From an uncultured Candidatus Saccharibacteria bacterium (GTDB lineage Bacteria > Patescibacteriota > Doudnabacteria > UBA920), in the NCBI GenBank assembly GCA_964504715.1, contig CAZDEP010000004.1, positions 8,542-72,541 on the forward strand: a DNA stretch of 64,000 nucleotides. Reading direction: 5' to 3'. Positions 1 to 64,000 of this stretch are shown here, piece after piece. Both the position numbers and the translations under genes were made by a program. The notes beneath the pieces were generated by a model that ran no database searches, had not been told where the DNA came from, and saw only the letters and a program-made list of their open reading frames with translations. Every line of letters begins with the position of its first letter. The stretch's first letter is position 1.

Positions 1-145
1 AGACTTAAAAAACAAGGCTACCGAGCAAAGTATTGCCGGCGCCTTGGACAACTTAACAAAATAACTCCCCGAAGGGAGCTATTAAACTATCGATTGATTA
101 CCCATAGTTTAACATACTTCCCTTTCGGGCACAAGAGGCAACCTT

Positions 146-1321
146 ATGAACACACAAGTTCAAACAGCCGTGAGACCGGCTATACAAACATCTCAAGATC
201 CGCTGGCGGATAATTTCTTTACGCCAGTGGGAAACACCAAACCATTCTATAAAGCAGCGTTCGAGGGTTTCGCTGGCACGGGCAAAACATACACCATGGC
301 TCTCATAGTCCTTGGTCTGTGTAAAAAACTCGGAATAAAGCGAGCGGTTATGTTCGATACCGAACGAGCGGCTAAATATCTGGAAAAAATGTTTGCGGCG
401 GCAGGCATTGAGCTCTTAATTAGAAATAGCAGGACGTTAGTCGACTTAACCAAAACAATGGATAAATGTGATGAAGGCTTTTCGGCTATTCTCATCATCG
501 ATTCTATTTCCCATGTCTGGGAAGATACGGTCGAGGCATACAAGAAAAAGTATAATCGCACCGGCTTGCAGTTTCAGGATTGGGGCGTGCTCAAGCCGCT
601 GTGGAAGAGAGAGTTTGCCGACCGATTGGTCAACGGCAAATATCACATCTTAATGTCCGGCCGTGCTGGCTTTGAGTATGAAAACGAAGTTAACGAACAA
701 ACCGGTAAGCGGGAAATCTATAAGTCCGGCGTAAAGATGAAAGTTGAAGGCGAAACCGCCTATGAACCGGACATGCTGGTTTTAATGGAACGCTTTGAGG
801 AAATCTTAGGGAAGGATAAAAAGATTTACCGCCAAGCCACCATTATTAAAGATCGCTCGGGATTAATCGACGGCAAAACTTTTAAGAATCCGGAGTATAA
901 GGATTTCGAGCCAGTCCTTCTGGATCTGCTGGAAAATCCTCAATCGCTTGTGACTGAACCGGAAACCGATAGCACAGGATTATTCCGCACCGAGGAAGAT
1001 AAATACCAATACATCAATGACAAGAAAATCTGCCTTGAGGAAATCGAAGGGCAATTAGTTAAGGCATGGCCATCAACCGGAGCTGCTGACAAAAAGACCA
1101 AGATGGATGTTTTAGAGCAGATCTTTGGGACCCGCAGCTGGCTGGCAGTCGAGCAAAAAGGCTTGGATGCTTTGAAAAAAGGTTTAAGCGAAATTAAGCA
1201 GATTGTTGAAGTGGAAGTCAAAAAACAATTTCCTGACGTTCCGCCGGTAAAGGAAGGCGGAAGTGAAGCGGCTAAGAAAATTCGCGCTGGCATTGAAAAG
1301 ACTAAAGGTAAAAAGGAATGA
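146..1321 (+). CDS. RecA-like AAA ATPase (AAA_24 / Sak4-like phage recombination ATPase)
   Basis: Walker A GFAGTGKT and Walker B ILIIDSISHVW; acidic or K-rich C-terminus; phage replication-module context. Confidence 0.55.
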   Translation: MNTQVQTAVRPAIQTSQDPLADNFFTPVGNTKPFYKAAFEGFAGTGKTYTMALIVLGLCKKLGIKRAVMFDTERAAKYLEKMFAAAGIELLIRNSRTLVDLTKTMDKCDEGFSAILIIDSISHVWEDTVEAYKKKYNRTGLQFQDWGVLKPLWKREFADRLVNGKYHILMSGRAGFEYENEVNEQTGKREIYKSGVKMKVEGETAYEPDMLVLMERFEEILGKDKKIYRQATIIKDRSGLIDGKTFKNPEYKDFEPVLLDLLENPQSLVTEPETDSTGLFRTEEDKYQYINDKKICLEEIEGQLVKAWPSTGAADKKTKMDVLEQIFGTRSWLAVEQKGLDALKKGLSEIKQIVEVEVKKQFPDVPPVKEGGSEAAKKIRAGIEKTKGKKE

Positions 1322-1575
1322 AAAAAGAATTACTTAAAGATTTACACAGGCTGAAAAACCAGAACGTGAGGCAGCTGGTTGAGGAAGTTCTCGCTCCGGA
1401 AGTAATCGACCATATAAACGATTATGCAGGTGGCATGATGGGAAAGATTCAGGTTGACCTGAATGATAAAGAAGCCTTATTTGCCATGGAGGTTTTGGAG
1501 GAAGCACATGTGAAGGAATTAATTTACTTCCTGCGTATGTGGCTTAAGGGCAAACAGGCTCTAAAAATTAAATAA
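1318..1575 (+). CDS. hypothetical phage protein
   Basis: ORF overlaps the upstream stop by 4 nt (ATGA-type coupling). Confidence 0.35.
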   Translation: MKKELLKDLHRLKNQNVRQLVEEVLAPEVIDHINDYAGGMMGKIQVDLNDKEALFAMEVLEEAHVKELIYFLRMWLKGKQALKIK

Positions 1576-1811
1576 CCGGTTATTGGCTCTCGACCCGCTT
1601 CCTTTGTCGCGAGAGCGCAAGGGCAGCGGGATGGAGATCTAATTATATGGACTACGATCAGCAAATTGAAAAAATGTATCATCCGGAAAACTTTGAGAAG
1701 CCGGACGACTCTGAAACCGAAGATTAAATAAAAATCTAACTTTTAAGTTGCCCAAAGCTCAGCAAGCTGATCAACCCTTCAGCTTGCTCCCCTCGGGAAC
1801 CCGTCACTCCC

Positions 1812-2288
1812 ATGACTGCCAAACTCAAAAGAATGGATCAACCCAAGTATTCGAGAAACGGCAAAGTCTGCTTTCAAAGACTTTATTTTGAGCTGGAAGA
1901 TGGCAGTTGGGCGGCCACGGACCTTGTTCCCTCATACAGGAATTACAAATGGTGGGAACCGGTGATTAAATCCGGCATTGGCACTGAAATCGGCGGCATA
2001 TTTTTAAAGGATGGTTATCGGGACAAAATCAACGCCGACAGTCAGGTTTATATTCTCCAGGCTCCATTGCTTAAACAACCCCAGCCGGAACCTGAGTTCC
2101 AGCCCCGGACATACAGCTTTCCGAGTTTTACCAACCCAAAAAAATCATACGAAGTTAATTACCATAACGGTATCGCGCAGTGCACTTGTTTTGACTTTAA
2201 ATACCGCAATAGAAAATGCAAACATATTAAAGAACTGGAAAAGCAAAAGTCAGCTGAAATTAAAAAACATCAAACGGTATTATTTTAA
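1812..2288 (+). CDS. SWIM zinc-finger protein
   Basis: C-terminal CTCFDFKYRNRKCKHI matches the SWIM CxCxnCxH pattern. Confidence 0.5.
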   Translation: MTAKLKRMDQPKYSRNGKVCFQRLYFELEDGSWAATDLVPSYRNYKWWEPVIKSGIGTEIGGIFLKDGYRDKINADSQVYILQAPLLKQPQPEPEFQPRTYSFPSFTNPKKSYEVNYHNGIAQCTCFDFKYRNRKCKHIKELEKQKSAEIKKHQTVLF

Positions 2289-2294
2289 ACTCTT

Positions 2295-2798
2295 ATGTTT
2301 TATATCCAAATCTCAAATGGGCTACTGCAAGGCGCGCACCGCAAGCAAATGGGCGAAGCGGTGTGGGAGTTCATGTGGTGCATTGATAAAATCACCAAGG
2401 TCGACGAGGATGGTTGCGGCTGGGTCTTGGGAGGCAAGCCTATCAAGCTCAAGTCATTGACCGATGAAATGGGAGTTCACGCTACCACCGTTAGTCGCAA
2501 TTTAAACAAGTTGCAAAAGTTCGGCTATTTAGGTCTAGTGCGAACTCCTTATGGAATAAAAATTAAGATAAATAAGGCTAAAAAGATTTTCAAAAAGAAT
2601 AAAGGCAACGCTGTGGAAAAGCCTGGGGACAATAAAAAGAGATTTAGCACAAACGCAACGAGATTTAGCGTTTCTGCTAAATCTAATATAAGACAGTTGC
2701 ACCAGAGGACAGAATATAAATATTCCATAAAACCTGACATGAAAAATTTAAAAAAACTGCAAAGCATTAAACAAACAAACCCAATAAAAGCCATATGA
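2295..2798 (+). CDS. helix-turn-helix DNA-binding protein (replication or regulatory)
   Basis: Segment TTVSRNLNKLQKFGYLGL is HTH-like; basic C-terminal tail. Confidence 0.4.
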   Translation: MFYIQISNGLLQGAHRKQMGEAVWEFMWCIDKITKVDEDGCGWVLGGKPIKLKSLTDEMGVHATTVSRNLNKLQKFGYLGLVRTPYGIKIKINKAKKIFKKNKGNAVEKPGDNKKRFSTNATRFSVSAKSNIRQLHQRTEYKYSIKPDMKNLKKLQSIKQTNPIKAI

Positions 2799-3439
2799 CA
2801 AATAAAAACAAAATCATTTTAGACTTATGCGGCGGGACTGGTAGTTGGAGTAAACCTTACCGAGACGCTGGGTATGACGTAAGGGTTATTACTCTGCCGA
2901 ACAACGATGTTAGGCTGTTTAATCCGCCAACACAAGTCTACGGAATCTTAGCAGCACCGCCTTGTCCGCAATTCAGCTTTGCCCGCACCAATGCTAAAAC
3001 GCTTAGAGATTTACAAGGTTCAATGGAAATTGTTTTTGCCTGTTTAAGAATTATTTGGCAGGTGCAGTATAAGCCAGTCAGTAATACGGCAAAATATACC
3101 CGCTTAAAATTTTGGGCTTTAGAAAATCCTTATTTCGGACTGCTAAAGAATTTTATCGGTAAGCCAGGTTTTGTGTTTGACCCATGGGAGTTTGGGGACG
3201 GTTATCAGAAACGCACCGCTTTATGGGGAAACTTTAACGAACCGAAAAAGAATCCGGTGCCGATGACTAAAAAGGCAAAGATGAAAGCAAAAACCAATTC
3301 TTATTTACATACGATTAAATTTGATTCCATGAAAAGTAAGGATATTCACCCAGAATCGTTTGGTGAACTTGATCGTCCGGCGCGCAGAGCTATAACCCCT
3401 CAAGGATTCGCCCAAACATTTTTTAAAGCTAATAATTAA
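2795..3439 (+). CDS. small C5-cytosine DNA methyltransferase-like protein
   Basis: Motif I LDLCGGTGSWS, motif IV PPCPQFS (PCQ box), ENP (ENV-like) motif; only 214 aa so the target-recognition region is minimal. Confidence 0.55.
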   Translation: MTNKNKIILDLCGGTGSWSKPYRDAGYDVRVITLPNNDVRLFNPPTQVYGILAAPPCPQFSFARTNAKTLRDLQGSMEIVFACLRIIWQVQYKPVSNTAKYTRLKFWALENPYFGLLKNFIGKPGFVFDPWEFGDGYQKRTALWGNFNEPKKNPVPMTKKAKMKAKTNSYLHTIKFDSMKSKDIHPESFGELDRPARRAITPQGFAQTFFKANN

Positions 3440-3449
3440 ATCAAAATTT

Positions 3450-3680
3450 ATGAAATACGAAGATTACAAAACTGAAAACGAACGGGAGCAAGAAACTATT
3501 CGGCACTTAATTAATTTTAAAAACAAGCACGGATACAGTCCCAGTTACTCTGACTTGGCTAGCTTAATGGGCATCAGCAAAGGACGGGTGGCGCAAATAA
3601 TCTGGAACTTGGAAGCCAAAAAAATTATCACCAAGGATGGCAACAAAGCACGGACAATTCAGGTATTGTTGAAAGTTTAA
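3450..3680 (+). CDS. LexA-N-terminal-like winged-HTH regulator
   Basis: YSPSYSDLASLMGISKGRVAQII resembles the LexA DNA-binding domain. Confidence 0.4.
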   Translation: MKYEDYKTENEREQETIRHLINFKNKHGYSPSYSDLASLMGISKGRVAQIIWNLEAKKIITKDGNKARTIQVLLKV

Positions 3681-3913
3681 CTTTGTTTTTAAAACCGGCA
3701 ATGGTCGAAGCCGTGCATTAATTTTGAAGGAGAATGAAACTATGAGCGACGAAAACGTTGACCAAAACACTGGTTCTACCCCAGCTGCCGAAAACAGCGA
3801 GCAAACCGGTGATCAGTCAGGTCAGGATAACTCCGGCCAGTCTAGTGAACAAAGCAATTAAATGGTAAGGTATCCGGCCTTGCTTCTAAAGTGAGGCCGG
3901 AGGTTAAAACTTT

Positions 3914-5176
3914 ATGGAACTCAATATAAATTGGACAGTAGAAAAACGCAAGACTTCAGATTTAAAATTTTGGGAAGACAACCCCAGAAGTATTTCCCCT
4001 GCTGCCTTACAACAGCTGCGAGCTAAAATCATTTCCAAAGGGTTGCATGCGGTTTTAACCATTGATACCGACAACACGGTTTTGTCCGGTAATCAGCGCC
4101 TCACGATTGCAAGGGAGCTTGGCCTTGAGGAAGTCTGGGTCATGCTGCCTGAACGTGCCTTAACTGAGCAAGAGCGCATTGAGGTGGCACTGGAAAGCAA
4201 TATTAACGAGGGCGAATGGATTTTTAGTAAGCTCTCAAACTTTGATCAGGAGTTACTTAGGTCAATTGGTTTTAACCCCGTTCAGATTGATCGGATTTAT
4301 GATTTAAAAACCAGCGAAGATGATTTTGATGCAGATGCGGAAGCAGCTAAAATCACTGTTCCCAAATCCCAGCGTGGCGAAGTTTATAAACTTGGCAACC
4401 ACCGCCTGATGTGCGGCGATTCCACCAGCGAAGCCGATCTTAAAACATTGATGGGCGAAGAATTAGCGGATTTGGTGTTTACTGATCCGCCTTACATGGT
4501 GGATTACAAATCGCCAAGCGGAATGTCTTACAATTCCACTAGGTTTGGCGGCAGTGGCGGAAAAATCTTTAACGATAATTTAAACGAACAGGATGCTTTG
4601 CAGTTCTACATTGATGTATTAAAAAATTTAAATAAGTTTAGTAAAGATTACACTCCTATTTATTGGTGGTTTGCTAACAAAAACAATCTTATTAACCGCT
4701 TAGCTTTTGATGAGACTGGCTGGTTTATGTCGCAGGTAATAATCTGGCTTAAAAATTCAATGGTCTTTAGCCGTGGACAGGATTTTCATCGCTGTTATGA
4801 ACCGTGCATGTTCGGCTGGAAAAAAGGTAAAAAGCATTACACAGCCAGAGAAATTGCCAATTATAAAGATACCTTTGGTGCCATGGATATTGACGAGTTT
4901 CAGCATTACATAGATGTCTGGTATCAAAGGCGGGATAACACCGCTGAGTATGTTCACCCAACTCAAAAGCCGGTAAAGTTGGCAGAGCGTGCACTCAAAA
5001 AAAACTCCAAACAAGACAGTATTGTTTTAGACCTGTTTGGCGGCAGTGGCTCAACCTTAATTGCCTGTCAGCAAATGGACAGAAAGGCATATTTGATGGA
5101 ACTAGACCCTAAGTATGTGGATGTAATTATTAAGCGCTGGGAAAAGTTTACCGGAAGCGCAGCAGTAAAACTATGA
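3914..5176 (+). CDS. ParB-like nuclease domain fused to a DNA N6-adenine/N4-cytosine methyltransferase (phage orphan MTase)
   Basis: N-terminal ParB/Srx-like region; DPPY motif (VFTDPPYMVDY); C-terminal FGGSGST AdoMet motif (beta-class permutation). Confidence 0.75.
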   Translation: MELNINWTVEKRKTSDLKFWEDNPRSISPAALQQLRAKIISKGLHAVLTIDTDNTVLSGNQRLTIARELGLEEVWVMLPERALTEQERIEVALESNINEGEWIFSKLSNFDQELLRSIGFNPVQIDRIYDLKTSEDDFDADAEAAKITVPKSQRGEVYKLGNHRLMCGDSTSEADLKTLMGEELADLVFTDPPYMVDYKSPSGMSYNSTRFGGSGGKIFNDNLNEQDALQFYIDVLKNLNKFSKDYTPIYWWFANKNNLINRLAFDETGWFMSQVIIWLKNSMVFSRGQDFHRCYEPCMFGWKKGKKHYTAREIANYKDTFGAMDIDEFQHYIDVWYQRRDNTAEYVHPTQKPVKLAERALKKNSKQDSIVLDLFGGSGSTLIACQQMDRKAYLMELDPKYVDVIIKRWEKFTGSAAVKL

Positions 5177-5179
5177 CGC

Positions 5180-5686
5180 ATGAAACAAACGGATTTAAAA
5201 CCGCTTCCATCCAACATATCCAACGCAAAACTCATCCTGGCATACCATGCGCTGGCTACTGAACTATGGTATTTCGGCTATGGTTCGGAGTTCATTTCAG
5301 ACAAGATTTTTGCTATGTATAAGCAGAGATTTGCCGAAAGCACGATCAGGTGGTGGTTCTGTAAAGATGGCCCCTTGCGGGGTTATTACGACCAATATGC
5401 GTTGGACATGAACGAGACCTTGAGAAACAAAGCCGTTAACCTGTTTATGGCTAATGTAGATAAGGCAGCTGGGTCACTGGCTAAGGCTATGAATGGCGAG
5501 GGTAACAGCGCCATGGTTGAGGCAGCTAAAGAGTGGCTTAATCGTTCCTTGGGTAAGGTGCCAGATAAGTTTCAGGGAGCCTTGGTGCATGGCACGTTTG
5601 CTGAATGGATGAAAGCGGAGGCATTAAAAAACCAAGAACAAAATGGACAATTTCAACCTGAAGACTCTCCAGAAAAAACCGATTAA
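5180..5686 (+). CDS. hypothetical; possible terminase small subunit by position
   Basis: Immediately upstream of and overlapping the terminase large subunit; no motif recognised. Confidence 0.3.
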   Translation: MKQTDLKPLPSNISNAKLILAYHALATELWYFGYGSEFISDKIFAMYKQRFAESTIRWWFCKDGPLRGYYDQYALDMNETLRNKAVNLFMANVDKAAGSLAKAMNGEGNSAMVEAAKEWLNRSLGKVPDKFQGALVHGTFAEWMKAEALKNQEQNGQFQPEDSPEKTD

Positions 5687-7001
5687 CTTTTTTCAAGCCG
5701 CTTGGCCGGAGATTTATTTGTGGGACAGGTTGGAAGAGATACTACAGTCTGTGGTGATCAATCGTCGAGTTGTAGTGCCTTCGGGGCATGGCATTGGCAA
5801 GACATGGTTATTGGCGCGCATTGCTTTGTGGTTTCTTTACTGTTTTTATCCCAGCAAAGTTATTACCAGTGCTCCGACATGGTCGCAGGTGGAGTTATTG
5901 TTGTGGTCGGAAATCAAGCATGCTTATTCCACTTGTCAGTTTCCGTTAGGCGGCCGAATCTTGGATACCCAGTTAAAAATTGAAAACGATTGGTTTGCCA
6001 TTGGGCTTTCTACCAGAGGCAAGGCCAAGGAACGAGAATTCGGCACGCCAAAGTTTCAAGGATTCCATAGTGAAAACTTGTTGGTGCTACTTGATGAGGG
6101 ACCCGGTATTGAACCGGAAATTTGGACATCAGTGGAAACCTTGATTACCGGCAGCAATAACAAAATCGTGGCTATTGGCAACCCCACTTCCCCGTCTGGC
6201 AAGTTCTATGATGCTTGTAAATCTCCTTTGTGGAAAAAAATAGAAATATCCAGTTTTGATCATCCTAACATCAAAACTAGTAAAATCATTATTCCCGGAG
6301 CAGTAACTAACGAGTGGATTGAAGAGCGCAGGAAAGAGTGGGGTGAAGATAGCCCGCTATGGCAGGCTAAAGTCTTGGGTCAATTTCCGGATGAAGGCGA
6401 TGATACTTTAATTCCCTTGTCTTGGGCGGAGGCTTGCGTAGGCCTTGATTTGGGAACTGAAGGTGAAAAGAGACTAGGAGTTGACGTAGCCAGATACGGC
6501 AGCGACATGACTGTGTTCTGCACTGTGCTTGGGAAAACCGTTTTACCTTTGGAAGCAGTAAATAAAAAGGATACGAACTTTACCATTGGCAGAGTCAGGG
6601 TATTAAATAACCAGCATGATTTTAATCATATTGGCATTGATGATACCGGAGTTGGGGGCGGCGTAACTGATGGTCTGAAAGAAGGCCAAAGGAATGTAGT
6701 AGGTATTAACTTTGGCGAATCGGCCATTGAAAACGAGCGGTTTGAAAACAGGAAAGCGGAATTATTTTGGGTGCTGCGGGAAATCATTAGAGACAAGCAA
6801 ATTAGTTTACCGGATGACAAAGAATTGATTAATCAACTATGCGGAATTAAATACAGTTATTCGAGGCATGGAAAAATTAAGATTGAAAGCAAGGATGAAT
6901 TAAAAAAGCGCGGACTAAAATCACCCGATAAAGCCGATGCGCTTGCTATTGCTCTCGCTAAACAGGCTAAAATAATAATTCCTAACATTAGAATTTTATG
7001 A
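5643..7001 (+). CDS. terminase large subunit
   Basis: Walker A PSGHGIGKTW, Walker B LLVLLDEGPGI, C-terminal nuclease-like acidic residues. Confidence 0.8.
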   Translation: MDNFNLKTLQKKPINFFQAAWPEIYLWDRLEEILQSVVINRRVVVPSGHGIGKTWLLARIALWFLYCFYPSKVITSAPTWSQVELLLWSEIKHAYSTCQFPLGGRILDTQLKIENDWFAIGLSTRGKAKEREFGTPKFQGFHSENLLVLLDEGPGIEPEIWTSVETLITGSNNKIVAIGNPTSPSGKFYDACKSPLWKKIEISSFDHPNIKTSKIIIPGAVTNEWIEERRKEWGEDSPLWQAKVLGQFPDEGDDTLIPLSWAEACVGLDLGTEGEKRLGVDVARYGSDMTVFCTVLGKTVLPLEAVNKKDTNFTIGRVRVLNNQHDFNHIGIDDTGVGGGVTDGLKEGQRNVVGINFGESAIENERFENRKAELFWVLREIIRDKQISLPDDKELINQLCGIKYSYSRHGKIKIESKDELKKRGLKSPDKADALAIALAKQAKIIIPNIRIL

Positions 7002-7210
7002 TTATTCAATGCCCTTATTGCAATACTCCGTTAATGAAAGGCATGGAGGAGCTGCGACATTTGGCCGTAAATTTCAGTTTTGAAACTAAATGCGCGCATT
7101 GCCAAAAAATGGTAACAGTCGAATTACTATTTGAGCGCATTGTTATTATCAATCAGGAACATAAAACAACCAAGCTCGGCCCGGACAGCATTAGAATCAT
7201 TAACAATTAA
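6998..7210 (+). CDS. small zinc-ribbon protein
   Basis: CPYC...CAHC paired CxxC motifs. Confidence 0.35.
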   Translation: MIIQCPYCNTPLMKGMEELRHLAVNFSFETKCAHCQKMVTVELLFERIVIINQEHKTTKLGPDSIRIINN

Positions 7211-7222
7211 AAAAAGAAATTT

Positions 7223-7462
7223 ATGGTTCATATCGTATTGCCCTTTGATAAAAATAAAACCACGGATAAAGACAAAGCCTATAAAAAAATTATGTGGCTG
7301 TTCAAACAATACCAGCAGACGGAAGATAAAAGTAACTTGGCCGAGATTCAAGAAATAGTTAATCAGATTGATTCTCGTTTTTACATTGAGTTTCGGGTAA
7401 TCGGTGAACAACGCCCCTACCGAGTCATGTTTGTGCCGGACAGGATGAAAGGTATTAGTTAA
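7223..7462 (+). CDS. hypothetical phage protein
   Basis: ORF only. Confidence 0.3.
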   Translation: MVHIVLPFDKNKTTDKDKAYKKIMWLFKQYQQTEDKSNLAEIQEIVNQIDSRFYIEFRVIGEQRPYRVMFVPDRMKGIS

Positions 7463-7464
7463 TG

Positions 7465-7473
7465 TGGTATAAT
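7465..7473 (+). promoter_or_regulatory. extended -10 promoter (TGgTATAAT) upstream of the portal gene
   Basis: Exact TGnTATAAT; followed by a conserved leader. Confidence 0.5.
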
Positions 7474-7503
7474 ATTGGTAACAATTTAACTTTAAAGCTT
7501 ACG

Positions 7504-7546
7504 GGCTTATTGGTTTGCTCTCACGGGAGTAACCGGTAGGCCTTTT
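7504..7546 (+). terminator. leader hairpin plus U-tract between promoter and portal start (attenuator or antitermination target)
   Basis: ggcttattgg pairs with ccggtaggcc (G-U wobbles), followed by tttt; stem covaries with the copy at 9788-9840. Confidence 0.45.
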
Positions 7547-7552
7547 AAATTT

Positions 7553-9724
7553 ATGAAATTCTTAGACAGGTTAAAAGCGGCGGTTAAAATCACGCTGGGC
7601 GAATTGCCAAGAAACTATTATTTCGGAATGCTTGGAGGCGGCAACTCTTTAAAACGGGCTTCCGTTGAGGTTGATCCTTACGGCAATCTGGTCGGATGGG
7701 TATTCTTTGCGATCGATAAGGTGGCGCAGCGCGTGGGCGGCATAAATGTGGAGTTATTTCAGCTGGAGAAAGGCGGCAGCGTTGAGCAGGTGGACGATCA
7801 TGAATTGCTTAGCCTGATTTACCGCGCAAATCCGACCCAGACCAAATTCGACTTGTTTTACTTGACGACTTTGTATTTGAGAATTTGGGGATCGGCGCCG
7901 TGGTATTTGGAAATGAACGGCAAAAAGATAATTAATATTTGGCCGTTAAGACCAGACTTGCTTCGGGTTTTACAAAGCCAGGACGGCACGGTGACAGGTT
8001 ATGAATATCGGGTGGGTGTCATGCACGAAACCCTTAAGGCGGACGAAGTGATTAATATTCGCAAATCCAGCCCGCAAAATCCCATGATCGGCTTCAGCGT
8101 TTTACTGGCATCGGCATTGGAAATTGATGCCGATGTGGCAGCAGCGGTTTGGAATAGGCATGTGCTGGAAAACTCGGCGGAACCCGGAGGCGTGCTTACG
8201 ACCGAAGGAGGTTTAACCGATGAACAGTATAATCGTTTGGTGGAAAAATGGGAGGCAAGGTATGCCGGACCCACCAACGCAGGCAGGACGGCGATTTTGG
8301 AAGCGGGATTGAAGTATCAAAAAATTTCCCAAACCCAGCAGGAATTAGATTTCATTGAAAGCAGAAAGTTTAACCGGGACAGTATACTAACCATGCTTGG
8401 GGTGCCCAAAGCTTTGGTGATTGCCGATGACGTTAACCGCGCTAATGCCGAAGTCGCGGAGCGAGTATTTGCCAAAGAAACAATAGAACCTATCATGAGG
8501 TTAATTGTTGACCAGCTAAATGAATTTTTCGTCACAAGATTCGGCGATAATTTCTGGCTGGACTTTGAAAGCCCCGTCAGCCAAGACAGGGAGACTAAAC
8601 GTTTGGAGGCTCAAGCCGGAACTAACGTGTGGCAAACAGTCAATGAAACGAGGGCGGAATATAATTTGCCTCCGCTCGAAGGTGGCGATGAATTGTATAT
8701 GCCTTTATCGCTGGTGCCGCAGGTTGGCAGTGTTCCGGATCCGATTCAAGAACCAAAGCGGCATGTTATTTTAAAACAATCCGACACCCAATTCGTTAAC
8801 TCTAAACATAAAAAGATTAAGCAAGCCGTATTGGCCAGAAGCTACCCCAAACGAAAGTTCGTGGAAAATATCACGGAAAAAGTCGTGCAAAAGATTAGCG
8901 AAAAGCAAAAGGAAAGTAGCAATAAAATTAAGGTCAAGTTGAGGTATAAAGACGAGTTGGTAAATGTCTGGGATAATATTATTGAGGAACGTAAAATGTA
9001 TGTTAAAAAATTACCGCAACGAGCCGGTGCTTTTGAAAAGGTAATGCGTAAGTTTTTTGACGGCCAAGAAAATGAAGTTATAAAAAATTTTAATAAAGCC
9101 GGAGAGCCTAAAGGTTTGAACATTGAAGTGAAAGGCTGGATCGATAAGATACTGTTTAGGCGCAAAGATAACATTGAAGAGCTGGTAAAAGTAACGATGC
9201 CGTTGTATGAAGATAATATAAAGGAAGGCAGTCAGGATATTGCTATTCTCTTAGGCGTTGACTTGGTAGACATTATCGGCAATGCTCATGCCGTGGAATT
9301 CTTGAAAACCAAGCCCGTAAAATTTGCCGAAGCAGTCAACGATACCACATTGGAAGCTTTGAGGAATCAATTGAGCGAAGGGGTGGAGGCCGGTGAAAGC
9401 ATGGGAGAACTTGGTAATCGCATTGCCGCGGTGTTTGAGGAAGGTAGAAGCGTCAGGACGGAAACCATAGCCAGAACCGAAGTCGGCAGTGCCATGAACT
9501 TCGGCAGGAACGAGCAAATGAGCGAACAAGGCATAAAGCGCAAGCAGTGGCTGGCGATTTTCTCAAATACCCGCGAAACCCATGCCGAGGCTAACGGCCA
9601 AGTTGTGGATATCGGCGACAATTTCGTCGTAGGCGGCGAAGAATTGGCATACCCTCAAGACCCTGCGGGAAGCCCTGAAAATGTCATTAATTGTCAGTGT
9701 TCAGTCGTTCCTGTGATAGAATAA
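7553..9724 (+). CDS. portal protein fused to a head-morphogenesis (Mu F / SPP1 gp7-like) domain
   Basis: 723 aa; C-terminal ARTEVGSAMNFGRNEQ... region typical of Mu F-like minor head proteins; portal position after terminase. Confidence 0.65.
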   Translation: MKFLDRLKAAVKITLGELPRNYYFGMLGGGNSLKRASVEVDPYGNLVGWVFFAIDKVAQRVGGINVELFQLEKGGSVEQVDDHELLSLIYRANPTQTKFDLFYLTTLYLRIWGSAPWYLEMNGKKIINIWPLRPDLLRVLQSQDGTVTGYEYRVGVMHETLKADEVINIRKSSPQNPMIGFSVLLASALEIDADVAAAVWNRHVLENSAEPGGVLTTEGGLTDEQYNRLVEKWEARYAGPTNAGRTAILEAGLKYQKISQTQQELDFIESRKFNRDSILTMLGVPKALVIADDVNRANAEVAERVFAKETIEPIMRLIVDQLNEFFVTRFGDNFWLDFESPVSQDRETKRLEAQAGTNVWQTVNETRAEYNLPPLEGGDELYMPLSLVPQVGSVPDPIQEPKRHVILKQSDTQFVNSKHKKIKQAVLARSYPKRKFVENITEKVVQKISEKQKESSNKIKVKLRYKDELVNVWDNIIEERKMYVKKLPQRAGAFEKVMRKFFDGQENEVIKNFNKAGEPKGLNIEVKGWIDKILFRRKDNIEELVKVTMPLYEDNIKEGSQDIAILLGVDLVDIIGNAHAVEFLKTKPVKFAEAVNDTTLEALRNQLSEGVEAGESMGELGNRIAAVFEEGRSVRTETIARTEVGSAMNFGRNEQMSEQGIKRKQWLAIFSNTRETHAEANGQVVDIGDNFVVGGEELAYPQDPAGSPENVINCQCSVVPVIE

Positions 9725-9744
9725 TTTGCATTAGTTTTCAGGTG

Positions 9745-9753
9745 TGATATAAT
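9745..9753 (+). promoter_or_regulatory. extended -10 promoter (TGaTATAAT) upstream of the prohead protease
   Basis: Exact TGnTATAAT. Confidence 0.5.
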
Positions 9754-9787
9754 ATAAGCACAATTTAATTTTCCTCTCGAGCTTAAG

Positions 9788-9840
9788 GGCTCGGTAAAAC
9801 GATTCACACGGGAATCGGCTACCGAGCCTTTTTATTTTTT
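9788..9840 (+). terminator. leader hairpin (ggctcggta/taccgagcc) plus long U-tract
   Basis: 9-bp perfect stem enclosing cacgggaat, then tttttatttttt. Confidence 0.5.
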
Positions 9841-9852
9841 CTAAATAACTTT

Positions 9853-10743
9853 ATGGACAAAAAAGACAAAGTTTTAGTCAAGCAAATCAACCTTGAGGGT
9901 AAAGAAGTTAAACTGGAATTCAAGCATTTACCCATCAGCAATATTAAGATTCTGGATGCCAGCCTGGGCATTATTGAAGCCTATGTTTCCATATTCGGCA
10001 ATGTAGACAGTTACGGCGACGTGGTGGAAAAAGGTGCTTTTGCCGCAAGCATTGCCAAACATTTTCCCCGCTACCCCAAAGGAGTATGGGCTCATGATTG
10101 GAGCCAGCCGATCGCCAAGACTTTAGAGATTAAAGAGGATCAGCAAGGACTGTATGTTAAGGGTCAACTGCTTTTGGATATTCAAAAGGCCAAAGAGGCT
10201 TACATTTTAATCAAGGAAGGCGTGGTTACGGATTTCTCATTCGGTTATGAGGTGGACGAAGCGGTCATTGATGAATCTACGGGCGTGAGACTTCTTAAAA
10301 AACTCACCATTTACGAATGGAGTCCGGTGCTGGTGGGCGCTAACGACAGAGCTACTCTTTTGAGGGTTAAAAGTGACGGTCAAGAAACTGCTGCGGAAAA
10401 TACGGAAGAACTCTTGGAAGATGACGATGAAGACGATCCGGAAAAAGATAATAAAGAAACCGAGGAAAAAATCGGAAGAGTATTGAGCGAAGCCAATCGG
10501 AGCATGATTAAAACGGCCATGGATGAAATAGTGCTTTTGGTGACCGGACTGAACGATATTTTTAAAATGTTTGAGGCTCTTTACAGGGCGACAGAACAAC
10601 CTCCGGGTAAGGGAGGCAACACTGTGGTCGAGCAGCGTGATAGAAGCAAAGTCGTAAAAAACTTATGGCTTCGAGACGCACGACAGGCGGTAAAAGCTGG
10701 TAATCGGCTGATACTGCGTATAAAGAAAGAAATTATTAATTAA
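9853..10743 (+). CDS. prohead protease (HK97 family) with acidic scaffold-like C-terminal region
   Basis: SIFGNVDSYGDVVEKGAF resembles the HK97 protease signature; EDDDEDD tract. Confidence 0.6.
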   Translation: MDKKDKVLVKQINLEGKEVKLEFKHLPISNIKILDASLGIIEAYVSIFGNVDSYGDVVEKGAFAASIAKHFPRYPKGVWAHDWSQPIAKTLEIKEDQQGLYVKGQLLLDIQKAKEAYILIKEGVVTDFSFGYEVDEAVIDESTGVRLLKKLTIYEWSPVLVGANDRATLLRVKSDGQETAAENTEELLEDDDEDDPEKDNKETEEKIGRVLSEANRSMIKTAMDEIVLLVTGLNDIFKMFEALYRATEQPPGKGGNTVVEQRDRSKVVKNLWLRDARQAVKAGNRLILRIKKEIIN

Positions 10744-10759
10744 TAAGGAGATTTAGTTT

Positions 10760-11881
10760 ATGGAAAAAGTTAAAGAGAAAGAAGAACAAAAAGCCAAAGA
10801 AATGGTCTTGCAACTTGAGACCGGAGAGGAAATTAATCTTAAACAATTAATTTCCGAAGCCACTGTTGAAGGCATGAAAGATGCGGGTCTTCCTTTTGAC
10901 GAGACTGGAAAGTTCTCCTTGAGAGCCTTGCCCGTGGAAGTGCAGGATGAAGTCAGCCGCAAGCAAAAAGATTATGAAGCATCCGCAAACTTCATAAAGT
11001 CTTTAATTTTGCCCGTCAATTTGCACAAGGAATACGGAGTTAAGGCTATCGACACCTCTTCGGGGTCTTTCGGCACCGTGGTTCCCACCGAGCTTTACAA
11101 CGAAATTGTGGCTCAAACCCTGCGCTGGCAGGTTGTCCGCAAGTATGCGTTCGTATTCAGCCTGACCGGTAAAATTGACGTGCCTACCCAAGGCACCGGC
11201 GTTACCGGCTTTTGGGTTTCTGAAAACGCGCCCGTCACCGAAAGCAACCCGACCAGCGGTAAAATCTCGCTCGACGACAACGGCGTGGCGGCTTTGATTA
11301 AGGTTTCGTGGAAACTGCTTCGCACCTCTCCGCAAAATATCACCAAGTTCGTTTCTACCTTGGCTGCTCGAGCCATTACGGACAAGGAAGAAGCAGCTTT
11401 CATTGACGGTGACGGAGCCGGGAAACCTTTAGGGTTAAGGCAAACCGCAGGTATCGGTTCGATTGCTCAAGCCGGAGCAAACTTGACCTACGATGACCTC
11501 ATGGCTCTGTTCTTTTCCTTGCCCGCCACCTATCGCAGAAGCGCGCAGTTCGTCACTTCGTCCAAAGGCGCTCGTTTGATCCATGCTTTGAAGGACAGCC
11601 AGAACCGTCCGATCTTCCAGCCCAACATGCAGTTGGACCAGTTAATGGGTAAGCCCCTCTTGGAGAGCCAAGACATGCCCGCTAACTTGGGAGTTGGATT
11701 GAATGAAACCGAAATTTTCTTCGGTGACCTGTTCAACTACTGGATCAAGGATGGCTCGCAATTGGAAATGGCCACGCAGGATCAAATCGAGAACTTGCAG
11801 ACCAAGATTGTCATTTACAAATACGTGGATGGCAAGCTTACCTTCCCCGCGGCCTTCCAGAAATTGACGGCAGTCAAGTAA
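10760..11881 (+). CDS. major capsid protein (HK97 fold)
   Basis: 373 aa directly after the protease; N-terminal coiled scaffold-like delta region. Confidence 0.65.
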   Translation: MEKVKEKEEQKAKEMVLQLETGEEINLKQLISEATVEGMKDAGLPFDETGKFSLRALPVEVQDEVSRKQKDYEASANFIKSLILPVNLHKEYGVKAIDTSSGSFGTVVPTELYNEIVAQTLRWQVVRKYAFVFSLTGKIDVPTQGTGVTGFWVSENAPVTESNPTSGKISLDDNGVAALIKVSWKLLRTSPQNITKFVSTLAARAITDKEEAAFIDGDGAGKPLGLRQTAGIGSIAQAGANLTYDDLMALFFSLPATYRRSAQFVTSSKGARLIHALKDSQNRPIFQPNMQLDQLMGKPLLESQDMPANLGVGLNETEIFFGDLFNYWIKDGSQLEMATQDQIENLQTKIVIYKYVDGKLTFPAAFQKLTAVK

Positions 11882-11905
11882 CCTGAAATTTTTGTGGGTT
11901 TTCAC

Positions 11906-11932
11906 ACTTAGCCCCTTACTAAGGGGCTAAGT
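11906..11932 (+). terminator. perfect 12-bp stem hairpin after the capsid gene
   Basis: acttagcccctt-act-aaggggctaagt. Confidence 0.4.
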
Positions 11933-11965
11933 AGAAAGCTTAGAATTAATTTAGAAAGGATATAT

Positions 11966-12184
11966 ATGAAAGTTGAATTTTTAGTGGATACCGAGCCTTT
12001 CATCAAGGGTGACGTGATAGAAGTCGCTGACGATCGGGCGCAGGACTTGCTCAACCAGAATTTGGTTGTCGCAGTTAGCCAGGACATTAAAGTCAAAATC
12101 CAAGCCAGCGAACCTAAAGACCCTTGCGAGGACAAGGCCGTGGAAACCAAGGCGATCACTCCGGAAGACGTGGAAAATAAATAA
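11966..12184 (+). CDS. hypothetical small head-associated protein
   Basis: ORF with RBS-like context. Confidence 0.3.
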   Translation: MKVEFLVDTEPFIKGDVIEVADDRAQDLLNQNLVVAVSQDIKVKIQASEPKDPCEDKAVETKAITPEDVENK

Positions 12185-12197
12185 AACGTAAAAATCT

Positions 12198-12530
12198 ATG
12201 CCCAATGTGACCATGACCAATTCGGAAGGCGAACGGGTAGTTTACATCAACCAAAGCGTTCCAGTGGGCACATTGAATTCCGATGAACTGATAAATGCAG
12301 AACTATTAAGACTGGTGCAGGTCTTTTGGAGAACAAAAGGCCCCCAAACCACCGCCAGATTGCAGGGAACTCATTCTGAAACTCCTGTCGCCGCCGATTG
12401 GTTCGATTTACAAACATTAGCAGTCGGATTAAATTCTGTCACCATAGCTTGCGTTAAGCGTTTGCGGGTGCAGATGGTGCAGACTAATTCAGCTCAAAAT
12501 AACGAATTAAGCGTATTTGGCACCACCTAA
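12198..12530 (+). CDS. hypothetical phage protein
   Basis: ORF only. Confidence 0.3.
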   Translation: MPNVTMTNSEGERVVYINQSVPVGTLNSDELINAELLRLVQVFWRTKGPQTTARLQGTHSETPVAADWFDLQTLAVGLNSVTIACVKRLRVQMVQTNSAQNNELSVFGTT

Positions 12531-12532
12531 AT

Positions 12533-12913
12533 ATGGAATTAACTTCAAAGGCGCTCACTACGGTTGAGCAGGTAAAAATTCATATCAATATTCAGGGCGC
12601 GGCGCAAGATGAGGAAATCAAGTTATTGATTAACGGAGCTTCGGAGTTCATTGAGAAATACTGTAACCGCAAATTTGTCGATGACTTCGTGTTGCCCGGA
12701 GAGGAAGACCCTGAAGCCGATCCGCCCGCGGTGCGCGACTTGCCTTACGATGTTGAGCTGGCATGTATTAAGTTGGTCGGAGCATTCTTAAATGTTAAAG
12801 ATTCGGAAGGAGTGAAAAACGCATCGGCGGGCAATCTGAATATCACTTGGGCAACCGGGATTGACCAGAGCGTAAAGAATATTTTAGATCATTACAAAGT
12901 CTACAATGTTTAA
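12533..12913 (+). CDS. head-tail connector (gp6-like)
   Basis: Size and position. Confidence 0.4.
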   Translation: MELTSKALTTVEQVKIHINIQGAAQDEEIKLLINGASEFIEKYCNRKFVDDFVLPGEEDPEADPPAVRDLPYDVELACIKLVGAFLNVKDSEGVKNASAGNLNITWATGIDQSVKNILDHYKVYNV

Positions 12914-13211
12914 CCAAGTAACTTTTGAAATATGGAGATTAACCGTCGTATCCGGAGAAAAGAGAAGTTTTCAGAATACCGGCGAAAAGCTGTCCGGAGT
13001 TCTGGACCCTGTTGATGCGGAATTCGCTGCTTTGTCGGGCAGTTCATTCGGAAAATCTTTCAAGGTTTTTTCACAGGATAATAACAGCACGGTTAGGGAA
13101 AACGATCGTTTGGTTTTAGGCGGCGACACTTATGAAGTCAGAGGCTACCAAAAGTTTGATCATATTCCCAAGCATATTGAATTGATCGTGGAAAAAGTAA
13201 TTAAGCAATAA
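12906..13211 (+). CDS. head closure / adaptor protein
   Basis: Position; overlapping coupled ORFs. Confidence 0.3.
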   Translation: MFNQVTFEIWRLTVVSGEKRSFQNTGEKLSGVLDPVDAEFAALSGSSFGKSFKVFSQDNNSTVRENDRLVLGGDTYEVRGYQKFDHIPKHIELIVEKVIKQ

Positions 13212-13678
13212 TGAATGTCCAGATTCAAGAAGTCAGAGGAAAATTATTGGAAAAAATCCCGTTTGCCGGATATTACTTGCAGATTGGAATTCAACAAGCC
13301 TTAAAGGACGCTTCCGCGCTTATCTGGAGATTAACCATAGAAAAAGCCCCGACTTCCACCGGCACCTTAAAAAAAAGCATTAACCGTGATTTGTTTCCGA
13401 CTTACGCCAAGATTTACCCGACGGTAAAATATGGCATTTACGTTCACGAAGGCACGAGGCCGCATTGGCCTCCGCTCATAGAGCTTAAGCCGGGCGGATC
13501 CCTATATAGATGGGCGCAGAAGAAAGGCATTCCAGTGTTCTTGGTGGCCAGGGCAATTGCCCGAAAAGGCACTAAAGCCCAGCCGTGGATGGCCAACATT
13601 GCCGACAATCAGAAGGATGCGGTGGAACAGATTTTCTTAAATGAGCTGGCCAAGGTAGTTGAAAAATTAGGAGATTAA
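13211..13678 (+). CDS. tail completion protein (HK97 gp10-like)
   Basis: Position. Confidence 0.3.
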   Translation: MNVQIQEVRGKLLEKIPFAGYYLQIGIQQALKDASALIWRLTIEKAPTSTGTLKKSINRDLFPTYAKIYPTVKYGIYVHEGTRPHWPPLIELKPGGSLYRWAQKKGIPVFLVARAIARKGTKAQPWMANIADNQKDAVEQIFLNELAKVVEKLGD

Positions 13679-13680
13679 TT

Positions 13681-14091
13681 ATGTGGCAGGATATCAGACA
13701 AAAAATATTGGACGTGGTTACCGCAAACGGCAGCAAATTGCAATCCGTTTATAGAACCGACCGCAGCAAATTTGACGGCTACCCGGCCGCGATTATCGCT
13801 CCATCCGAACACGAGTCGGATTACGAAGATACTAAAACCGATGAGCTAACTTTTGTTTTTACCGTTACCGTTTTCCAAAGCATTGCCGACGTGGGAGAGG
13901 ATCAAGCAGATATTATTTTGGAAAAAGTTGTCGATGAATTAATCACCTTATTTCTAGACCGCAGAGTTTTAGGGAATACCGTGGAATGGGTGTTACCGGT
14001 AAACAGCCGCTGGGGATATCAAGACAGGCCGGACGGACAGGTTCGGGTGGCAGAATTAAAACTTAGATGCAGAAAGTATATAGGCAATTAA
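13681..14091 (+). CDS. tail terminator-like protein
   Basis: Position. Confidence 0.3.
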   Translation: MWQDIRQKILDVVTANGSKLQSVYRTDRSKFDGYPAAIIAPSEHESDYEDTKTDELTFVFTVTVFQSIADVGEDQADIILEKVVDELITLFLDRRVLGNTVEWVLPVNSRWGYQDRPDGQVRVAELKLRCRKYIGN

Positions 14092-14263
14092 CATTAGACT
14101 CATGAAGAATAAAAATACCAACGACAATTTACCCGACTTGGAATTTAACTTCCCTCTTGAAGGGGTGGTTATTAAAGCCAAAACTTTGGAAGAAGCCCAA
14201 AGCGAATTAGCCAGGCGCAAAAGTCAAAGGTCTGAACCAATTAACGACGAAGGAGAATAATTT

Positions 14264-15256
14264 ATGTTTTTACGAGGCGAAGATATTAATATCGGTTTAG
14301 GGGTGGAAACCGTCCGAGGCACGGGCGTGGCTCCAGCCGTATTCATTCCCGGCAAAACTCCGACGGGAGTGAGCGTTGATGTTGATAAGACTTTGATCAA
14401 AGAAACAAGGGCTAGTAAGGTTTCCAGCCAAGGCAGCGAGATTACCCGCATAGCGGCTGGTGGAAATTTGGAGTTTAACTTAAGAGTCAGCAGCATCGGC
14501 TATTTGTTAAAGAGTTTGCTTGGGGCGGTCAGCAGCGCGGTGGCCGGTGGCGAATCCGCCGTTTATAATCACACTTTCAGCATTTTACCCAGCAATCCGC
14601 AGCACCCTTCCCTGACTTTGGCGTTAAGCAAACCCGGCATTCAGGATTATGAATATCCTCTGGCTTTGGTCAAAAGCCTTGAAATCAGGACACCGGTTAA
14701 TGATCTTATAAACGCCACGGCGGCTTTTCTGGCGCAAAAGGAAAATACGCACGCGGCCTACACTCCGGCGTTTGTCGCCAGTGATTATTACTTCCGGCAT
14801 CAAGATGTCGTGATCAAGCTTGCCGACAACGTGGCCGGACTTGCGGCGGCCAGCCCGATCAAAGTAAAGAATTTCAAATTCGGCATAGATAATAAAGGAA
14901 GGTTTAATCAGAACGTTTCGGAATTAAACCCGAGCGACGTCATTGCCGATATATTCAGCCTTGAAGGCGAAATGCAGCTCGACTTGGTTGATACTTCCCT
15001 GCACGATATTTTTACCGCCGGATCATACAAAGCGTTGCAGTTAAAAATGATTCGCAGCGATATCACAATCGGCACTGCCAGCAATCCGGCCGTAACGATA
15101 ACTTTGCCGAAAGTCAGCTTTGAAAGTTTCAATGAAAACAGAAAGATCGACGATATTGTCGAGCAGACCATTAAATTTATGGCTCACTACTCCGCTTCCG
15201 ACGCCATGGCCATTCAAGCGGTGGTTACAAATGAAAAAGCTAATTATAATTCCTAA
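14264..15256 (+). CDS. major tail protein
   Basis: Precedes the G/GT chaperone pair and the tape measure. Confidence 0.5.
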   Translation: MFLRGEDINIGLGVETVRGTGVAPAVFIPGKTPTGVSVDVDKTLIKETRASKVSSQGSEITRIAAGGNLEFNLRVSSIGYLLKSLLGAVSSAVAGGESAVYNHTFSILPSNPQHPSLTLALSKPGIQDYEYPLALVKSLEIRTPVNDLINATAAFLAQKENTHAAYTPAFVASDYYFRHQDVVIKLADNVAGLAAASPIKVKNFKFGIDNKGRFNQNVSELNPSDVIADIFSLEGEMQLDLVDTSLHDIFTAGSYKALQLKMIRSDITIGTASNPAVTITLPKVSFESFNENRKIDDIVEQTIKFMAHYSASDAMAIQAVVTNEKANYNS

Positions 15257-15260
15257 AAAT

Positions 15261-15641
15261 ATGGAACGAGAAAATATTACAATTGAAACGCCGGTCGATA
15301 AGCACGTTGTGGTGCTAAAAAGTTTTATTACCGGCCGCGAACAAAGAATTTTGACCAACATTTTCGTATCGGGAATGAAAGACGTCAAAGTTTCGGCAAT
15401 AAACCAAGACTTAAATGTTCCGGAGGTTAACACCGCCTTAATCGATAAGGCCGAGGATGAAGCGTGGCGTTTGGTAATCGTATCCATTGACGGACACAAA
15501 GACGGCGATGTCATTGATGGCAAGCCTTATTCCCTAATCGATGCGGTATTGGATATGAAATTAAAGGATTACGAGGCCGTATCCAATAAGGTAAAGGAAG
15601 TCACGCAAGACAAACATTTTGAATCTCAAAAAAAAATTTAA
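15261..15641 (+). CDS. tail assembly chaperone G; start revised from ORF-track 15120 to the ATG at 15261
   Basis: Acidic protein ending 6 codons after an A AAA AAA slippery heptamer (15629-15635). Confidence 0.55.
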   Translation: MERENITIETPVDKHVVVLKSFITGREQRILTNIFVSGMKDVKVSAINQDLNVPEVNTALIDKAEDEAWRLVIVSIDGHKDGDVIDGKPYSLIDAVLDMKLKDYEAVSNKVKEVTQDKHFESQKKI

Positions 15642-15844
15642 TCGTTGAATATCGCACCTTCTTAAGAAATGGCGGAGGTAAGTTGCCGGAACAGTTAATC
15701 ATGGCAATGGTTTGCGAAAAAATGGGCTGGACATTGGAGCAATACCTGTGCCAGCCCGTTTGGTTTATAAAGACGTTGCTGCTTAAAATGAATTTAGACG
15801 CAGAGCATTCGGAAGAATTAAATAAACAATATGGCTCAAAGTAA
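15261..15844 (+). CDS. tail assembly chaperone GT fusion made by -1 programmed frameshift at 15629-15635
   Basis: -1 frame stays open for 69 codons (NLIVEYRTFLRNGGGK...NKQYGSK) and ends at 15844, overlapping the tape measure start. Confidence 0.5.
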
Positions 15845-17534
15845 TTTGGAAATCGTAATAAAAGCCCAGGACGAGGCATCGGATAAGCTTAAAGGTATTG
15901 CCGAAAGCGCAAAAGGTATGGGCATAGCGTTTACGGCCGTGGGAGCGGTAATAACCGGGTCTTTGGCTTTTGCCATTAAGGCGGCCAGCGATGCCCAGAT
16001 TCAAATGCAGGGCGTTGATACCGTGCTTAATGCCATGAAAAGCAGCGCGCAGGATGCGGCCGCCAAGGTGCAGGTAAACGGCAATGAAATGAAATTGAGC
16101 GCGCTTAAGGCGCAGGAGTTGCAGCTCAAAATAGCGGAAATTGAAAAGGGATATAAAAAGAACAAGGACGCTTTGGATGACAACACCGATTCGATGGACA
16201 AAAATGCCGTCAAACTGGCCGAATATAAAATACAGCTCGAGGCTTTAAACGCCAAACAAGAACAACAGCAAAATCTGTTAAAGCTCGCCACGGGCAACTT
16301 TGATATATATAGAGAGACTATCGTTAAGGCGGGCAAGGCGGCTTTACAGTTGGGCTTTGACGATGAGGAGGCCAGTCTAAGTATTACCAAATTATTCCAG
16401 CGCACCGGCGATTTAAATCAAGCCATTAAACTGAATAGTCTGGCAATGGATTTGGCTCGCAGCAAGCACATGGACTTGTCTACCGCCAGCAATTTGGTAG
16501 GCATGGTTTTAAGCGGCAACTCACGCGTGTTAAAACAATACGGCATTGATATCAAAGATTCGGCCACGGCCGGAGAGGCTTTGCAAGAACTCCAAGTCAG
16601 ACTGAAGGGATCGGTGCAGGATTACGCACAGACTTTTGCGGGTCAAAGCGCGGTGCTCAAGGAAAAACTTTCCAACATAGTTGAGGAAATCGGGGGCAAG
16701 CTTTTGCCCGTATTAACCCAGTTGCTTGAACGCATCGCACCCATTGTCGACAAAATTGTTGACTGGATGGGCAAGCATGAAAAACTTACCACTGTTCTAA
16801 TCATCGGAGTCGGGGCTTTGGGTTTGTTGCTTGCGGTTTTGGGACCATTGCTGATTGCACTTCCTGCCATAGTCGCGGGCATTCAAGCGGTCGGAGCGGC
16901 CATGATGTTTTTGGCAGCTAATCCCATTATCTTAATCATTGGCGCCATCATCGCCTTAATTGCCGTGATTGTTTTAATGATCACCCACTGGCAACAGACC
17001 AAGGTTATAGCTTTGCAAGTTTGGAATGAAATTAAGGAAGTCGTGGGCGGCGCCATGGAAACCGTGAAGAATTACATCGACGCGGGCATGACGTATATTC
17101 AAACCGCCTGGATGGAAGTTTGGACGGCGATTAAGGATTACGTTATCGGCATTTGGCAGGAAATTGTCGATAAAATTACCGGTTTTGTAAACGGAATAAT
17201 GGACAAAGTTAACAGCGTCAAAAACGCTATTAGTAGTGTTGCCAGCTCGGTTGGCGGGGCTATTAGTAGTGCGGGTAATAAGATTGGCAATGCGTTTGGC
17301 GGGGGCAAAGCTTCTGGAGGTTCGGTATTCGGCGGTTCCACCTATCTGGTGGGAGAACAGGGACCCGAATTATTCACGCCCTCCTCTTCCGGAATGATAG
17401 TTCCAAATCATGCTTTGGGCGGTGCGGTCTTTAATATCAATTTTTCCGGAAATACTTTTATGGGAGATCGAGACGTGGCAAGAAAGATTGGAAAGGAGTT
17501 GGTGAATTACTTAAAATTAAATGTTAGGGTTTAA
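15831..17534 (+). CDS. tail tape measure protein
   Basis: 567 aa; coiled-coil N-terminus, hydrophobic central segment, Gly-rich C-terminus. Confidence 0.75.
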   Translation: MAQSNLEIVIKAQDEASDKLKGIAESAKGMGIAFTAVGAVITGSLAFAIKAASDAQIQMQGVDTVLNAMKSSAQDAAAKVQVNGNEMKLSALKAQELQLKIAEIEKGYKKNKDALDDNTDSMDKNAVKLAEYKIQLEALNAKQEQQQNLLKLATGNFDIYRETIVKAGKAALQLGFDDEEASLSITKLFQRTGDLNQAIKLNSLAMDLARSKHMDLSTASNLVGMVLSGNSRVLKQYGIDIKDSATAGEALQELQVRLKGSVQDYAQTFAGQSAVLKEKLSNIVEEIGGKLLPVLTQLLERIAPIVDKIVDWMGKHEKLTTVLIIGVGALGLLLAVLGPLLIALPAIVAGIQAVGAAMMFLAANPIILIIGAIIALIAVIVLMITHWQQTKVIALQVWNEIKEVVGGAMETVKNYIDAGMTYIQTAWMEVWTAIKDYVIGIWQEIVDKITGFVNGIMDKVNSVKNAISSVASSVGGAISSAGNKIGNAFGGGKASGGSVFGGSTYLVGEQGPELFTPSSSGMIVPNHALGGAVFNINFSGNTFMGDRDVARKIGKELVNYLKLNVRV

Positions 17535-19042
17535 TGATAACCGTTGAAATAAAAAAATTGGGAGAGGTCGTATTTACCGACCGCACTACATCGGTAATAT
17601 GGGACAGCTTGAAGATCAGGCAGGCTTTGACCAAAGAGGTGGACTCCTGCAATTTCAACATGGAAAAATACGGGAGTAAAACATTTAAACCGGACGAAGA
17701 AGACGAGATCGTAATAAAGCAAGATGGAATAAAAATCTTTGCCGGTTTTCTTGTCAGGGTCAGGGAAACTTTGACTCCCAACTTAGTGCTTTCATACGAA
17801 TGTGAAGCCAAAGATTATACCCATCTGCTAAATCGCAAATTGGTGAATAAAACTTACAGCAACCAAACCGAACTGCAAATCATTACCGATATTAAGAATA
17901 CTTTCTCCGCAGCCGGTATCACCGTTGCTAATGTTGACGGAGCCAATGTCATTGAGAACATTACTTTTAATAATGTGGATCCGTCGGCGGCTTTGCAAAA
18001 ACTGGCGGAAATTTTCAACAAAGATTGGTATATCGATTACGACAAGGATATCCATTACTTTTCCAAAGAAGCTAACGTCGCGCCGTTTAGTTTGAGCGAT
18101 GCCAACGGAAATTACATATTGGAAAGTTTGGAAATTACCACAGATACGACGCAGATTAAAAACAGCGTATTTGTGGAAGGAGGGCAGGAATTGAGCGGCA
18201 CGGTCTTTACCGAAAAATTCGTGGCCGATGGCACGCAGCATACCTTTTCCGTCAGCTATCAATATGCCAACCTTATATTGAAACTCAACGGCGTGACGAA
18301 AACCGTCGGCATCGACGGCACCGATGATTTTACCGGCAAGGACGCGCTATATAATTTTGAGAATTTTTCTTTAAGATTTAATCCTTTATCTCCCCCGGCC
18401 AATGGCACGGTAATTGAGTTTGGCGGCAATTTCTATTTTCCCATTAAGACTCTTGTCAGGGAAAGCACGTCAATTACCAAGTATGGCGAAAAGCAATTCC
18501 AAATTATTGACAGCAATATTAAAAATCGCGACGTAGCCAAGAAAAGGGCGCAGGCGGAAATCTATGCCTACGCGGCAAATCTTAACGAAGGAGGTTTTGA
18601 AACTTATACGTCGGGTCTTCGCGCAGGTCAACGTCTTTTAATTCAGTCGGACATCAGGTCTTTGAGTGATTATTACTTAATCAATAATTTGGAAGCCTCA
18701 ATGTTTAATCCGAGCAAAATTATTTGGAAAGCGACATTGGTGAGCGTGAAAACTTTTGACGTCATGGACTTGTTGGCCAAGATTGTCGACAAAAGTAACT
18801 TGCAGACCGGCACGGATGAAATAGTTAAGACCGCGGAGATTGTATTGCGAAGCGTGCAGGTGAGCAGGAATATCCAAATTCAAACCCCGCAGTCAAAAGC
18901 AAGGATAGTCCAACTGACCCGGCTTTTTTTAAGCTATATTGATAACCCGCCCGTCTGGGTGGCCGGACCCTATAATCCCACTTCCCTAAGCGACCGCAAA
19001 AGACCGGCTTTTGCCGATCGGGGTTGTCTTTTAGGCAGTTAA
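17534..19042 (+). CDS. distal tail / tail component protein
   Basis: Position after the tape measure. Confidence 0.45.
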   Translation: MITVEIKKLGEVVFTDRTTSVIWDSLKIRQALTKEVDSCNFNMEKYGSKTFKPDEEDEIVIKQDGIKIFAGFLVRVRETLTPNLVLSYECEAKDYTHLLNRKLVNKTYSNQTELQIITDIKNTFSAAGITVANVDGANVIENITFNNVDPSAALQKLAEIFNKDWYIDYDKDIHYFSKEANVAPFSLSDANGNYILESLEITTDTTQIKNSVFVEGGQELSGTVFTEKFVADGTQHTFSVSYQYANLILKLNGVTKTVGIDGTDDFTGKDALYNFENFSLRFNPLSPPANGTVIEFGGNFYFPIKTLVRESTSITKYGEKQFQIIDSNIKNRDVAKKRAQAEIYAYAANLNEGGFETYTSGLRAGQRLLIQSDIRSLSDYYLINNLEASMFNPSKIIWKATLVSVKTFDVMDLLAKIVDKSNLQTGTDEIVKTAEIVLRSVQVSRNIQIQTPQSKARIVQLTRLFLSYIDNPPVWVAGPYNPTSLSDRKRPAFADRGCLLGS

Positions 19043-19044
19043 TT

Positions 19045-19053
19045 TGCTATAAT
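19045..19053 (+). promoter_or_regulatory. extended -10 promoter (TGcTATAAT) with conserved leader and U-tract (19068-19140)
   Basis: Exact TGnTATAAT; leader shares aactttaa / tacgggctt / cgggagta / U-run with the 7482-7546 and 9761-9840 copies. Confidence 0.45.
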
Positions 19054-19142
19054 ATAGATAATAAATCAATAACTTTAAGGATTTACGGATCCTATTTCCA
19101 AAAGCATACGGGCTTTTCGGGAGTAGGGTCTTTTTTGTTTTT

Positions 19143-19706
19143 ATGGACATAAAAGCTGAAGAAAAATTCATTAAACGTATTGGCTGGATTACCAAGTATA
19201 ACTGGGAAAAGCTAAAACTCATTCCTAATTGGCGTGACTATTTTGACGTGAGTAAAATCTCCCCGCAAAAAAGGTTTGAAATATTTGGAGGCATTCCCGG
19301 ATTGATTGAAGGGCAGCAATTGTTTGAAAACCTAACTCCGACTGTTGGCTTTCAGCAACTTTGCAAAGCCATGAGTGGCAATATTTCCACGATTGCGGAG
19401 ATCGGAGTTAATTATCACGCCATGGGCACGGGCACGAATTCTCCGGCTGCCGGTGATATTCAATTACAAACCGAGAGCACCAGAAAACTTTTAGCTTCAA
19501 AGACTTATTCAAACAACAAAGCTTTTTATACCGCTTTCTATGCAGCTACCGAGGCTGTGGGAACTTTCACTGAAATCGGTTTGTTCATAAACGGATCGGC
19601 TACTGTCAACTCCGGCGTGATATGGGACAGGTCGCTGCTTTCGATTATTAAATCCAACACACAGACCTTAACAATTGATTACGAGGATACGTTCATTAAC
19701 GGATAA
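19143..19706 (+). CDS. tail protein (hypothetical)
   Basis: ORF between tail genes. Confidence 0.3.
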   Translation: MDIKAEEKFIKRIGWITKYNWEKLKLIPNWRDYFDVSKISPQKRFEIFGGIPGLIEGQQLFENLTPTVGFQQLCKAMSGNISTIAEIGVNYHAMGTGTNSPAAGDIQLQTESTRKLLASKTYSNNKAFYTAFYAATEAVGTFTEIGLFINGSATVNSGVIWDRSLLSIIKSNTQTLTIDYEDTFING

Positions 19707-19709
19707 TCT

Positions 19710-21095
19710 ATGCCTAATTGGAATGCCGGTGACGAAGTCACCTCTGCCAAACTCAATAAATCTCTGGCGGGACTGGCAGCTTCAGCCCAGGCTACGCCAG
19801 ATATGACCTTGAAAGTTAACGAGGGCGTGGTCAGGTTTGGCAAAAGCGAAGTTCGTTTTAGTGGCGGTGACTCTCCGAGCTTCACCGCACCCGGATCCAA
19901 TAACCGGATTGACCTGTTAGTAATCAATTCCAGCGGCATTCTAGAAATTATTCAAGGCACGGCCGCCACTTCTCCCTCGGTTCCTGCTTACCCTTCCACT
20001 AAGTTTGTCATTACCGAAGTTTATCTGAGAGCTGGAGCAACCAGTATAAAAAATATCGATGATTCTACTAATGGGTATATCTATAAGGATGCCAGGGCGT
20101 ATGCGGTATTGCTTGATAAATTCGGCGGCGATGGCAGCGACGGAGCGTTAAGTATTTCTTCCGGCACGACCACGATTAATTTAGGTGATGCGGCAATTGT
20201 CGTTAAAAACTATTCTTCCATAGCCATTACCGGCAGCGGCAAGTTGGCTTTCAGTAATCCTCATGCCGGTGGAACTTTAGTGGTCTTAAGGTCGCAAGGA
20301 AACGTCGACATTACTTCTTCCACCGTTCCGTGCATTGACTTAAAGGGCATAGGAGCCACTGATAGCACCACTCCAAATTTCTTTGTAGGAACGGTTACGG
20401 TTTACGGCGGTGTTCCCACGGGCGGGGTAATTTGGGACAGAGCCAGTTCGTATACGCCCTATACCAGCGGCGGAGTTTCATTGGTTACTAGAACTATTTG
20501 TCTTGCTCCGGGTGCCGCTGGATCAACTGGCGGAGGCGGATCAGCCGGTGCGCCAGGCGGCACGACTGGGCGTGGCGGTGGCGGGATGCTCATCGAGTGC
20601 GGTGGCGCATGGAATTTTACCGTTACCAATGGAATCGATATTTCCGGACAAGATGGCGGCAATGGAGTAAGCGGTAACGGATATAATGGCGGACTGAATT
20701 CTACGGGACCCGGTGGCGGAGGGGGCGGTAATTGCGGCATGTTCTTAGCACTTTATAATTATCTAACGACGAATACCGGCACTATAAAAGCTGCGGGAGG
20801 TAAAGGCGGAGATGGCGGCGGAGCCGGTGGATCTTGGAATTTTGGAGCAGCCGGAGCCTCTGGAGGCGGAGGCGCAGGATCAATGGAAGGCGCGGGAGGT
20901 AATGGAGCGACGGGAAGCGGAACGACCACTCCCCCCAACGGCAGTGTCGGTTCCGGAAACGGATCCGGCAGCGGAGGGGGCGCAGGGGCTGGATTTAACT
21001 GGGGCACTAGCAATTTTACCGGACCCAGTTCCGGCGGCGCAGCCACTTCAACTTCCACCAAACATTCTTTAATCACTAAAAACAATTATTTTTAA
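19710..21095 (+). CDS. tail fiber protein, Gly-rich (collagen- or silk-like repeats)
   Basis: N-terminus MPNWNAGDEVTSAKLN is shared with the second fiber; long GGxGG runs. Confidence 0.55.
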   Translation: MPNWNAGDEVTSAKLNKSLAGLAASAQATPDMTLKVNEGVVRFGKSEVRFSGGDSPSFTAPGSNNRIDLLVINSSGILEIIQGTAATSPSVPAYPSTKFVITEVYLRAGATSIKNIDDSTNGYIYKDARAYAVLLDKFGGDGSDGALSISSGTTTINLGDAAIVVKNYSSIAITGSGKLAFSNPHAGGTLVVLRSQGNVDITSSTVPCIDLKGIGATDSTTPNFFVGTVTVYGGVPTGGVIWDRASSYTPYTSGGVSLVTRTICLAPGAAGSTGGGGSAGAPGGTTGRGGGGMLIECGGAWNFTVTNGIDISGQDGGNGVSGNGYNGGLNSTGPGGGGGGNCGMFLALYNYLTTNTGTIKAAGGKGGDGGGAGGSWNFGAAGASGGGGAGSMEGAGGNGATGSGTTTPPNGSVGSGNGSGSGGGAGAGFNWGTSNFTGPSSGGAATSTSTKHSLITKNNYF

Positions 21096-21250
21096 ATCTA
21101 TGCTCAAAAGAATTCAACTGCCAAGCGGCGCAATCGAATATGTCGATACAAACCCTAACCTGATTAAAACTACAGGCAAAAAAGCCAAAGGTCTGATTAA
21201 AATGATGACATCTAAGATCGTCAAGACTTTAAAATTAAGTAAATAACTTT

Positions 21251-21622
21251 ATGACCATTAACGAAATAGTAAATTACGCTGGATCAATCGGCATCTTTGT
21301 TTTTGCCATTGGTTATTTGGTAGCGCAATACAAAAAAGGTGGCAATGAAGGCAATGTGGAAGTCATCAAGCTTTTACGCGAGCAGATGGAAGGCTTAAAA
21401 CTGGTGGTTTACGAAAACCAACAGGAAGTTAAACGGCTTTCGGATGAAATTATAAAGCTGAAGACTTTGGGAGAAGAAAAAGATAAAAAGATTAAAGAGC
21501 TTACGGAGCTTTTACAGAACAAAGATCCACGACTGCAAACTTTCATGAAAGATACTACGGATATTTTAACTGAGATCAAAAACTTTATGCATAATATTAA
21601 CCAAAATTTTGAAAGGAAATAA
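21251..21622 (+). CDS. membrane-anchored coiled-coil protein (lysis accessory or holin-like)
   Basis: Single N-terminal TM helix, then coiled-coil. Confidence 0.3.
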   Translation: MTINEIVNYAGSIGIFVFAIGYLVAQYKKGGNEGNVEVIKLLREQMEGLKLVVYENQQEVKRLSDEIIKLKTLGEEKDKKIKELTELLQNKDPRLQTFMKDTTDILTEIKNFMHNINQNFERK

Positions 21623-21624
21623 CT

Positions 21625-22632
21625 ATGGACGAATTACAACCACAATTTAATACCGGTATCTTAATTAAAGATCCCGAGCCAACGGATTATATAAAGGGAA
21701 CTAATTCTCCGATTGTCGCAGAAAAGGTCAACCCTTCGGGCGACTGGTCGCCTTATATTTCCACTCCCGAGGATCAGTTCGATCCAAAGCATGTCTACGA
21801 CACTATGAACTGCACCGGCTTTTCTTTTACCAACGTGGTGGAGATGTGGATGAATTTTTACATTCAGTCGGGACGAATGCCGGTCGACCATATGCAATTC
21901 TTGAAGGATAACGGCTACTTGGATCAATACGGCAAGGTCGATTTGTCCGAGCGGGCTTTAGGGGTTATGGCTGGCACCGGATCCAATGGCAATTATCTGC
22001 AAACCGTGGCTCAGGCCGCAAGGACATACGGCCTTGCTCCCAATACAGCTTGGCCATGGGATTGGGATAAGGTTTCAAACATTAAAGAATATTACGCTCC
22101 TCTTCCGGACAGTGTTTGGGAAATTGCTGCAAAGTTTAGGGATTACTTTGAGATTCAGTATCACTGGTTCTTTGCGGGGATTAACGCCGTTCCCGACGCT
22201 TTAAAGGAATCGCCTTTGTGGGTTGCGCTTTGCACCTGCCCTGGTTGGGGCAATCCTCCAGTGCCGTGGTGCGGAGTGTCTGAAGCCAATCATGCGGTAA
22301 GTCTGATTAAGGAAGATTTAAAAACTAACCCTCTTATTCTCGATCATTACAAACCTTACATTAAACAATTAGCATTAAACTACGTGATACCTTGGCTTAT
22401 GCAGGTATTCGTGGCAATAAAGGACACAAAAGAAATGATAACTTTGCAAAAGACCCCGGACGGAACGTTCTATTTAAATCTGAACGGCAAATCCAGCATT
22501 GGCATTGGTGATATGAATGCCGCGCAAATCTTTTCCGATGCCGGGATCATGCCGGAAGACGTGCCAAGCGTGCCAACCCAAACCCATACCTTGGCCAGTG
22601 GCATCATCTTGCACAAGGTCGATAAGAAGTAA
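21625..22632 (+). CDS. putative cell-wall hydrolase, papain-like (C39-like) Cys/His peptidase fold; candidate endolysin
   Basis: NCTGFSF (Cys) and ANHAVSL (His) spaced as in C39/CHAP-like peptidases; adjacent to a holin. Confidence 0.4.
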   Translation: MDELQPQFNTGILIKDPEPTDYIKGTNSPIVAEKVNPSGDWSPYISTPEDQFDPKHVYDTMNCTGFSFTNVVEMWMNFYIQSGRMPVDHMQFLKDNGYLDQYGKVDLSERALGVMAGTGSNGNYLQTVAQAARTYGLAPNTAWPWDWDKVSNIKEYYAPLPDSVWEIAAKFRDYFEIQYHWFFAGINAVPDALKESPLWVALCTCPGWGNPPVPWCGVSEANHAVSLIKEDLKTNPLILDHYKPYIKQLALNYVIPWLMQVFVAIKDTKEMITLQKTPDGTFYLNLNGKSSIGIGDMNAAQIFSDAGIMPEDVPSVPTQTHTLASGIILHKVDKK

Positions 22633-22746
22633 TAGGAAGATTGGATAATGAAAATTATCTTTAAAATAATATTAATTTTAACAATTATTGTCTTACTGTT
22701 TGCTTTCATCACCAAGCAAGCGGGAGGCTATTAGAAAGGAATCTTT

Positions 22747-22977
22747 ATGGAGTATTTATTGGGTGTCGTAGTGTCTATTATAGTAGAGGTGGCCAAAAAG
22801 TATTTTGACGCCAACACCTTGGGCACTTATTTCCTCTTGTTAGTAGTGTCCTTGGTTGGAGCCACCGGCTATTACTTCTTAGCTCATTCTGCTTACTGGA
22901 CTACGATTGCGGAAATATTGACCATTGCCGCCGCTTTCCACAACTTAGTCATCAGGCGTTTGAATCCTGAAAAATAA
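22747..22977 (+). CDS. holin-like small membrane protein
   Basis: 76 aa, two predicted TM helices, charged C-terminus. Confidence 0.45.
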   Translation: MEYLLGVVVSIIVEVAKKYFDANTLGTYFLLLVVSLVGATGYYFLAHSAYWTTIAEILTIAAAFHNLVIRRLNPEK

Positions 22978-22980
22978 ACT

Positions 22981-25086
22981 ATGCATAATTGGGTTGCCGG
23001 TGAAGAGGTCACCGCTACAAAACTTAATGAGCTGAATCCGGAAGCTGACACCCGTATTAGCAAAACCGAACACAATATCCTTGAACTCTATTTGGAGAAT
23101 TATTTTGCCAGCAAGAATACTCCTTTTCAAGGCTTATTTTTCGATGGCTTTTCCGATGCCAGCAAAGCCCAAACCGGCACTGGCAATATCGCCAGCGTGG
23201 CGGTAAGTGGCCAGCCCAACGTGCCTTTGGCCAATCAGGCGGAAATCGATTTGTTTCCGCCCGGGTCTTTGGTGGAGATTTATGACGGAAGCAACAGGGA
23301 GAGCAACGTGGCGGCAGGATCCACGACCGGACCCGTAACCGATTTTACCAGCGCGGATTGCAAGGCTGCCGACGGCTTTGCCTATAGTGAACAGGATGGG
23401 CAGGGTTTTTGGTTTGACGACGGCGTGGTTTCCGGCAAGCGCAGGGTCAGGAGAACCGGTAATGGCGGCTGGGGATCCGGCGGCGATGGAGGGTTTTTCA
23501 CCAAAACCATGGCTGTGGTCAACGGCGCAACTTACCGCATTCAGGTCACCTGCAATTGGAACTTTCCTGACAGCCAGGCTGCCAAAATTCAGTTAGTAGT
23601 AGATGGAGTGGTCAAGCAGCAAAAAGATCCTTTGGGCGACGCCGCCAACGGCTATGCCACTACCGGCGCCATTACCTTTGACGTTAATGCGGTTGCCTCC
23701 GGTTCAAGCATGAGCATAGCTTTAAAAGCCTCACAAAACAGTAATTTCGGGACGGGGAATGAAGATAGGGCGGATTGGTCTAACTTTTCCGTGACGCACA
23801 CGGGGTATTTGCTCATCATGCAGAATAACTTGGCGAGCAGCTACGCCCAAGGCGGATTTGTAAAATACACCACGGCCACCATAGACACCTCTAATAAACG
23901 TTTAGCCATGACATCCGGAGTCGGCGATCTAAAAAGAGTTATTTACCAAAGTGTGGACAGCGTATTTACTCAATTGATGGCCAGCGCATACTTATGGATA
24001 ATGAGAAAGGTCACGACCAAGTTTCATCCGAACAGTTCCGTGGCTCAAAGCGCCAACCAAGTTACCGTTACGGGACCTTCGGGGACTTTTACCATTGGCG
24101 ACATCATAGATATTTATATTGCGAATAAAACGATCAGGGAAAGAAAGGCGGTCAGTAATGTTTCGGAAGCGGGAGGAGGAGGCAATGTTGGTTTTGATAC
24201 TACTACCGGTATAAATACCACTAGCACGGTCTTTACTTATGCCCATAATGTGGCAAATCAATCTAATCGTTACTTAGTGGTTTTCGTAGACGCAAATAGC
24301 TCCGCTCCTTCGGGTGCAACTTATAATGGAATAGCTTTAACTAAAGTAGCCGAACAAAACGTAGGCGCGACTGGAAGAAACACTAGTCTTTGGGTTCTCG
24401 CTAACCCTGCTATTGGGAACAATAACGTGGTGGTAACTTTTGGTAGTTCCCATGACGCCAATATTAGAAGCTATAGCCTTTATAATGCTTCAGGCGTGGG
24501 AACACCATATACTACTGATTATTCCGTAAATAATAATTACAACCCCACTCTTACAGGAATGAGTGGCGGGATGATACTGGATTTTCTCCGCATGTGGGGT
24601 GACCCGGGTGGTAGCGTGGTTGCTAATAACGGCCAGACCAGAGATTTCGGTGGAGCGGGCGGAACCGACTTAAAAACTTATCACAATACGGTTCCCGGAT
24701 CCATTGTCAGCTCTTATAGTTGGCCGACCAGCAGCGGACACTACGCAGCCAGTATTTGCGTTCTGCCGACGATTCCCGATATAACGTTAACGTTTTCTCC
24801 AGCGATCCAAAAGTCGGGAGGCTTTGTCACTACTGACTGGGTAGAAAGGGTTGATGTATTGCCAAAGATTAGCATTACGGGCAATAGTGAGGCTAGAAAT
24901 TTTGTAGCACCTGCTTTCCAAAACTCCATGGACGTATTGGTAGACACGGAAATTTACACCGAAGACGAATATAATTATACTCCGGCAACGCCGAAAGAAA
25001 CGGTTAAAATATATTTGGAAATAACCAGAGGTGATACCACACTTAATCCTTACGCTAAGCGCTTGGGAGTATCTTTGAATACTTGA
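22981..25086 (+). CDS. tail fiber / host-specificity protein
   Basis: N-terminus MHNWVAGEEVTATKLN is paralogous to the 19710 fiber; 701 aa, beta-rich. Confidence 0.55.
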   Translation: MHNWVAGEEVTATKLNELNPEADTRISKTEHNILELYLENYFASKNTPFQGLFFDGFSDASKAQTGTGNIASVAVSGQPNVPLANQAEIDLFPPGSLVEIYDGSNRESNVAAGSTTGPVTDFTSADCKAADGFAYSEQDGQGFWFDDGVVSGKRRVRRTGNGGWGSGGDGGFFTKTMAVVNGATYRIQVTCNWNFPDSQAAKIQLVVDGVVKQQKDPLGDAANGYATTGAITFDVNAVASGSSMSIALKASQNSNFGTGNEDRADWSNFSVTHTGYLLIMQNNLASSYAQGGFVKYTTATIDTSNKRLAMTSGVGDLKRVIYQSVDSVFTQLMASAYLWIMRKVTTKFHPNSSVAQSANQVTVTGPSGTFTIGDIIDIYIANKTIRERKAVSNVSEAGGGGNVGFDTTTGINTTSTVFTYAHNVANQSNRYLVVFVDANSSAPSGATYNGIALTKVAEQNVGATGRNTSLWVLANPAIGNNNVVVTFGSSHDANIRSYSLYNASGVGTPYTTDYSVNNNYNPTLTGMSGGMILDFLRMWGDPGGSVVANNGQTRDFGGAGGTDLKTYHNTVPGSIVSSYSWPTSSGHYAASICVLPTIPDITLTFSPAIQKSGGFVTTDWVERVDVLPKISITGNSEARNFVAPAFQNSMDVLVDTEIYTEDEYNYTPATPKETVKIYLEITRGDTTLNPYAKRLGVSLNT

Positions 25087-25111
25087 GGGATTTAGCTTTT
25101 GTGCGAAAAAT

Positions 25112-25120
25112 TGCTATAAT
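25112..25120 (+). promoter_or_regulatory. extended -10 promoter (TGcTATAAT) upstream of the AlbA_2/HATPase gene
   Basis: Exact TGnTATAAT 32 nt before the ATG. Confidence 0.4.
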
Positions 25121-25151
25121 TACACTAACTTTATAAAAAATTATAGCTTTT

Positions 25152-26615
25152 ATGGATATACAAAAATTCTTAGAGGAAGTTTTGGCTATACCCAACGAGT
25201 CAAGGACTTTTGAGTTTAAGCGCCTTGGCAGCAGAAACGAAGGATTGGATAAAACTCTGCAAGCTATTGTCGCCATGGCCAATACAGATGGCGGCACTAT
25301 TGTGCTTGGCATTGATGATCCGCAAAAATCAAAGCTAAAAGGTTTTGATCGGATTTTTGGCATTGAGGAAAATCCAGAATTGTATGACGAACTTGGTCAA
25401 AATGTAAAAAAGATTTCTCCTCCCATTGCCTCAATTTGGCCCCCGGAGTTAATCCAAGTTCCAGGAAAGAACGTCAGGATCGGGTGGCTATCAGTGCCCA
25501 AAGTTACGGATGGGTTCAGGTCTATCGACAACCATGTTTACGTTAGGCAAGAAAGAGGTAATAAACGATTATCTCCTCAAGAGATTGTTCACTTTGCTTA
25601 TGTCAAAGGTTTTGAGCGAGCTGATGCTGAAGCAGTCGAAGTTAGTATTGATTTACTGAAAACCAGCTATTACGAAGCTTGGCGGAAGAAACGCGGTATT
25701 GAGGAAGATTCCATCAGCATAATTTTAGAAAAAACTGGATTGGCAAAAAGAAACGACAAAGGTGTTATTTTACCGACTCGAGCCGCAGTATTACTCTTTG
25801 CCGACTATCCGAATGACTTAATGCACACAAAATGCACCGTTCGCGTCTTTCAATACGCCGGTAACCTGGAAACCATAAAGGAAACTTTAAACCTTGTTGG
25901 CACCCCCAAGACAATTGACGGACCTATTGTTAAGCTAATCAAAGACGCTCACGAATATGTGCTTACTCTTTTAAGAACCGGCATGAAAGTGCCGTCTGGG
26001 TTTGTGACCCAATATCAAATTCCGGAAAGAGCAGTTAAAGAAGCGATCACAAATGCCGTCATCCACCGCGATTACCATACAAAAAAAGATATTGAAATTA
26101 GAATTTTTGAGGATCGTGTTGAGATTGAAAGCCCAGGACTTTTGCCGTTTAACATTACACCGTCGAACATTGGTATTGTAAGGGCTCATGGTTATCGCAA
26201 CGATCTTATAGTCAAACATTTACGGGAATTTCCTGATCCTCCCAACCTTGACCAAAATGAGGGTATTAGAGCAATGCGCCAGACCATGACCGAAGCCAAA
26301 TTGTATCCGCCAATTTTCCTGACGTATCCATACATGCAAGACTCGCTCAAGGTTGTGCTCTTTAATGAAAAAGCACCATCAGAATGGGACAAGGTTTCGC
26401 ATCATCTTAATGAGCATAAATACATCACCAACAAAGAAGCCCGTTCGATCATTGGTATTCAAAGCGAAGTTAAGATGTCAAAATTGTTCAATAAGTGGGT
26501 GAAAAAAAATTTGTTGATCAAAATAGTGCCAAGGACGGGGGCAAAACGCAACATAAGCTACCGTCTGCCAACGGCCGACGAAAAGGGTTTATTTACCCCT
26601 GACAAAGGTAAATAA
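25152..26615 (+). CDS. Schlafen-like AlbA_2 DNA-binding domain + HATPase_c_4 domain protein (RecG-C-terminal-like 'ATP-binding' family)
   Basis: N-terminal FEFKRLGS...LQAIVAMANTDGGTIVLGIDD (AlbA_2); C-terminal ITNAVIHRDY...IESPGLLP (HATPase_c_4). Confidence 0.6.
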   Translation: MDIQKFLEEVLAIPNESRTFEFKRLGSRNEGLDKTLQAIVAMANTDGGTIVLGIDDPQKSKLKGFDRIFGIEENPELYDELGQNVKKISPPIASIWPPELIQVPGKNVRIGWLSVPKVTDGFRSIDNHVYVRQERGNKRLSPQEIVHFAYVKGFERADAEAVEVSIDLLKTSYYEAWRKKRGIEEDSISIILEKTGLAKRNDKGVILPTRAAVLLFADYPNDLMHTKCTVRVFQYAGNLETIKETLNLVGTPKTIDGPIVKLIKDAHEYVLTLLRTGMKVPSGFVTQYQIPERAVKEAITNAVIHRDYHTKKDIEIRIFEDRVEIESPGLLPFNITPSNIGIVRAHGYRNDLIVKHLREFPDPPNLDQNEGIRAMRQTMTEAKLYPPIFLTYPYMQDSLKVVLFNEKAPSEWDKVSHHLNEHKYITNKEARSIIGIQSEVKMSKLFNKWVKKNLLIKIVPRTGAKRNISYRLPTADEKGLFTPDKGK

Positions 26616-26688
26616 AAATAATAGGTTGATTTTAGGGCAGTTATCGGGAGTTTATTTACCCTAGGGGGTAGGCTATCTGTTTTTATTA

Positions 26689-26880
26689 TTGTTACCGAAT
26701 ATGACGTATATCCCTTTAGCAATTTTGGTTTATTTATTGACTGGTATTGGAATGGTTTTTTGGGATTTCCGTAGCGGCAATACCTTGCATGATCCGCCGC
26801 GATTTTTGCATGACCGAAGTGTCAGCACGGCCATAGTTTTTGTCCTGCTGTGGCCGTATAAGCTGCTAAAAAAAGTATAA
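26689..26880 (+). CDS. small membrane protein (2 TM)
   Basis: ORF with two hydrophobic helices. Confidence 0.25.
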   Translation: MLPNMTYIPLAILVYLLTGIGMVFWDFRSGNTLHDPPRFLHDRSVSTAIVFVLLWPYKLLKKV

Positions 26881-26962
26881 AAGTAAAGCCTAAACTCGCT
26901 TAACGAGCGTATAGCACAACGGGCTAAAAAGTGTTAAAATAAAGCCAGATTTAACACTGATT

Positions 26963-29671
26963 ATGGCCCTTTCTTGGAATGAGATAAAATCCCGCGCTGT
27001 GGTATTTTCCAAAGAGTGGGAAAATGAAACCCGCGAAGAAGCCGAAGCCAAAACTTTTTGGGATGGCTTTTTCAACGTCTTTGGCATGACTCGCAAACGT
27101 CTTGCTGCTTTTGAACATTATGTTAAACTGCGAGGCGGAGACCAGGGCTTTATAGATCTTTTCTGGCCAGGCACGTTATTGGTAGAGCATAAATCCAAAG
27201 GCAAAGATTTAGCCAAGGCGTATACGCAAGCCATTGATTATTTCCCTGGCCTGTTGGAGAAAGACTTGCCAAAATACATTTTAACCTCTGACTTTTCGCG
27301 TTTCCGGCTCCATGATATGGAAACCGGAAAGGAAACCGATTTTGACTTAAAAGATTTGAGTAAACATGTGAATTTGTTTGCTTTTATTGCCGGTTATGAA
27401 AAGCAACACATTCGCGAGGAAGATCCGGCCAACAGACAGGCAGCCGAACGCATGGCAGGTCTCCATGACAGCTTATTCGAAGCTGGATACAGCGGACATC
27501 AACTCGAAGTCTTTTTAGTGCGTATCCTGTTCTGCTTGTTTGCAGACGATACCGGCATTTTTCCCATCAAGAATCAATTTTACGACTATATTGAATGGAA
27601 GCCTAAAGAAGATGGATCAGACTTTGGTCTGTATTTACAAGGCTTGTTTGATGTTTTAAACACCCCTGTAGAAAAGCGGCAAGCAAACTTAGACGAAGAT
27701 TTAAAATCTTTTCCTTATGTAAACGGCGGACTGTTCGCCGAAACCTTACCAACCGTTTCTTTTAATAGCGCTATCCGCAAGGCTTTCTTAAAATGCTGTG
27801 ATTTTGACTGGTCACAAATTTCCCCGGCTATATTCGGTTCCATGTTCCAAGGGGTAATGGACAAAAAAGAACGCCGGGCTTTGGGAGCGCACTATACTTC
27901 GGAAACCAACATCTTAAAACTGATTAAGCCATTATTTTTAGACGAACTGTGGGCGGAATTTGAAACGGTAAAACATAACCATCAAAAGCTGCAAATTTTC
28001 CAAAGGAAAATTGCCAGCTTAAAATTTTTAGACCCAGCCTGTGGTTGTGGCAACTTTTTGGTAATTGCTTACCGTGAACTGCGCCTTTTGGAGCTGGAAA
28101 TTTTAAAGTTAATGTATGGACCTGGCAAGTCAATTTTAAAGTGGAATATCCAGACCATTACCCAAGTCAGTCCCGAACAGTTCTATGGCATAGAAATTGG
28201 AGAGTTTGCAGGGCGTATTGCCGAAACCGCAATGTGGCTCGTCGACCACCAAATGAACCAAAAAGCCAGTGAAGCTTTGGGACAATACTTTGTTCGTTTG
28301 CCTTTGGACAAAGCCGCGCATATAAAGTTTGGTAATGCTTTAACTACCGACTGGAAGGAAATTATACCGCCTGATGAGTTGAGCTATATTTTGGGTAATC
28401 CTCCTTTTGTCGGGTCAAAGCTTATGACTGAACAGCAGCGGGCGGAAATTGTGGATGTATTTAACAATGCGAAGGGTGTGGGTGTGCTGGACTATGTTTC
28501 GGGTTGGTATATAAAAGCGGCCAAATACATACAGGGCACGCAAATTAAATGCGCTTTTGTCTCTACAAATTCCATTACCCAAGGTGAGCAGGTCGGGATT
28601 CTGTGGAATGAACTGCTTAATAAATATGGTATTAAAATTCATTTTGCCCATAAGACTTTTAAGTGGAGCAATGAAGCAGCTGGTAAAGCAGCGGTTTATT
28701 GTGTGATTGTTGGTTTTGCGAATTTTGATGTCAATAAAAAATCTCTTTATGAATATGAAAATATAAAAGGAGTGCCACACGAAGTTACTGTAAAAAATAT
28801 CAATCCTTACTTAGTGGCTGCTGATGACATTATTATTGATAAAAGAAGTAAGCCAATTTCAAAAGTTCCTGGTATGGTCTTTGGGAGCATGCCTAACGAT
28901 GATGGTAATTTATTACTGGACAATCAGCAAAAAGTTGAACTGCTTTCTGTCGAACCTAACGCTGCAAAATTTATAAAGCCTTTCATCAGTGCGAAGGAAT
29001 TTTTAAATCGCCAGACGCGGTGGTGTTTATGGTTGGTGGATGCTAAACCTGAAGAGATAAAGTCCATGCCTGCAATTTTGCAAAGAGTCCAAAATATAAG
29101 AGATTATCGGCAAAAAAGTAAAAGAAAAACGACTGTTGAATTAGCAAATAAACCGGCTCTGTTTGGTGAAAATCATCAACCTGATTCTGAATATATTTTA
29201 GTGCCCCGTGTATCCTCTGAAAATCGCAAATATATACCTATGGGGTTCTTTACTAAGGAAAGCATAGTTGGCGACACTTGCATGAGCATTCCTGGAGCCA
29301 CTTTATATCACTTTGGGGTGCTGGAAAGCGAAATGCATATGGCTTGGGTGCGGTATGTATGTGGACGGCTTAAAAGTGATTACCGTTATTCCAAGGATAT
29401 TGTCTATAACAACTTTCCGTGGCCAAAAGATCCAAGTCCTGAGAAAATGCAAGCTATTGAGCAGGCAGCACAACAGGTTATAGATATCCGGCAAAAATAT
29501 CCCAATAGCTCCTTGGCTGATTTATACGACCCGCTCACAATGCCAGCTGATTTGGTTAAGGCACACGAAGAATTAAACCGCGCAGTTGACGCCACCTACA
29601 GCCGCCGCACCTTCAAATCCGAAGCCGAACGGATGGAGTTTTTATTTGAATTGTATAAAAACCATGAATGA
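26963..29671 (+). CDS. MmeI-family Type IIL (IIG) restriction-modification enzyme (endonuclease + N6-adenine MTase + TRD in one polypeptide)
   Basis: N-terminus MALSWNEIKSRAVVFSKEWEN...GFIDLFWPGTLLVEHKSKGKDL is strikingly MmeI-like, with the D...E.K nuclease residues; MTase motif I FLDPACGCGNFLV and motif IV GNPPFVGSK. Confidence 0.85.
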   Translation: MALSWNEIKSRAVVFSKEWENETREEAEAKTFWDGFFNVFGMTRKRLAAFEHYVKLRGGDQGFIDLFWPGTLLVEHKSKGKDLAKAYTQAIDYFPGLLEKDLPKYILTSDFSRFRLHDMETGKETDFDLKDLSKHVNLFAFIAGYEKQHIREEDPANRQAAERMAGLHDSLFEAGYSGHQLEVFLVRILFCLFADDTGIFPIKNQFYDYIEWKPKEDGSDFGLYLQGLFDVLNTPVEKRQANLDEDLKSFPYVNGGLFAETLPTVSFNSAIRKAFLKCCDFDWSQISPAIFGSMFQGVMDKKERRALGAHYTSETNILKLIKPLFLDELWAEFETVKHNHQKLQIFQRKIASLKFLDPACGCGNFLVIAYRELRLLELEILKLMYGPGKSILKWNIQTITQVSPEQFYGIEIGEFAGRIAETAMWLVDHQMNQKASEALGQYFVRLPLDKAAHIKFGNALTTDWKEIIPPDELSYILGNPPFVGSKLMTEQQRAEIVDVFNNAKGVGVLDYVSGWYIKAAKYIQGTQIKCAFVSTNSITQGEQVGILWNELLNKYGIKIHFAHKTFKWSNEAAGKAAVYCVIVGFANFDVNKKSLYEYENIKGVPHEVTVKNINPYLVAADDIIIDKRSKPISKVPGMVFGSMPNDDGNLLLDNQQKVELLSVEPNAAKFIKPFISAKEFLNRQTRWCLWLVDAKPEEIKSMPAILQRVQNIRDYRQKSKRKTTVELANKPALFGENHQPDSEYILVPRVSSENRKYIPMGFFTKESIVGDTCMSIPGATLYHFGVLESEMHMAWVRYVCGRLKSDYRYSKDIVYNNFPWPKDPSPEKMQAIEQAAQQVIDIRQKYPNSSLADLYDPLTMPADLVKAHEELNRAVDATYSRRTFKSEAERMEFLFELYKNHE

Positions 29672-30239
29672 TCCAATTCTTAAAGAAAAAGAGTCTGTAG
29701 AAGTTGGCCCTGCCACAGAAACTCCCTATAAAAAGGGGTTGTATGTATTGGGTTATAGCGATGAGCAAATAGAAGAATTGGGGGCTTTTTTTAATGAAGT
29801 ATTCGAAAAGATGCGAAATGCTCACTCGATGCAAGTTACAAGAAATGGACTAAGTTTTTTTCAAGGTGCAATATTCGCATTAGGTTCAAAAGAGTTGGGA
29901 AACGTAGAATGGAAAGAACACTGTGCTTCATCAATTCGAGAAGTGTTTCATGAATGGTGGGGTAATGGAAAAGAGTTTAATAGTGATTTTAGGGACTTTT
30001 TTCCAAAAAGCCCATCTGCTGATACCACTGAAACTTATAAAAATTTAAAGCTGGCATATCAATACTTTTCTGGCATTGCCCACCACAATGCATCTGGTAT
30101 AATAGGTTCTTTATCCGCTTTAAAAAAAGATCAAAGTCTAAAATTAGAGGACTGTTATACCGACGATATATTTCTGGGGACCTTAAAAACTCATTTTGCT
30201 GATTTGAATAAGTTAATCGAATATTCCCGTCTTACGTAA
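29664..30239 (+). CDS. hypothetical protein translationally coupled (ATGAATGA overlap) to the MmeI-like gene; start revised to the ATG at 29664
   Basis: 191 aa; no recognisable motif; stop TAA is directly followed by the ATG of the next gene. Confidence 0.4.
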   Translation: MNDPILKEKESVEVGPATETPYKKGLYVLGYSDEQIEELGAFFNEVFEKMRNAHSMQVTRNGLSFFQGAIFALGSKELGNVEWKEHCASSIREVFHEWWGNGKEFNSDFRDFFPKSPSADTTETYKNLKLAYQYFSGIAHHNASGIIGSLSALKKDQSLKLEDCYTDDIFLGTLKTHFADLNKLIEYSRLT

Positions 30240-33218
30240 ATGAACCAAATAGAATTACATAATAAAATTGACACTTTAATACAAAGCGGGCATCAGGCCA
30301 CTACTGTTGCCACGGTTTTGGAAATTATAAAAACCAATTCTGACGCACGATTGTATTTTTATACAAAAGCCGACGAGCTATGGCTGGATTGGCTGTGGCA
30401 AAATAACTTTTTGGATCCTGTTAAAGCTAAAGTAGTAGAAACTGATCGTTATTCTTACAGCACACCGGAGCTTGGCTACCTCGTCCGCATGGTAGAAAAA
30501 AAACCAAAAGAAGTTACAGATATTATTTTGCAGGTGTCTATTTCAAAAGAACATTTTAACCCGGAAGTAGTAGACAGATTTTTATGGATTGCAAGATCCC
30601 TTCCGGCTGACCAGACTGCAAGGATAGCCAATAAAATTCGTGACGAACAGTGGCCAAAGCTCATGTGGCGATTCAATCGCTGGGGATTTGAATATGAGCA
30701 AATGTTTAAAAAACTTTCCGAAGCCAAAGACTACGATAGCCTACTTGCTATTGCCGAAGCCGTATTGGCTGTAAAGACAAAAGAAGACGAAACCGAAGGA
30801 GTCAAGCGCATGAGTTTAGACTCACCTTTTTATTTAGACCACTTGGCCGAAACTAAGGTGTTTCAGTATTTCGTTTCTGTTGACGATTTACATGTAGAAC
30901 AAGCATTGGCTTTGGCAACCGAAGTAATGGGTAATGCTTTTAACAGAGGAGAAAAAGCGAATAGTGACGAAATTTTCCCAATTAGGGACACTTTCTACTT
31001 ATCACATGTTGATTTTTTTACCCTTGAACTTGAGGAGGGTAGACACATTTCTTATAGGGAAGATGTGCGAGATTTAGCGGCCGTCGCCAAGCTACTTATT
31101 ACCAAGGCTGTGGAAATAAAAAAAGGAGATGGAAAAGCAATAAGCAATTTATATGAAAAATACATCAAAACTCTACCAGACAGCCAGACTATGTGGAGAT
31201 TTCGGATGTATGTTTTGAGTTTGGCACCGGAAATGTTTAAGGATGAATTAAAGTCGGCTTTCTTTAGAATTTTCAGAGAAGATGACAAGCCATGGGCATT
31301 GATTTATGCGGAATACGAGAGGGCTGTTTATGCTGGCTTTGCAACATTAGAAGAATCAGAAAAACGTGATTATGTGTCACGGGTCTTAAGCTATTTTGGC
31401 GACAGAATGGGTGAAGATGCAGACTTGTGGAAGCATCACGGCTGGCAGATTCTGTCCGGCATTGTTGATCAGTTAACAGACGAAGAGAAAAAACAAGCAG
31501 AACAAAAATTTGGAAAAACGTTAGATGATAAATACGAACCCGAGCCGGCCGTCAAGTATGATGGATTTGCAAGAACTATAGTTTCGCAGCCACCTGTAAC
31601 AGCTGAAGAATTAGCAGGAATGCCAATACTAGATATCGTTGCAAAGTTAAAGGATGATTGGTCACCACAGGCCCTTGCAGAAAAATATAAAGATGAGCCT
31701 TTTCACCGGCCGATTGACGCTGACGGAGTCGGTCAGCTTATTAAGAGTGACATGGCTAACCGGCTGCAGGAGTATCTAAACGACGCCCCTCTTTTCTTTG
31801 ATAGGGAGTCGTTGGATTCGGATTATACCTATGCTTTTTTGCGAGGCATTGAGCAGATATTACGAGATAAAAAAAATACAAGCCAACTGGACTGGAAAGG
31901 TCTATTAGAAATGTATAAGCAGATAGTCCAGTCTGGCAAAGAAACTCAATTTGAGCCTAAAGCCAGGAAACGCGAATTCTCTACCTCCTGGCTGGCCAGC
32001 TGGGCGGCAGTCCATAGTGTTATGGGCGACGTTTTAGAGGAACTCCTAAAAGGAGAGGAAAGACCAATTATAGATTTTTCTCTATACAGAAATGATATTT
32101 TGGATATTATTGATTATTTGTTTTTATATCCAGATCCCAAGCGGGAAGATGAAACACCGGATCGCGGTGATCTGTTTACCGTGGCTATCAACTCTGTAAG
32201 GGGTAAGGCCTTTGAAGCCTTGGTTGCATTTATTTATCAAGACGGAAAACAATATCCTAAGGAAGCTAAGGTAAAAATCTCTGCGGATGTTAAAAAAGTA
32301 TACGAGAGATTGCTCACTCAAGAAAATGCCTTATCAGTCATGTTCTTATTTGGACATTATTTACCGTCATTTATGTTTCGGGACGAAGATTGGATTTTAA
32401 GTTTAATACCCAAGGTTTTTCCCGAAGAGACAGAAAAGAAAGATTTATATCTTGCCGCATGGGAGGGTTATCTGGCTAATAATCTTTACAAGGAAATATT
32501 TGAAAAATTTGACTTTCTCTACCAACGAGCTATTAATTTTGATTCAGCACAATACACCGATAGAAAATACTTCAAGGAAATTGACGAAGGCTTGGCCATA
32601 CACCTAGCCCTTGCTTATATACATTTCCCGGGCTTTGGTTTAAATAACCAGTTGTTCGTCAACTTTTGGAAGAAAGAAAACCCGAAACGGCACGAGGCGT
32701 TTATTGCCTTTGTTGGCAGGCATGCCTTATCCAGAGAAAGTGGTCAAGACAAAGAAGTTGAGCTTAAAAGATTAGAAAATTTGTGGGATTGGGTTTTAGA
32801 AAACGTCACAGATAACGAAGCATTAAAAGGATTTGGGCATTGGATAAATCCGAATAAAAGAGTATTTGAAAATAAATGGTTAGTTGAGCATATCCGCAAA
32901 ACTTTAGAAAAAACCAAAGGTGATATCGAGTGGGAATACGGGTTAATGCATGCCTTACCAGGGCTGGCTAAAACAGAACCGCAAGATTCTTTCAAAATTT
33001 TGAAGCTCTATATGCTGGATGCAGAAAAATTTGGTATTCAAAACCACGCTTCTATTTATGTTGATAGCGAAATCTTGGAAACGCTAAAAATTCTCCATGC
33101 CAATCCAGATACTAAAAAACAAATTTATGACCTTATTAATGAATTGTTATTAAAAGGCAGTCAAAGATTCTGGAAATTAAAAGAGGTATTGGGTTTAGAA
33201 ACTAATTCAAGTTTGTAA
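30240..33218 (+). CDS. large (992 aa) predicted all-alpha/helical-repeat protein of unknown function
   Basis: No nucleotide-binding or catalytic motif recognised; 0-nt gap from the upstream gene and 4-nt gap to the SRAP gene. Confidence 0.4.
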   Translation: MNQIELHNKIDTLIQSGHQATTVATVLEIIKTNSDARLYFYTKADELWLDWLWQNNFLDPVKAKVVETDRYSYSTPELGYLVRMVEKKPKEVTDIILQVSISKEHFNPEVVDRFLWIARSLPADQTARIANKIRDEQWPKLMWRFNRWGFEYEQMFKKLSEAKDYDSLLAIAEAVLAVKTKEDETEGVKRMSLDSPFYLDHLAETKVFQYFVSVDDLHVEQALALATEVMGNAFNRGEKANSDEIFPIRDTFYLSHVDFFTLELEEGRHISYREDVRDLAAVAKLLITKAVEIKKGDGKAISNLYEKYIKTLPDSQTMWRFRMYVLSLAPEMFKDELKSAFFRIFREDDKPWALIYAEYERAVYAGFATLEESEKRDYVSRVLSYFGDRMGEDADLWKHHGWQILSGIVDQLTDEEKKQAEQKFGKTLDDKYEPEPAVKYDGFARTIVSQPPVTAEELAGMPILDIVAKLKDDWSPQALAEKYKDEPFHRPIDADGVGQLIKSDMANRLQEYLNDAPLFFDRESLDSDYTYAFLRGIEQILRDKKNTSQLDWKGLLEMYKQIVQSGKETQFEPKARKREFSTSWLASWAAVHSVMGDVLEELLKGEERPIIDFSLYRNDILDIIDYLFLYPDPKREDETPDRGDLFTVAINSVRGKAFEALVAFIYQDGKQYPKEAKVKISADVKKVYERLLTQENALSVMFLFGHYLPSFMFRDEDWILSLIPKVFPEETEKKDLYLAAWEGYLANNLYKEIFEKFDFLYQRAINFDSAQYTDRKYFKEIDEGLAIHLALAYIHFPGFGLNNQLFVNFWKKENPKRHEAFIAFVGRHALSRESGQDKEVELKRLENLWDWVLENVTDNEALKGFGHWINPNKRVFENKWLVEHIRKTLEKTKGDIEWEYGLMHALPGLAKTEPQDSFKILKLYMLDAEKFGIQNHASIYVDSEILETLKILHANPDTKKQIYDLINELLLKGSQRFWKLKEVLGLETNSSL

Positions 33219-33222
33219 TTCT

Positions 33223-33867
33223 ATGTGCGGAGCGTATTCTCTTTCAACTGATTTTGGTAAACTCGCAAAGCGGTTTAAGGCTAAACCGCCGAAGGTTTCG
33301 TATCCTAAAAGATACAACATCCGGCCGAGCCAGCCGCTTGTGGCTATTTTAAATACGAATCCAGAGCAGATGGTTTTAGCCCAATGGGGCATTATTCCCT
33401 TTTGGGATAAGACCGGTAAAAAACAAATAATCAATGCCCGCAAGGACAGTTTAGAAAAACCAACTTTTAAGCAGTCGTTCCATGAACGCCGCTGTTTAAT
33501 TTTGACCGATGGTTTTTATGAATGGAAAGCAGTGCCAGGGGAGAAAACCAAAATACCATATCGCTTTACCTTAAAATCAGAAGAGCCATTCGCTTTTGCC
33601 GGTATTTGGCAGGAAGATGCCGAGGATCCGCATGTTGTTATTATTACCACGGACCCTAACAAAATAGTTGAGTCAATCCATAATCGCATGCCCGCAATTC
33701 TTAAACCAGAATTTGAGCAGGATTGGTTAAATCCGGATTTGCAAGATGAGCAAATTCTGGAATTGCTACAGCCGTATCCGGATAAAGAAATGAAAGACTA
33801 TGCCATATCTACTTTAGTGAATTTACCAAGGAATGATAGTTTAGAAATTATTAAACCCCAGCTTTAA
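33223..33867 (+). CDS. SOS-response-associated peptidase (SRAP / YedK-HMCES family, abasic-site DNA-protein crosslinking)
   Basis: N-terminal MCGAY (catalytic Cys2), conserved E and H positions. Confidence 0.8.
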   Translation: MCGAYSLSTDFGKLAKRFKAKPPKVSYPKRYNIRPSQPLVAILNTNPEQMVLAQWGIIPFWDKTGKKQIINARKDSLEKPTFKQSFHERRCLILTDGFYEWKAVPGEKTKIPYRFTLKSEEPFAFAGIWQEDAEDPHVVIITTDPNKIVESIHNRMPAILKPEFEQDWLNPDLQDEQILELLQPYPDKEMKDYAISTLVNLPRNDSLEIIKPQL

Positions 33868-33877
33868 ACTGGGGTTT
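33853..33877. terminator. bidirectional hairpin between convergent genes
   Basis: aaaccccag-ctttaaa-ctggggttt. Confidence 0.45.
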
Positions 33878-33897
33878 AGGTTTACCAAAAGTTAGAA

Positions 33898-34119
33898 TTA
33901 AAACTTAAATAACTCATCTATTGTAATTCCTAAGGCTTTGGCTAACTTTTCTATATTCTTTAATGCCACGTTTCTTTCACCACGCTCAACACCGCCAATA
34001 TAAGTGCGATCCAAACGAGCCTTATTGGCTAAGGCCATTTGAGAGCTAATACCTTTCTTTAGGCGCAGTTGTAAAATACGCCTGCCGAATTTCTTTAAAA
34101 TGTCGTCATTTTTATTCAC
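33898..34119 (-). CDS. XRE-family HTH transcriptional regulator
   Basis: LRLKKGISQMALANKARLDRTYIGGVERGERN is a typical HTH_3. Confidence 0.7.
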   Translation of the reverse strand: MNKNDDILKKFGRRILQLRLKKGISSQMALANKARLDRTYIGGVERGERNVALKNIEKLAKALGITIDELFKF

Positions 34120-34370
34120 CCTTTAAGATTAAAGGGCAGATGATTATAAGGCGACGGACTATGAGTATCACTGAAAATATGTTATAGTTTGGGTAGATTT
34201 ATGCTATCTGCCAAATGGCGATCTTTAGAGAGAGCGACGACTTGACAAGGTCAAAAATATATGGCAATATGATCAGTCAAACAAAAAGTATAAAGGTGCT
34301 ATAATTAAAGCACAATTTTAAATTTATTTATTACTATTATTAATAATAGATTGGTTCTACAATAAAATAT

Positions 34371-36938
34371 ATGCTCAACAAAGCAAAATATGTTTTAGTG
34401 GCGGCTCTTTTCTTAATGAGCTACCCATTTGCCCCTGCTCAGGCAGCGCAACATTCCTTAGGCAGTAATGTTATTACCCCTGAAGGAACCGTTTATACCA
34501 TTACCCAAGAAAATAACCAGACCGTCCGCCGACCTTATACTTCGTCCGGCGCTTTTTTGTCTTATAGCTTTAATACATGGGATACCATTGTAGGTGCTTC
34601 TGCTGAAGATATGTATTTGCCCCTTGGCACTTTCATTCCGCCCCAGGATGGAAAAATAATTTGTTCCGACAGAGGTGCGGATAAAGGCACTTGCTACTTG
34701 ATTACCAATGCTCAAAAAGCTGGTTTTACGAGCGAGAATGTTTTTAAAAACTTAGGCTACAGTTTTAACCATGTAATGTCTGGTGACGTTTCCTTTTTAC
34801 GATCAACTTCCAACATTGATTCTTCTACCTTACCACACCAACCCGGTGCCCTAATAAATAAGAATGGCACTGTTTATGTCGTTGGCATAAATGGACTATT
34901 AGGCGTCCCGGATTGGGGAACTTTAAAATCTTGGGGATACACTTCAGCTGACATAGTTTTGGCAAATTCAGCCGATTGGAATTTACCTTATGCAGGAGTA
35001 TTAACAGCGCGCCAACCACAGCAATTGGCAGTCTTAAATAGTTCTGGTTCTTCAGGCAGTGTCCAATATGGCACGCCGGTAATTTATTATTTAAGTCAGT
35101 CTTCTGGTATAAGTGGGCTTCAGGTTACTGTAACAGGGAAAAGTTTTAGTTTTCTATCGGACCCGAGTATTGATGTAGGGGACTCTAGGGGAGTATGGCT
35201 TTCTAATTCGCAAAATTCAGCAAAGTTGAACACTCAAGTTATAAATGATGGTTCTATCATTGTTACAATTCCTAGCATGGCTTGTCCGGGTTCTGAAACT
35301 GGCACTTGTTCCAGCAACTTCCAGTCAAGTATCATTCCAGGAGCATACTCAATTTATATAAGAAATTCTACAGGGGTCAGCAATAGCGTTCCCTTTACGG
35401 TGGTTGTGCCTTCAGGTAAAATATCCATATCTTATATTACTCCAACTTCAGGCAAAGCTGGTCAAACTATATACATGACTATTATCGGCTCTGGGTTTTT
35501 GTCTACAGTAAATCAAAGCGGCAATGCCGTTTCTTCGGCTCCTAACCAAGGGCTTACATTACAAAGCACAAAAGTAGTTTCTGATACTGAAATAGACGCT
35601 ACTTACTCAATAGCGGCTACTGCGCCTTCCGCCACAATTCAAATTGGCGTTGGCGGGAGCAATACTGTGCCGTTTACTATTATGGCAGCAGTAAATACCC
35701 CCTTAGCTTTTAGCGCGTCATTGAGCAGTTTGGGTTCTCCTATTTCCTTAATTCCCTATTCCCTAACTGCTGGGGCAACTAACCAGCGCATAGCGTCATT
35801 TAATCTATCAGTTGGAAATAGCAGCAGCCAAGTGTTTTTAAATTCCGTCGGTATACAAACTGCTGCCAGTAACGTGGTTGGCAATTTCCAAAACATTAAA
35901 ATTTTTGTTAACGGCAGCCTTTATGGAACGGCTGTGCAAAACCCTACAAATAATACTTCCTATAGTTTTTATTCCCAAACTGGCGGAGTTAAACTTACAC
36001 CAAATCAACTAACCTCGCTGGAAGTGTATGCGGACGTTATTGGCGGTGTTTCTATAAACCAGCCCATAGTTACGCTTGATGCCGCCCGCACTTACGTGCA
36101 AACTGGCGATTACACACAAACGGGAAGTGTTATAACGCAATTACCGACTTCTGTAACCGGACAGACAGTAGTCATGCAAACAGGAAGCATACAAATTAGC
36201 AGCATAAATTTGCCTTCAGGCACTGTCGGCCAAGCGTATAACGGAAGTATTAGTTGGTCAGCCCCTAATATCTCCCCGACAACTGATATTACAGCAGTTC
36301 TTGATAGGGTGGGAACGAACAATTATCCGTATCCTTATTTACCAGATGGTTTAACTTTCTCTCCCAATTGTTTGGCCGGAGCTCCTGGCTCCTCCTGTGT
36401 TTTTTCAGGATTAAGAAATAATAGCGGTGGCCAGGGACAAATTGCTGTTGGGGGAACCCCAACCCAAGCAGGGACTTATACTTTTACAGTAACATTCAGC
36501 GAAGGCCAGTATAATACCAGCGATACTAAAACCGTGACCGTTGTTATTTCGCCTGCGACTACCCCCGGTATTCAAATCAGTAATGTATATGTGCCTAATG
36601 GTAAGATCGGACAGTCGTATTATGGTTATATTAGCTGGTCATCTCAAAATATCTCTCCAACCACTGACCTTACAGCGATTATTGACAGGGTAGGAAATAA
36701 CAATTATCCCTATCCTTATCTGCCGAATGGACTAACCTTCACTCCTAATTGCTTAGCTGGTGCACCTGGCTCCTCATGCGTATTTTCCGGATTAAGAAGC
36801 AACAGTAATGGACAGGGGCAAATTTTTATGGGCGGAACCCCAACTCAAGCCGGGACATATACTTTTACCGCTCAGATTCAAGATAACCAAGGTCATTCCA
36901 GCGGTCTAAAAACAATAACATTAACAGTTGATCCCTAA
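34371..36938 (+). CDS. secreted cell-surface protein with IPT/TIG and putative-Ig (He_PIG-like) repeats
   Basis: Signal peptide; TIG-like ISYITPTSGKAGQTIYMTIIGSGF; C-terminal tandem ~122-aa repeats ending GGTPTQAGTYTFT. Confidence 0.6.
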   Translation: MLNKAKYVLVAALFLMSYPFAPAQAAQHSLGSNVITPEGTVYTITQENNQTVRRPYTSSGAFLSYSFNTWDTIVGASAEDMYLPLGTFIPPQDGKIICSDRGADKGTCYLITNAQKAGFTSENVFKNLGYSFNHVMSGDVSFLRSTSNIDSSTLPHQPGALINKNGTVYVVGINGLLGVPDWGTLKSWGYTSADIVLANSADWNLPYAGVLTARQPQQLAVLNSSGSSGSVQYGTPVIYYLSQSSGISGLQVTVTGKSFSFLSDPSIDVGDSRGVWLSNSQNSAKLNTQVINDGSIIVTIPSMACPGSETGTCSSNFQSSIIPGAYSIYIRNSTGVSNSVPFTVVVPSGKISISYITPTSGKAGQTIYMTIIGSGFLSTVNQSGNAVSSAPNQGLTLQSTKVVSDTEIDATYSIAATAPSATIQIGVGGSNTVPFTIMAAVNTPLAFSASLSSLGSPISLIPYSLTAGATNQRIASFNLSVGNSSSQVFLNSVGIQTAASNVVGNFQNIKIFVNGSLYGTAVQNPTNNTSYSFYSQTGGVKLTPNQLTSLEVYADVIGGVSINQPIVTLDAARTYVQTGDYTQTGSVITQLPTSVTGQTVVMQTGSIQISSINLPSGTVGQAYNGSISWSAPNISPTTDITAVLDRVGTNNYPYPYLPDGLTFSPNCLAGAPGSSCVFSGLRNNSGGQGQIAVGGTPTQAGTYTFTVTFSEGQYNTSDTKTVTVVISPATTPGIQISNVYVPNGKIGQSYYGYISWSSQNISPTTDLTAIIDRVGNNNYPYPYLPNGLTFTPNCLAGAPGSSCVFSGLRSNSNGQGQIFMGGTPTQAGTYTFTAQIQDNQGHSSGLKTITLTVDP
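36199..36930 (+). repeat. tandem duplication (~375 nt x2, ~80% nt identity) inside the surface protein gene
   Basis: ISPTTD...NNYPYPYLP(D/N)GLTF(S/T)PNCLAGAPGSSCVFSGLR...GGTPTQAGTYTFT appears twice. Confidence 0.7.
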
Positions 36939-36963
36939 CTGTTAATTTTGAAAGGTTTTGACG

Positions 36964-37917
36964 ATGAAAAAACTACTTTTCTTAATGCCTGTGATTTTGT
37001 TGATAGCTGCGGCTTGCAATAACGAGCCAACGCAGCAAACCAAGCAGCAAAACAATAATCAGCAACAATCCCAGCCTTCGCCAACAAACCAACAAGGATC
37101 GACTGACCAAAAAACAAGCTGGAAAACTTATACCAGTGCCCAATATGGGTATGAGTTTAAATACCCCTCTAACTGGGCAGTTACCGACCACGGCTCTACC
37201 ATGGACAGTGTTAATAAAATTTTATCCGACATTTCTGTTGTAGGTGATGGTCAAAGTTTTGCTGTCAGAGTAGACCAAAACGCGCCGCAAGGCTTTGTTT
37301 ATACATCTCCTAAAAAAGCAACTGTTACAGTAAACGGAACGCAATACACGGCTTACATTTTCCCTAATGGTTATGAATGTTATGGCGACACGCCTAGTGA
37401 CTGTTCTCTTTTCATAATTCCAATTCAAAAAGGTAACCAGTGGTATCTTATTTCTGGTGCAGGCAAGGCGAGCAGTATTACGGAAACTTATAGTTCCATT
37501 TTAGCCACTTTCAAGTTTACTGGAACTGCACAAAATTCTGATTGGAAAATTTATAAGAATTCCCAATATGGTTTTCAGATTACTTTATCTGACGCTTTTA
37601 AAGGTTATTCCGTAACTAAAAAAGTTCACGATTATTATGGTAGCGATTATTTTACATTTATAATACCCAGCAGCGGATTATCTCCTCAGGTAAATGTTGA
37701 GGCATTAACGATTCTTACAATTCCACTAAACACTTGGAACTCGATTACAAAAGACCCGGAGTCCATGCCACTAGGAACAGTTTTAGGTAAAAATTCAAAA
37801 TATGTATTTTTGGCCCAGCTACCACAAGATGGCGCAGGGCTGCCCGCAAGTTTGCTTAAAAGAGGTGATGGCAGTGAAATGTGGGCAATTATGAGCAGCT
37901 TTAAATTTATCAAATAA
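36964..37917 (+). CDS. lipoprotein (paralog family member 1); start revised to the ATG at 36964
   Basis: Signal peptide plus lipobox LIAAAC, followed by a Gln-rich linker. Confidence 0.5.
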   Translation: MKKLLFLMPVILLIAAACNNEPTQQTKQQNNNQQQSQPSPTNQQGSTDQKTSWKTYTSAQYGYEFKYPSNWAVTDHGSTMDSVNKILSDISVVGDGQSFAVRVDQNAPQGFVYTSPKKATVTVNGTQYTAYIFPNGYECYGDTPSDCSLFIIPIQKGNQWYLISGAGKASSITETYSSILATFKFTGTAQNSDWKIYKNSQYGFQITLSDAFKGYSVTKKVHDYYGSDYFTFIIPSSGLSPQVNVEALTILTIPLNTWNSITKDPESMPLGTVLGKNSKYVFLAQLPQDGAGLPASLLKRGDGSEMWAIMSSFKFIK

Positions 37918-37932
37918 GACAATAACACTACA

Positions 37933-38946
37933 ATGAAAAAACTATGGTTATTAATGCCCGCCATTTTGCTAGTTGCTGCGGCTTGCAATAGTAAAACTAC
38001 GCCGCCGCAGTCAAGTCAACAGACTAATAGCCAACAACAAACCCAAACCTCGCCAGCGAACCAACAGACAGCACCTGACCAGTATACTAATTGGAAAACT
38101 TTTAATAACAACCGGGTTGGTTATCAGTTTGAATATCCGGCCAGTGGTTTGACCCTGCCTCTTGAAGAAACGATAAAATATCCTGACCCGAAAAATTATA
38201 ACGAAGACTTGGTGCAATTTGCTTTGGATACCAAAAATTCAAGCGAACAACAGCCGGTCGTTTTTAGCGTAAGAACTTATGTTGGGGTGAAAGAGAATTC
38301 CACGGAAGAATGGATGAAAACTAAAACAGGCGCAAAGAATCTTGATCCGAAGAATTTTATCAAAGTCAGTGGGCAAACTGCTTATACAGAACCTAGCTTG
38401 GCAGGCACCTATGTTTGGTGGAATCACACTGTTTATGTAATTGAAGGCCATGCTGGAATTGAGCTATCTCGTCCTACAGATGCTGTTTATCAACATTTAT
38501 TATCGACTTTTAAATTGACCAATTCTGTAACACAAGATAATAATTACTTGACGATCAAAGAATGGGGCGTAAAATTTGAAGAACCGCAAGGGATGAGCGA
38601 TTTGCTATATGTAACCAAGCCTTTTAGCTATAGCACCGGCAATAACACTGTAGGCTTGATAACGCAAAGGCTGGTTGATGTAAACAAGTCCATTGGCGGC
38701 AAATGCAATGAGTATTATCTTGGTTTGCTGGTCAGGCTTACAGAAAAAGGATTGCAGGACGCGCAGAAAAATGGGCCGGGAATACCGGATTATGTAAAGG
38801 TTGGCAACTACTATTACTATTTTTCCCCGCCGCAAGAAGCCTGTTTTTACAACAATTCATACGACAACGAATATGCAAAGCTATCAGGAAGCCAGTCGTC
38901 CAGCCTACGAGCTACAATCCTTAAAACCTTAAAAATCGCTCCCTAA
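37933..38946 (+). CDS. lipoprotein (paralog 2)
   Basis: LVAAAC lipobox, Gln-rich linker, shares the WKT(Y/F)...YGY-F-YP motif with paralog 1. Confidence 0.5.
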   Translation: MKKLWLLMPAILLVAAACNSKTTPPQSSQQTNSQQQTQTSPANQQTAPDQYTNWKTFNNNRVGYQFEYPASGLTLPLEETIKYPDPKNYNEDLVQFALDTKNSSEQQPVVFSVRTYVGVKENSTEEWMKTKTGAKNLDPKNFIKVSGQTAYTEPSLAGTYVWWNHTVYVIEGHAGIELSRPTDAVYQHLLSTFKLTNSVTQDNNYLTIKEWGVKFEEPQGMSDLLYVTKPFSYSTGNNTVGLITQRLVDVNKSIGGKCNEYYLGLLVRLTEKGLQDAQKNGPGIPDYVKVGNYYYYFSPPQEACFYNNSYDNEYAKLSGSQSSSLRATILKTLKIAP

Positions 38947-38952
38947 AGCAAT

Positions 38953-39642
38953 ATGAAAAAGCATTTACTTTTTATACCCACGATCTTGCTTTTGGCCGCA
39001 TCCTGCAATCAAAGGATAGATAACGTTAATCGCTTTGGAAACAAGACAGATTGTGAATCTAAAACAGGCACGACGTGCGCTATAGTGCAATGCGACTACG
39101 TCCCGAAAGGCAAAACCTATGAAGAAGTTTGCCCCTATGGACAAGGTTACTGGCAATCTACTGGCCAAAAACCTGCCAGTAATAATGAGCAGCAAACCCA
39201 AAATCAAAACCAGCAATCTGACAAGAATAGAGAGTTAGAAACTTATTCAAATTCAAAATATCATTTTGAATTTCAGTATCCAAACAAAACTCTTTCTGTG
39301 GCAGAAGGGTATGTTTCCAGCATTGACCCGAAAGGTGTTATTGGGGTGGTAAACATCTTTACAGTTCCGCATGGCCAAGATAAGGACGGAGATATTAGGA
39401 TTTTTGATTTACCATTAGCTAAAGCCGCGCAATCTGTTGGCTTTGGCGAGGGCGCATTACAAGTTGCTAAGACTGTTAATAAAAACGGGATTGCGTGGAC
39501 TGTTATTTATGCCCAAGAAGGTGATACACGCGGACATTACCTAACAGAAAGAGGGGGTAAAACTTTTTGGCTAAGTGCCGGTGATAGAATTAGTCAATCT
39601 GACTTTGAGGGAATCTTAAATACTTTCAAATTTTCTAAATGA
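38953..39642 (+). CDS. lipoprotein (paralog 3)
   Basis: LLAASC lipobox, Q/N-rich linker. Confidence 0.5.
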   Translation: MKKHLLFIPTILLLAASCNQRIDNVNRFGNKTDCESKTGTTCAIVQCDYVPKGKTYEEVCPYGQGYWQSTGQKPASNNEQQTQNQNQQSDKNRELETYSNSKYHFEFQYPNKTLSVAEGYVSSIDPKGVIGVVNIFTVPHGQDKDGDIRIFDLPLAKAAQSVGFGEGALQVAKTVNKNGIAWTVIYAQEGDTRGHYLTERGGKTFWLSAGDRISQSDFEGILNTFKFSK

Positions 39643-39711
39643 TTCTGTAGTAGTTACTCACATAAAAAAATCAGGGCAACCCGGAGACTCTCGGGTTGCC
39701 CTTTGTGATTG

Positions 39712-49032: not shown

Positions 49033-49123
49033 TTGACAACATTGACATGATTGACAAGAATGACAGGATTCTTAGTTAATTCTTTTCAATCATTTAAATC
49101 ATTTAAATCTTGTCAATCAATCT

Positions 49124-50386
49124 GTGAATTTTTTCTCAACAATAAAACTCGTTATCCGCACCCTTTTGGCCAGAAAAGGGCGTTCTTTTCTGACTATTCT
49201 TGGTATTGTCATTGGCGTAGCGGGAGTGATCATTATTATTTCACTGGGGGCGGGCGCACAATCGTTGGTATTGGGCCAGGTGACCAAGCTGGGTTCCAAC
49301 CTGCTTTCCGTCCAGCCGGGCAAATCCAATGAAAAAGGCCCTCCGGCCCAAGTTTTTGGAATTGTAGTAACAACCCTGACTTTGGAAGATGCGGACGCCA
49401 TACGCGACAAAAGCCGCGTGCCTTCGGCTTTGGCCGTTGACGCCCAGGTTCGGGGCAGCGCCACCGTCGTCTGGCAAAATCAGGATTTGGACACCAACGT
49501 AGTAGGCTCCGAGTACACTTTTCCGCAAGTAGTAAGTATTAAAATGAGTGCCGGCCGGTTTTTTGACGAACGGGAAGGCCGCGGTAATGCCAACGTCGCT
49601 GTTTTAGGACACTATGTAAGCGAGGAGCTGTTTGGGCAGAGCGGGGTGGACCCGATCGGCCAGGTAATAAAAATAAAATCCGGCAACAATGCCGGCATTC
49701 CTTTAAGGGTAGTGGGCGTAATAGAAGAGCGGGGCAGCGCATTTTTCCAAAATCAGGACGACCAAATTTATGTACCCGTAGAAATCGCCCAAAAGCAGCT
49801 TTTGGGCATTCGCCACGTCCAGGCCATAAATGTTAAGGTGGACAATGCCGATAACGTGGAAAATACGCGCAGCGACATTAAGCAGGTGCTTATGGAAAGG
49901 CACCGGGTTGAGAATGAGGAAGATGCCGACTTTACGGTTAGAAATATTGCCGATGCGGTGGAAATTTTAAAGACTATAACCGATGCCTTAAGGATATTTT
50001 TGACCTCCATGGCCGCCGTGGCCTTGGTAGTGGGAGGGATAGGAATATTAAATATTATGATGGTAACTGTGGCGGAACGCACGCGGGAGATTGGCCTAAG
50101 GAAGGCTGTGGGAGCCGACAATGCGCATATTAGGAACCAGTTTTTATTGGAAGCAGGTACTTTAACCTTTTTGGGAGGGTTGGTAGGTATTGTAGTCGGG
50201 ATAATTGTTTCGTTTCTGGTGTCGCTGCTTATGGGTAAGTTGGGCTACGATTGGGCCTTTGTGATTTCTTTCACTTCTGTATTTTTAGCCGTTGGAGTTT
50301 CTATATTAACCGGTGTAATATTTGGCTTGTATCCTGCTTTTAAAGCCGCCAAGCTGAATCCAATAGAAGCGCTGCGTTATGAATAA
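49124..50386 (+). CDS. ABC transporter permease (MacB_PCD + FtsX domains)
   Basis: N-terminal TM, periplasmic domain, C-terminal FtsX-like 3-TM bundle ending EALRYE. Confidence 0.75.
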   Translation: MNFFSTIKLVIRTLLARKGRSFLTILGIVIGVAGVIIIISLGAGAQSLVLGQVTKLGSNLLSVQPGKSNEKGPPAQVFGIVVTTLTLEDADAIRDKSRVPSALAVDAQVRGSATVVWQNQDLDTNVVGSEYTFPQVVSIKMSAGRFFDEREGRGNANVAVLGHYVSEELFGQSGVDPIGQVIKIKSGNNAGIPLRVVGVIEERGSAFFQNQDDQIYVPVEIAQKQLLGIRHVQAINVKVDNADNVENTRSDIKQVLMERHRVENEEDADFTVRNIADAVEILKTITDALRIFLTSMAAVALVVGGIGILNIMMVTVAERTREIGLRKAVGADNAHIRNQFLLEAGTLTFLGGLVGIVVGIIVSFLVSLLMGKLGYDWAFVISFTSVFLAVGVSILTGVIFGLYPAFKAAKLNPIEALRYE

Positions 50387-50471
50387 TTAAAATAACAATT
50401 AAACAATATAACAAAATAACATTTTAATTTTTTTATGTTATATTGCTATGTTGTTATCTTGTTAAATTGTA

Positions 50472-51725
50472 ATGTATAAAGCTTTCCGTTTAGCGATAAA
50501 AAATCTTTTTTCCAATCCCGTCCGCACGGGACTTACGACTTTGGGAATTATTATTGGGATTTCCACGGTAATTTTGGTATTGTCCGCCGGTGAAGGCTTT
50601 AGGAGCCTAATAAACGCGCAGGTAGACGCTTTTGGAACCAATACTTTGTTTATTGAGACCCGCGTACCGCCGACCACCAAAAACCGCGGGGCAGGCGCCG
50701 CGTCCAACGACCAGAGCCGTGCGAATTCCCCAGTGGCTATTACCACGTTTAAGAACCGGGACCTGGATGATATAAAAAAGTTGCCTAACGTTGTGAATAA
50801 TTACGGCATGGTGGTCGGTCAAAAAGTTGTGAGTTATCGCGACGTTATAAAGAGTGTCATTTTTTACGGGGCTTCCGCCGGCCGTTTTGAGATTGACAAA
50901 GGCAAGCTCTCCGGCGGCCGCTTTTTTACGGCAGCCGAAGACACCGGCGGCGACCAGGTGGCTATTTTAGGCAGTAAGGTTGCCGTCGATTTGTTTGGCC
51001 AAGACGACCCTTTAGGCAAGCTTATCCGCGTGGGAGATTTGAATTTCCAGGTAATTGGCGTATACGAGCCCCGGGGCGGATTGGGCGGCGACGAGGATAG
51101 TGTTATTTATATGCCCTTAGGCACGGCCCAGAAGAAAGTTTTGGGCATCGATTATTTATTAGTCGGAATAGTTGAGGTGCGGGATCCGGTTTTGGCGGAA
51201 GCGACAGTGGAAGACATTAAGCTGCTTATGCGCCATAATCATAATATTGATAATCCAGACAAAGACGATTTTTATGTGCAAAGCCAGGCCCAGGCCATGG
51301 ATACTTTTAATACTATCTTTAACGGCATAACTATTTTGCTTATTGCTATTGCCGCCATTGCCCTGGTAGTGGGCGGCGTAGGTATTATGAATATTATGTA
51401 TGTGGTGGTTACCGAAAGGACATCGGAAATAGGACTTAAAAAAGCCTTAGGAGCGACTGAATCCGACATCCTTAGTGAATTTTTAATGGAAGCCGTACTG
51501 GTAACTTTAATCGGTGGTGGGGTCGGGATTATGCTTGGATCATTTTTAGGTTGGGTAATTTCCATAGTTGCCGGCTTGGCTAATTTGCAGTGGACTTTTT
51601 CCGTGCCACTGTATGCCATTGCGCTGGGGGTGGGGGTGTCGGCGGTCATTGGCATAGGTTTTGGAGTTTTGCCTGCCCGCTCTGCCGCCAAACTTGACCC
51701 CGTGGAAGCTATGAGGTACGAGTGA
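50472..51725 (+). CDS. ABC transporter permease (FtsX family), paralog
   Basis: Same architecture; C-terminal VEAMRYE. Confidence 0.75.
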   Translation: MYKAFRLAIKNLFSNPVRTGLTTLGIIIGISTVILVLSAGEGFRSLINAQVDAFGTNTLFIETRVPPTTKNRGAGAASNDQSRANSPVAITTFKNRDLDDIKKLPNVVNNYGMVVGQKVVSYRDVIKSVIFYGASAGRFEIDKGKLSGGRFFTAAEDTGGDQVAILGSKVAVDLFGQDDPLGKLIRVGDLNFQVIGVYEPRGGLGGDEDSVIYMPLGTAQKKVLGIDYLLVGIVEVRDPVLAEATVEDIKLLMRHNHNIDNPDKDDFYVQSQAQAMDTFNTIFNGITILLIAIAAIALVVGGVGIMNIMYVVVTERTSEIGLKKALGATESDILSEFLMEAVLVTLIGGGVGIMLGSFLGWVISIVAGLANLQWTFSVPLYAIALGVGVSAVIGIGFGVLPARSAAKLDPVEAMRYE

Positions 51726-51858
51726 AACATCTTAACATTCTATCATTACAAATCATCCTCCTTGTTAAAATGTTAGGATGATAAAATGATAGTATGTAAA
51801 AATAATTTTGGGTGTTATAATAAATTTGGTATACTTTAAATTTGGGATCTAAAACCAA

Positions 51859-53097
51859 ATGACAAATACGCGAATCGTAATTTTGGGAGGCGGCGTTGCC
51901 GGCCTTTCCGCCGCGCTGAATCTTAGAAAAAAATTTCGGGACATCAAAGAAGTCTCGATTGTTTTAATTGACCGGGAATCTTATCATTTATTTACTCCCA
52001 ACCTCTACGAAGTAGCCACGGCGGCGGAGGAGCTCGTAACTTTAAAGAATTTAAAACAAAGCATCGCATTGCCTTTTACCTCGATTTTAAATTCCCGCCG
52101 GATAGAGTTTGTAAAAGGGGAAGTGGTGGAAGTAGATGCGCTGCAAAAAACGGTGGCGCTTGCAGGCCGCAAAGTCCCATACGATTATTTGGTTCTAGCC
52201 TTGGGTTCCTGCGAGGAATATTTTAATATTCCAGGCGCGAAAGATTACGGTTTGCCCCTCAAGAGCCTTCCGCACGCTTTAAAAATAAAAAATTCCGTTG
52301 AGTTTGCCATAGAAAGCCGGAAGTATGAAGTCCAAAAGCCCTACGTAAAAATAGTAGTGGCGGGCGGCGGCTATACAGGCGTGGAATTGGCTGGGGAACT
52401 TAAGGGGCTAATAGATTTTTTGGCATGGAAACACCAATTCCCGCGGGAAAAAATCCTGGTAGAAATTGTTGAGGCCAGCAATATGCTTATGCCCGGTATG
52501 GGCCAGCGGGCAACCCGCGATGCTTTCAGGAGGCTGGAAGAACTTAAAATAAGCTTGCGGCTTTTAAGCCCAATTGTTAAAGTCGATGCCAGGTTTATTG
52601 AGCTTTTAAGCGGCGAAAGAATAGCGTATGACGTGCTTATTTGGACGGCTGGTATCAGATCCAAGCCTTTGCCCAAAGGCATAAATGCGGAAACGGATAA
52701 AAAGGGTAGGGCAATAGTAGATGAATTTTTAAGAATAAAAGGCGCCCACAATATTTTTGTAGTCGGGGACCAGGCCGGTGTTTGCGACCCAGGAGGCGCA
52801 GCTGTCCCCCAAAGCGCGCAGGACGCCCTTTCCCAGTCGGCTTACGTTGCTTATGCTTTGCCTGAAATTATTCGCAACCGCCGTCCCCATACTTATAAGC
52901 CAAAAAAACATGGCTTTATTGTGTCGTTGGGAGGCCGGTGGGCTATATTAAATATTCCGCCATTTTACATTACGGGCTATTTTGCTTATTTGATCCATAT
53001 GCTTGCTGACGTACGCTATTTTTCTTCGCTGATAGGTTTTTTCCCGGCACTTAAGTTGGTTTGGAGCCAGGCCAGTTTATACAGCCGGAATGATTAG
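51859..53097 (+). CDS. type II NADH:quinone oxidoreductase-like (NDH-2) FAD/NAD(P)-binding oxidoreductase
   Basis: GGGVAG and GGGYTG dinucleotide-binding motifs; 412 aa. Confidence 0.6.
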   Translation: MTNTRIVILGGGVAGLSAALNLRKKFRDIKEVSIVLIDRESYHLFTPNLYEVATAAEELVTLKNLKQSIALPFTSILNSRRIEFVKGEVVEVDALQKTVALAGRKVPYDYLVLALGSCEEYFNIPGAKDYGLPLKSLPHALKIKNSVEFAIESRKYEVQKPYVKIVVAGGGYTGVELAGELKGLIDFLAWKHQFPREKILVEIVEASNMLMPGMGQRATRDAFRRLEELKISLRLLSPIVKVDARFIELLSGERIAYDVLIWTAGIRSKPLPKGINAETDKKGRAIVDEFLRIKGAHNIFVVGDQAGVCDPGGAAVPQSAQDALSQSAYVAYALPEIIRNRRPHTYKPKKHGFIVSLGGRWAILNIPPFYITGYFAYLIHMLADVRYFSSLIGFFPALKLVWSQASLYSRND

Positions 53098-53152
53098 TTA
53101 GCTTATAATCCCTAAAGATGCCCAGCAGGTATGCGAGGAAGATAAGGGAAAT

Positions 53153-53186
53153 AAAAAACCGAGTAAATTTACTCGGTTTTCTTTTT
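53153..53186. terminator. bidirectional terminator between convergent ndh-like and topA genes
   Basis: aaaaa-accgagt-aaattt-actcggt-tttcttttt. Confidence 0.6.
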
Positions 53187-55433
53187 GTACGTCTTTTTCG
53201 GCTTGGGCGGGTTAGCTTTCCAGTCTTCAAAGGCTTTTTGCAGCAGTTCTTCATTTTCCGGTTTTGTATTCATAATAAAGTTGCAGTCCGGAAAACGGTT
53301 GCAGGCATAAAAGGTTTTGCCCCGGCCGCGGGATTTGCGCTCCACAATGTCGCCGGGATTATCTTTGCGGTCGGACTCGAGGCACGCCGGGCATTTAAAG
53401 CCGGTTTTGTTCCAAATTTTGGAAATGCCTTTGCATTCCGGATATTTTTTACAGCCCAGGAAAAAACCGAAGCGACCGCGCTTAACTTCCATTTCTCCGG
53501 CGCAGAGCGGGCATTTTTCACCCTTTGTCTTTTCCGCCAGCTCGTTGATTTTCGCCTGTTCTTCCGGCATGGGCTGGGTAATTTTGCTTTCCGGGTCGGG
53601 GCAGGCAAGGAATTTGCCGTTGCGGCCGAACTTTATAAGCATCATTTTGCCACAGTGGGGGCAAGGGGTTTCCGATATTTCCACCTGTTTTTCCACGCTT
53701 TCCATTTTTTCGTCCAGGTGTTTTTTAAACGGGTCGTAAAATTCGCGCGCAACTTCCTGCCACTTTATTTTGCCTTCCGCAATGTCATCCAGCTCTTCTT
53801 CAATGTGGGAAGTGAAGTTAATATCCACTATTTCCGGGAAGTGTTCGACCAGTAAATCGTTAACCAACGTACCTTCTTCGGTCGGATGGTAGCGCTTTTC
53901 AATTTTCTCCACATAACCCCGGTCTTGAATGGTGGTCAAAGTGGGCGCGTAAGTGGATGGCCTGCCGACTCCGTGGGCTTCCAGGGCTTTAATCAGCGTG
54001 GCGTCGCTGTAGCGCGCCGGAGGCTCGGTAAAGTGCTGCAAGGGGAGCAGTTCGTGCAATTTGAGTTTTTCATCCGCTGCCAGTTCCGGCAAGCTGCCTT
54101 CAATTTCGTCCTCGGCTTTTTCGTCCGTGCCTTCGGTATAAGCGCGAATGAAGCCGTCGAACTTTACTACCTGGCCGTTGGCTCTAAACAGGGCTAAGGG
54201 CTCAGGGCTAAGGGCTAAGATATCAACCGCGGTCTGTTCCAAAACTGCCGGGGCCATTTGGCAAGCAATGGTGCGCTTCCAAATTAGGTCATAAAGTTTA
54301 AATTGGTTCCTGTCTAAAAATGCTTTAACGTCTTCCGGTTTCTTTGAAACTTCAGTCGGGCGGATGGCTTCGTGGGCTTCCTGCGCGCCTTTTGATTTAT
54401 TGGCAAAATTTCTGGGTTTTTCCAAAACGTATTCTTTGCCAAAATCTTTGTGAATAACCTCACGAATGGCAGAAAGCGCGGACTCGGCCAGGTTCAAGCT
54501 GTCGGTACGCATGTAAGTAATAAGACCGGTATGGCCTTCCGCCCCCAGCTCCACGCCCTCGTAAAGCCTTTGCGCCAACATCATAGTTTGTTTGGCGGAA
54601 AAACCCAATTTGCGCGCGGCTTCCTGTTGGAGGGTGGAAGTTGTAAAAGGGGCAGCGGGATTCCGGTTGACTTCTTTGGTTTGGATGTCTTTTATTTGGT
54701 ATTCGGCTCCGGTTAAATCGCTAACGATTTTTTTGGCATCGGCTTCAGCCGTAATATCCATTTTGCCCACTTTTTTGCCGTTGATTTCGTGGAGTTTGGC
54801 GCGGAATTTTTTTTCGTCGTTCAATTTTGAAAGATCAGCTTCTACGCTCCAGTATTCTTCCTGCTTAAAAGCCTGGATTTCTTTTTCCCGTTCCACTACC
54901 AAACGCACCGCGACAGATTGCACTCGTCCGGCCGAAAGCCCAAAGCGGACTTTGCGCCATAAAAACGGGGAAAGTTCGTAGCCGACCAGCCTGTCCAAAA
55001 TCCTCCTCGCCTGCTGGGCATCTACCAGGTTAATGTCTATGGATCGCGGGTTTTTTAACGCGTGTTCAATGGCACTTTTGGTAATTTCATGGAAGACTAT
55101 GCGCTTTACCGGCTGTTTTGCGTCGTTGGTTTTAAGCCCCAAAGCTTCCACCAAATGCCATGAAATAGATTCGCCTTCGCGGTCCTCATCAGTCGCCAAA
55201 ATAATTTCCGGGGCATTTTTGGCTAGTTTCTTAAGCTCCGCAACCACGGGTTTGGCTTTAACGGGTATTAAATAGTGGGGTTCAAAATTCGCCTTGGTGT
55301 CCACGCCCATTTTGCTTTTGGGCAAATCACGCACGTGGCCCATGCTGGCAGTCACATTAAAAGCACCGCCGGTAAAGCGGGTAATGGTTTTGGCTTTGGT
55401 TGGAGATTCTACTATTATTAAGGGTTTTGACAT
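53169..55433 (-). CDS. topA: DNA topoisomerase I
   Basis: TOPRIM N-terminus IIVESPTKAKTI; C-terminal C4 zinc ribbons. Confidence 0.9.
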   Translation of the reverse strand: MSKPLIIVESPTKAKTITRFTGGAFNVTASMGHVRDLPKSKMGVDTKANFEPHYLIPVKAKPVVAELKKLAKNAPEIILATDEDREGESISWHLVEALGLKTNDAKQPVKRIVFHEITKSAIEHALKNPRSIDINLVDAQQARRILDRLVGYELSPFLWRKVRFGLSAGRVQSVAVRLVVEREKEIQAFKQEEYWSVEADLSKLNDEKKFRAKLHEINGKKVGKMDITAEADAKKIVSDLTGAEYQIKDIQTKEVNRNPAAPFTTSTLQQEAARKLGFSAKQTMMLAQRLYEGVELGAEGHTGLITYMRTDSLNLAESALSAIREVIHKDFGKEYVLEKPRNFANKSKGAQEAHEAIRPTEVSKKPEDVKAFLDRNQFKLYDLIWKRTIACQMAPAVLEQTAVDILALSPEPLALFRANGQVVKFDGFIRAYTEGTDEKAEDEIEGSLPELAADEKLKLHELLPLQHFTEPPARYSDATLIKALEAHGVGRPSTYAPTLTTIQDRGYVEKIEKRYHPTEEGTLVNDLLVEHFPEIVDINFTSHIEEELDDIAEGKIKWQEVAREFYDPFKKHLDEKMESVEKQVEISETPCPHCGKMMLIKFGRNGKFLACPDPESKITQPMPEEQAKINELAEKTKGEKCPLCAGEMEVKRGRFGFFLGCKKYPECKGISKIWNKTGFKCPACLESDRKDNPGDIVERKSRGRGKTFYACNRFPDCNFIMNTKPENEELLQKAFEDWKANPPKPKKTYKKKTE

Positions 55434-55435
55434 AA

Positions 55436-55511
55436 GATCGCTAATGCATAAATTACACGAATTTCACAAATATCTATTAGTGGTATTTGTGGTATTGGTG
55501 TATTTGTGATC
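55436..55511 (-). repeat. ~77-nt GATC-bounded element, copy 2 (immediately 5' of topA, same orientation relative to the gene as copy 1)
   Basis: Reverse complement aligns with 48238-48314. Confidence 0.7.
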
Positions 55512-55623
55512 TGATACAAAAGTGAGTTTAACCACAAAAATTTTTTTTGTCAAACACCGGCCCGCATTTAATAAAAAAATCTCCCTCATTCAGCGTGGCT
55601 TGATTAGGCAAGCTTACTGAACT

Positions 55624-56943
55624 TTATGGATACAAAAGAGTGTCGGTTTGTCCTAGCCTTTCGAGGATTTTTTTTGTTTCTTTTTCATCCGCCGGGCGCG
55701 GAGTGGAGTAGTTTTCAATAATAACAGGAATTAGTTCAATGCTTTCCAAAGCGGCGACTTGACGCGGGCCTTGAAGATTGGAGGTCTTATTTTTTGATAT
55801 TTGGATTTTTAAGGTCAGCCCTTCTCTGGTTTCCTGGCTCCACATTTGGTCGAAAATAAAATTGCCTAAGGAGTAGAAAATATATTTGGGATTGGGGCAC
55901 CCTAATCCAGCATCACCCTCCCCTCGAGGGAGGGGAACTGCAGATTCCTCCCCCTTGAGGGGGGAGGTTAGGAGGGGGTGAGGGCAATAGCGCTCTATAG
56001 TCTGCACCCAGTGCGGATGGTGGCCAATAACCATATCGGCTCCGGCATCTATCGCGGCGTGAGCAAAGCCAATTTGGTCTCCGTTTGGCTTGGTTGTGTA
56101 TTCCGTCCCCGCATGCATGCTCGCGACTATAAAATCGCAGTTTAATTTTAAATTTTCAATTTTTAATTTTAAATTATCCAAATCTTCAATCCTGGCCACA
56201 TAATCGTTGGTGGTTTTGCCGCCGTCGTTTAGCGAAGCGTAAGAAGCCCCCACAAAACAAATTTTAATTCCGTTGGCTTCTATTGCCGCCGGCTGCCAGG
56301 CTTCCTCCTGGTTATTTCCCGTCCCAATGTGTTTAATACCTAAATCGTCGAGCAAGTTGTTTGTCCATTCTAAACCTTGCGTGCCCTGGTCCAGGGCGTG
56401 GTTGTTGGCCAGGCTTAAAACTTTAAAATTGTAATCTTTAAGCCCCGCCCTCATGTTGCAGGGAGCCCCGAAAATTAACGAATGTCCGCCCACTATCCCT
56501 TCCATGGTGCCGGGCCCCACCGAACACGGATGTGAAGCGGCGAAAAACGGGCTTTCTAAATTCCCAAAGTTAAAGTCTGTCGAAAGTAAAGTGTCCTTCA
56601 TTTTTCTAAACGGAAGTTCTACATCCAAAGCCTTAAAACTTGCTGCGGCCACGTTCCGCGAAAGCATAATGTCGCCCACTGCCAGAAAACTGGCTGTGGA
56701 TTTTACTTCCGACTTTTGGGGAGCGAGCTCTTTGGCTTTGTTATAAAAATTCCAGAGTTCATTTTGTTCTTCGCCGGTTAGTTTAACATCGGCGTTTTGG
56801 TTGTTTAGGGTGTATTGGTTGGGCTCGCGCTGAAGCAGGCCCAAGGCAGTCGCAAGTGCGAATAATAAAACTATGGTTATAGGACCATATTTTTTAAACA
56901 AGGTAAATTTGTTGCCCATAGTTTCAATATAACAATATAACAA
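55624..56943 (-). CDS. CapA/PgsA-family metallophosphoesterase-like protein carrying an in-frame GC-rich insertion
   Basis: FLAVGDIM, SMHAGTEY, GHHPHW motifs; ~35-aa low-complexity insert between GHHPHW and the SLGNFIFD block. Confidence 0.7.
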   Translation of the reverse strand: MLYCYIETMGNKFTLFKKYGPITIVLLFALATALGLLQREPNQYTLNNQNADVKLTGEEQNELWNFYNKAKELAPQKSEVKSTASFLAVGDIMLSRNVAAASFKALDVELPFRKMKDTLLSTDFNFGNLESPFFAASHPCSVGPGTMEGIVGGHSLIFGAPCNMRAGLKDYNFKVLSLANNHALDQGTQGLEWTNNLLDDLGIKHIGTGNNQEEAWQPAAIEANGIKICFVGASYASLNDGGKTTNDYVARIEDLDNLKLKIENLKLNCDFIVASMHAGTEYTTKPNGDQIGFAHAAIDAGADMVIGHHPHWVQTIERYCPHPLLTSPLKGEESAVPLPRGEGDAGLGCPNPKYIFYSLGNFIFDQMWSQETREGLTLKIQISKNKTSNLQGPRQVAALESIELIPVIIENYSTPRPADEKETKKILERLGQTDTLLYP

Positions 56944-56990
56944 GATAACAACCTAGGAATTAGATGTTATTTGGTTATATTGTTTAATTG

Positions 56991-58118
56991 TTATCTTGAT
57001 CGGACATACTGTTGTCCTCCCAAATTCCTCACTTTGCCTTTTATTTCCAAAAAAGTTAAAGCCGAACCCACTTCGCCGGCTTCGAGGCCCGACAACCTTA
57101 TTATTTCGTTTATACCCAGTGGCTCTTTGCCTATCATTTCCAGCAATTTGTTTTCAGTTGGATTTTCGCCTAAAACCTTTTGGCTGTCAATTTCCAAAGG
57201 CAGATTGTTTAAATTCAAGTCTTCCATAATGTCCAAAGCACAGGTGACGGCTTTGGCTCCCATTTTTATCAAGTTGTTGGGACCTTGGGAAAATGGGGCG
57301 TAAATGGGTCCGGGTACGGCATAGACCTGGCGGTTTTGTTCCAGCGCATGCTTGGCGGTTATAAGGCTGCCGCTTTCTATGTCACATTCAATTACCAGCG
57401 TGCCTATTGATATGCCGGAAATAATCCGGTTTCTTGCAACAAAGTTTTGTTTAAAGTTCGGTGTGCCCGGCGGATATTCCGAAATTAGCGCCCCGCCGGC
57501 GTCCAAGATTTCCTGCGCGAGCAGTTGATGGTGCTTAGGGTAAAGCGATTTGTCATCCAAACCGCCCCCCAGCACGGCAATGGTCCGGCGCCGCTTGGCA
57601 ACCGAGCGGCCGTGCGCTTGGCTGTCCACCCCAAAGGCCATGCCCGAAACTATGGTAACGCCGGCATCCACCAAGGGGTCAACCAAATCGGGGATCACGC
57701 TTAAGCCGTAAGTCGTAATGTTCCTAGTGCCCACCACCGCCACGCAAGCCTCATCCGCCATTTCCATTGCGCCCCTCACATAAAGCAGGGGAGGGAATTT
57801 TGAAATTTCCAAAAGCAGCTTGGGATAGTTTGGATCTTTGTATGTTAAAATATTAATGCCGAAGGACTTAAGTTTTTCCGCTTCGGCCTGCACATCGGTT
57901 TTTTGCCGGTGGTCCGCAATAGTTTGGGCCAAGTCACCTTCCAGGCCGCAGTTTATAAAATCAATTGGTTTTCCAAAATAGGCTTCTTGGAAGGTTTCGA
58001 ATTTTTCCAGGATTTTTAAAAGCCTAACCGGCCCAAGTTGGGGTAGTAAGTTTAAAGCATGGAGATAAATCGAATCATTCAGGGGCATATTAAAATTTTG
58101 GCCGGTTTTTTGCCGCAA
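56991..58118 (-). CDS. dprA: DNA processing protein DprA (Smf)
   Basis: VVGTRNITTYG...IVSGMAFGVDSQAH Rossmann-like DprA core. Confidence 0.8.
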   Translation of the reverse strand: MRQKTGQNFNMPLNDSIYLHALNLLPQLGPVRLLKILEKFETFQEAYFGKPIDFINCGLEGDLAQTIADHRQKTDVQAEAEKLKSFGINILTYKDPNYPKLLLEISKFPPLLYVRGAMEMADEACVAVVGTRNITTYGLSVIPDLVDPLVDAGVTIVSGMAFGVDSQAHGRSVAKRRRTIAVLGGGLDDKSLYPKHHQLLAQEILDAGGALISEYPPGTPNFKQNFVARNRIISGISIGTLVIECDIESGSLITAKHALEQNRQVYAVPGPIYAPFSQGPNNLIKMGAKAVTCALDIMEDLNLNNLPLEIDSQKVLGENPTENKLLEMIGKEPLGINEIIRLSGLEAGEVGSALTFLEIKGKVRNLGGQQYVRSR

Positions 58119-58138
58119 TTACGTATGCTTAAAGGGGG

Positions 58139-58167
58139 TTGACAAAGGGTGTAAAAAGGTGTATAAT
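58139..58167 (+). promoter_or_regulatory. consensus sigma70 promoter (TTGACA, 17 nt, TATAAT) pointing into an ORF-free interval
   Basis: Perfect hexamers with ideal spacing. Confidence 0.6.
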
Positions 58168-58173
58168 AATAAA

Positions 58174-58381
58174 CCATAAGTCTGCACCGAGACTTGTGTC
58201 CAAAACCCTGTCTGTAGGTAGCTAAATTCGGAAGACATCCCTCCTAACTTCTGGATTTGCAACAAGTAAAGGTTTAAATGCGTCTGCATTTAACTTTTCA
58301 CCTGCGGATGGGGTTTTGGATAGAAAACGAATTTACACAAATATCAAAAACGAAGAAACACGGATTATCCGTGTTTTTTTA
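58174..58381 (+). ncRNA. candidate ~200-nt small RNA of unknown class, bounded by the consensus promoter and an intrinsic terminator
   Basis: No ORF; begins ~7 nt after the -10 box; ends at hairpin acacgga-tta-tccgtgt plus U7 (58358-58381); contains internal hairpin aagucu-gcaccg-agacuu. Confidence 0.4.
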
Positions 58382-58384
58382 GTG

Positions 58385-58963
58385 TCATTTGTTTTGTAAG
58401 AATTTTTCGATTTCGGCTTGAACTTTTGGGAATGCTTCTTCTTGCAATTTTACCGATTCGTCATCGGAAAAGTTTTGAAGCACGAAAGCTTCGGTGGGCA
58501 TGGCATTTCTGTCAGGCCTCGATTCCACCCCAATGCGTACGCGGTGGAAGTCCTGGCTGCCCAGCTTGTCTATAATATCCTGGACGCCGTTGTGGCCGGC
58601 TGCGGAAGAGGAGTCGGTTACGCGGAGAGCGCCTAAAGGCAGGTCGGTGTCGTCGTGGAGGACAAGCAAATTTGCGGATATATCAATTTTGTAAAAATCA
58701 CATACGGCTTTTACGGCGCGGCCGGATTCGTTCATGTAAGTTTGGGGTTTTACCAACGTATAATCCGAAGTGTCCGAATTAGTATCCGAATGCCCCAAAT
58801 GCAAAATTTCCGAATCAAATTTTTTTTGCCAGCTTAAATCTTCAACCTTATTTTTTAAATCTGAAATGAAATAATCCAAAGCCAACCACCCGGCGTTGTG
58901 GCGGGTGTTTTGGTATTTAGCGCCCGGGTTGCCCAAGGCAACAATAATTTTAACTGTACTCAT
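58385..58963 (-). CDS. pth: peptidyl-tRNA hydrolase
   Basis: N-terminal GLGNPGAKYQNTRHNAGW. Confidence 0.9.
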   Translation of the reverse strand: MSTVKIIVALGNPGAKYQNTRHNAGWLALDYFISDLKNKVEDLSWQKKFDSEILHLGHSDTNSDTSDYTLVKPQTYMNESGRAVKAVCDFYKIDISANLLVLHDDTDLPLGALRVTDSSSAAGHNGVQDIIDKLGSQDFHRVRIGVESRPDRNAMPTEAFVLQNFSDDESVKLQEEAFPKVQAEIEKFLQNK

Positions 58964-59032
58964 AATGTAAATTTTACTCCTATAACCTCCTGCCTACAAA
59001 CTACCAGCCACTCGCTACCGGCTACCCTTCCT

Positions 59033-60403
59033 CTATCTTCCTATCTTTCGGGTCAAATGCAGCTTTATGGGCGTGCCGTAAAAATCCAAATCCCTAATTA
59101 TGGAATTTTCCAAATAATGTTTAAAGTGGTGGGCAATGGCCGCGGGGAAGTTGACCAGCAAATCAAAAGTCGGAGGGTTGACGTTTATTTGCTTTAAGGA
59201 AAAGACCTTGGGGTTTTTTTGGTCCCACAGGCGTTTGGGCGGGCTGTGTTTCATTTTTTTACTCAAAAATTCCGACAGGGTTTGGTCGTCGATTTTTTTA
59301 TTGCGCCTGTCATAAATGGGTTTTATGGCTTTTAAGGCTTCATCCAAGCCCTCGCCGGTTACCGCGCTGACAAAAAATACCGGGCACATCCACAAAAAAG
59401 GGAAGTGGTGGCTTATGTAGTCTTGCAATTTTTGTTGGTCGCCTTCGTAAATATCGTTTTTATTGGCAACTATTATGCAGCCTTTCTGCATTTTAAGAAT
59501 TTCCTGCGCAATGCGCTGGTCCTGGAAAGTTATGGGCTCGGTGGCATCTATGGCTAAAAAGCACACGTCGCTCCGGCGGATTGATTTAAAAGTCTGAAAA
59601 CCGCTAAAAATATCCGGCTTCGCCTGGCGGTGTTCTTTTTTCTTCAGGCCCGCGGTGTCAATAAATGTGTAATTCTCGCCCTCTATTATTATATTTTCGT
59701 CAATCGACGTTCGAGTCGTGCCCGGCACAGCCGAAACCACCGCCCGTTCGTTGTCCAAAATTTTGTTAAAAAGGCTGGATTTGCCGACATTGGGCTTGCC
59801 TACAATGGAAACCGCAATAGGGCTAAGGGCTAAGGGTTTAGCGCTTAGGTCCAGAGGGGTATCCTCTTTAAAAGAGGATACCCCTCTGCCGGTGGATTCT
59901 GATAGCGCGGAAGCTATATGTTCCAGCATATCACCAATGCCGCGGCCGGTAATGGCCGACACGGGAAAGAGGGGCTTGATGCCGAGTTTTTGGAAAGCCA
60001 AAATTTTCTCTTCGCGCTTTTGCGGGGAGTCGGATTTGTTCACCGCCAAAATTTTCGGCTTTTTTATTTTACGGAATTTCTTTAAAACCGTTTGGGCTAA
60101 AGCCGAAGGGGGCTGCTTGCCGTCCACCACCATAACAATTATGTCGGCTTCTTTCAGCGCAACTTCAATTTGCTTTTGCACGTTTTCTTCGAGTTCTCCC
60201 TTGGCGGTCAAGTCCAGGCCCGCGGTGTCAACCAAAATAAAATCCACGCCCTCAAACGAGGTGTGCAAATATTGGCGGTCGCGGGTGGTGCCGGCCACCT
60301 CCGACGTCACGGCGGCCTGCGCTCTGGCTATTTTGTTTAATAGCGTAGATTTCCCGGCATTGGGGGGACCGACCAAAGCAACAATAGGAAGATTTTTTTC
60401 CAT
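59033..60403 (-). CDS. der: ribosome-associated GTPase Der (EngA), tandem GTPase domains + KH-like
   Basis: Two G1 motifs GPPNAGKST and GKPNVGKSS. Confidence 0.9.
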   Translation of the reverse strand: MEKNLPIVALVGPPNAGKSTLLNKIARAQAAVTSEVAGTTRDRQYLHTSFEGVDFILVDTAGLDLTAKGELEENVQKQIEVALKEADIIVMVVDGKQPPSALAQTVLKKFRKIKKPKILAVNKSDSPQKREEKILAFQKLGIKPLFPVSAITGRGIGDMLEHIASALSESTGRGVSSFKEDTPLDLSAKPLALSPIAVSIVGKPNVGKSSLFNKILDNERAVVSAVPGTTRTSIDENIIIEGENYTFIDTAGLKKKEHRQAKPDIFSGFQTFKSIRRSDVCFLAIDATEPITFQDQRIAQEILKMQKGCIIVANKNDIYEGDQQKLQDYISHHFPFLWMCPVFFVSAVTGEGLDEALKAIKPIYDRRNKKIDDQTLSEFLSKKMKHSPPKRLWDQKNPKVFSLKQINVNPPTFDLLVNFPAAIAHHFKHYLENSIIRDLDFYGTPIKLHLTRKIGR

Positions 60404-60462
60404 AGTCTTATATAGAAGTTAAGGCTTGTTCAAAAGCATGACCGGCTAAATTTCTAATTATT

Positions 60463-61938
60463 CTAATTACTCTTTCCAAGTATTACTATAACATCTACGC
60501 GGCTGGAGTCTACTTTTACCCCCGGGGGAGGCAAGGTAACTTCTTTGGCGCCAAAGACATTTTTTATATATTCGGCCGTCGCCGGTTTGGGGTTCGCCTG
60601 GTAAAAAATTGTCTGCGGGAATTGGTCTTTGGAAAATTCCAGAGGCCAGACTGTCAGCCCGCCTTCGGTAAGCAGGCCCTCGGCCCGTTTGTAGGCCGCC
60701 TCGTCGCTTATGGAGCTTGCGAGCCAGACTACGCTTTTTTCATCGTTCAGTTTACCGAGTATAAATGCGTTTTTAAAGTAGTTGTGTATGTCTGCCGAAG
60801 TCTTGCCTGAGCAGGGGATAAGAATGTAACCGGCGGTTTCGTGGGAAGTGGCGCATAAGAGGCCGGTTTCGGGGTCTAAGCTCAAGGACAGGAAAGTCTG
60901 GATGTTATGTTCCCTGGCCATGTCGTAGAGGTGAAATATTTCTCCCGGGCTAATGTTGGTATGGAAGTTGTCGGCAAAAATCCCAAGCAGATTGTTGATT
61001 TTGCCGCTGTCGCCGAGCAAATTTAAATCCAGGATTTTGTCTTTTAAGGCCTTAATGACTTTTTGCTGCCTTAGCGAACGCGCAAAGTCCGAACCTTCGG
61101 GTCCCGCCGCATGCCTGGAGCGCGCGTATTTGAGAGCGGTGTTGCCGTCCATAAAAGTTTTACCGGCATCAAAATGCAAATGTTCATAGCGGTCGGCCTC
61201 CACAGGCGCATTTTCTTTGCCTTCAATGGGGAAAGTAAAGTCGTCAAAGGAGCGCTCCACGTTTATTTCCACGCCGCCGACTTCGTCCACCGCTTTTTCA
61301 AAGCCGTGGAAGTCTATGACCGCAAAATAAGGGATGGTTTGGCCGGCAAGCCTTTCTACGGCTTGTCTGGCCCAGCGGCCGGCCTCGTTCCAGTCTTTGG
61401 TGCGGGTGTAGCCTTCGGAAAATATCGAATTGATTTTCCTTTCTCCCAAATTGTTAGGCAGCTGGGCGAGCGTGTCTCGGGGAATTGAAACAAAAGCCAC
61501 CTCCGAAGTTTTGGGGCGGATTTGGGCCAGTATCATCGTGTCCGTCAAATAGGGGCCCTCGTGCCCGGGGCCGCCAATGCCTAAAAGCAGTACATTAATC
61601 TGCCCCTGGTTTTCGCCCGTGAGCGATACGTTCCCGCTTATGCCGCGCAGCGTTTCCCAAACGCGGCCAAAAAAACTTGTGGTTTGTCCGGCAAAGATTT
61701 TTTGGCTTAAGTCGGCCGCCCGGTTTATGGCCAGGCCTCCCATAATTACTAAAATGCCTAAAAGCAAAAAAACTACATATTTAAAATACGGGCGGCGTTT
61801 TGGTCCGTTCGTGCCTGAAAGCAAACTTACATGAGTATCTTTGGGCGGATAAGGCTGGCTGTAGACTTTGGGCGGCTGGAAAGGGGAATTTCTTTGGCCC
61901 GCTGAGTCCAAAGGTTTTTTTACGGGGGGTAAAGTCAT
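60463..61938 (-). CDS. LytR-CpsA-Psr (LCP) family cell-envelope phosphotransferase
   Basis: N-terminal TM, NVLLLGIGGPG...LTDTMIL LCP core. Confidence 0.7.
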   Translation of the reverse strand: MTLPPVKKPLDSAGQRNSPFQPPKVYSQPYPPKDTHVSLLSGTNGPKRRPYFKYVVFLLLGILVIMGGLAINRAADLSQKIFAGQTTSFFGRVWETLRGISGNVSLTGENQGQINVLLLGIGGPGHEGPYLTDTMILAQIRPKTSEVAFVSIPRDTLAQLPNNLGERKINSIFSEGYTRTKDWNEAGRWARQAVERLAGQTIPYFAVIDFHGFEKAVDEVGGVEINVERSFDDFTFPIEGKENAPVEADRYEHLHFDAGKTFMDGNTALKYARSRHAAGPEGSDFARSLRQQKVIKALKDKILDLNLLGDSGKINNLLGIFADNFHTNISPGEIFHLYDMAREHNIQTFLSLSLDPETGLLCATSHETAGYILIPCSGKTSADIHNYFKNAFILGKLNDEKSVVWLASSISDEAAYKRAEGLLTEGGLTVWPLEFSKDQFPQTIFYQANPKPATAEYIKNVFGAKEVTLPPPGVKVDSSRVDVIVILGKSN

Positions 61939-62037
61939 AATAGTACTAGGGTATTATATCTAAATAGGCTGTGTTGCGCCATGGCCTTAAGAATGGTATT
62001 ATTTAGCAGACTTTACTTATCATTCTGTATACTTGAT

Positions 62038-62112
62038 GGGCGGTTAGCTCAGCGGTAGAGCGCTGCATTCACATTGCAGATGCCACAGGTTCAAATCCTG
62101 TACCGCCCACCA
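62038..62112 (+). tRNA. tRNA-Val (anticodon CAC), CCA encoded
   Basis: Cloverleaf: acceptor GGGCGGT/ACCGCCC, D-arm GCTC-AGCGGTA-GAGC, anticodon stem CTGCA/TGCAG with loop TTCACAT, T-arm ACAGG-TTCAAAT-CCTGT. Confidence 0.8.
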
Positions 62113-62332
62113 CGCGATATTCTCCTTAACTATAACTCCTGCGGCATTGGCCGCTTTTTTCATTAACTTCCCACTTAGTTGGTCTTTGGTAGTCAGCTCA
62201 TTTATAAGCTAACTACATAAAACTCTCCCATCTTTTCTTATATAGCAGGAGGCGGCCCGGTTTTTTTGCCGTTTAGGGCTTGACGAAATCGTTTTTAAAG
62301 GTAGAATATAGGCACACGATTAAAAAACTCAC

Positions 62333-62932
62333 ATGGAAACACACAACCAAGACAAAAATTACAGCGCTAAGTCCGAATCCAGCTCAGTTGGAGCCTTTAT
62401 TTGGGACCTGGTAAAAATTGTCGCCATTTCCATGGCCATAATTATCCCGTTTAGGCTGCTTGTGGCCGAGCCTTTTGTAGTCAGCGGCTCTTCCATGGTG
62501 CCAAATTTTCATAATAGCGACTATTTAATAGTTGACCGGGTTTCCTACCACCGCGCGGAGCCGAAAAGAGGGGATGTAATAGTTATGAAATACCCCAAAA
62601 ACACCGCCGAATATTTCATTAAGAGGATTGTGGGCCTGCCGGGGGAGACAGTTATGCTCCAAAACGGCAAAGTTGTCATAGTCAATAAAGACCATCCCCA
62701 GGGCATGGTAATAGACGAGCCTTATTTGCCCACCGGCACCCCGACTTTGGGCAGGCCGGGCCCTTATTCTTTGGGCAGCGGAGAATATTTTGTGCTGGGA
62801 GACAACCGCACCGCCTCCTCTGACTCAAGAGTCTGGGGCATATTGCCTGAAAATGACATTGTCGGCCGCGCCTGGCTCAGAATTTTCCCCGTTAAAGATT
62901 TTGGTTTCATTAAAACACCGACTTATAATTGA
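62333..62932 (+). CDS. lepB: signal peptidase I
   Basis: SGSSMVP (Ser box), KRIVGLPGE (Lys box), GDNRTASSDSR. Confidence 0.85.
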   Translation: METHNQDKNYSAKSESSSVGAFIWDLVKIVAISMAIIIPFRLLVAEPFVVSGSSMVPNFHNSDYLIVDRVSYHRAEPKRGDVIVMKYPKNTAEYFIKRIVGLPGETVMLQNGKVVIVNKDHPQGMVIDEPYLPTGTPTLGRPGPYSLGSGEYFVLGDNRTASSDSRVWGILPENDIVGRAWLRIFPVKDFGFIKTPTYN

Positions 62933-63014
62933 CAAAATTTAAAAAAATAATAAAATTGACAAAATTAGTGCAGTTAATTTTGTTCAATTATGTTTAATCT
63001 TGTTCAGTAAATTT

Positions 63015-64000
63015 ATGGGTCGACCTAAAAAAAACTCAACCTCGTCCTTACCTGCGGCCATCTTAAAAAAAGCGGCTGTGCTGCCGGAATTTTTTGACGT
63101 GAATACCAACACCGACACTTACTGGGAAGCAATGCTTAAGCGGTTTTCCAAGACCGCCAGGATCTATGGTTTTTCGCGGGTGGAGACGCCCCTCTTGGAA
63201 GATGTACGGCTGTTTGAGGCCTTTTATGAAGCCAAGATTGCAAATTCGCTCGTGAAATTACCCGCCGAAGGGCTGACGCCGTCGTTAAGGCCTTCGCAGC
63301 TCCCCGGCATTTTAAGGAATTTCGTGCAAAATAAGCTTTTTGAAGTGCCTGCGGTTTATAAGTGGCACTATAGCGGCTACACGGTAAAAAAAGACCCGCG
63401 GGGCGAGATGGTTTCCGATTACGAATTCGGCTGCGAAATTTTGGGAGCCTTTAACCACCTTTCGGAAGCCCACTGTATATCCGCCGCGTGGGAGTTCTTA
63501 AATTCCTTGGGCCTCGAAGACATGACTTTGGAAATTAACAACCTGGGCAGCGGGGAAACCCAGGTCGCCTATGTCCGGACTTTGGCCGAGGCGCTTATGC
63601 CCAAAAGGTACGAACTGTGCGACGAGTGCAATGAGTATTTGCACGAACGCCCGTTGAATGTTTTCCGTTGCAATAATCTGGACTGCCAGGCCGTAGTGGC
63701 GGAAGCACCGACAATTTTAGATTTTTTGGACCAGGAATCCCACAAAGATTTTACCAATGTCCTTGAGGCTTTGGACGAAATGTCCATTGCCTATCAGTTG
63801 AATCCTTTTTATGCCGGGCGGGAGTCGCAGGAAAAAATTAATTTTGCCATAAAAGCCAAATATAAAGGCCAATTGGTGAGCCTTGCCGAGGGCGGCCACC
63901 ACAGCGCGGCCCTGCAATCCCTGGGAGGCAAGCTTGCGCGCGGCTTTGGCTTTTCCGGCAGCCTGGCTTTTGTCAAAGAAGTTATGCAAGAGGCGAACAT
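63015..64000 (+). CDS. class II aminoacyl-tRNA-synthetase-like protein (HisS/HisZ-like), 3'-truncated by the window edge
   Basis: Open frame to the window end; weak resemblance to the HisRS catalytic core; internal CxxC...CxxC; not in the ORF track because no stop is present. Confidence 0.35.
   Translation, partial: MGRPKKNSTSSLPAAILKKAAVLPEFFDVNTNTDTYWEAMLKRFSKTARIYGFSRVETPLLEDVRLFEAFYEAKIANSLVKLPAEGLTPSLRPSQLPGILRNFVQNKLFEVPAVYKWHYSGYTVKKDPRGEMVSDYEFGCEILGAFNHLSEAHCISAAWEFLNSLGLEDMTLEINNLGSGETQVAYVRTLAEALMPKRYELCDECNEYLHERPLNVFRCNNLDCQAVVAEAPTILDFLDQESHKDFTNVLEALDEMSIAYQLNPFYAGRESQEKINFAIKAKYKGQLVSLAEGGHHSAALQSLGGKLARGFGFSGSLAFVKEVMQEAN

What the first reader, a model, noticed from the sequence alone, without database searches (positions are those of the whole stretch)
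7465..19140. Three copies of a promoter-leader-terminator module before the portal, protease and tail genes: likely antitermination-controlled late transcription
An exact extended -10 (TGnTATAAT) sits at 7465, 9745 and 19045. Each is followed within 7-13 nt by a conserved leader: caatttaa(c/t)ttt, agctta.gggc / tacgggctt, cacggga(g/a)t / cgggagta. Each leader ends in a hairpin immediately followed by a U-tract just before the gene start. The stems covary between copies (ggcttattgg/ccggtaggcc versus ggctcggta/taccgagcc), which argues for a selected RNA structure. A terminator placed between a strong promoter and structural genes is the hallmark of Q-like or put-like antitermination.
Basis: seen in the sequence. 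Interest (0 to 1): 0.6.

Follow-up and report, generated by a model that had tools for sequence, protein, structure and literature searches.

The report
Phage late-gene RNA terminator switch
Three late-gene operons of this prophage each begin with a strong promoter followed by a conserved RNA that can fold as a transcription stop signal or as a competing small hairpin, which looks like a previously undescribed on/off switch, probably flipped by a small phage zinc-finger protein related to phage Mu Com.

Summary
Exact TGnTATAAT elements at 7465, 9745 and 19045 are each followed by a roughly 60-nt leader that folds into a long hairpin plus U-tract (z = -5.2 to -6.2), just before the portal, protease/capsid and distal-tail operons. 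A covariance model finds only these three copies in the 64-kb window. It finds 44 distinct copies in about 20 related phages (portal 34-95% identical), at the same three syntenic places. It finds none in about 150 loci with more distant portals.

The anatomy is richer than reported. Each leader has two small hairpins, A and B, capped by a conserved Y-A-N-G tetraloop (A and G invariant). B is the apex of the terminator. The 3' arm of A is the 5' base of the terminator, so A and the terminator are mutually exclusive, and both folds covary strongly.

This is a protein-dependent attenuator, not a Q- or put-type system, and it matches no Rfam family.

The best candidate regulator is the 70-aa zinc-ribbon protein at 6998-7210. 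It is conserved upstream of module 1 and absent from the two module-less relatives. It is Com-like (hhalign probability 90.6%), and Com's known target is a very similar C-G-closed hexaloop hairpin. The regulator assignment and the switching itself are inferred, not shown.

The parts
7465..7473 (+). Module 1 extended -10 promoter (TGGTATAAT)
   Evidence: An extended -10 lies 11-23 nt upstream of the RNA in nearly all related modules: 22 of 40 distinct module-plus-upstream contexts match exactly, and 9 more match 7 of 8 specified bases.
7495..7508 (+). Module 1 hairpin A (antiterminator): AAGC[UUACGG]GCUU, tetraloop core UACG
   Evidence: Its 3' arm (7505-7508) is also the 5' base of the terminator. 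Covariation of A was measured on an alignment that was not fitted to A.
7517..7530 (+). Module 1 hairpin B (apex of the terminator): GCUC[UCACGG]GAGU, core CACG
7503..7546 (+). Module 1 intrinsic terminator: stem 7503-7543, U-tract 7543-7546. The portal ATG is at 7553.
   Evidence: -23.5 kcal/mol, z = -5.17; 34.2 bits.
9745..9753 (+). Module 2 extended -10 promoter (TGATATAAT), with TTTGCA as the -35
9778..9793 (+). Module 2 hairpin A: CGAGC[UUAAGG]GCUCG, core UAAG
   Evidence: A alone -7.4 kcal/mol.
9800..9817 (+). Module 2 hairpin B: CGAUUC[ACACGG]GAAUCG, core CACG
9785..9840 (+). Module 2 intrinsic terminator: stem 9785-9831, core 9787-9828, U-tract 9829-9840. The protease ATG is at 9853.
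   Evidence: -27.6 kcal/mol, z = -5.42; 37.6 bits.
19045..19053 (+). Module 3 extended -10 promoter (TGCTATAAT), with TTGTCT as the -35
19078..19093 (+). Module 3 hairpin A: AGGAU[UUACGG]AUCCU, core UACG
19100..19117 (+). Module 3 hairpin B: AAAAGC[AUACGG]GCUUUU, core UACG
19087..19142 (+). Module 3 intrinsic terminator: stem 19087-19131, U-tract 19131-19142. The ATG is at 19143.
   Evidence: -26.7 kcal/mol, z = -6.21; 40.8 bits.
6998..7210 (+). Candidate trans-acting factor: a 70-aa CxxC...CxxC zinc-ribbon protein, Com-like. It is the second-to-last gene of the operon that ends at module 1.
   Evidence: it is restricted to the module clade and absent from the module-less L081 and L120. (Com similarity). 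This is an inferred role, not a shown one.
7223..7462 (+). Conserved 79-aa protein of unknown function between the Zn-ribbon gene and module 1. It is a weaker candidate for the regulator.
   Evidence: it is present in the module-less L081 and L120 too; no family match.
7553..9724 (+). Operon 1 controlled by module 1: portal + MuF fusion
9853..19042 (+). Operon 2 controlled by module 2: S78 protease, major capsid protein, connector proteins, tail tube, chaperone, tape measure, and a 502-aa tail protein
19143..25086 (+). Operon 3 controlled by module 3: distal tail / virion structural genes

Best explanation
Each module is a transcription attenuator placed between a constitutive host-type (extended -10) promoter and a late structural operon.

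The nascent leader first forms hairpin A, a 4-6 bp stem that is usually closed by C-G and capped by Y-A-M-G. It then forms hairpin B, capped by Y-A-H-G. When the 3' arm of the terminator emerges, it displaces hairpin A, because the 3' arm of A is the 5' base of the terminator. This completes a hairpin of about -25 kcal/mol that abuts a U-tract, and RNA polymerase terminates after about 60 nt. This is the default OFF state.

A trans-acting factor that recognises the conserved loops clamps hairpin A, and probably B as well, as a dimer or as two copies. The lower 5-9 bp of the terminator then cannot form. What remains of the stem is separated from the U-tract, and polymerase reads into the portal, protease/capsid and tail operons. 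This is the ON state.

The most likely factor is the 70-aa Com-like zinc-ribbon protein at 6998-7210. It is encoded at the end of the upstream replication/terminase operon, so its accumulation would time the early-to-late switch.

Shown: the promoters; the three copies; the two alternative folds and their covariation; the invariant loop bases; the conservation at syntenic positions; and the co-occurrence and Com-likeness of the zinc-ribbon gene.

Inferred: that termination actually occurs; that it is relieved; and that the zinc-ribbon protein is the agent.

My confidence that this is a factor-dependent attenuator is about 0.7. My confidence that the zinc-ribbon protein is the factor is about 0.45.
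For: 1. All three leaders fold as a terminator hairpin plus U-tract, far better than shuffled sequence.

2. Covariance model R1 was built on the terminator and B only. It finds only the 3 copies in the window with filters off. It finds 46 matches (44 distinct) in 22 sources, all on the gene strand and all at the same three syntenic sites. It finds nothing below E = 0.1 in about 150 loci (about 2 Mb) whose portals are more distant.

3. Terminator + B: 86.8% of cells are paired and the covariation score is 0.82, against 0.24 for shuffles (0 of 500 reach it) and 0.17-0.18 for registers slid by one column.

4. Hairpin A was not part of the model. Even so, 81% of its cells are paired. For A and B counted together the covariation score is 0.70, against 0.24 shuffled and 0.18 slid. 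Thirty-eight of 44 modules, and 22 of 23 non-seed modules, have at least 4 contiguous pairs around the loop.

5. Column 13 (G in 35 modules, A in 9) covaries with both of its partners. In hairpin A it pairs with column 8 (UG 26, CG 9, UA 8). In the terminator it pairs with column 70 (GC 27, AU 9, GU 8). This is direct evidence that both folds are selected.

6. The loop A and G are invariant: 44 of 44 in hairpin A and 42 of 42 in hairpin B, while every stem position varies.

7. The terminator fold is 9-10 kcal/mol more stable than the best fold with A enforced. In the A-form, 5-9 nt separate the residual stem from the U-tract.

8. The promoter is conserved with the RNA. In L201 four genes are inserted after the portal gene, and the module stays with the protease gene.

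9. Evidence for the zinc-ribbon protein as the factor:
- An HMM of the family hits 24 of 196 loci, essentially the module clade.
- The gene is missing between TerL and p80 in the two close relatives that lack modules, L081 (also checked with genetic code 25) and L120. The neighbouring p80 gene is retained in both.
- hhalign against Mu Com gives probability 90.6% and E = 1.3e-6.
- JGI names 3 homologues 'phage FluMu protein Com'.
- PHROG 6417 'translational regulator' hits 5 of 15 members.
- Pfam Zn_ribbon_Com hits 5 of 19 members.

10. Mu Com binds a short hairpin, AUGC[CUGCGA]GCAU. It has a C-G closing pair and a hexaloop, lies next to an inhibitory hairpin, and Com binding melts that inhibitory hairpin (PMC6483171; the site was verified in Mu). 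The hairpins here are C[YYAMGR]G, for example GAGC[UCACGA]GCUC, which is the same format.
Against: - There is no transcript or binding data. Termination and read-through are both inferred from sequence.
- The link between the zinc-ribbon gene and the modules rests on only two discriminating genomes. It is also imperfect: the L116/L204 and L002 lineages keep the zinc-ribbon gene but lack canonical modules. They carry a different leader, which in L116/L204 ends in a terminator-like hairpin.
- The window protein itself does not reach any Pfam or NCBIfam Com threshold.
- The AlphaFold model (pLDDT 74) has no significant PDB neighbour.
- Zinc ribbons are short, and profile matches between them are easily inflated.
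- YNMG-type tetraloops are intrinsically stable, so part of the loop conservation could reflect folding rather than recognition.
- A host factor cannot be excluded.
Confidence: 0.6

Rival explanations
1. Q-like or put-like processive antitermination. A factor, or the RNA itself, modifies RNA polymerase near the promoter so that it ignores the adjacent terminator and all downstream ones.
For: A constitutive-looking promoter followed at once by a terminator recalls lambda pR'-tR'. Two adjacent hairpins recall HK022 put RNA (background knowledge). The modules sit in front of late operons.
Against: - There are three independent copies, each with its own promoter and terminator, instead of one loading site.
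- Hairpin A physically overlaps the terminator, and the shared bases covary with both partners. Q and put have no need for this.
- No DNA element between or after the promoter hexamers is conserved across loci. Only the RNA loops are conserved.
- No Q-family or other antiterminator hit was found among the scanned ORFs.
Confidence: 0.12
2. Unregulated elements. The hairpin plus U-tract simply ends the upstream operon and/or stabilises the 5' end of the new transcript. In this reading the Y-A-M-G loops are conserved only because YNMG tetraloops fold fast and are stable, and no trans-acting factor is involved.
For: UACG, CACG, UAAG and CAAG fit the stable YNMG class (background knowledge). The terminator fold is strongly favoured. 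The genes after the modules lack Shine-Dalgarno sequences and start in A/U-rich leaders.
Against: - The terminator lies downstream of the promoter, so an unconditional terminator would abort the promoter's own transcripts.
- Stability alone would also allow UUCG or GNRA loops. Yet the A at loop position 2 and the G at position 4 are invariant in 86 of 86 loops, and UAUG/CAUG, which are not YNMG, occur in B.
- Hairpin A, with the same loop and a conserved overlap with the terminator, has no role in a plain terminator.
Confidence: 0.12
3. Translational control in the manner of Mu Com/mom. The hairpin blocks ribosome access and the factor melts it. On this reading the U-tract is incidental.
For: The candidate factor resembles Com, which is a translational activator (PMC6483171). 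The hairpin ends only 6-21 nt before the start codons.
Against: The start codon and the A/U-rich stretch before it lie outside the hairpin in all modules. A U-run (median 5.5 nt) that immediately abuts the stem is conserved in all 44 modules, and that is the defining feature of an intrinsic terminator.
Confidence: 0.08
4. A riboswitch or RNA-RNA sensor, for example one like guanidine-II (mini-ykkC), in which two hairpin loops dock on each other around a ligand.
For: There are two small hairpins whose loops contain ACGG/ACGA, which superficially resembles the ACGR loops of mini-ykkC.
Against: - No Rfam family, including mini-ykkC, scores even at E <= 10 on any module.
- Covariation of the closing pair puts the loop register at Y-A-N-G, not A-C-G-R.
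- The third loop base is C, A or U, which would break a C-G loop-loop pair.
- The structure has no ligand pocket, and phage structural genes have no plausible metabolite link.
Confidence: 0.04

Closest known systems
Phage Mu Com / mom mRNA (a zinc-finger protein that binds a short hexaloop hairpin and melts the adjacent inhibitory hairpin)
   Same: - A small (62-70 aa) phage CxxC...CxxC zinc-ribbon protein, with profile similarity to the protein here.
- The target is a 4-5 bp hairpin with a C-G closing pair and a 6-nt loop of the form Y-Y-N-C-G-R. Mu has AUGC[CUGCGA]GCAU. Here the hairpins are, for example, GAGC[UCACGA]GCUC (PMC6483171).
- The bound hairpin competes with, or destabilises, a neighbouring inhibitory hairpin.
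- Both control late functions.
   Different: - Com relieves a translation-inhibition hairpin that contains the start codon. Here the inhibitory hairpin is an intrinsic terminator and the start codon lies outside it.
- There are two recognition hairpins per site and three sites per genome, instead of one.
- Loop position 3 is an invariant A here, not G, and the Com GAG motif is met in only about 20% of loops.
- The protein does not reach the Pfam Com threshold, and it carries a 7-residue insertion and a longer beta-rich C-terminal part.
ANTAR regulators (EutV, NasR, AmiR) and their dual-hexaloop RNA targets
   Same: Two small tandem hairpins with conserved loop bases; one of them is mutually exclusive with an intrinsic terminator; antitermination comes from a protein clamping the hairpins (PMC3369931).
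   Different: - ANTAR loops have A at position 1 and G at position 4. Here they are at positions 3 and 5 (A-N-G).
- In ANTAR targets the second hairpin overlaps the base of the terminator and the first lies upstream. Here the first hairpin overlaps the base and the second is the apex of the terminator.
- No ANTAR-domain protein was found among the scanned prophage ORFs.
Lambda Q / pR'-tR' late switch
   Same: A constitutive late promoter whose transcripts stop at a nearby terminator until a phage factor, made earlier in infection, allows read-through into the structural genes.
   Different: Q binds DNA and a sigma-paused polymerase and acts processively from one site. Here there are three local RNA switches with an antiterminator hairpin, and no Q homologue was detected.
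BglG/SacY/LicT RAT antiterminators
   Same: A protein stabilises an RNA hairpin that overlaps the 5' half of a terminator.
   Different: RAT is a single imperfect hairpin of about 29 nt, bound by a CAT-domain dimer that is regulated by the PTS. Neither the RNA nor the protein resembles what is found here.

Membership tests
Intrinsic (Rho-independent) terminator | Stable G+C-containing hairpin immediately followed by a U-run | tested here: met
   Across the 44 distinct modules the median free energy of the MFE fold of the module region is -25.9 kcal/mol, and the U-run abutting the stem has a median of 5.5 nt (minimum 3).
Intrinsic (Rho-independent) terminator | Actually releases RNA polymerase | not testable with these tools
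   Needs in vitro transcription or 3'-end mapping.
ANTAR target RNA | Two tandem hairpins, each with at least 3 bp and a hexaloop | tested here: met
ANTAR target RNA | A at loop position 1 and G at loop position 4 in both loops (PMC3369931) | tested here: not met
   The invariant A is at position 3 and the invariant G at position 5 of the six-base loop.
ANTAR target RNA | ANTAR-domain protein partner | tested here: not met
   No PF03861 hit among the prophage ORFs scanned. The host genome outside the window was not searched.
Guanidine-II riboswitch (mini-ykkC) | Two hairpins with ACGR tetraloops; match to the Rfam model | tested here: not met
   No hit at E <= 10. The loop register is Y-A-N-G, with C, A or U at the third position.
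Lambda Q-type antitermination | Q-family protein encoded by the phage | tested here: not met
   No such Pfam or PHROG hit among the ORFs from 146 to 33867 that were scanned. Several small ORFs were not scanned.
Lambda Q-type antitermination | Q-binding DNA element and a sigma-dependent promoter-proximal pause | not testable with these tools
   By eye, no DNA motif is conserved across loci other than the promoter itself. The pause would need experiment.
HK022 put RNA | Two-hairpin RNA that acts on polymerase in cis without any protein and suppresses distant terminators | not testable with these tools
   The overlap of hairpin A with the terminator is not a put feature. Function would need experiment.
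Mu Com family (Pfam PF10122 Zn_ribbon_Com) | Small protein with a CxxC...CxxC zinc ribbon at the N-terminus | tested here: met
   (the four Cys are invariant in 19 sequences).
Mu Com family (Pfam PF10122 Zn_ribbon_Com) | Significant match to the family profile | tested here: inconclusive
   The window protein has no PF10122 hit at E <= 1. Five of 19 family members hit, best E = 2e-9, and the per-member table was not returned, so I cannot say which members these are. hhalign of the clade profile against Mu Com gives probability 90.6% over 33 columns. PHROG 'translational regulator' hits 5 of 15 members, and gpCom hits 2 of 15. JGI names 3 homologues Com.
Mu Com family (Pfam PF10122 Zn_ribbon_Com) | RNA target: hexaloop hairpin with a C-G closing pair and the motif CC(N)2-3GAG (PMC6483171) | tested here: inconclusive
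   The C-G closing pair is present in 38 of 44 modules. The loop is Y-Y-A-M-G-R, and the last base is A (giving GAG with the stem G) in 9 of 44 A loops and 10 of 42 B loops. The format is the same but the motif is not identical.

The most novel reading that the evidence does not exclude
A Com-family zinc-ribbon protein has been recruited as a hairpin-specific transcription antiterminator. It would clamp two Y-A-N-G-capped hairpins in each of three leader RNAs, and so form the whole early-to-late switch of a clade of siphovirus-like (pro)phages. Where a host can be assigned, it is Candidate Phyla Radiation / Patescibacteria (Moraniibacteriota L082). This would be a new class of cis-regulatory RNA, absent from Rfam, and a new mode of phage late-gene control. 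It would also be the first regulatory RNA-protein pair defined for phages of these bacteria.
Probability: 0.35. Interest if true: 0.75.

Novelty: new variant of a known kind. Interest (0 to 1): 0.62.

Why it matters
Late-gene timing is understood for only a few model phages: Q, N, phage sigma factors, and Ogr/C-type activators. Nothing is known for phages of the ultra-small CPR/Patescibacteria.

This finding gives a compact RNA element of about 60 nt that is supported by covariation. Its bistable design is clear, it occurs at three sites per genome, and there is a specific, testable protein partner.

If confirmed, it would add a new family of structured regulatory RNA. It would extend the Com zinc-finger family from translational activation to transcription antitermination. 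It would also give annotators a marker for late operons in poorly understood phages.

The small hairpin-protein pair could also serve as an orthogonal antitermination part for synthetic biology.

Tried and rejected
- Rfam. The gathering-threshold scan of the whole window found only a tRNA. Permissive scans of all three modules and of the L112 modules found only chance sub-threshold hits.
- Single-protein scans for portal relatives in viral and genome collections found nothing. Profile-based scans were needed.
- An exact-pattern scan of IMG/VR for the commonest hairpin A plus terminator arm returned only the contig already held. A first attempt had too few specified bases.
- My first reading of the loops as NNA[CA]GG hexaloops was refined to a Y-A-N-G tetraloop with a covarying closing pair.
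- Guanidine-II and ANTAR membership were considered and rejected on loop register and positions.
- The 79-aa protein was considered as the regulator and ranked lower, because it persists in module-less relatives and matches nothing.
- The AlphaFold model of the zinc-ribbon protein and the Foldseek search against PDB were uninformative.
- Cluster look-ups gave no organism names for the window's own host.
- Literature searches found no description of this element.
- A DNA-binding-site ('stoperator'-like) reading was rejected, because the stems covary while only the loop bases are fixed.

Full report
**1. What is there**

The left half of the window is a siphovirus-like prophage, with all genes on the + strand.
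- An AAA_24 protein, a DnaD-like protein, methyltransferases and a ParB-methylase (146-5176).
- A TerS-like gene and TerL (5180-7001).
- Two small genes (6998-7210 and 7223-7462).
- Portal+MuF (7553-9724), S78 protease (9853-10743) and major capsid protein (10760-11881).
- Connector and tail genes, a tape measure (15831-17534) and a 502-aa tail protein (17534-19042).
- More virion and tail genes up to about 25086.

In the 95%-identical relative L192, host pilin genes lie immediately left of the AAA_24 gene. The window therefore contains essentially the whole left arm of the element.

**2. Check of the observation**

TGnTATAAT is present at 7465, 9745 and 19045. The window has eight such nonamers, all on the + strand, against 2.6 expected. 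The other five precede non-structural or host genes and are not followed by a leader hairpin. The extended -10 is therefore the ordinary promoter type of this organism. The AATTTAA-like string that follows it is also generic.

What is special to the three sites is the RNA. Each leader folds into a long hairpin abutting a U-run, with energies of -23.5, -27.6 and -26.7 kcal/mol and z-scores of -5.2, -5.4 and -6.2.

**3. Anatomy**

Each leader contains two small hairpins with the same kind of loop.

| Module | Hairpin A | Hairpin B |
|---|---|---|
| 1 | AAGC[UUACGG]GCUU (7495-7508) | GCUC[UCACGG]GAGU (7517-7530) |
| 2 | CGAGC[UUAAGG]GCUCG (9778-9793) | CGAUUC[ACACGG]GAAUCG (9800-9817) |
| 3 | AGGAU[UUACGG]AUCCU (19078-19093) | AAAAGC[AUACGG]GCUUUU (19100-19117) |

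Hairpin B is the apex of the terminator hairpin. The 3' arm of hairpin A is the first part of the 5' arm of the terminator, so A and the full terminator cannot exist together.

With A enforced, the best fold is 9-10 kcal/mol less stable than the terminator fold. The stem that remains then ends 5-9 nt before the U-run, so it would no longer act as an intrinsic terminator.

**4. Conservation and covariation**

Portal homologues gave about 200 loci from viral, metagenomic and genome collections and from Logan/NCBI/ENA contigs.

I built a covariance model on a MAFFT alignment of 21 hand-picked modules. Only the terminator and hairpin B were given as structure.
- With filters off it finds just the three modules in the window. 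The next best hit scores 14.7 bits at E = 0.1.
- It finds 46 matches (44 distinct sequences, 23 of them not seeds) in 22 sources. All are on the gene strand.
- Hits occur only in phages whose portal is at least about 34% identical to the window's. About 150 loci (roughly 2 Mb) with more distant portals give nothing below E = 0.1, which serves as a specificity control.

Where enough sequence is available, the copies sit at the same three places: before the portal gene, before the protease gene, and after the ~500-aa tail protein. This holds in the window and in L192-L195, L112/L202, L124 and L082. In L201 four genes are inserted after the portal gene, and the module has stayed with the protease gene.

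Genome hits place relatives of these phages in Candidate Phyla Radiation bacteria (Moraniibacteriota, Gracilibacteria). Of these two, only the Moraniibacteriota contig L082 carries modules. The window's own host could not be named.

Pair counts on the model-derived alignment:
- Terminator + B: 86.8% of cells are paired. All 14 pairs show changes on both sides. The covariation score is 0.82, against 0.24 for shuffles (0 of 500 reach it) and 0.17-0.18 for registers slid by one column.
- Hairpin A, which was not modelled: 81% of cells are paired. For A and B counted together the score is 0.70, against 0.24 shuffled and 0.18 slid.
- Thirty-eight of 44 modules (22 of 23 non-seed) have at least 4 contiguous pairs around the loop.

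The base shared by the two folds is the most telling. Column 13 (G in 35 modules, A in 9) covaries with its partner in hairpin A (UG 26, CG 9, UA 8). It also covaries with its partner in the terminator (GC 27, AU 9, GU 8). Both folds are therefore under selection.

Against this background of changing stems, the loops are fixed.
- Hairpin A loop: Y-Y-A-M-G-R.
- Hairpin B loop: N-Y-A-H-G-R.
- The A and the G are invariant in 44 of 44 and 42 of 42 loops.
- The first and last loop bases covary (U-G, C-G, U-A). The core is therefore a Y-A-N-G tetraloop: UACG, CACG, UAAG, CAAG, and in B also UAUG and CAUG.

An extended -10 lies 11-23 nt upstream in almost all modules. Of 40 distinct contexts, 22 match exactly and 9 more match 7 of 8 specified bases. 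The genes that follow start in A/U-rich leaders without a Shine-Dalgarno sequence.

**5. What it is**

This is a promoter-proximal attenuator with a competing antiterminator hairpin. Termination is the default state, because the terminator fold is much the more stable and it is followed by a U-run.

An unconditional terminator placed directly after a consensus promoter would be pointless. The loops of A and B are also conserved far beyond what stability requires. A trans-acting factor that recognises the loops and holds hairpin A closed is therefore the most economical explanation.

The element matches no Rfam family, even at E <= 10. I found no description of it in the literature held.

**6. 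Candidate factor**

Between TerL and module 1, all module-bearing relatives with enough upstream sequence carry two small genes: a ~70-aa CxxC...CxxC protein and an ~80-110-aa protein.

HMMs of both families hit only this phage clade (24 and 23 of 196 loci). Two close relatives have no module at all: L081 (Gracilibacteria, also read with genetic code 25) and L120. Both lack the zinc-ribbon gene but keep the second gene. That favours the zinc-ribbon protein, although only two genomes discriminate.

In L085 a divergent zinc-ribbon gene sits directly upstream of the module. L122 has a divergent zinc-ribbon protein, and its modules have hairpin A and the terminator but no B-type loop.

The same HMM also picked up clearly Com-like proteins in two distant phages, L091 and L031. 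In L091 the gene lies directly upstream of a leader that folds as a hairpin plus U-run before the protease gene (z = -5.3). The L031 leader has a U-run, but its fold is not better than shuffled sequence (z = -0.46).

Similarity to phage Mu Com:
- hhalign of the clade profile against Mu Com gives probability 90.6% and E = 1.3e-6 over the zinc ribbon.
- PHROG 6417 'translational regulator' hits 5 of 15 members, and gpCom hits 2 of 15.
- Pfam Zn_ribbon_Com hits 5 of 19 members.
- JGI's own name for three homologues is 'phage FluMu protein Com'.
- The window protein itself does not reach a curated threshold, so membership is inconclusive.

The functional parallel is close. Com binds a short hairpin with a C-G closing pair and a six-base loop, AUGC[CUGCGA]GCAU, next to the inhibitory hairpin of mom mRNA, and binding melts that inhibitory hairpin (PMC6483171; site verified in Mu). 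The hairpins here have the same format, C[YYAMGR]G, for example GAGC[UCACGA]GCUC. The main difference is an invariant A at loop position 3.

The gene lies at the end of the long upstream operon that stops at module 1. This would make its product a natural timer for the late switch. That last point is inference.

**7. Caveats**

- The L116/L204 and L002/L123 lineages keep the zinc-ribbon gene but have no canonical module. They carry a different leader that starts with CAUCAGC. In L116/L204 it ends in a terminator-like hairpin whose apex is a UCCG loop. The L002 leader does not fold better than shuffled sequence. This may be a change of specificity, or it may be evidence against the pairing.
- The structure model of the protein (pLDDT 74, all-beta) has no significant PDB neighbour.
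- No expression data exist.

**8. Comparison with known systems**

Functionally this resembles the lambda pR'-tR'/Q arrangement: a constitutive promoter whose transcripts stop early until a phage factor appears. Mechanistically it resembles ANTAR or BglG-type hairpin competition and Com-type hairpin recognition.
- It is not an ANTAR target. ANTAR loops have A at position 1 and G at position 4 (PMC3369931), whereas here they are at positions 3 and 5. The geometry also differs, and no ANTAR protein was found.
- It is not guanidine-II. The loop register is different, the third base varies, and the Rfam model does not hit.
- Nothing supports a Q or put mechanism.

**9. Verdict**

The general idea of antitermination-controlled late transcription is supported, but the specific Q/put attribution is not. 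The element is best described as a new family of leader RNA switch, a new variant of protein-dependent attenuation, with a plausible Com-like zinc-ribbon partner.

Noticed in passing
window 15620-15835: A run of seven A (15630-15636) sits just before the stop of the 126-aa tail chaperone gene (15261-15641). The -1 frame stays open for about 65 codons up to the tape-measure start at 15831. This is the classic G/GT-type programmed -1 frameshift of tail assembly chaperones.
   Followed up: partly
window 25112-33867: A fourth exact TGCTATAAT (25112) precedes a Schlafen AlbA_2/HATPase_c_4 gene (25152-26615) with no leader hairpin. It is followed by a complete MmeI-type restriction-modification gene (26963-29671), a 992-aa protein of unknown function and an SRAP peptidase. 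This looks like a defence or moron island at the right end of the prophage, expressed without the attenuator.
   Followed up: partly
window 11909-11932: A perfect 10-bp hairpin (CUUAGCCCCUU ACUA AGGGGCUAAG) lies right after the major capsid gene, with no U-run. It may be an mRNA 3' stabiliser or a partial terminator that sets the capsid:tail expression ratio.
   Followed up: no
L116 / L204 12860-12925 and L002 ~1950-2010: These relatives keep the zinc-ribbon gene but lack the Y-A-N-G modules. They share a different leader that begins with CAUCAGC after the promoter. In L116/L204 it ends in a terminator whose apex is GCUG[UCCG]CAGC. This may be a switch of RNA specificity.
   Followed up: partly
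L091 2304-2560 and L031 12016-12300: In two distantly related phages a clearly Com-like gene (for example MKEIRCPHCQKLLFKGNSANVEIKCPGCKRLV...) lies directly upstream of a leader before the protease gene. The L091 leader folds as a hairpin plus U-run (z = -5.3). The L031 leader has a U-run but folds no better than shuffled sequence. Com-like protein plus leader pairs may be more widespread in phage head operons.
   Followed up: partly
L122 3948-3996 and 6283-6330: In this variant of the module, hairpin A (UACG/CACG loop) overlaps a 11-12 bp terminator whose apex has no Y-A-N-G loop. The zinc-ribbon protein of this phage is also divergent: its first CxxC is replaced by C-T-C.
   Followed up: partly
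window 7547-7552, 9841-9852, 19137-19142: The three genes that follow the modules have no Shine-Dalgarno sequence and start in A/U-rich leaders. Internal genes of the operons do have one (for example GAAGGAG before 14264). The same holds in related phages.
   Followed up: no
L201 12200-14866: Four genes, one with a BppU_N domain, are inserted between the portal and protease genes. The module has stayed with the protease gene, which shows that the promoter-leader unit belongs to the downstream operon.
   Followed up: yes
L192 1-2600 versus window 44367-46311: In the 95%-identical relative, the 169-aa pilin gene and its ~470-aa neighbour lie immediately left of the prophage on the opposite strand. 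In the window they lie about 10 kb right of it. This points to a different insertion site or a local inversion.
   Followed up: no
L203 2292-2344: A weak covariance-model hit (16.5 bits, E = 0.016) lies inside the early region of another module-bearing phage. It was not examined.
   Followed up: no

Follow-up and report, generated by a model that had tools for sequence, protein, structure and literature searches.

Organization of the locus

The window, a 64,000-nucleotide stretch of DNA from an uncultured Candidatus Saccharibacteria bacterium, is a prophage, a common carrier of defense genes, and contains an array of four consecutive genes on the forward strand. The first (26963..29671) encodes a 902-aa MmeI-family type IIL/IIG restriction-modification (RM) enzyme assigned with Pfam and PADLOC. 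It is followed by genes encoding a small partner protein of 191 aa (29664..30239), a large HEAT/ARM-like alpha-solenoid protein of 992 aa that is the predicted sensor or scaffold (30240..33218), and a SRAP protein of the YedK/HMCES type with 214 aa (33223..33867; Pfam SRAP, 8e-58). The 3' end of the MmeI-family gene reads ...ACC ATG AAT GA, so that the ATG at 29664 overlaps the TGA at 29669-29671. The 191-aa frame closes with TAA at 30237-30239, abutted with zero gap by the ATG of the 992-aa frame at 30240, and 4 nt separate the end of the latter from the SRAP start. Both the stop/start overlap and the two downstream junctions lie where a preliminary description of this DNA had placed them. 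That description was also correct as to the tight geometry of the array, although it did not recognize the prophage. Tight junctions are frequent in the window, where 16 of the 48 same-strand neighbor pairs are separated by no more than 10 nt; the spacing is by itself weak evidence and was set aside.

The small gene may begin at a TTG at 29646 rather than at the ATG at 29664. The TTG is preceded by GGAG 7 nt upstream and yields a protein of 197 aa, in agreement with the length of a homolog (P0121, 197 aa) that is 98% identical to the small protein. The small gene overlaps the MmeI-family gene under either start. A perfect palindromic hairpin with a 12-bp stem, assigned to no strand, spans the 3' end of the SRAP gene (33852..33878) and probably terminates the transcription unit.

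The upstream MmeI-family enzyme

Enzymes of the MmeI-family type IIL combine a nuclease, a helical spacer, a gamma-class N6-adenine methyltransferase, a target recognition domain (TRD) and a C-terminal domain in one chain, and all were matched in the 902-aa protein by the five MmeI Pfam domains (MmeI_N, hel, Mtase, TRD and C; 2e-25 to 2e-93). The translation contains D-X9-E-X-K and NPPF motifs. The PADLOC model REase_MTase_IIG matched over the full length with 1240 bits, whereas the methyltransferase scored at most 23 bits as PglX. The gene is intact and the product looks complete on its own. In BREX, a PglZ phosphatase and a BrxC ATPase are found beside the PglX-like methyltransferase, and the absence of such partners noted in the preliminary description was confirmed by Pfam and PADLOC searches of the ten genes around the array, which revealed no PglZ, BrxC or BrxL. 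A BREX-like system was ruled out on the basis of the missing PglZ and BrxC and the type IIG score of the methyltransferase.

Relationship of the large protein to the Dsr1 sensor

The large protein had been described as an all-alpha helical repeat with no recognizable motif and without known relatives. The AlphaFold2 model is a confident all-alpha solenoid (pLDDT 88, pTM 0.64), in agreement with the first of these statements. The lack of a recognizable motif holds for Pfam and NCBIfam, neither of which matched the protein, and for sequences in the PDB, where a search with both proteins and the family profile returned nothing meaningful. It does not hold for PADLOC, in which residues 481-973 (31680..33158) matched positions 754-1213 of the Dsr1 model with E = 2.2e-29. 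Dsr1 is the sole PADLOC model matched by the large protein, as it is for 34 of the 44 family members. Comparison by hhalign with a sensor-only Dsr1-like protein from Legionella, which itself matches Dsr1 positions 469-1214, gave a probability of 99.5% (E = 1.7e-22), and profile-profile comparison widened the homology to residues 356-978 (31305..33173). Relatives therefore exist, and the sensor region is a member of the Dsr1/Avs7 class of sensors, which was described in Nature in 2026 (PMC13581612). Within the shared region the large protein is only about 22-24% identical to Dsr1-like proteins, and the phage trigger may accordingly be a different one. The alignment is confined to the C-terminal ~620 residues, the N-terminal ~350 being family-specific. 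By these profile matches, the C-terminal two thirds of the large protein are homologous to the non-SIR2 sensor region of Dsr1.

How this class is triggered and how it acts are described in PMC13581612. The non-SIR2 sensor region of Dsr1 binds the phage major capsid protein, which triggers the anti-phage activity of EcDsr1. The class, for which 9,097 proteins are listed, combines one sensor with many N-terminal effectors (nucleases, transmembrane, HEPN-like and unknown domains), and activation kills the cell. The Dsr1 section of that source, and the passages matched there by a term search, contain no split two-gene form, no 191-aa domain and no polar linkage to RM genes.

The arrangement in the window resembles that of Dsr1, in which the effector is N-terminal to the sensor and no NTPase is present; fused relatives are single chains of ~1150-1200 aa, compared with 1227 positions in the Dsr1 profile. 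In contrast to Dsr1, which is a single chain carrying a SIR2 NADase, the sensor and partner in the window are separate genes, and the place of the NADase is taken by a helical bundle of ~170 aa that bears the Arg/His-His motif; no SIR2 domain was matched by Pfam in either protein. The family differs further in being centered on Patescibacteria and other uncultured lineages. Avs7 has a central STAND/NOD NTPase that the large protein lacks, and no P-loop, NACHT or AAA match to either protein was obtained with Pfam, NCBIfam or PADLOC. A haloarchaeal protein of 1510 aa annotated as ATP-binding carries the same sensor at the C-terminus, and the sensor thus occurs also in longer ATPase-type proteins. 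The sensor of the Avs7/Dsr1 superfamily is bilobed and sharply bent; the large protein is modeled as an alpha-solenoid.

The large-protein family comprises about 190 clusters, lacks a Pfam or NCBIfam model and is named 'hypothetical protein' in every source name seen. It is patchily distributed over Patescibacteria, Chloroflexota, Nitrospirota, Omnitrophota and others, with a concentration in Patescibacteria and other uncultured lineages. A tblastn search of 50,697 GenBank phage records revealed no homolog.

The small partner protein

The small protein is an all-alpha helical bundle in which no enzymatic fold was detected and for which Pfam, NCBIfam and PDB sequences gave no match. R92 and H140 do not vary in the family, H141 is retained by all of the closer standalone homologs (AHH motif), and S90 and E93 are almost always kept in relatives of 14-20% identity. 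An assignment to the HEPN ribonucleases, which are four-helix bundles, was rejected because the Rx4-6H motif is absent. Sub-threshold matches to Pfam PF18165 (pP_pnuc_1) were obtained for 19 of 46 family members, the best at 9.6e-6 and 25 bits against a cut-off of 26.3, a gathering score reached by no member; the small protein of the window itself gave no match at E <= 1. The matches cover positions ~2-44 of the 133 in the profile, and this aligned first third includes the conserved Arg-containing helix of the small family. PF18165 is a predicted pPIWI-associating nuclease for which nuclease activity is itself only predicted, and no pPIWI gene is near the array.

About 330 representatives of the small domain were found. 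Among the matches listed, the domain stands alone or forms part of a fusion with the large protein, with no other partner, which suggests that it is exclusive to the system with the large protein. An N-terminal FRG domain, or else a short extension, is added in some of the proteins, and a transmembrane helix was present in 8 of 18 extensions examined. These transmembrane- and FRG-bearing forms keep the Arg/His-His motif, a finding that fits a basal effector and a signaling domain alike. The motif is lost precisely in a divergent transmembrane class and an LmuA-like class of partners, which carry another effector. The C-terminal parts of the partners in these two classes gave collinear profile matches to the 191-aa domain that are weak (26-28% probability) and suggestive of a relationship, which is made plausible by the transmembrane-plus-domain proteins with an intact motif.

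Gene fusion and exchange of partners

In 19 of 75 full-length loci the large protein carries the 191-aa-type domain as an N-terminal fusion, and at least 49 representative proteins with this arrangement were present among the matches listed, two fused proteins carrying the domain as a tandem duplicate. The fusions, and conservation of the pair across phyla, bear out the earlier view of the two uncharacterized proteins as a functional pair. No other candidate effector is present in 37 split and 19 fused loci of the 75. In some relatives the partner carries, or gives way to, a transmembrane helix, an FRG domain (PADLOC PDC-S15, 3e-18), a CHAT protease or an LmuA-like nuclease (5e-13), and these variants are intermixed in a rough neighbor-joining tree of the large protein. 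Such variability is typical of defense effectors, and it parallels the Avs7/Dsr1-sensor superfamily, where a shared sensor is combined with interchangeable N-terminal effectors.

Genomic neighborhood

In 23 of 60 loci an RM gene is found directly upstream on the same strand, against only 2 of 59 loci with one downstream (Fisher p = 2e-6). The upstream genes are of several types (type IIG MmeI/Eco57I-like, type III, PLD-SNF2 helicase with methyltransferase, HaeII and GmrSD). The module is non-randomly placed 3' of RM genes, as had been suspected, with MmeI merely one of the RM types involved. Neither MmeI nor SRAP is a conserved partner. By sequence, MmeI was found only in the window and, weakly, in one other locus (L012), and it was rejected as an obligate partner. 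The proposal that the pair is an MmeI-specific accessory was not supported by these results, given the several upstream RM types and the apparent completeness of the MmeI homolog alone. In addition, where the upstream sequence was long enough, about 60% of loci have no RM gene within three genes. SRAP, which had been counted as part of the array, was encoded by none of 78 downstream neighbors in other loci and was rejected as a member of the system; the gene is probably co-transcribed with the array while lying outside the conserved module. Shedu, Cap15 and AbiU2 genes are among the neighbors of family loci, and recombinase genes are within 10 kb in about 19 loci. Together with the Dsr1-homologous sensor and the exchangeable effector-type partners, these defense and mobile-element neighbors uphold the pair as a candidate defense module.

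Proposed function and alternative explanations

The homology of the sensor, the gene fusions, the swapping of partners and the polar RM linkage form the basis on which we consider it probable that the 191-aa and 992-aa genes constitute a split anti-phage module, presumably acting by abortive infection, that belongs to the Dsr1/Avs7-sensor class and forms the 3' part of an MmeI-type RM operon carried by a prophage. In the mechanism proposed, the small and large polypeptides would be made separately by termination-reinitiation at TAAATG. The alpha-solenoid would act as the sensor through the C-terminal ~620 residues, and the small protein, taking the position held by the SIR2 effector in Dsr1, would presumably dock on the family-specific N-terminal third. 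Binding of a phage trigger could then change the conformation of the complex or cause it to oligomerize, releasing an activity of the small protein, possibly nucleic-acid cleavage via the invariant Arg/His-His site, with the result that phage replication would be stopped or the cell killed. The module is envisaged as autonomous, recurrently joining RM operons as a second layer of defense.

The polar RM linkage could also be read to mean that the pair depends on the upstream enzyme, guarding its integrity or acting on its cleavage products with no independent sensing of a phage protein. A model for such a guard is PrrC, an ABC-ATPase joined to a HEPN anticodon nuclease, which is physically dependent on, and held latent by, the type Ic RM partner EcoprrI; as with other RM-linked abortive-infection genes, it is co-transcribed within the RM locus and provides a second layer of defense. 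The pair shares this layout, and the RM stop codon and the start codon of the pair often overlap or abut, a pattern shared by all three IMG/VR contigs. However, the pair has no sequence relation to PrrC, most loci have no RM gene, and the RM types are unrelated, so that a specific protein-protein dependency on every one is unlikely. Moreover, of the three closest relatives examined, two lack an immediately preceding RM gene in the same orientation, and the domain to which the sensor region is homologous binds a phage protein directly (PMC13581612). Dependence on the RM enzyme is on this evidence unlikely.

Also unlikely, to a similar degree, is that the large protein makes up the complete functional unit, as a scaffold or decoy, with the 191-aa protein a regulator, adaptor or antitoxin-like inhibitor and killing accomplished in trans or through transmembrane, CHAT or nuclease additions. 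The lack of a detected enzymatic fold in the small protein would fit such a role, as would the FRG-plus-domain and transmembrane-plus-domain forms, and the weak collinear matches to the transmembrane-class and LmuA-like partners suggest that the partners have a docking domain in common, to which effectors were joined on the N-terminal side. Against it, the conservation of R92, H140, H141, S90 and E93 exceeds what a docking surface usually shows, and the motif is lost exactly where another effector is present. The matches of 19 of the 46 small-family members to a 'predicted nuclease' profile, and the many split and fused loci with no other candidate effector, also favor an active small protein. 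Least credible, and very improbable, is that the pair serves no defense function and is a housekeeping or phage-benefit helical-repeat pair (chaperone, scaffold or phage counter-defense factor) in a variable region. The genes do lie in a prophage, and HEAT-like solenoids have many functions, but the family is patchy across phyla, swaps effector-type partners, is specifically homologous to a defense sensor, has RM, Shedu, Cap15, AbiU2 and recombinase genes as neighbors, and has no homolog in the phage records searched.

Implications

The proposed assignment as a split anti-phage module offers an identity that can be tested for a family whose members are called 'hypothetical protein' in the source names seen. 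It would extend the Dsr1/Avs7 capsid-sensor class to a split two-gene form, to a new small effector or adaptor domain, and to phyla outside model organisms. If catalytic, the Arg/His-His bundle would represent a new effector fold. The marked linkage to several unrelated RM types, confined to the upstream side, suggests a role for RM operons as landing pads or functional partners of abortive-infection modules. An improbable but more far-reaching reading is that the Dsr1-type sensor and a previously undescribed helical Arg/His-His effector fold extend the function of RM systems, having been acquired more than once at the 3' end of operons of type IIG, type III and helicase-methyltransferase. The pair would then be a back-up firing when restriction fails, as with phages that escape by methylation or anti-restriction, conditioned on or in synergy with the RM enzyme. 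If true, such coupling of abortive infection to RM would be a new architecture, and one prevalent in Patescibacteria.

Gene organization of the array

The preliminary description recognized a four-gene array with overlapping or abutting junctions, which was confirmed by the ORF map and the sequence from 26963 to the SRAP ORF. The first gene (26963-29671) encodes a 902-aa protein containing all five MmeI-family domains that matched the PADLOC type IIG model over its full length, and D-X9-E-X-K and NPPF motifs are visible in the translation. The TGA of this gene is overlapped by the ATG at 29664 (...ACC ATG AAT GA) of the small gene, a 191-aa frame ending with TAA at 30239. An alternative start, TTG at 29646 preceded by GGAG 7 nt upstream, may be the true start; it yields a product of 197 aa, which is the called length of the 98%-identical homolog P0121. 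The large gene, a 992-aa ORF, begins with an abutting ATG at 30240 and ends at 33218, followed at 33223 by the 214-aa ORF identified as SRAP by domain match. A perfect hairpin with a 12-bp stem (palindrome TAAACCCCAGCTTTAAACTGGGGTTTA, 33852-33878) extends across the 3' terminus of the SRAP gene and is likely a bidirectional terminator ending the transcription unit. Although the junctions are as tight as first described, they are not unusual. One third of the same-strand gene pairs in the window (16 of 48) lie no more than 10 nt apart; thus, tight spacing is habitual in this genome and no special feature of the array.

A Caudoviricetes-type prophage is carried in the window. Phage genes occupy 3900-22600 and 42567-43736 and encode a terminase large subunit (5643-7001), prohead protease (9853-10743), HK97-like major capsid protein (10760-11881), tail tube (14264-15256), tape-measure-like protein (15831-17534) and tyrosine integrase (42567-43736), with the tail genes on one side of the array and the integrase on the other. 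Immediately preceding the array (22981-26615) are genes for an unannotated 701-aa protein with no family match and a 487-aa Schlafen AlbA_2 and HATPase_c_4 protein that partially matches PADLOC pAgo-associated models, both candidates for further defence genes.

The small and large proteins form one unit

In all, 186 relatives of the large protein were detectable, with 40-50% identity over the full length, either unnamed or named "hypothetical protein" in the source, found mainly in Patescibacteria and also in Omnitrophota, Elusimicrobiota and others. The relatives fall into two length groups, about 1000 aa versus about 1150-1210 aa, and the additional N-terminal ~180 residues of the longer group align with the 191-aa protein. 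A survey of a single genome from each species yielded 80 loci. Counting the window, an iteratively built profile detected the small domain in 60 of 81 loci, where it is an N-terminal fusion to the large protein or the product of a same-strand ORF immediately upstream. The 75 full-length loci comprised 37 with a split pair like that of the window, 19 with the small domain fused to the large protein and four with an FRG domain (PADLOC candidate PDC-S15) preceding the small domain. The partner was a small transmembrane protein in eight, a CHAT protease in two and unclear in three; the two loci of a further class had a protein with an LmuA-like-nuclease N-terminus and a shorter protein related to its C-terminal part. 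In a rough neighbour-joining tree built on the large protein, these classes are intermixed, a pattern pointing to recurrent fusion, fission and exchange of partners. The nearest relatives of the window's small protein retain the pair, whose stop and start codons overlap or abut, and neither MmeI nor SRAP is present in their loci.

A search of 1.84 billion representative proteins with the small-domain profile gave 329 matches. Among the matches listed, together with a further set of hits, at least 104 were standalone, at least 49 were fused to the large protein (two with a tandem duplicate), at least seven were fused to FRG and about 20 were N-terminally extended, with a transmembrane helix revealed by hydropathy scan in 8 of the 18 examined. 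No further architecture was found among them, so the small domain is specific to this system. Two fused homologs, P0192 (1313 aa) and P0220 (1293 aa), carry two small Arg/His-His domains in tandem ahead of the large protein.

Residues R92 and H140 are invariant in the small protein, and A69, A88, S90 and E93 nearly so, across relatives of only 14-20% identity; closer standalone homologs share invariant G68, A69, N80, S90, R92, E93, H140 and H141. The first third of the Pfam PF18165 profile ("predicted pPIWI-associating nuclease") was matched below threshold by 19 of 46 members; any other family was matched by at most one. The window's small protein did not match PF18165, and the Rx4-6H motif is absent.

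The large protein carries a region homologous to the Dsr1 sensor

The earlier impression that neither protein shows a recognizable motif was borne out for Pfam and NCBIfam and for PDB sequences, searched singly or as family profiles, but not for PADLOC, in which the large protein matched a single model, that of defence-associated sirtuin 1 (Dsr1; E = 2.2e-29, residues 481-973 against positions 754-1213 of 1227). Dsr1 was likewise the sole PADLOC model matched by 34 of 44 family members. AlphaFold2 modelled the large protein with confidence as an all-alpha solenoid (pLDDT 88), in agreement with the predicted helical repeat; its only resemblance in the PDB is to generic HEAT/ARM proteins. Neither a SIR2 domain nor an NTPase was found in the pair.

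The C-terminal half retrieved two plasmid-borne relatives by tblastn. One is a 789-aa hypothetical protein of Legionella (locus L081, 3773-7290; plasmid NZ_CP016871.1) that matches Dsr1 positions 469-1214 and, in a profile comparison, aligned with the large-protein family over residues 356-978 with 99.5% probability. This sensor-only gene lies right after an IS3 transposase, with IS256 copies on both sides, and may be a Dsr1-type gene truncated N-terminally by IS insertion. The other is a 1510-aa haloarchaeal protein annotated as ATP-binding (locus L082, 2560-7092; Natronorubrum plasmid NZ_CP031308.1) that matches Dsr1 positions 417-1213. The sensor spans residues 652-1498 and the N-terminal region matches PADLOC candidate PDC-M54A, and this archaeal protein is probably Avs7-like (Avs7, antiviral STAND NTPase type 7).

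Linkage to restriction-modification genes

In other loci, the two genes preceding the module (86 proteins) were tallied by Pfam family, giving N6_Mtase (13), Eco57I (12), N6_N4_Mtase, TaqI_C and MmeI_Mtase (8 each), ResIII (5) and DpnII (2), while the two downstream genes (78 proteins) yielded one N6_Mtase, two ResIII and two Mrr_cat, the rest having unrelated functions. In a per-locus classification with local profiles, 23 of the 60 loci whose upstream sequence reached at least 3 kb had a methyltransferase or Res helicase within three genes upstream, versus 2 of 59 with one downstream (Fisher p = 2e-6). The majority of the upstream genes are on the same strand and almost abut the module, and the arrangement was repeated in all three IMG/VR contigs carrying it. 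The polar linkage to restriction-modification (RM) genes is real. SRAP was found in none of the 78 downstream proteins, indicating that its inclusion in the array is incidental.

The upstream systems include single-chain type IIG, type III Mod-Res, PLD-SNF2 helicase with methyltransferase, type II and type IV, with further Pfam matches adding HaeII and GmrSD neighbours. The proposal that the pair is an accessory specific to MmeI is contradicted by these unrelated types and by the majority of loci having no RM genes. Given that the RM types differ and that RM genes are missing from most loci, we read the linkage as operon piggy-backing or layered defence and not as obligate partnership, and functional coupling of the module to RM is unlikely.

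A recurrent pair of genes, the first for a PLD and SNF2 helicase (~1100 aa; DrmD and HKD+Snf2 matches) and the second for an Eco57I/TaqI_C methyltransferase (~1000-1180 aa), forms an RM-like two-gene system directly upstream of the module in loci L007 (2407-9518), L051 (1980-8875), L056 (2833-9474) and L064 (3194-9525), and likewise in L083. An AbiU2-type HEPN protein is encoded between methyltransferase and module in L051 (8881-9528), and the module adjoins a Cap15-like CBASS effector in L002 (2794-3384) and a Shedu (SduA_C) gene alongside a serine recombinase in L088 (4931-6160). Serine or tyrosine recombinases occur within 10 kb of the module in about 19 loci.

Proposed mechanism and classification

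A 2026 Nature paper (PMC13581612; preprint PMC12803255) showed that the Dsr1 sensor domain is common to Avs7 and other proteins with diverse N-terminal effectors, that it binds the phage major capsid protein and that activation leads to cell death; according to the preprint (PMC12803255), disruption of the N-terminal effector domain abolishes toxicity and defence. The pair in the window conforms to this architecture of sensor and N-terminal effector, except that a separate gene, encoding a putative effector, occupies the effector position. On the basis of this fit, a mechanism is proposed in which the large protein would sense a phage structural protein, with the small protein docked on its conserved, family-specific N-terminal third. 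Activation would allow the small protein to act through the Arg/His-His site, possibly on nucleic acid, with a presumably abortive outcome.

A role of the pair as a defence module is very probable, as the preliminary description suggested; the large protein does have relatives, its sensor region being of the Dsr1/Avs7 class. No description of the family, its small domain, lineage distribution or RM linkage was found in the literature searched. Within the Dsr1/Avs7-sensor class, the pair is best regarded as a new variant that is split and lacks SIR2, marked by a system-specific small domain and by a strong tendency to lie at the 3' ends of RM operons. The sensor class is already known; the family, the small domain, the lineage distribution and the RM linkage are directly testable.

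What the first reader, a model, noticed from the sequence alone, without database searches (positions are those of the whole stretch)
26963..29671. MmeI-family Type IIL restriction-modification enzyme next to a prophage
The first ~110 residues are near-collinear with MmeI, including the D-x9-E-x-K nuclease triad context (GFIDLFWPGTLLVEHK). The gamma-class MTase motifs (DPACGCGNF, NPPF) follow. Enzymes of this family methylate one strand and cut 18-20 nt away. Specificity is reprogrammable by a few TRD residues, so this is a potentially new specificity from an uncultivated lineage.
Basis: partly seen in the sequence, partly recalled or inferred. Interest (0 to 1): 0.55.

Follow-up and report, generated by a model that had tools for sequence, protein, structure and literature searches.

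The report
Prophage-borne MmeI-family restriction-modification enzyme
This gene encodes an intact single-protein enzyme of the well-known MmeI family that both cuts and methylates DNA; it is carried as cargo inside a prophage of an uncultivated Patescibacteria (CPR) bacterium, and it is an ordinary family member whose predicted target site (CAGRAG) is already known.

Summary
Window 26963-29671 (+) is one 902-aa ORF that aligns collinearly with MmeI (PDB 5HR4) over residues 1-900 at 54% identity. It has all five Pfam MmeI domains, the nuclease triad D65/E75/K77, motif I (DPACGCGNF) and NPPF. It shows strong purifying selection against its orthologue in a related MAG (dN/dS 0.03). It is a functional-looking Type IIL enzyme, not PglX-like and not degraded.

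First, the specificity is probably not new. The eleven published DNA-contact positions read F-M-R-G-E-R-D-T-R-K-D, which by the published MmeI code gives C-A-G-(R/G)-A-G. That is the known SdeAI site, CAGRAG. Eleven other protein clusters among the 120 database homologues aligned carry the same signature. Second, the gene lies inside the prophage, not beside it. It sits between the tail genes and the integrase/attR (a tRNA 3' fragment at 44073-44098), and it travels with the tail genes in a second strain.

The host is Patescibacteria (Doudnabacteria-like). The family has more than 8000 clusters. This is a new member of a known kind, of low interest.

A more unusual side item lies downstream. 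orf197 and orf992 form a split Dsr1-like protein whose SIR2 domain is replaced by an unknown helical domain.

The parts
26963..29671 (+). MmeI-family Type IIL restriction-modification gene (902 aa)
   Evidence: ORF. Five Pfam MmeI domains: N 11-173, hel 179-258, Mtase 334-596, TRD 620-822, C 826-900. Collinear with PDB 5HR4. dN/dS 0.031 against the L082 orthologue.
27146..27193 (+). PD-ExK nuclease motif GFIDLFWPGTLLVEHK (D65, E75, K77 = MmeI D70, E80, K82)
   Evidence: The triad is DEK in 120 of 121 aligned sequences.
28031..28057 (+). MTase motif I, DPACGCGNF (AdoMet binding)
28397..28408 (+). MTase motif IV, NPPF (catalytic)
28820..29428 (+). Target recognition domain (aa 620-822). Contact residues: F640, M643, R721, G735, E736, R749, D771, T772, K804, D806, R808.
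   Evidence: Pfam MmeI_TRD 1.5e-79. Residues mapped onto MmeI numbering. TRD is 43% identical to MmeI, against about 58% for the N-terminal nuclease, helical spacer and MTase domains.
26716..33332 (+). Block shared at 93.8% nt identity with a related MAG contig (L082): MmeI + orf197 + orf992
   Evidence: blastn; tblastn
29646..30239 (+). orf197: helical protein homologous to the N-terminal extension of fused Dsr1-like proteins. It overlaps the MmeI 3' end by 26 nt. It is a neighbour, not part of the enzyme.
   Evidence: Profile hit E=3.9e-14. AF2 model pLDDT 83, all-alpha. No PDB fold match.
30240..33218 (+). orf992: Dsr1-body-like protein lacking SIR2. It starts on the base after the orf197 stop.
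   Evidence: PADLOC Dsr1 2.2e-29. Family of 1921 representatives. In the fused homologue P0376, residues 187-1157 align to Dsr1 model positions 292-1213 of 1227.
5643..21095 (+). Prophage packaging, head and tail module (terminase, portal, protease, major head, tail tube/minor tail, tape measure, virion protein)
   Evidence: PHROGs
22953..26715 (+). Variable cargo insert absent from L082: orf701 (22981-25086) and a Schlafen/AlbA_2 + HATPase_c_4 protein (25152-26615)
   Evidence: blastn gap; Pfam and PADLOC
42567..43736 (+). Tyrosine integrase at the right end of the integrated element
   Evidence: Pfam Phage_integrase 1.4e-39
44073..44098 (+). tRNA 3' fragment (T-loop, T-stem, acceptor, CCA) followed by a hairpin terminator: the putative attR and right boundary of the element
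   Evidence: Sequence read directly. Unique in the window at up to 3 mismatches. ARAGORN calls no full tRNA here.

Best explanation
The ORF encodes a complete and probably active Type IIL (MmeI-family) restriction-modification enzyme. One polypeptide carries an N-terminal PD-ExK nuclease, a helical spacer, a gamma-class N6-adenine methyltransferase and one C-terminal target-recognition domain that serves both activities. By analogy with characterised family members (literature, not tested here), it should bind an asymmetric 6-bp site and methylate the adenine at position 5 on the top strand only. It should cut unmodified DNA about 20/18 or 21/19 nt downstream when two unmodified sites are bound. 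The residues at the published base-contact positions predict the site 5'-CAG(R/G)AG-3', the known SdeAI specificity. The gene is cargo of an integrated siphovirus-like prophage in a Patescibacteria (Doudnabacteria-like) genome, lying between the tail genes and the integrase/attR. It most likely protects the lysogen against other phages and foreign DNA. It works on its own. The two downstream genes are a separate Dsr1-like module.
For: Shown: full-length collinear alignment to MmeI 5HR4 (1076 bits, 54% identity). All five Pfam MmeI domains are near full length. PADLOC REase_MTase_IIG scores 1240 bits over 2-900 of a 912-position model. The triad D65/E75/K77, DPACGCGNF and NPPF are present. The protein carries the consensus residue at 301 of 307 columns that are at least 95% conserved in 120 other aligned sequences, and the six exceptions lie outside the nuclease triad and the two MTase motifs. 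dN/dS against the orthologue in MAG contig CAYGES010000001.1 is 0.031 (178 synonymous and 27 non-synonymous differences), with the nuclease domain at 0.026 and the MTase at 0.011. No BREX or DISARM partner genes occur among the neighbours scanned. Specificity: Y642F, K645M, A723R, Y738E, E751R, N773D, A774T, R810R, E806K, R808D, read with rules from PMC4833311 and PMC2731914. SdeAI = CAGRAG(21/19) and is 908 aa. Prophage membership: PHROG hits to terminase, portal, head, tail and tape measure; integrase; tRNA-fragment attR. The tail genes and the MmeI block are both shared with L082 at 92-94% nt identity, while the sequences between and beyond them differ. Independence from the neighbours: none of 80 other MmeI loci has orf197/orf992, and most orf992 homologues have no MTase neighbour.
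Against: No biochemical or methylome data exist, so activity, cut distance and specificity are all inferred. Position 1 of the site rests on correlation only, and engineering at that position failed in MmeI. Thr at the A774 position leaves R versus G at position 4 open. I could not obtain the SdeAI sequence to confirm that it carries the same contact residues. CAGRAG occurs at chance frequency in the window (38 observed, 38.5 expected), which says nothing about specificity. The left end of the prophage is outside the window, so a composite element cannot be fully excluded. The gene overlaps orf197 and is co-conserved with orf197/orf992, so co-transcription and some functional link remain possible.
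Confidence: 0.88

Rival explanations
1. It is an active MmeI-family enzyme with a recognition sequence not yet described.
For: The TRD is the most diverged domain, at 43% identity to MmeI. The 121 aligned sequences carry 40 distinct contact signatures, so specificity turns over quickly. The rules for position 1 are correlative only, and residues outside the contact set influence specificity. Thr772 could give CAGGAG rather than CAGRAG.
Against: Every one of the five variable positions reads out to a base by published rules. Four of them (positions 2, 3, 4 and 6) are validated by mutagenesis, and the result equals a known natural specificity, SdeAI. There are no TRD indels relative to MmeI that would suggest a 7-bp site.
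Confidence: 0.3
2. It is a PglX/DrmMI/Mad2-like methyltransferase that serves as the specificity subunit of a multi-gene system (BREX, DISARM, MADS) and does not cut DNA itself.
For: There are weak partial hits to PglX, DrmMI and mad2 models and to the NCBIfam BREX PglX models.
Against: Those hits score 16-157 bits and cover only part of the protein, against 1240 bits for the Type IIG model. The NCBIfam PglX scores are 22-26 bits against cut-offs of 500-900. The N-terminal nuclease domain is present with an intact triad and is under purifying selection. No PglZ, BrxC, BrxL, DrmA, DrmB or DrmC was detected among the neighbours scanned.
Confidence: 0.03
3. MmeI, orf197 and orf992 form one three-gene defence system, in which the Dsr1-like pair depends on or is controlled by the MmeI-type methyltransferase.
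For: The genes overlap or abut (26-nt overlap, then 0-nt gap). The block is conserved as a unit in two strains. In L087 a fused orf992 homologue starts on the stop codon of a different large single-chain N6-MTase of Type ISP-like architecture.
Against: None of 80 genome loci with MmeI homologues has orf197 or orf992. Closer MmeI homologues have unrelated neighbours. Five of seven distinct orf992-family contexts have no MTase neighbour. Fused single-gene forms of orf197+orf992 exist on their own. Defence genes cluster in islands in any case.
Confidence: 0.07
4. It is a decaying or inactive remnant, for example methylase-only after nuclease loss, as seen for some family members disrupted in their hosts.
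For: Three of the characterised family genes were disrupted in their native hosts (PMC2731913). The related strain's prophage right arm is truncated inside the SRAP gene.
Against: There is no frameshift or stop. The length is full and the protein matches 98% of the highly conserved columns. dN/dS is 0.03 overall and 0.026 in the nuclease domain.
Confidence: 0.03

Closest known systems
MmeI (Methylophilus methylotrophus; PDB 5HR4), Type IIL, TCCRAC(20/18)
   Same: Same five-domain architecture and order. 54% identity over 900 residues, an identical N-terminus, and the same nuclease triad and MTase motifs.
   Different: Nine of the eleven base-contact positions compared differ, as do the three MTase-domain minor-groove contacts K487/S488/K489 (S/K/L here), so a different site is expected. 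The protein has a 5-residue deletion before the nuclease motif. It is prophage-borne in a CPR bacterium.
SdeAI (Sulfurimonas denitrificans, YP_392994), CAGRAG(21/19), 908 aa
   Same: The recognition sequence predicted here, CAG(R/G)AG, equals the SdeAI site. Both are at the short end of the family's length range, 902 versus 908 aa.
   Different: The SdeAI sequence could not be retrieved, so identity of the contact residues is untested. The organisms are unrelated (Campylobacterota versus Patescibacteria).
NmeAIII (GCCGAG) and the engineered MmeI/NmeAIII variants
   Same: It uses the same K-x-D pair for G at position 6 and the same R/D pair (E751R + N773D type) for G at position 3 that were validated by mutagenesis.
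   Different: The residues at positions 1 and 2 differ.
PglX (BREX) and DrmMI (DISARM) methyltransferases
   Same: They share a related gamma-class MTase and TRD (weak hits).
   Different: Those proteins lack the N-terminal PD-ExK nuclease and work with PglZ/BrxC/BrxL or DrmA/B/C. None of these partners is present here.
MmeI homologue of Leptospira phage LE1 (BX571876, annotated 'hypothetical protein')
   Same: It is a full-length MmeI-family gene carried by a temperate phage genome (48% identity, 100% coverage).
   Different: The phage and host are unrelated. Only 9 of 50,697 phage records hold any MmeI-like sequence, so phage carriage is uncommon but not new.
Dsr1 (defence-associated sirtuin 1), for the neighbouring orf197/orf992 pair only
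   Same: The large non-SIR2 body aligns with the PADLOC Dsr1 model.
   Different: There is no SIR2 domain. In its place is a ~180-aa all-helical domain with invariant W, S-x-R and H residues and no Pfam or PDB match, encoded here as a separate gene.

Membership tests
MmeI family (Type IIL / IIG single-chain RM) | N-terminal PD-ExK endonuclease with D70-x9-E80-x-K82 | tested here: met
   D65/E75/K77 align to D70/E80/K82. Pfam MmeI_N 2.8e-44. Domain dN/dS 0.026.
MmeI family (Type IIL / IIG single-chain RM) | Similarity along the entire length of MmeI, with the domain order nuclease, helical spacer, MTase, TRD, C-terminal helices | tested here: met
   One HMMER domain, query 1-899 to MmeI 1-900. 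Pfam domains are in the expected order.
MmeI family (Type IIL / IIG single-chain RM) | Gamma-class N6-adenine MTase: motif I (DPACGxGxF) upstream of motif IV (NPPF), with the TRD C-terminal | tested here: met
   aa 357-365 and 479-482. MmeI_Mtase 2.3e-93.
MmeI family (Type IIL / IIG single-chain RM) | No companion methyltransferase gene | tested here: met
   No MTase was detected in any of the nine other ORFs of 150 aa or more scanned between 21.6 and 38.9 kb. The two phage MTases lie 22 kb upstream.
MmeI family (Type IIL / IIG single-chain RM) | Methylation of one strand only (top-strand A5) and cleavage about 20/18 nt downstream, needing two sites | not testable with these tools
   These properties are known for characterised members (PMC2731913). 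Testing them needs enzyme assays or a methylome.
SdeAI isospecificity group (CAGRAG) | TRD contact residues that specify C-A-G-R-A-G | tested here: inconclusive
   R721/E736 give C. M643 gives A. R749/D771 give G. R808/T772 give a purine. K804/D806 give G.
BREX PglX | Reaches the NCBIfam PglX cut-off and is accompanied by PglZ, BrxC and BrxL | tested here: not met
   22-26 bits against cut-offs of 500-900. No BREX partners were found.
DISARM DrmMI | Full-length DrmMI match with DrmA, DrmB and DrmC neighbours | tested here: not met
   Partial hit of 125 bits on the C-terminal half only. No helicase, DUF1998 or PLD genes are nearby.
Dsr1 (neighbouring orf197/orf992 only) | N-terminal SIR2 NADase domain fused to the Dsr1 body | tested here: not met
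   The body matches Dsr1, but no SIR2 domain is present in orf197, in orf992 or in the fused homologues.

The most novel reading that the evidence does not exclude
The conserved, overlapping trio MmeI-orf197-orf992 is a single prophage-borne defence operon in which a Type IIL enzyme is functionally paired with a split Dsr1-like sensor. The SIR2 effector of that sensor has been replaced by a previously undescribed all-helical domain. The recurrence of a large single-chain N6-MTase directly upstream of a fused homologue (L087) would then reflect real coupling rather than defence-island clustering.
Probability: 0.08. Interest if true: 0.55.

Novelty: new member of a known kind. Interest (0 to 1): 0.22.

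Why it matters
For the enzyme itself, little. It adds one more intact MmeI-family member to a family of thousands, and its predicted site duplicates a specificity that is already characterised, so it is unlikely to extend the restriction-enzyme toolbox. Its setting has modest value. It shows a temperate phage of a Patescibacteria (CPR) bacterium carrying a complete single-gene RM system, together with a Dsr1-like module and a variable cargo slot, between its tail genes and attR. CPR bacteria mostly lack CRISPR and are thought to rely on RM-type defences, so prophage-delivered defence is relevant to how these small genomes acquire immunity. The neighbouring orf197/orf992 family is the more promising lead. 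It comprises about 1900 representatives, in split and fused forms, none with a SIR2 domain.

Full report
OBSERVATION. The window has one ATG-to-stop ORF at exactly 26963-29671 on the + strand, encoding 902 aa. GFIDLFWPGTLLVEHK is at aa 62-77, DPACGCGNF at aa 357-365, and NPPF at aa 479-482. The protein is collinear with MmeI over its whole length, not only the first ~110 residues.

WHAT IT IS. Pfam finds all five MmeI-specific domains in the canonical order and nearly full length: MmeI_N 2.8e-44, MmeI_hel 1.8e-25, MmeI_Mtase 2.3e-93, MmeI_TRD 1.5e-79 and MmeI_C 1.8e-31. The PADLOC Type IIG REase-MTase model scores 1240 bits over residues 2-900. A sequence search of the PDB returns one entry, MmeI (5HR4), at 1076 bits. 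It is a single alignment of query 1-899 to chain 1-900, with 53.6% identity and only four short gaps of 1-5 residues. The first eight residues (MALSWNEI) are identical, which fixes the start codon. The nuclease triad D70/E80/K82 of MmeI corresponds to D65/E75/K77. In an alignment with 120 other sequences (MmeI and 119 database homologues), the protein has the consensus residue at 301 of the 307 columns that are at least 95% conserved. The six exceptions lie outside the nuclease triad and the two MTase motifs.

An orthologue at about 94% nucleotide identity exists in a related MAG contig (CAYGES010000001.1, locus L082). Comparison with it gives 178 synonymous against 27 non-synonymous differences, so dN/dS is 0.031. 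By domain the values are 0.026 for the nuclease, 0.011 for the MTase and 0.066 for the TRD. The gene is therefore intact and under strong purifying selection in every domain.

RIVAL FAMILIES. Hits to PglX, DrmMI and mad2 models are partial and weak, at 16-157 bits. The NCBIfam BREX PglX models score 22-26 bits against cut-offs of 500-900. No PglZ, BrxC, BrxL or DISARM partner was detected among the neighbours. The protein is a Type IIL enzyme, not a non-cutting specificity subunit.

HOW IT MOST LIKELY WORKS. This section is inferred from the family and was not tested here. Characterised members use one TRD for both activities. They methylate only the top-strand adenine at position 5 of an asymmetric site, cut about 20/18 or 21/19 nt downstream, and need two unmodified sites for efficient cleavage (PMC2731913).

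The base-contact positions are known from the MmeI-DNA structure and from covariation and mutagenesis (PMC4833311; PMC2731914). I mapped them onto this protein as follows.
- Position 1: A723R and Y738E. Arg/Lys at 723 and Glu at 738 correlate with C:G, giving C.
- Position 2: K645M (with Y642F). K645M switches MmeI to A:T, giving A.
- Position 3: E751R and N773D. This is the validated pair for G.
- Position 4: R810 is retained and A774 becomes T, giving a purine. Whether this is R or G only is open, because Thr is of intermediate size.
- Position 5: the methylated A.
- Position 6: E806K and R808D. This is the validated pair for G.

The predicted site is 5'-CAG(R/G)AG-3'. CAGRAG(21/19) is the site of the characterised enzyme SdeAI, which at 908 aa is also the shortest listed member. 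None of the 23 amino-acid differences from the L082 orthologue falls on a contact position.

Across the 121 aligned sequences (this protein, its 119 best full-length database homologues and MmeI) there are 40 distinct 11-residue contact signatures. This protein's own signature, FMRGERDTRKD, occurs in 12 of them. This particular read-out, however, is neither unique nor predicted to be new.

I could not obtain the SdeAI sequence, so the equivalence is a prediction. I put about 0.55-0.6 on CAGRAG/CAGGAG and about 0.3 on something undescribed. CAGRAG is present at chance frequency in the window (38 against 38.5 expected), so the host and the prophage need the methylation for protection. This count carries no information about specificity.

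CONTEXT. Window 1 to about 22,950 is a siphovirus-like temperate phage. It encodes a DnaD-like loader, two DNA methyltransferases, a large terminase (5643-7001), a portal (7553-9724), a protease, a major head protein, neck and tail proteins and a tape measure (15831-17534). The right-hand part of the window is ordinary chromosome. From 44,367 on it carries a pilin-like gene, HlyD and MacB/FtsX transporter genes, TopA, DprA, Pth, Der, a LytR-family gene, tRNA-Val and a signal peptidase.

A tyrosine integrase lies at 42567-43736. At 44073-44098 there is a 26-nt tRNA 3' end, consisting of T-loop, T-stem, acceptor strand, discriminator base and CCA. It is followed by a hairpin terminator but has no 5' half. 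This is the classical signature of an attR left by integration into a tRNA gene. It is unique in the window at up to three mismatches, so no internal junction separates the phage genes from the MmeI region. The MmeI gene is therefore inside the integrated element, between the tail genes and the integrase.

The comparison with L082 gives independent support. Its tail genes match window 13378-21248 at 92% nucleotide identity, and its MmeI-orf197-orf992 block matches 26716-33332 at 93.8%. It lacks window 22953-26715 (orf701 and a Schlafen/AlbA_2-HATPase_c_4 protein). It diverges inside the SRAP gene at codon 37 and continues into unrelated efflux genes. The MmeI block travels with the phage while its surroundings change. 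The cargo region also has lower G+C (0.38-0.41) than the phage and chromosome parts (0.43-0.49).

The host is Patescibacteria. The Der GTPase is 63-73% identical to proteins named Candidatus Doudnabacteria or Patescibacteria group, and the best genome hit for the MmeI gene itself is a Doudnabacteria MAG at 69%.

Prophages of about 44 kb in Patescibacteria have already been reported (PMC12455944). MmeI-like genes occur in a few phage records: 9 of 50,697, with a full-length copy in Leptospira phage LE1, and 2 IMG/VR contigs. None of this is unprecedented.

THE NEIGHBOURS. orf197 (29646-30239) overlaps the MmeI 3' end by 26 nt, and orf992 (30240-33218) starts on the base after the orf197 stop. 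This raises the question of a three-gene system, which I tested in several ways.
- The C-terminal half of orf992 matches the PADLOC Dsr1 model.
- The orf992 family has 1921 representatives at E<=1e-3, in two architectures: about 980-1000 aa, and about 1110-1200 aa with an N-terminal extension.
- A profile built from 42 such extensions hits orf197 at E=3.9e-14, and nothing else in the window scores below E=0.027. orf197 plus orf992 is therefore the split form of the fused protein.
- In the fused homologue P0376, the Dsr1 model aligns from just after the SIR2 domain to the end. The SIR2 effector has been replaced by this domain of about 180 aa.
- The domain has invariant W89, S96, R98 and H146 and no Pfam hit.
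- Its AlphaFold model is confident (pLDDT 83, pTM 0.79) and all-helical, with no significant Foldseek match in the PDB.

None of 80 genome loci with MmeI homologues carries orf197 or orf992. Closer MmeI homologues have unrelated neighbours. Of seven distinct orf992-family contexts, only this one and L087 have an adjacent MTase, and the L087 gene is a different, Type ISP-like MTase. I conclude that the pair is an independent Dsr1-like module sitting next to an autonomous MmeI enzyme. I leave about 7-8% for real functional coupling.

VERDICT. The feature is real and the family assignment is correct. It is a new member of a very large known family, with more than 8000 clusters at E<1e-50. It has a probably already-known specificity and is carried as prophage cargo in a CPR bacterium. 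Interest is low (0.22). The adjacent split Dsr1-like pair with an uncharacterised effector domain is the more novel item and is recorded separately.

Noticed in passing
window 29646-33218 (+); also L082 12684-16256, L086, L088-L090, L096, L087, L091, L093: orf197 and orf992 together are the split form of a protein family of about 1170 aa (1921 representatives). The family's body aligns with Dsr1, but the SIR2 domain is replaced by an all-helical domain of about 180 aa (invariant W, S-x-R, H). That domain has no Pfam hit and no PDB fold match. This may be a Dsr1 variant with a new effector.
   Followed up: partly
window 22953-26715: A variable cargo slot in the prophage. orf701 (no family hit) and a 487-aa Schlafen/AlbA_2 + HATPase_c_4 protein (weak PADLOC hits to pAgo-associated models) are present here. 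The otherwise 92-94% identical element in L082 has about 270 bp in their place.
   Followed up: partly
window 42567-44135: A tyrosine integrase is followed by a 26-nt tRNA 3' fragment (44073-44098) and a hairpin terminator. This is the putative attR of an integrated element of 44 kb or more. The intact tRNA and attL must lie left of the window.
   Followed up: partly
window 33223-33867; L082 16261-16371: The SRAP (YedK-like) gene is intact in the window. In the related strain only its first 37 codons remain before unrelated sequence, and that strain has no integrase or att fragment. Its prophage right arm has therefore been deleted or rearranged.
   Followed up: partly
window 2795-3439 and 3914-5176: Two phage DNA methyltransferase genes lie in the replication and early region. 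The second carries an N-terminal ParB-like domain. They are likely phage anti-restriction methylases, separate from the MmeI enzyme.
   Followed up: no
window 44367-64000, with 1-22950 for the phage: The host chromosome is Patescibacteria: Der is 63-73% identical to Ca. Doudnabacteria proteins. The prophage is distant from known phages, with a portal at most about 30% identical to GenBank phages and no IMG/VR relative found.
   Followed up: partly
window 34371-39642: The element carries a run of secreted-looking cargo genes: an 855-aa protein with weak Ig-like/Big_13 hits, followed by ORFs of 319, 337 and 229 aa, of which the 319-aa and 229-aa ones have PsbP_2-like hits. Their function is unknown.
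   Followed up: no
window 40472-41768: Two overlapping nucleotidyltransferase ORFs lie just upstream of the integrase. One is Adenyl_transf/Polbeta-like and the other is like aminoglycoside-2''-adenylyltransferase. They could be a resistance-like or toxin-antitoxin-like cargo pair.
   Followed up: no
L087 1376-7962: A fused orf992-family gene (1169 aa) starts on the stop codon of a 1025-aa protein with N6_Mtase, Eco57I and Type_ISP_C domains and no recognised nuclease domain. This is the second case of this family lying directly downstream of a large single-chain MTase.
   Followed up: partly
window 26000-38000: The cargo region has lower G+C (0.38-0.41) than the phage core and chromosome (0.43-0.49), consistent with recent acquisition.
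   Followed up: no
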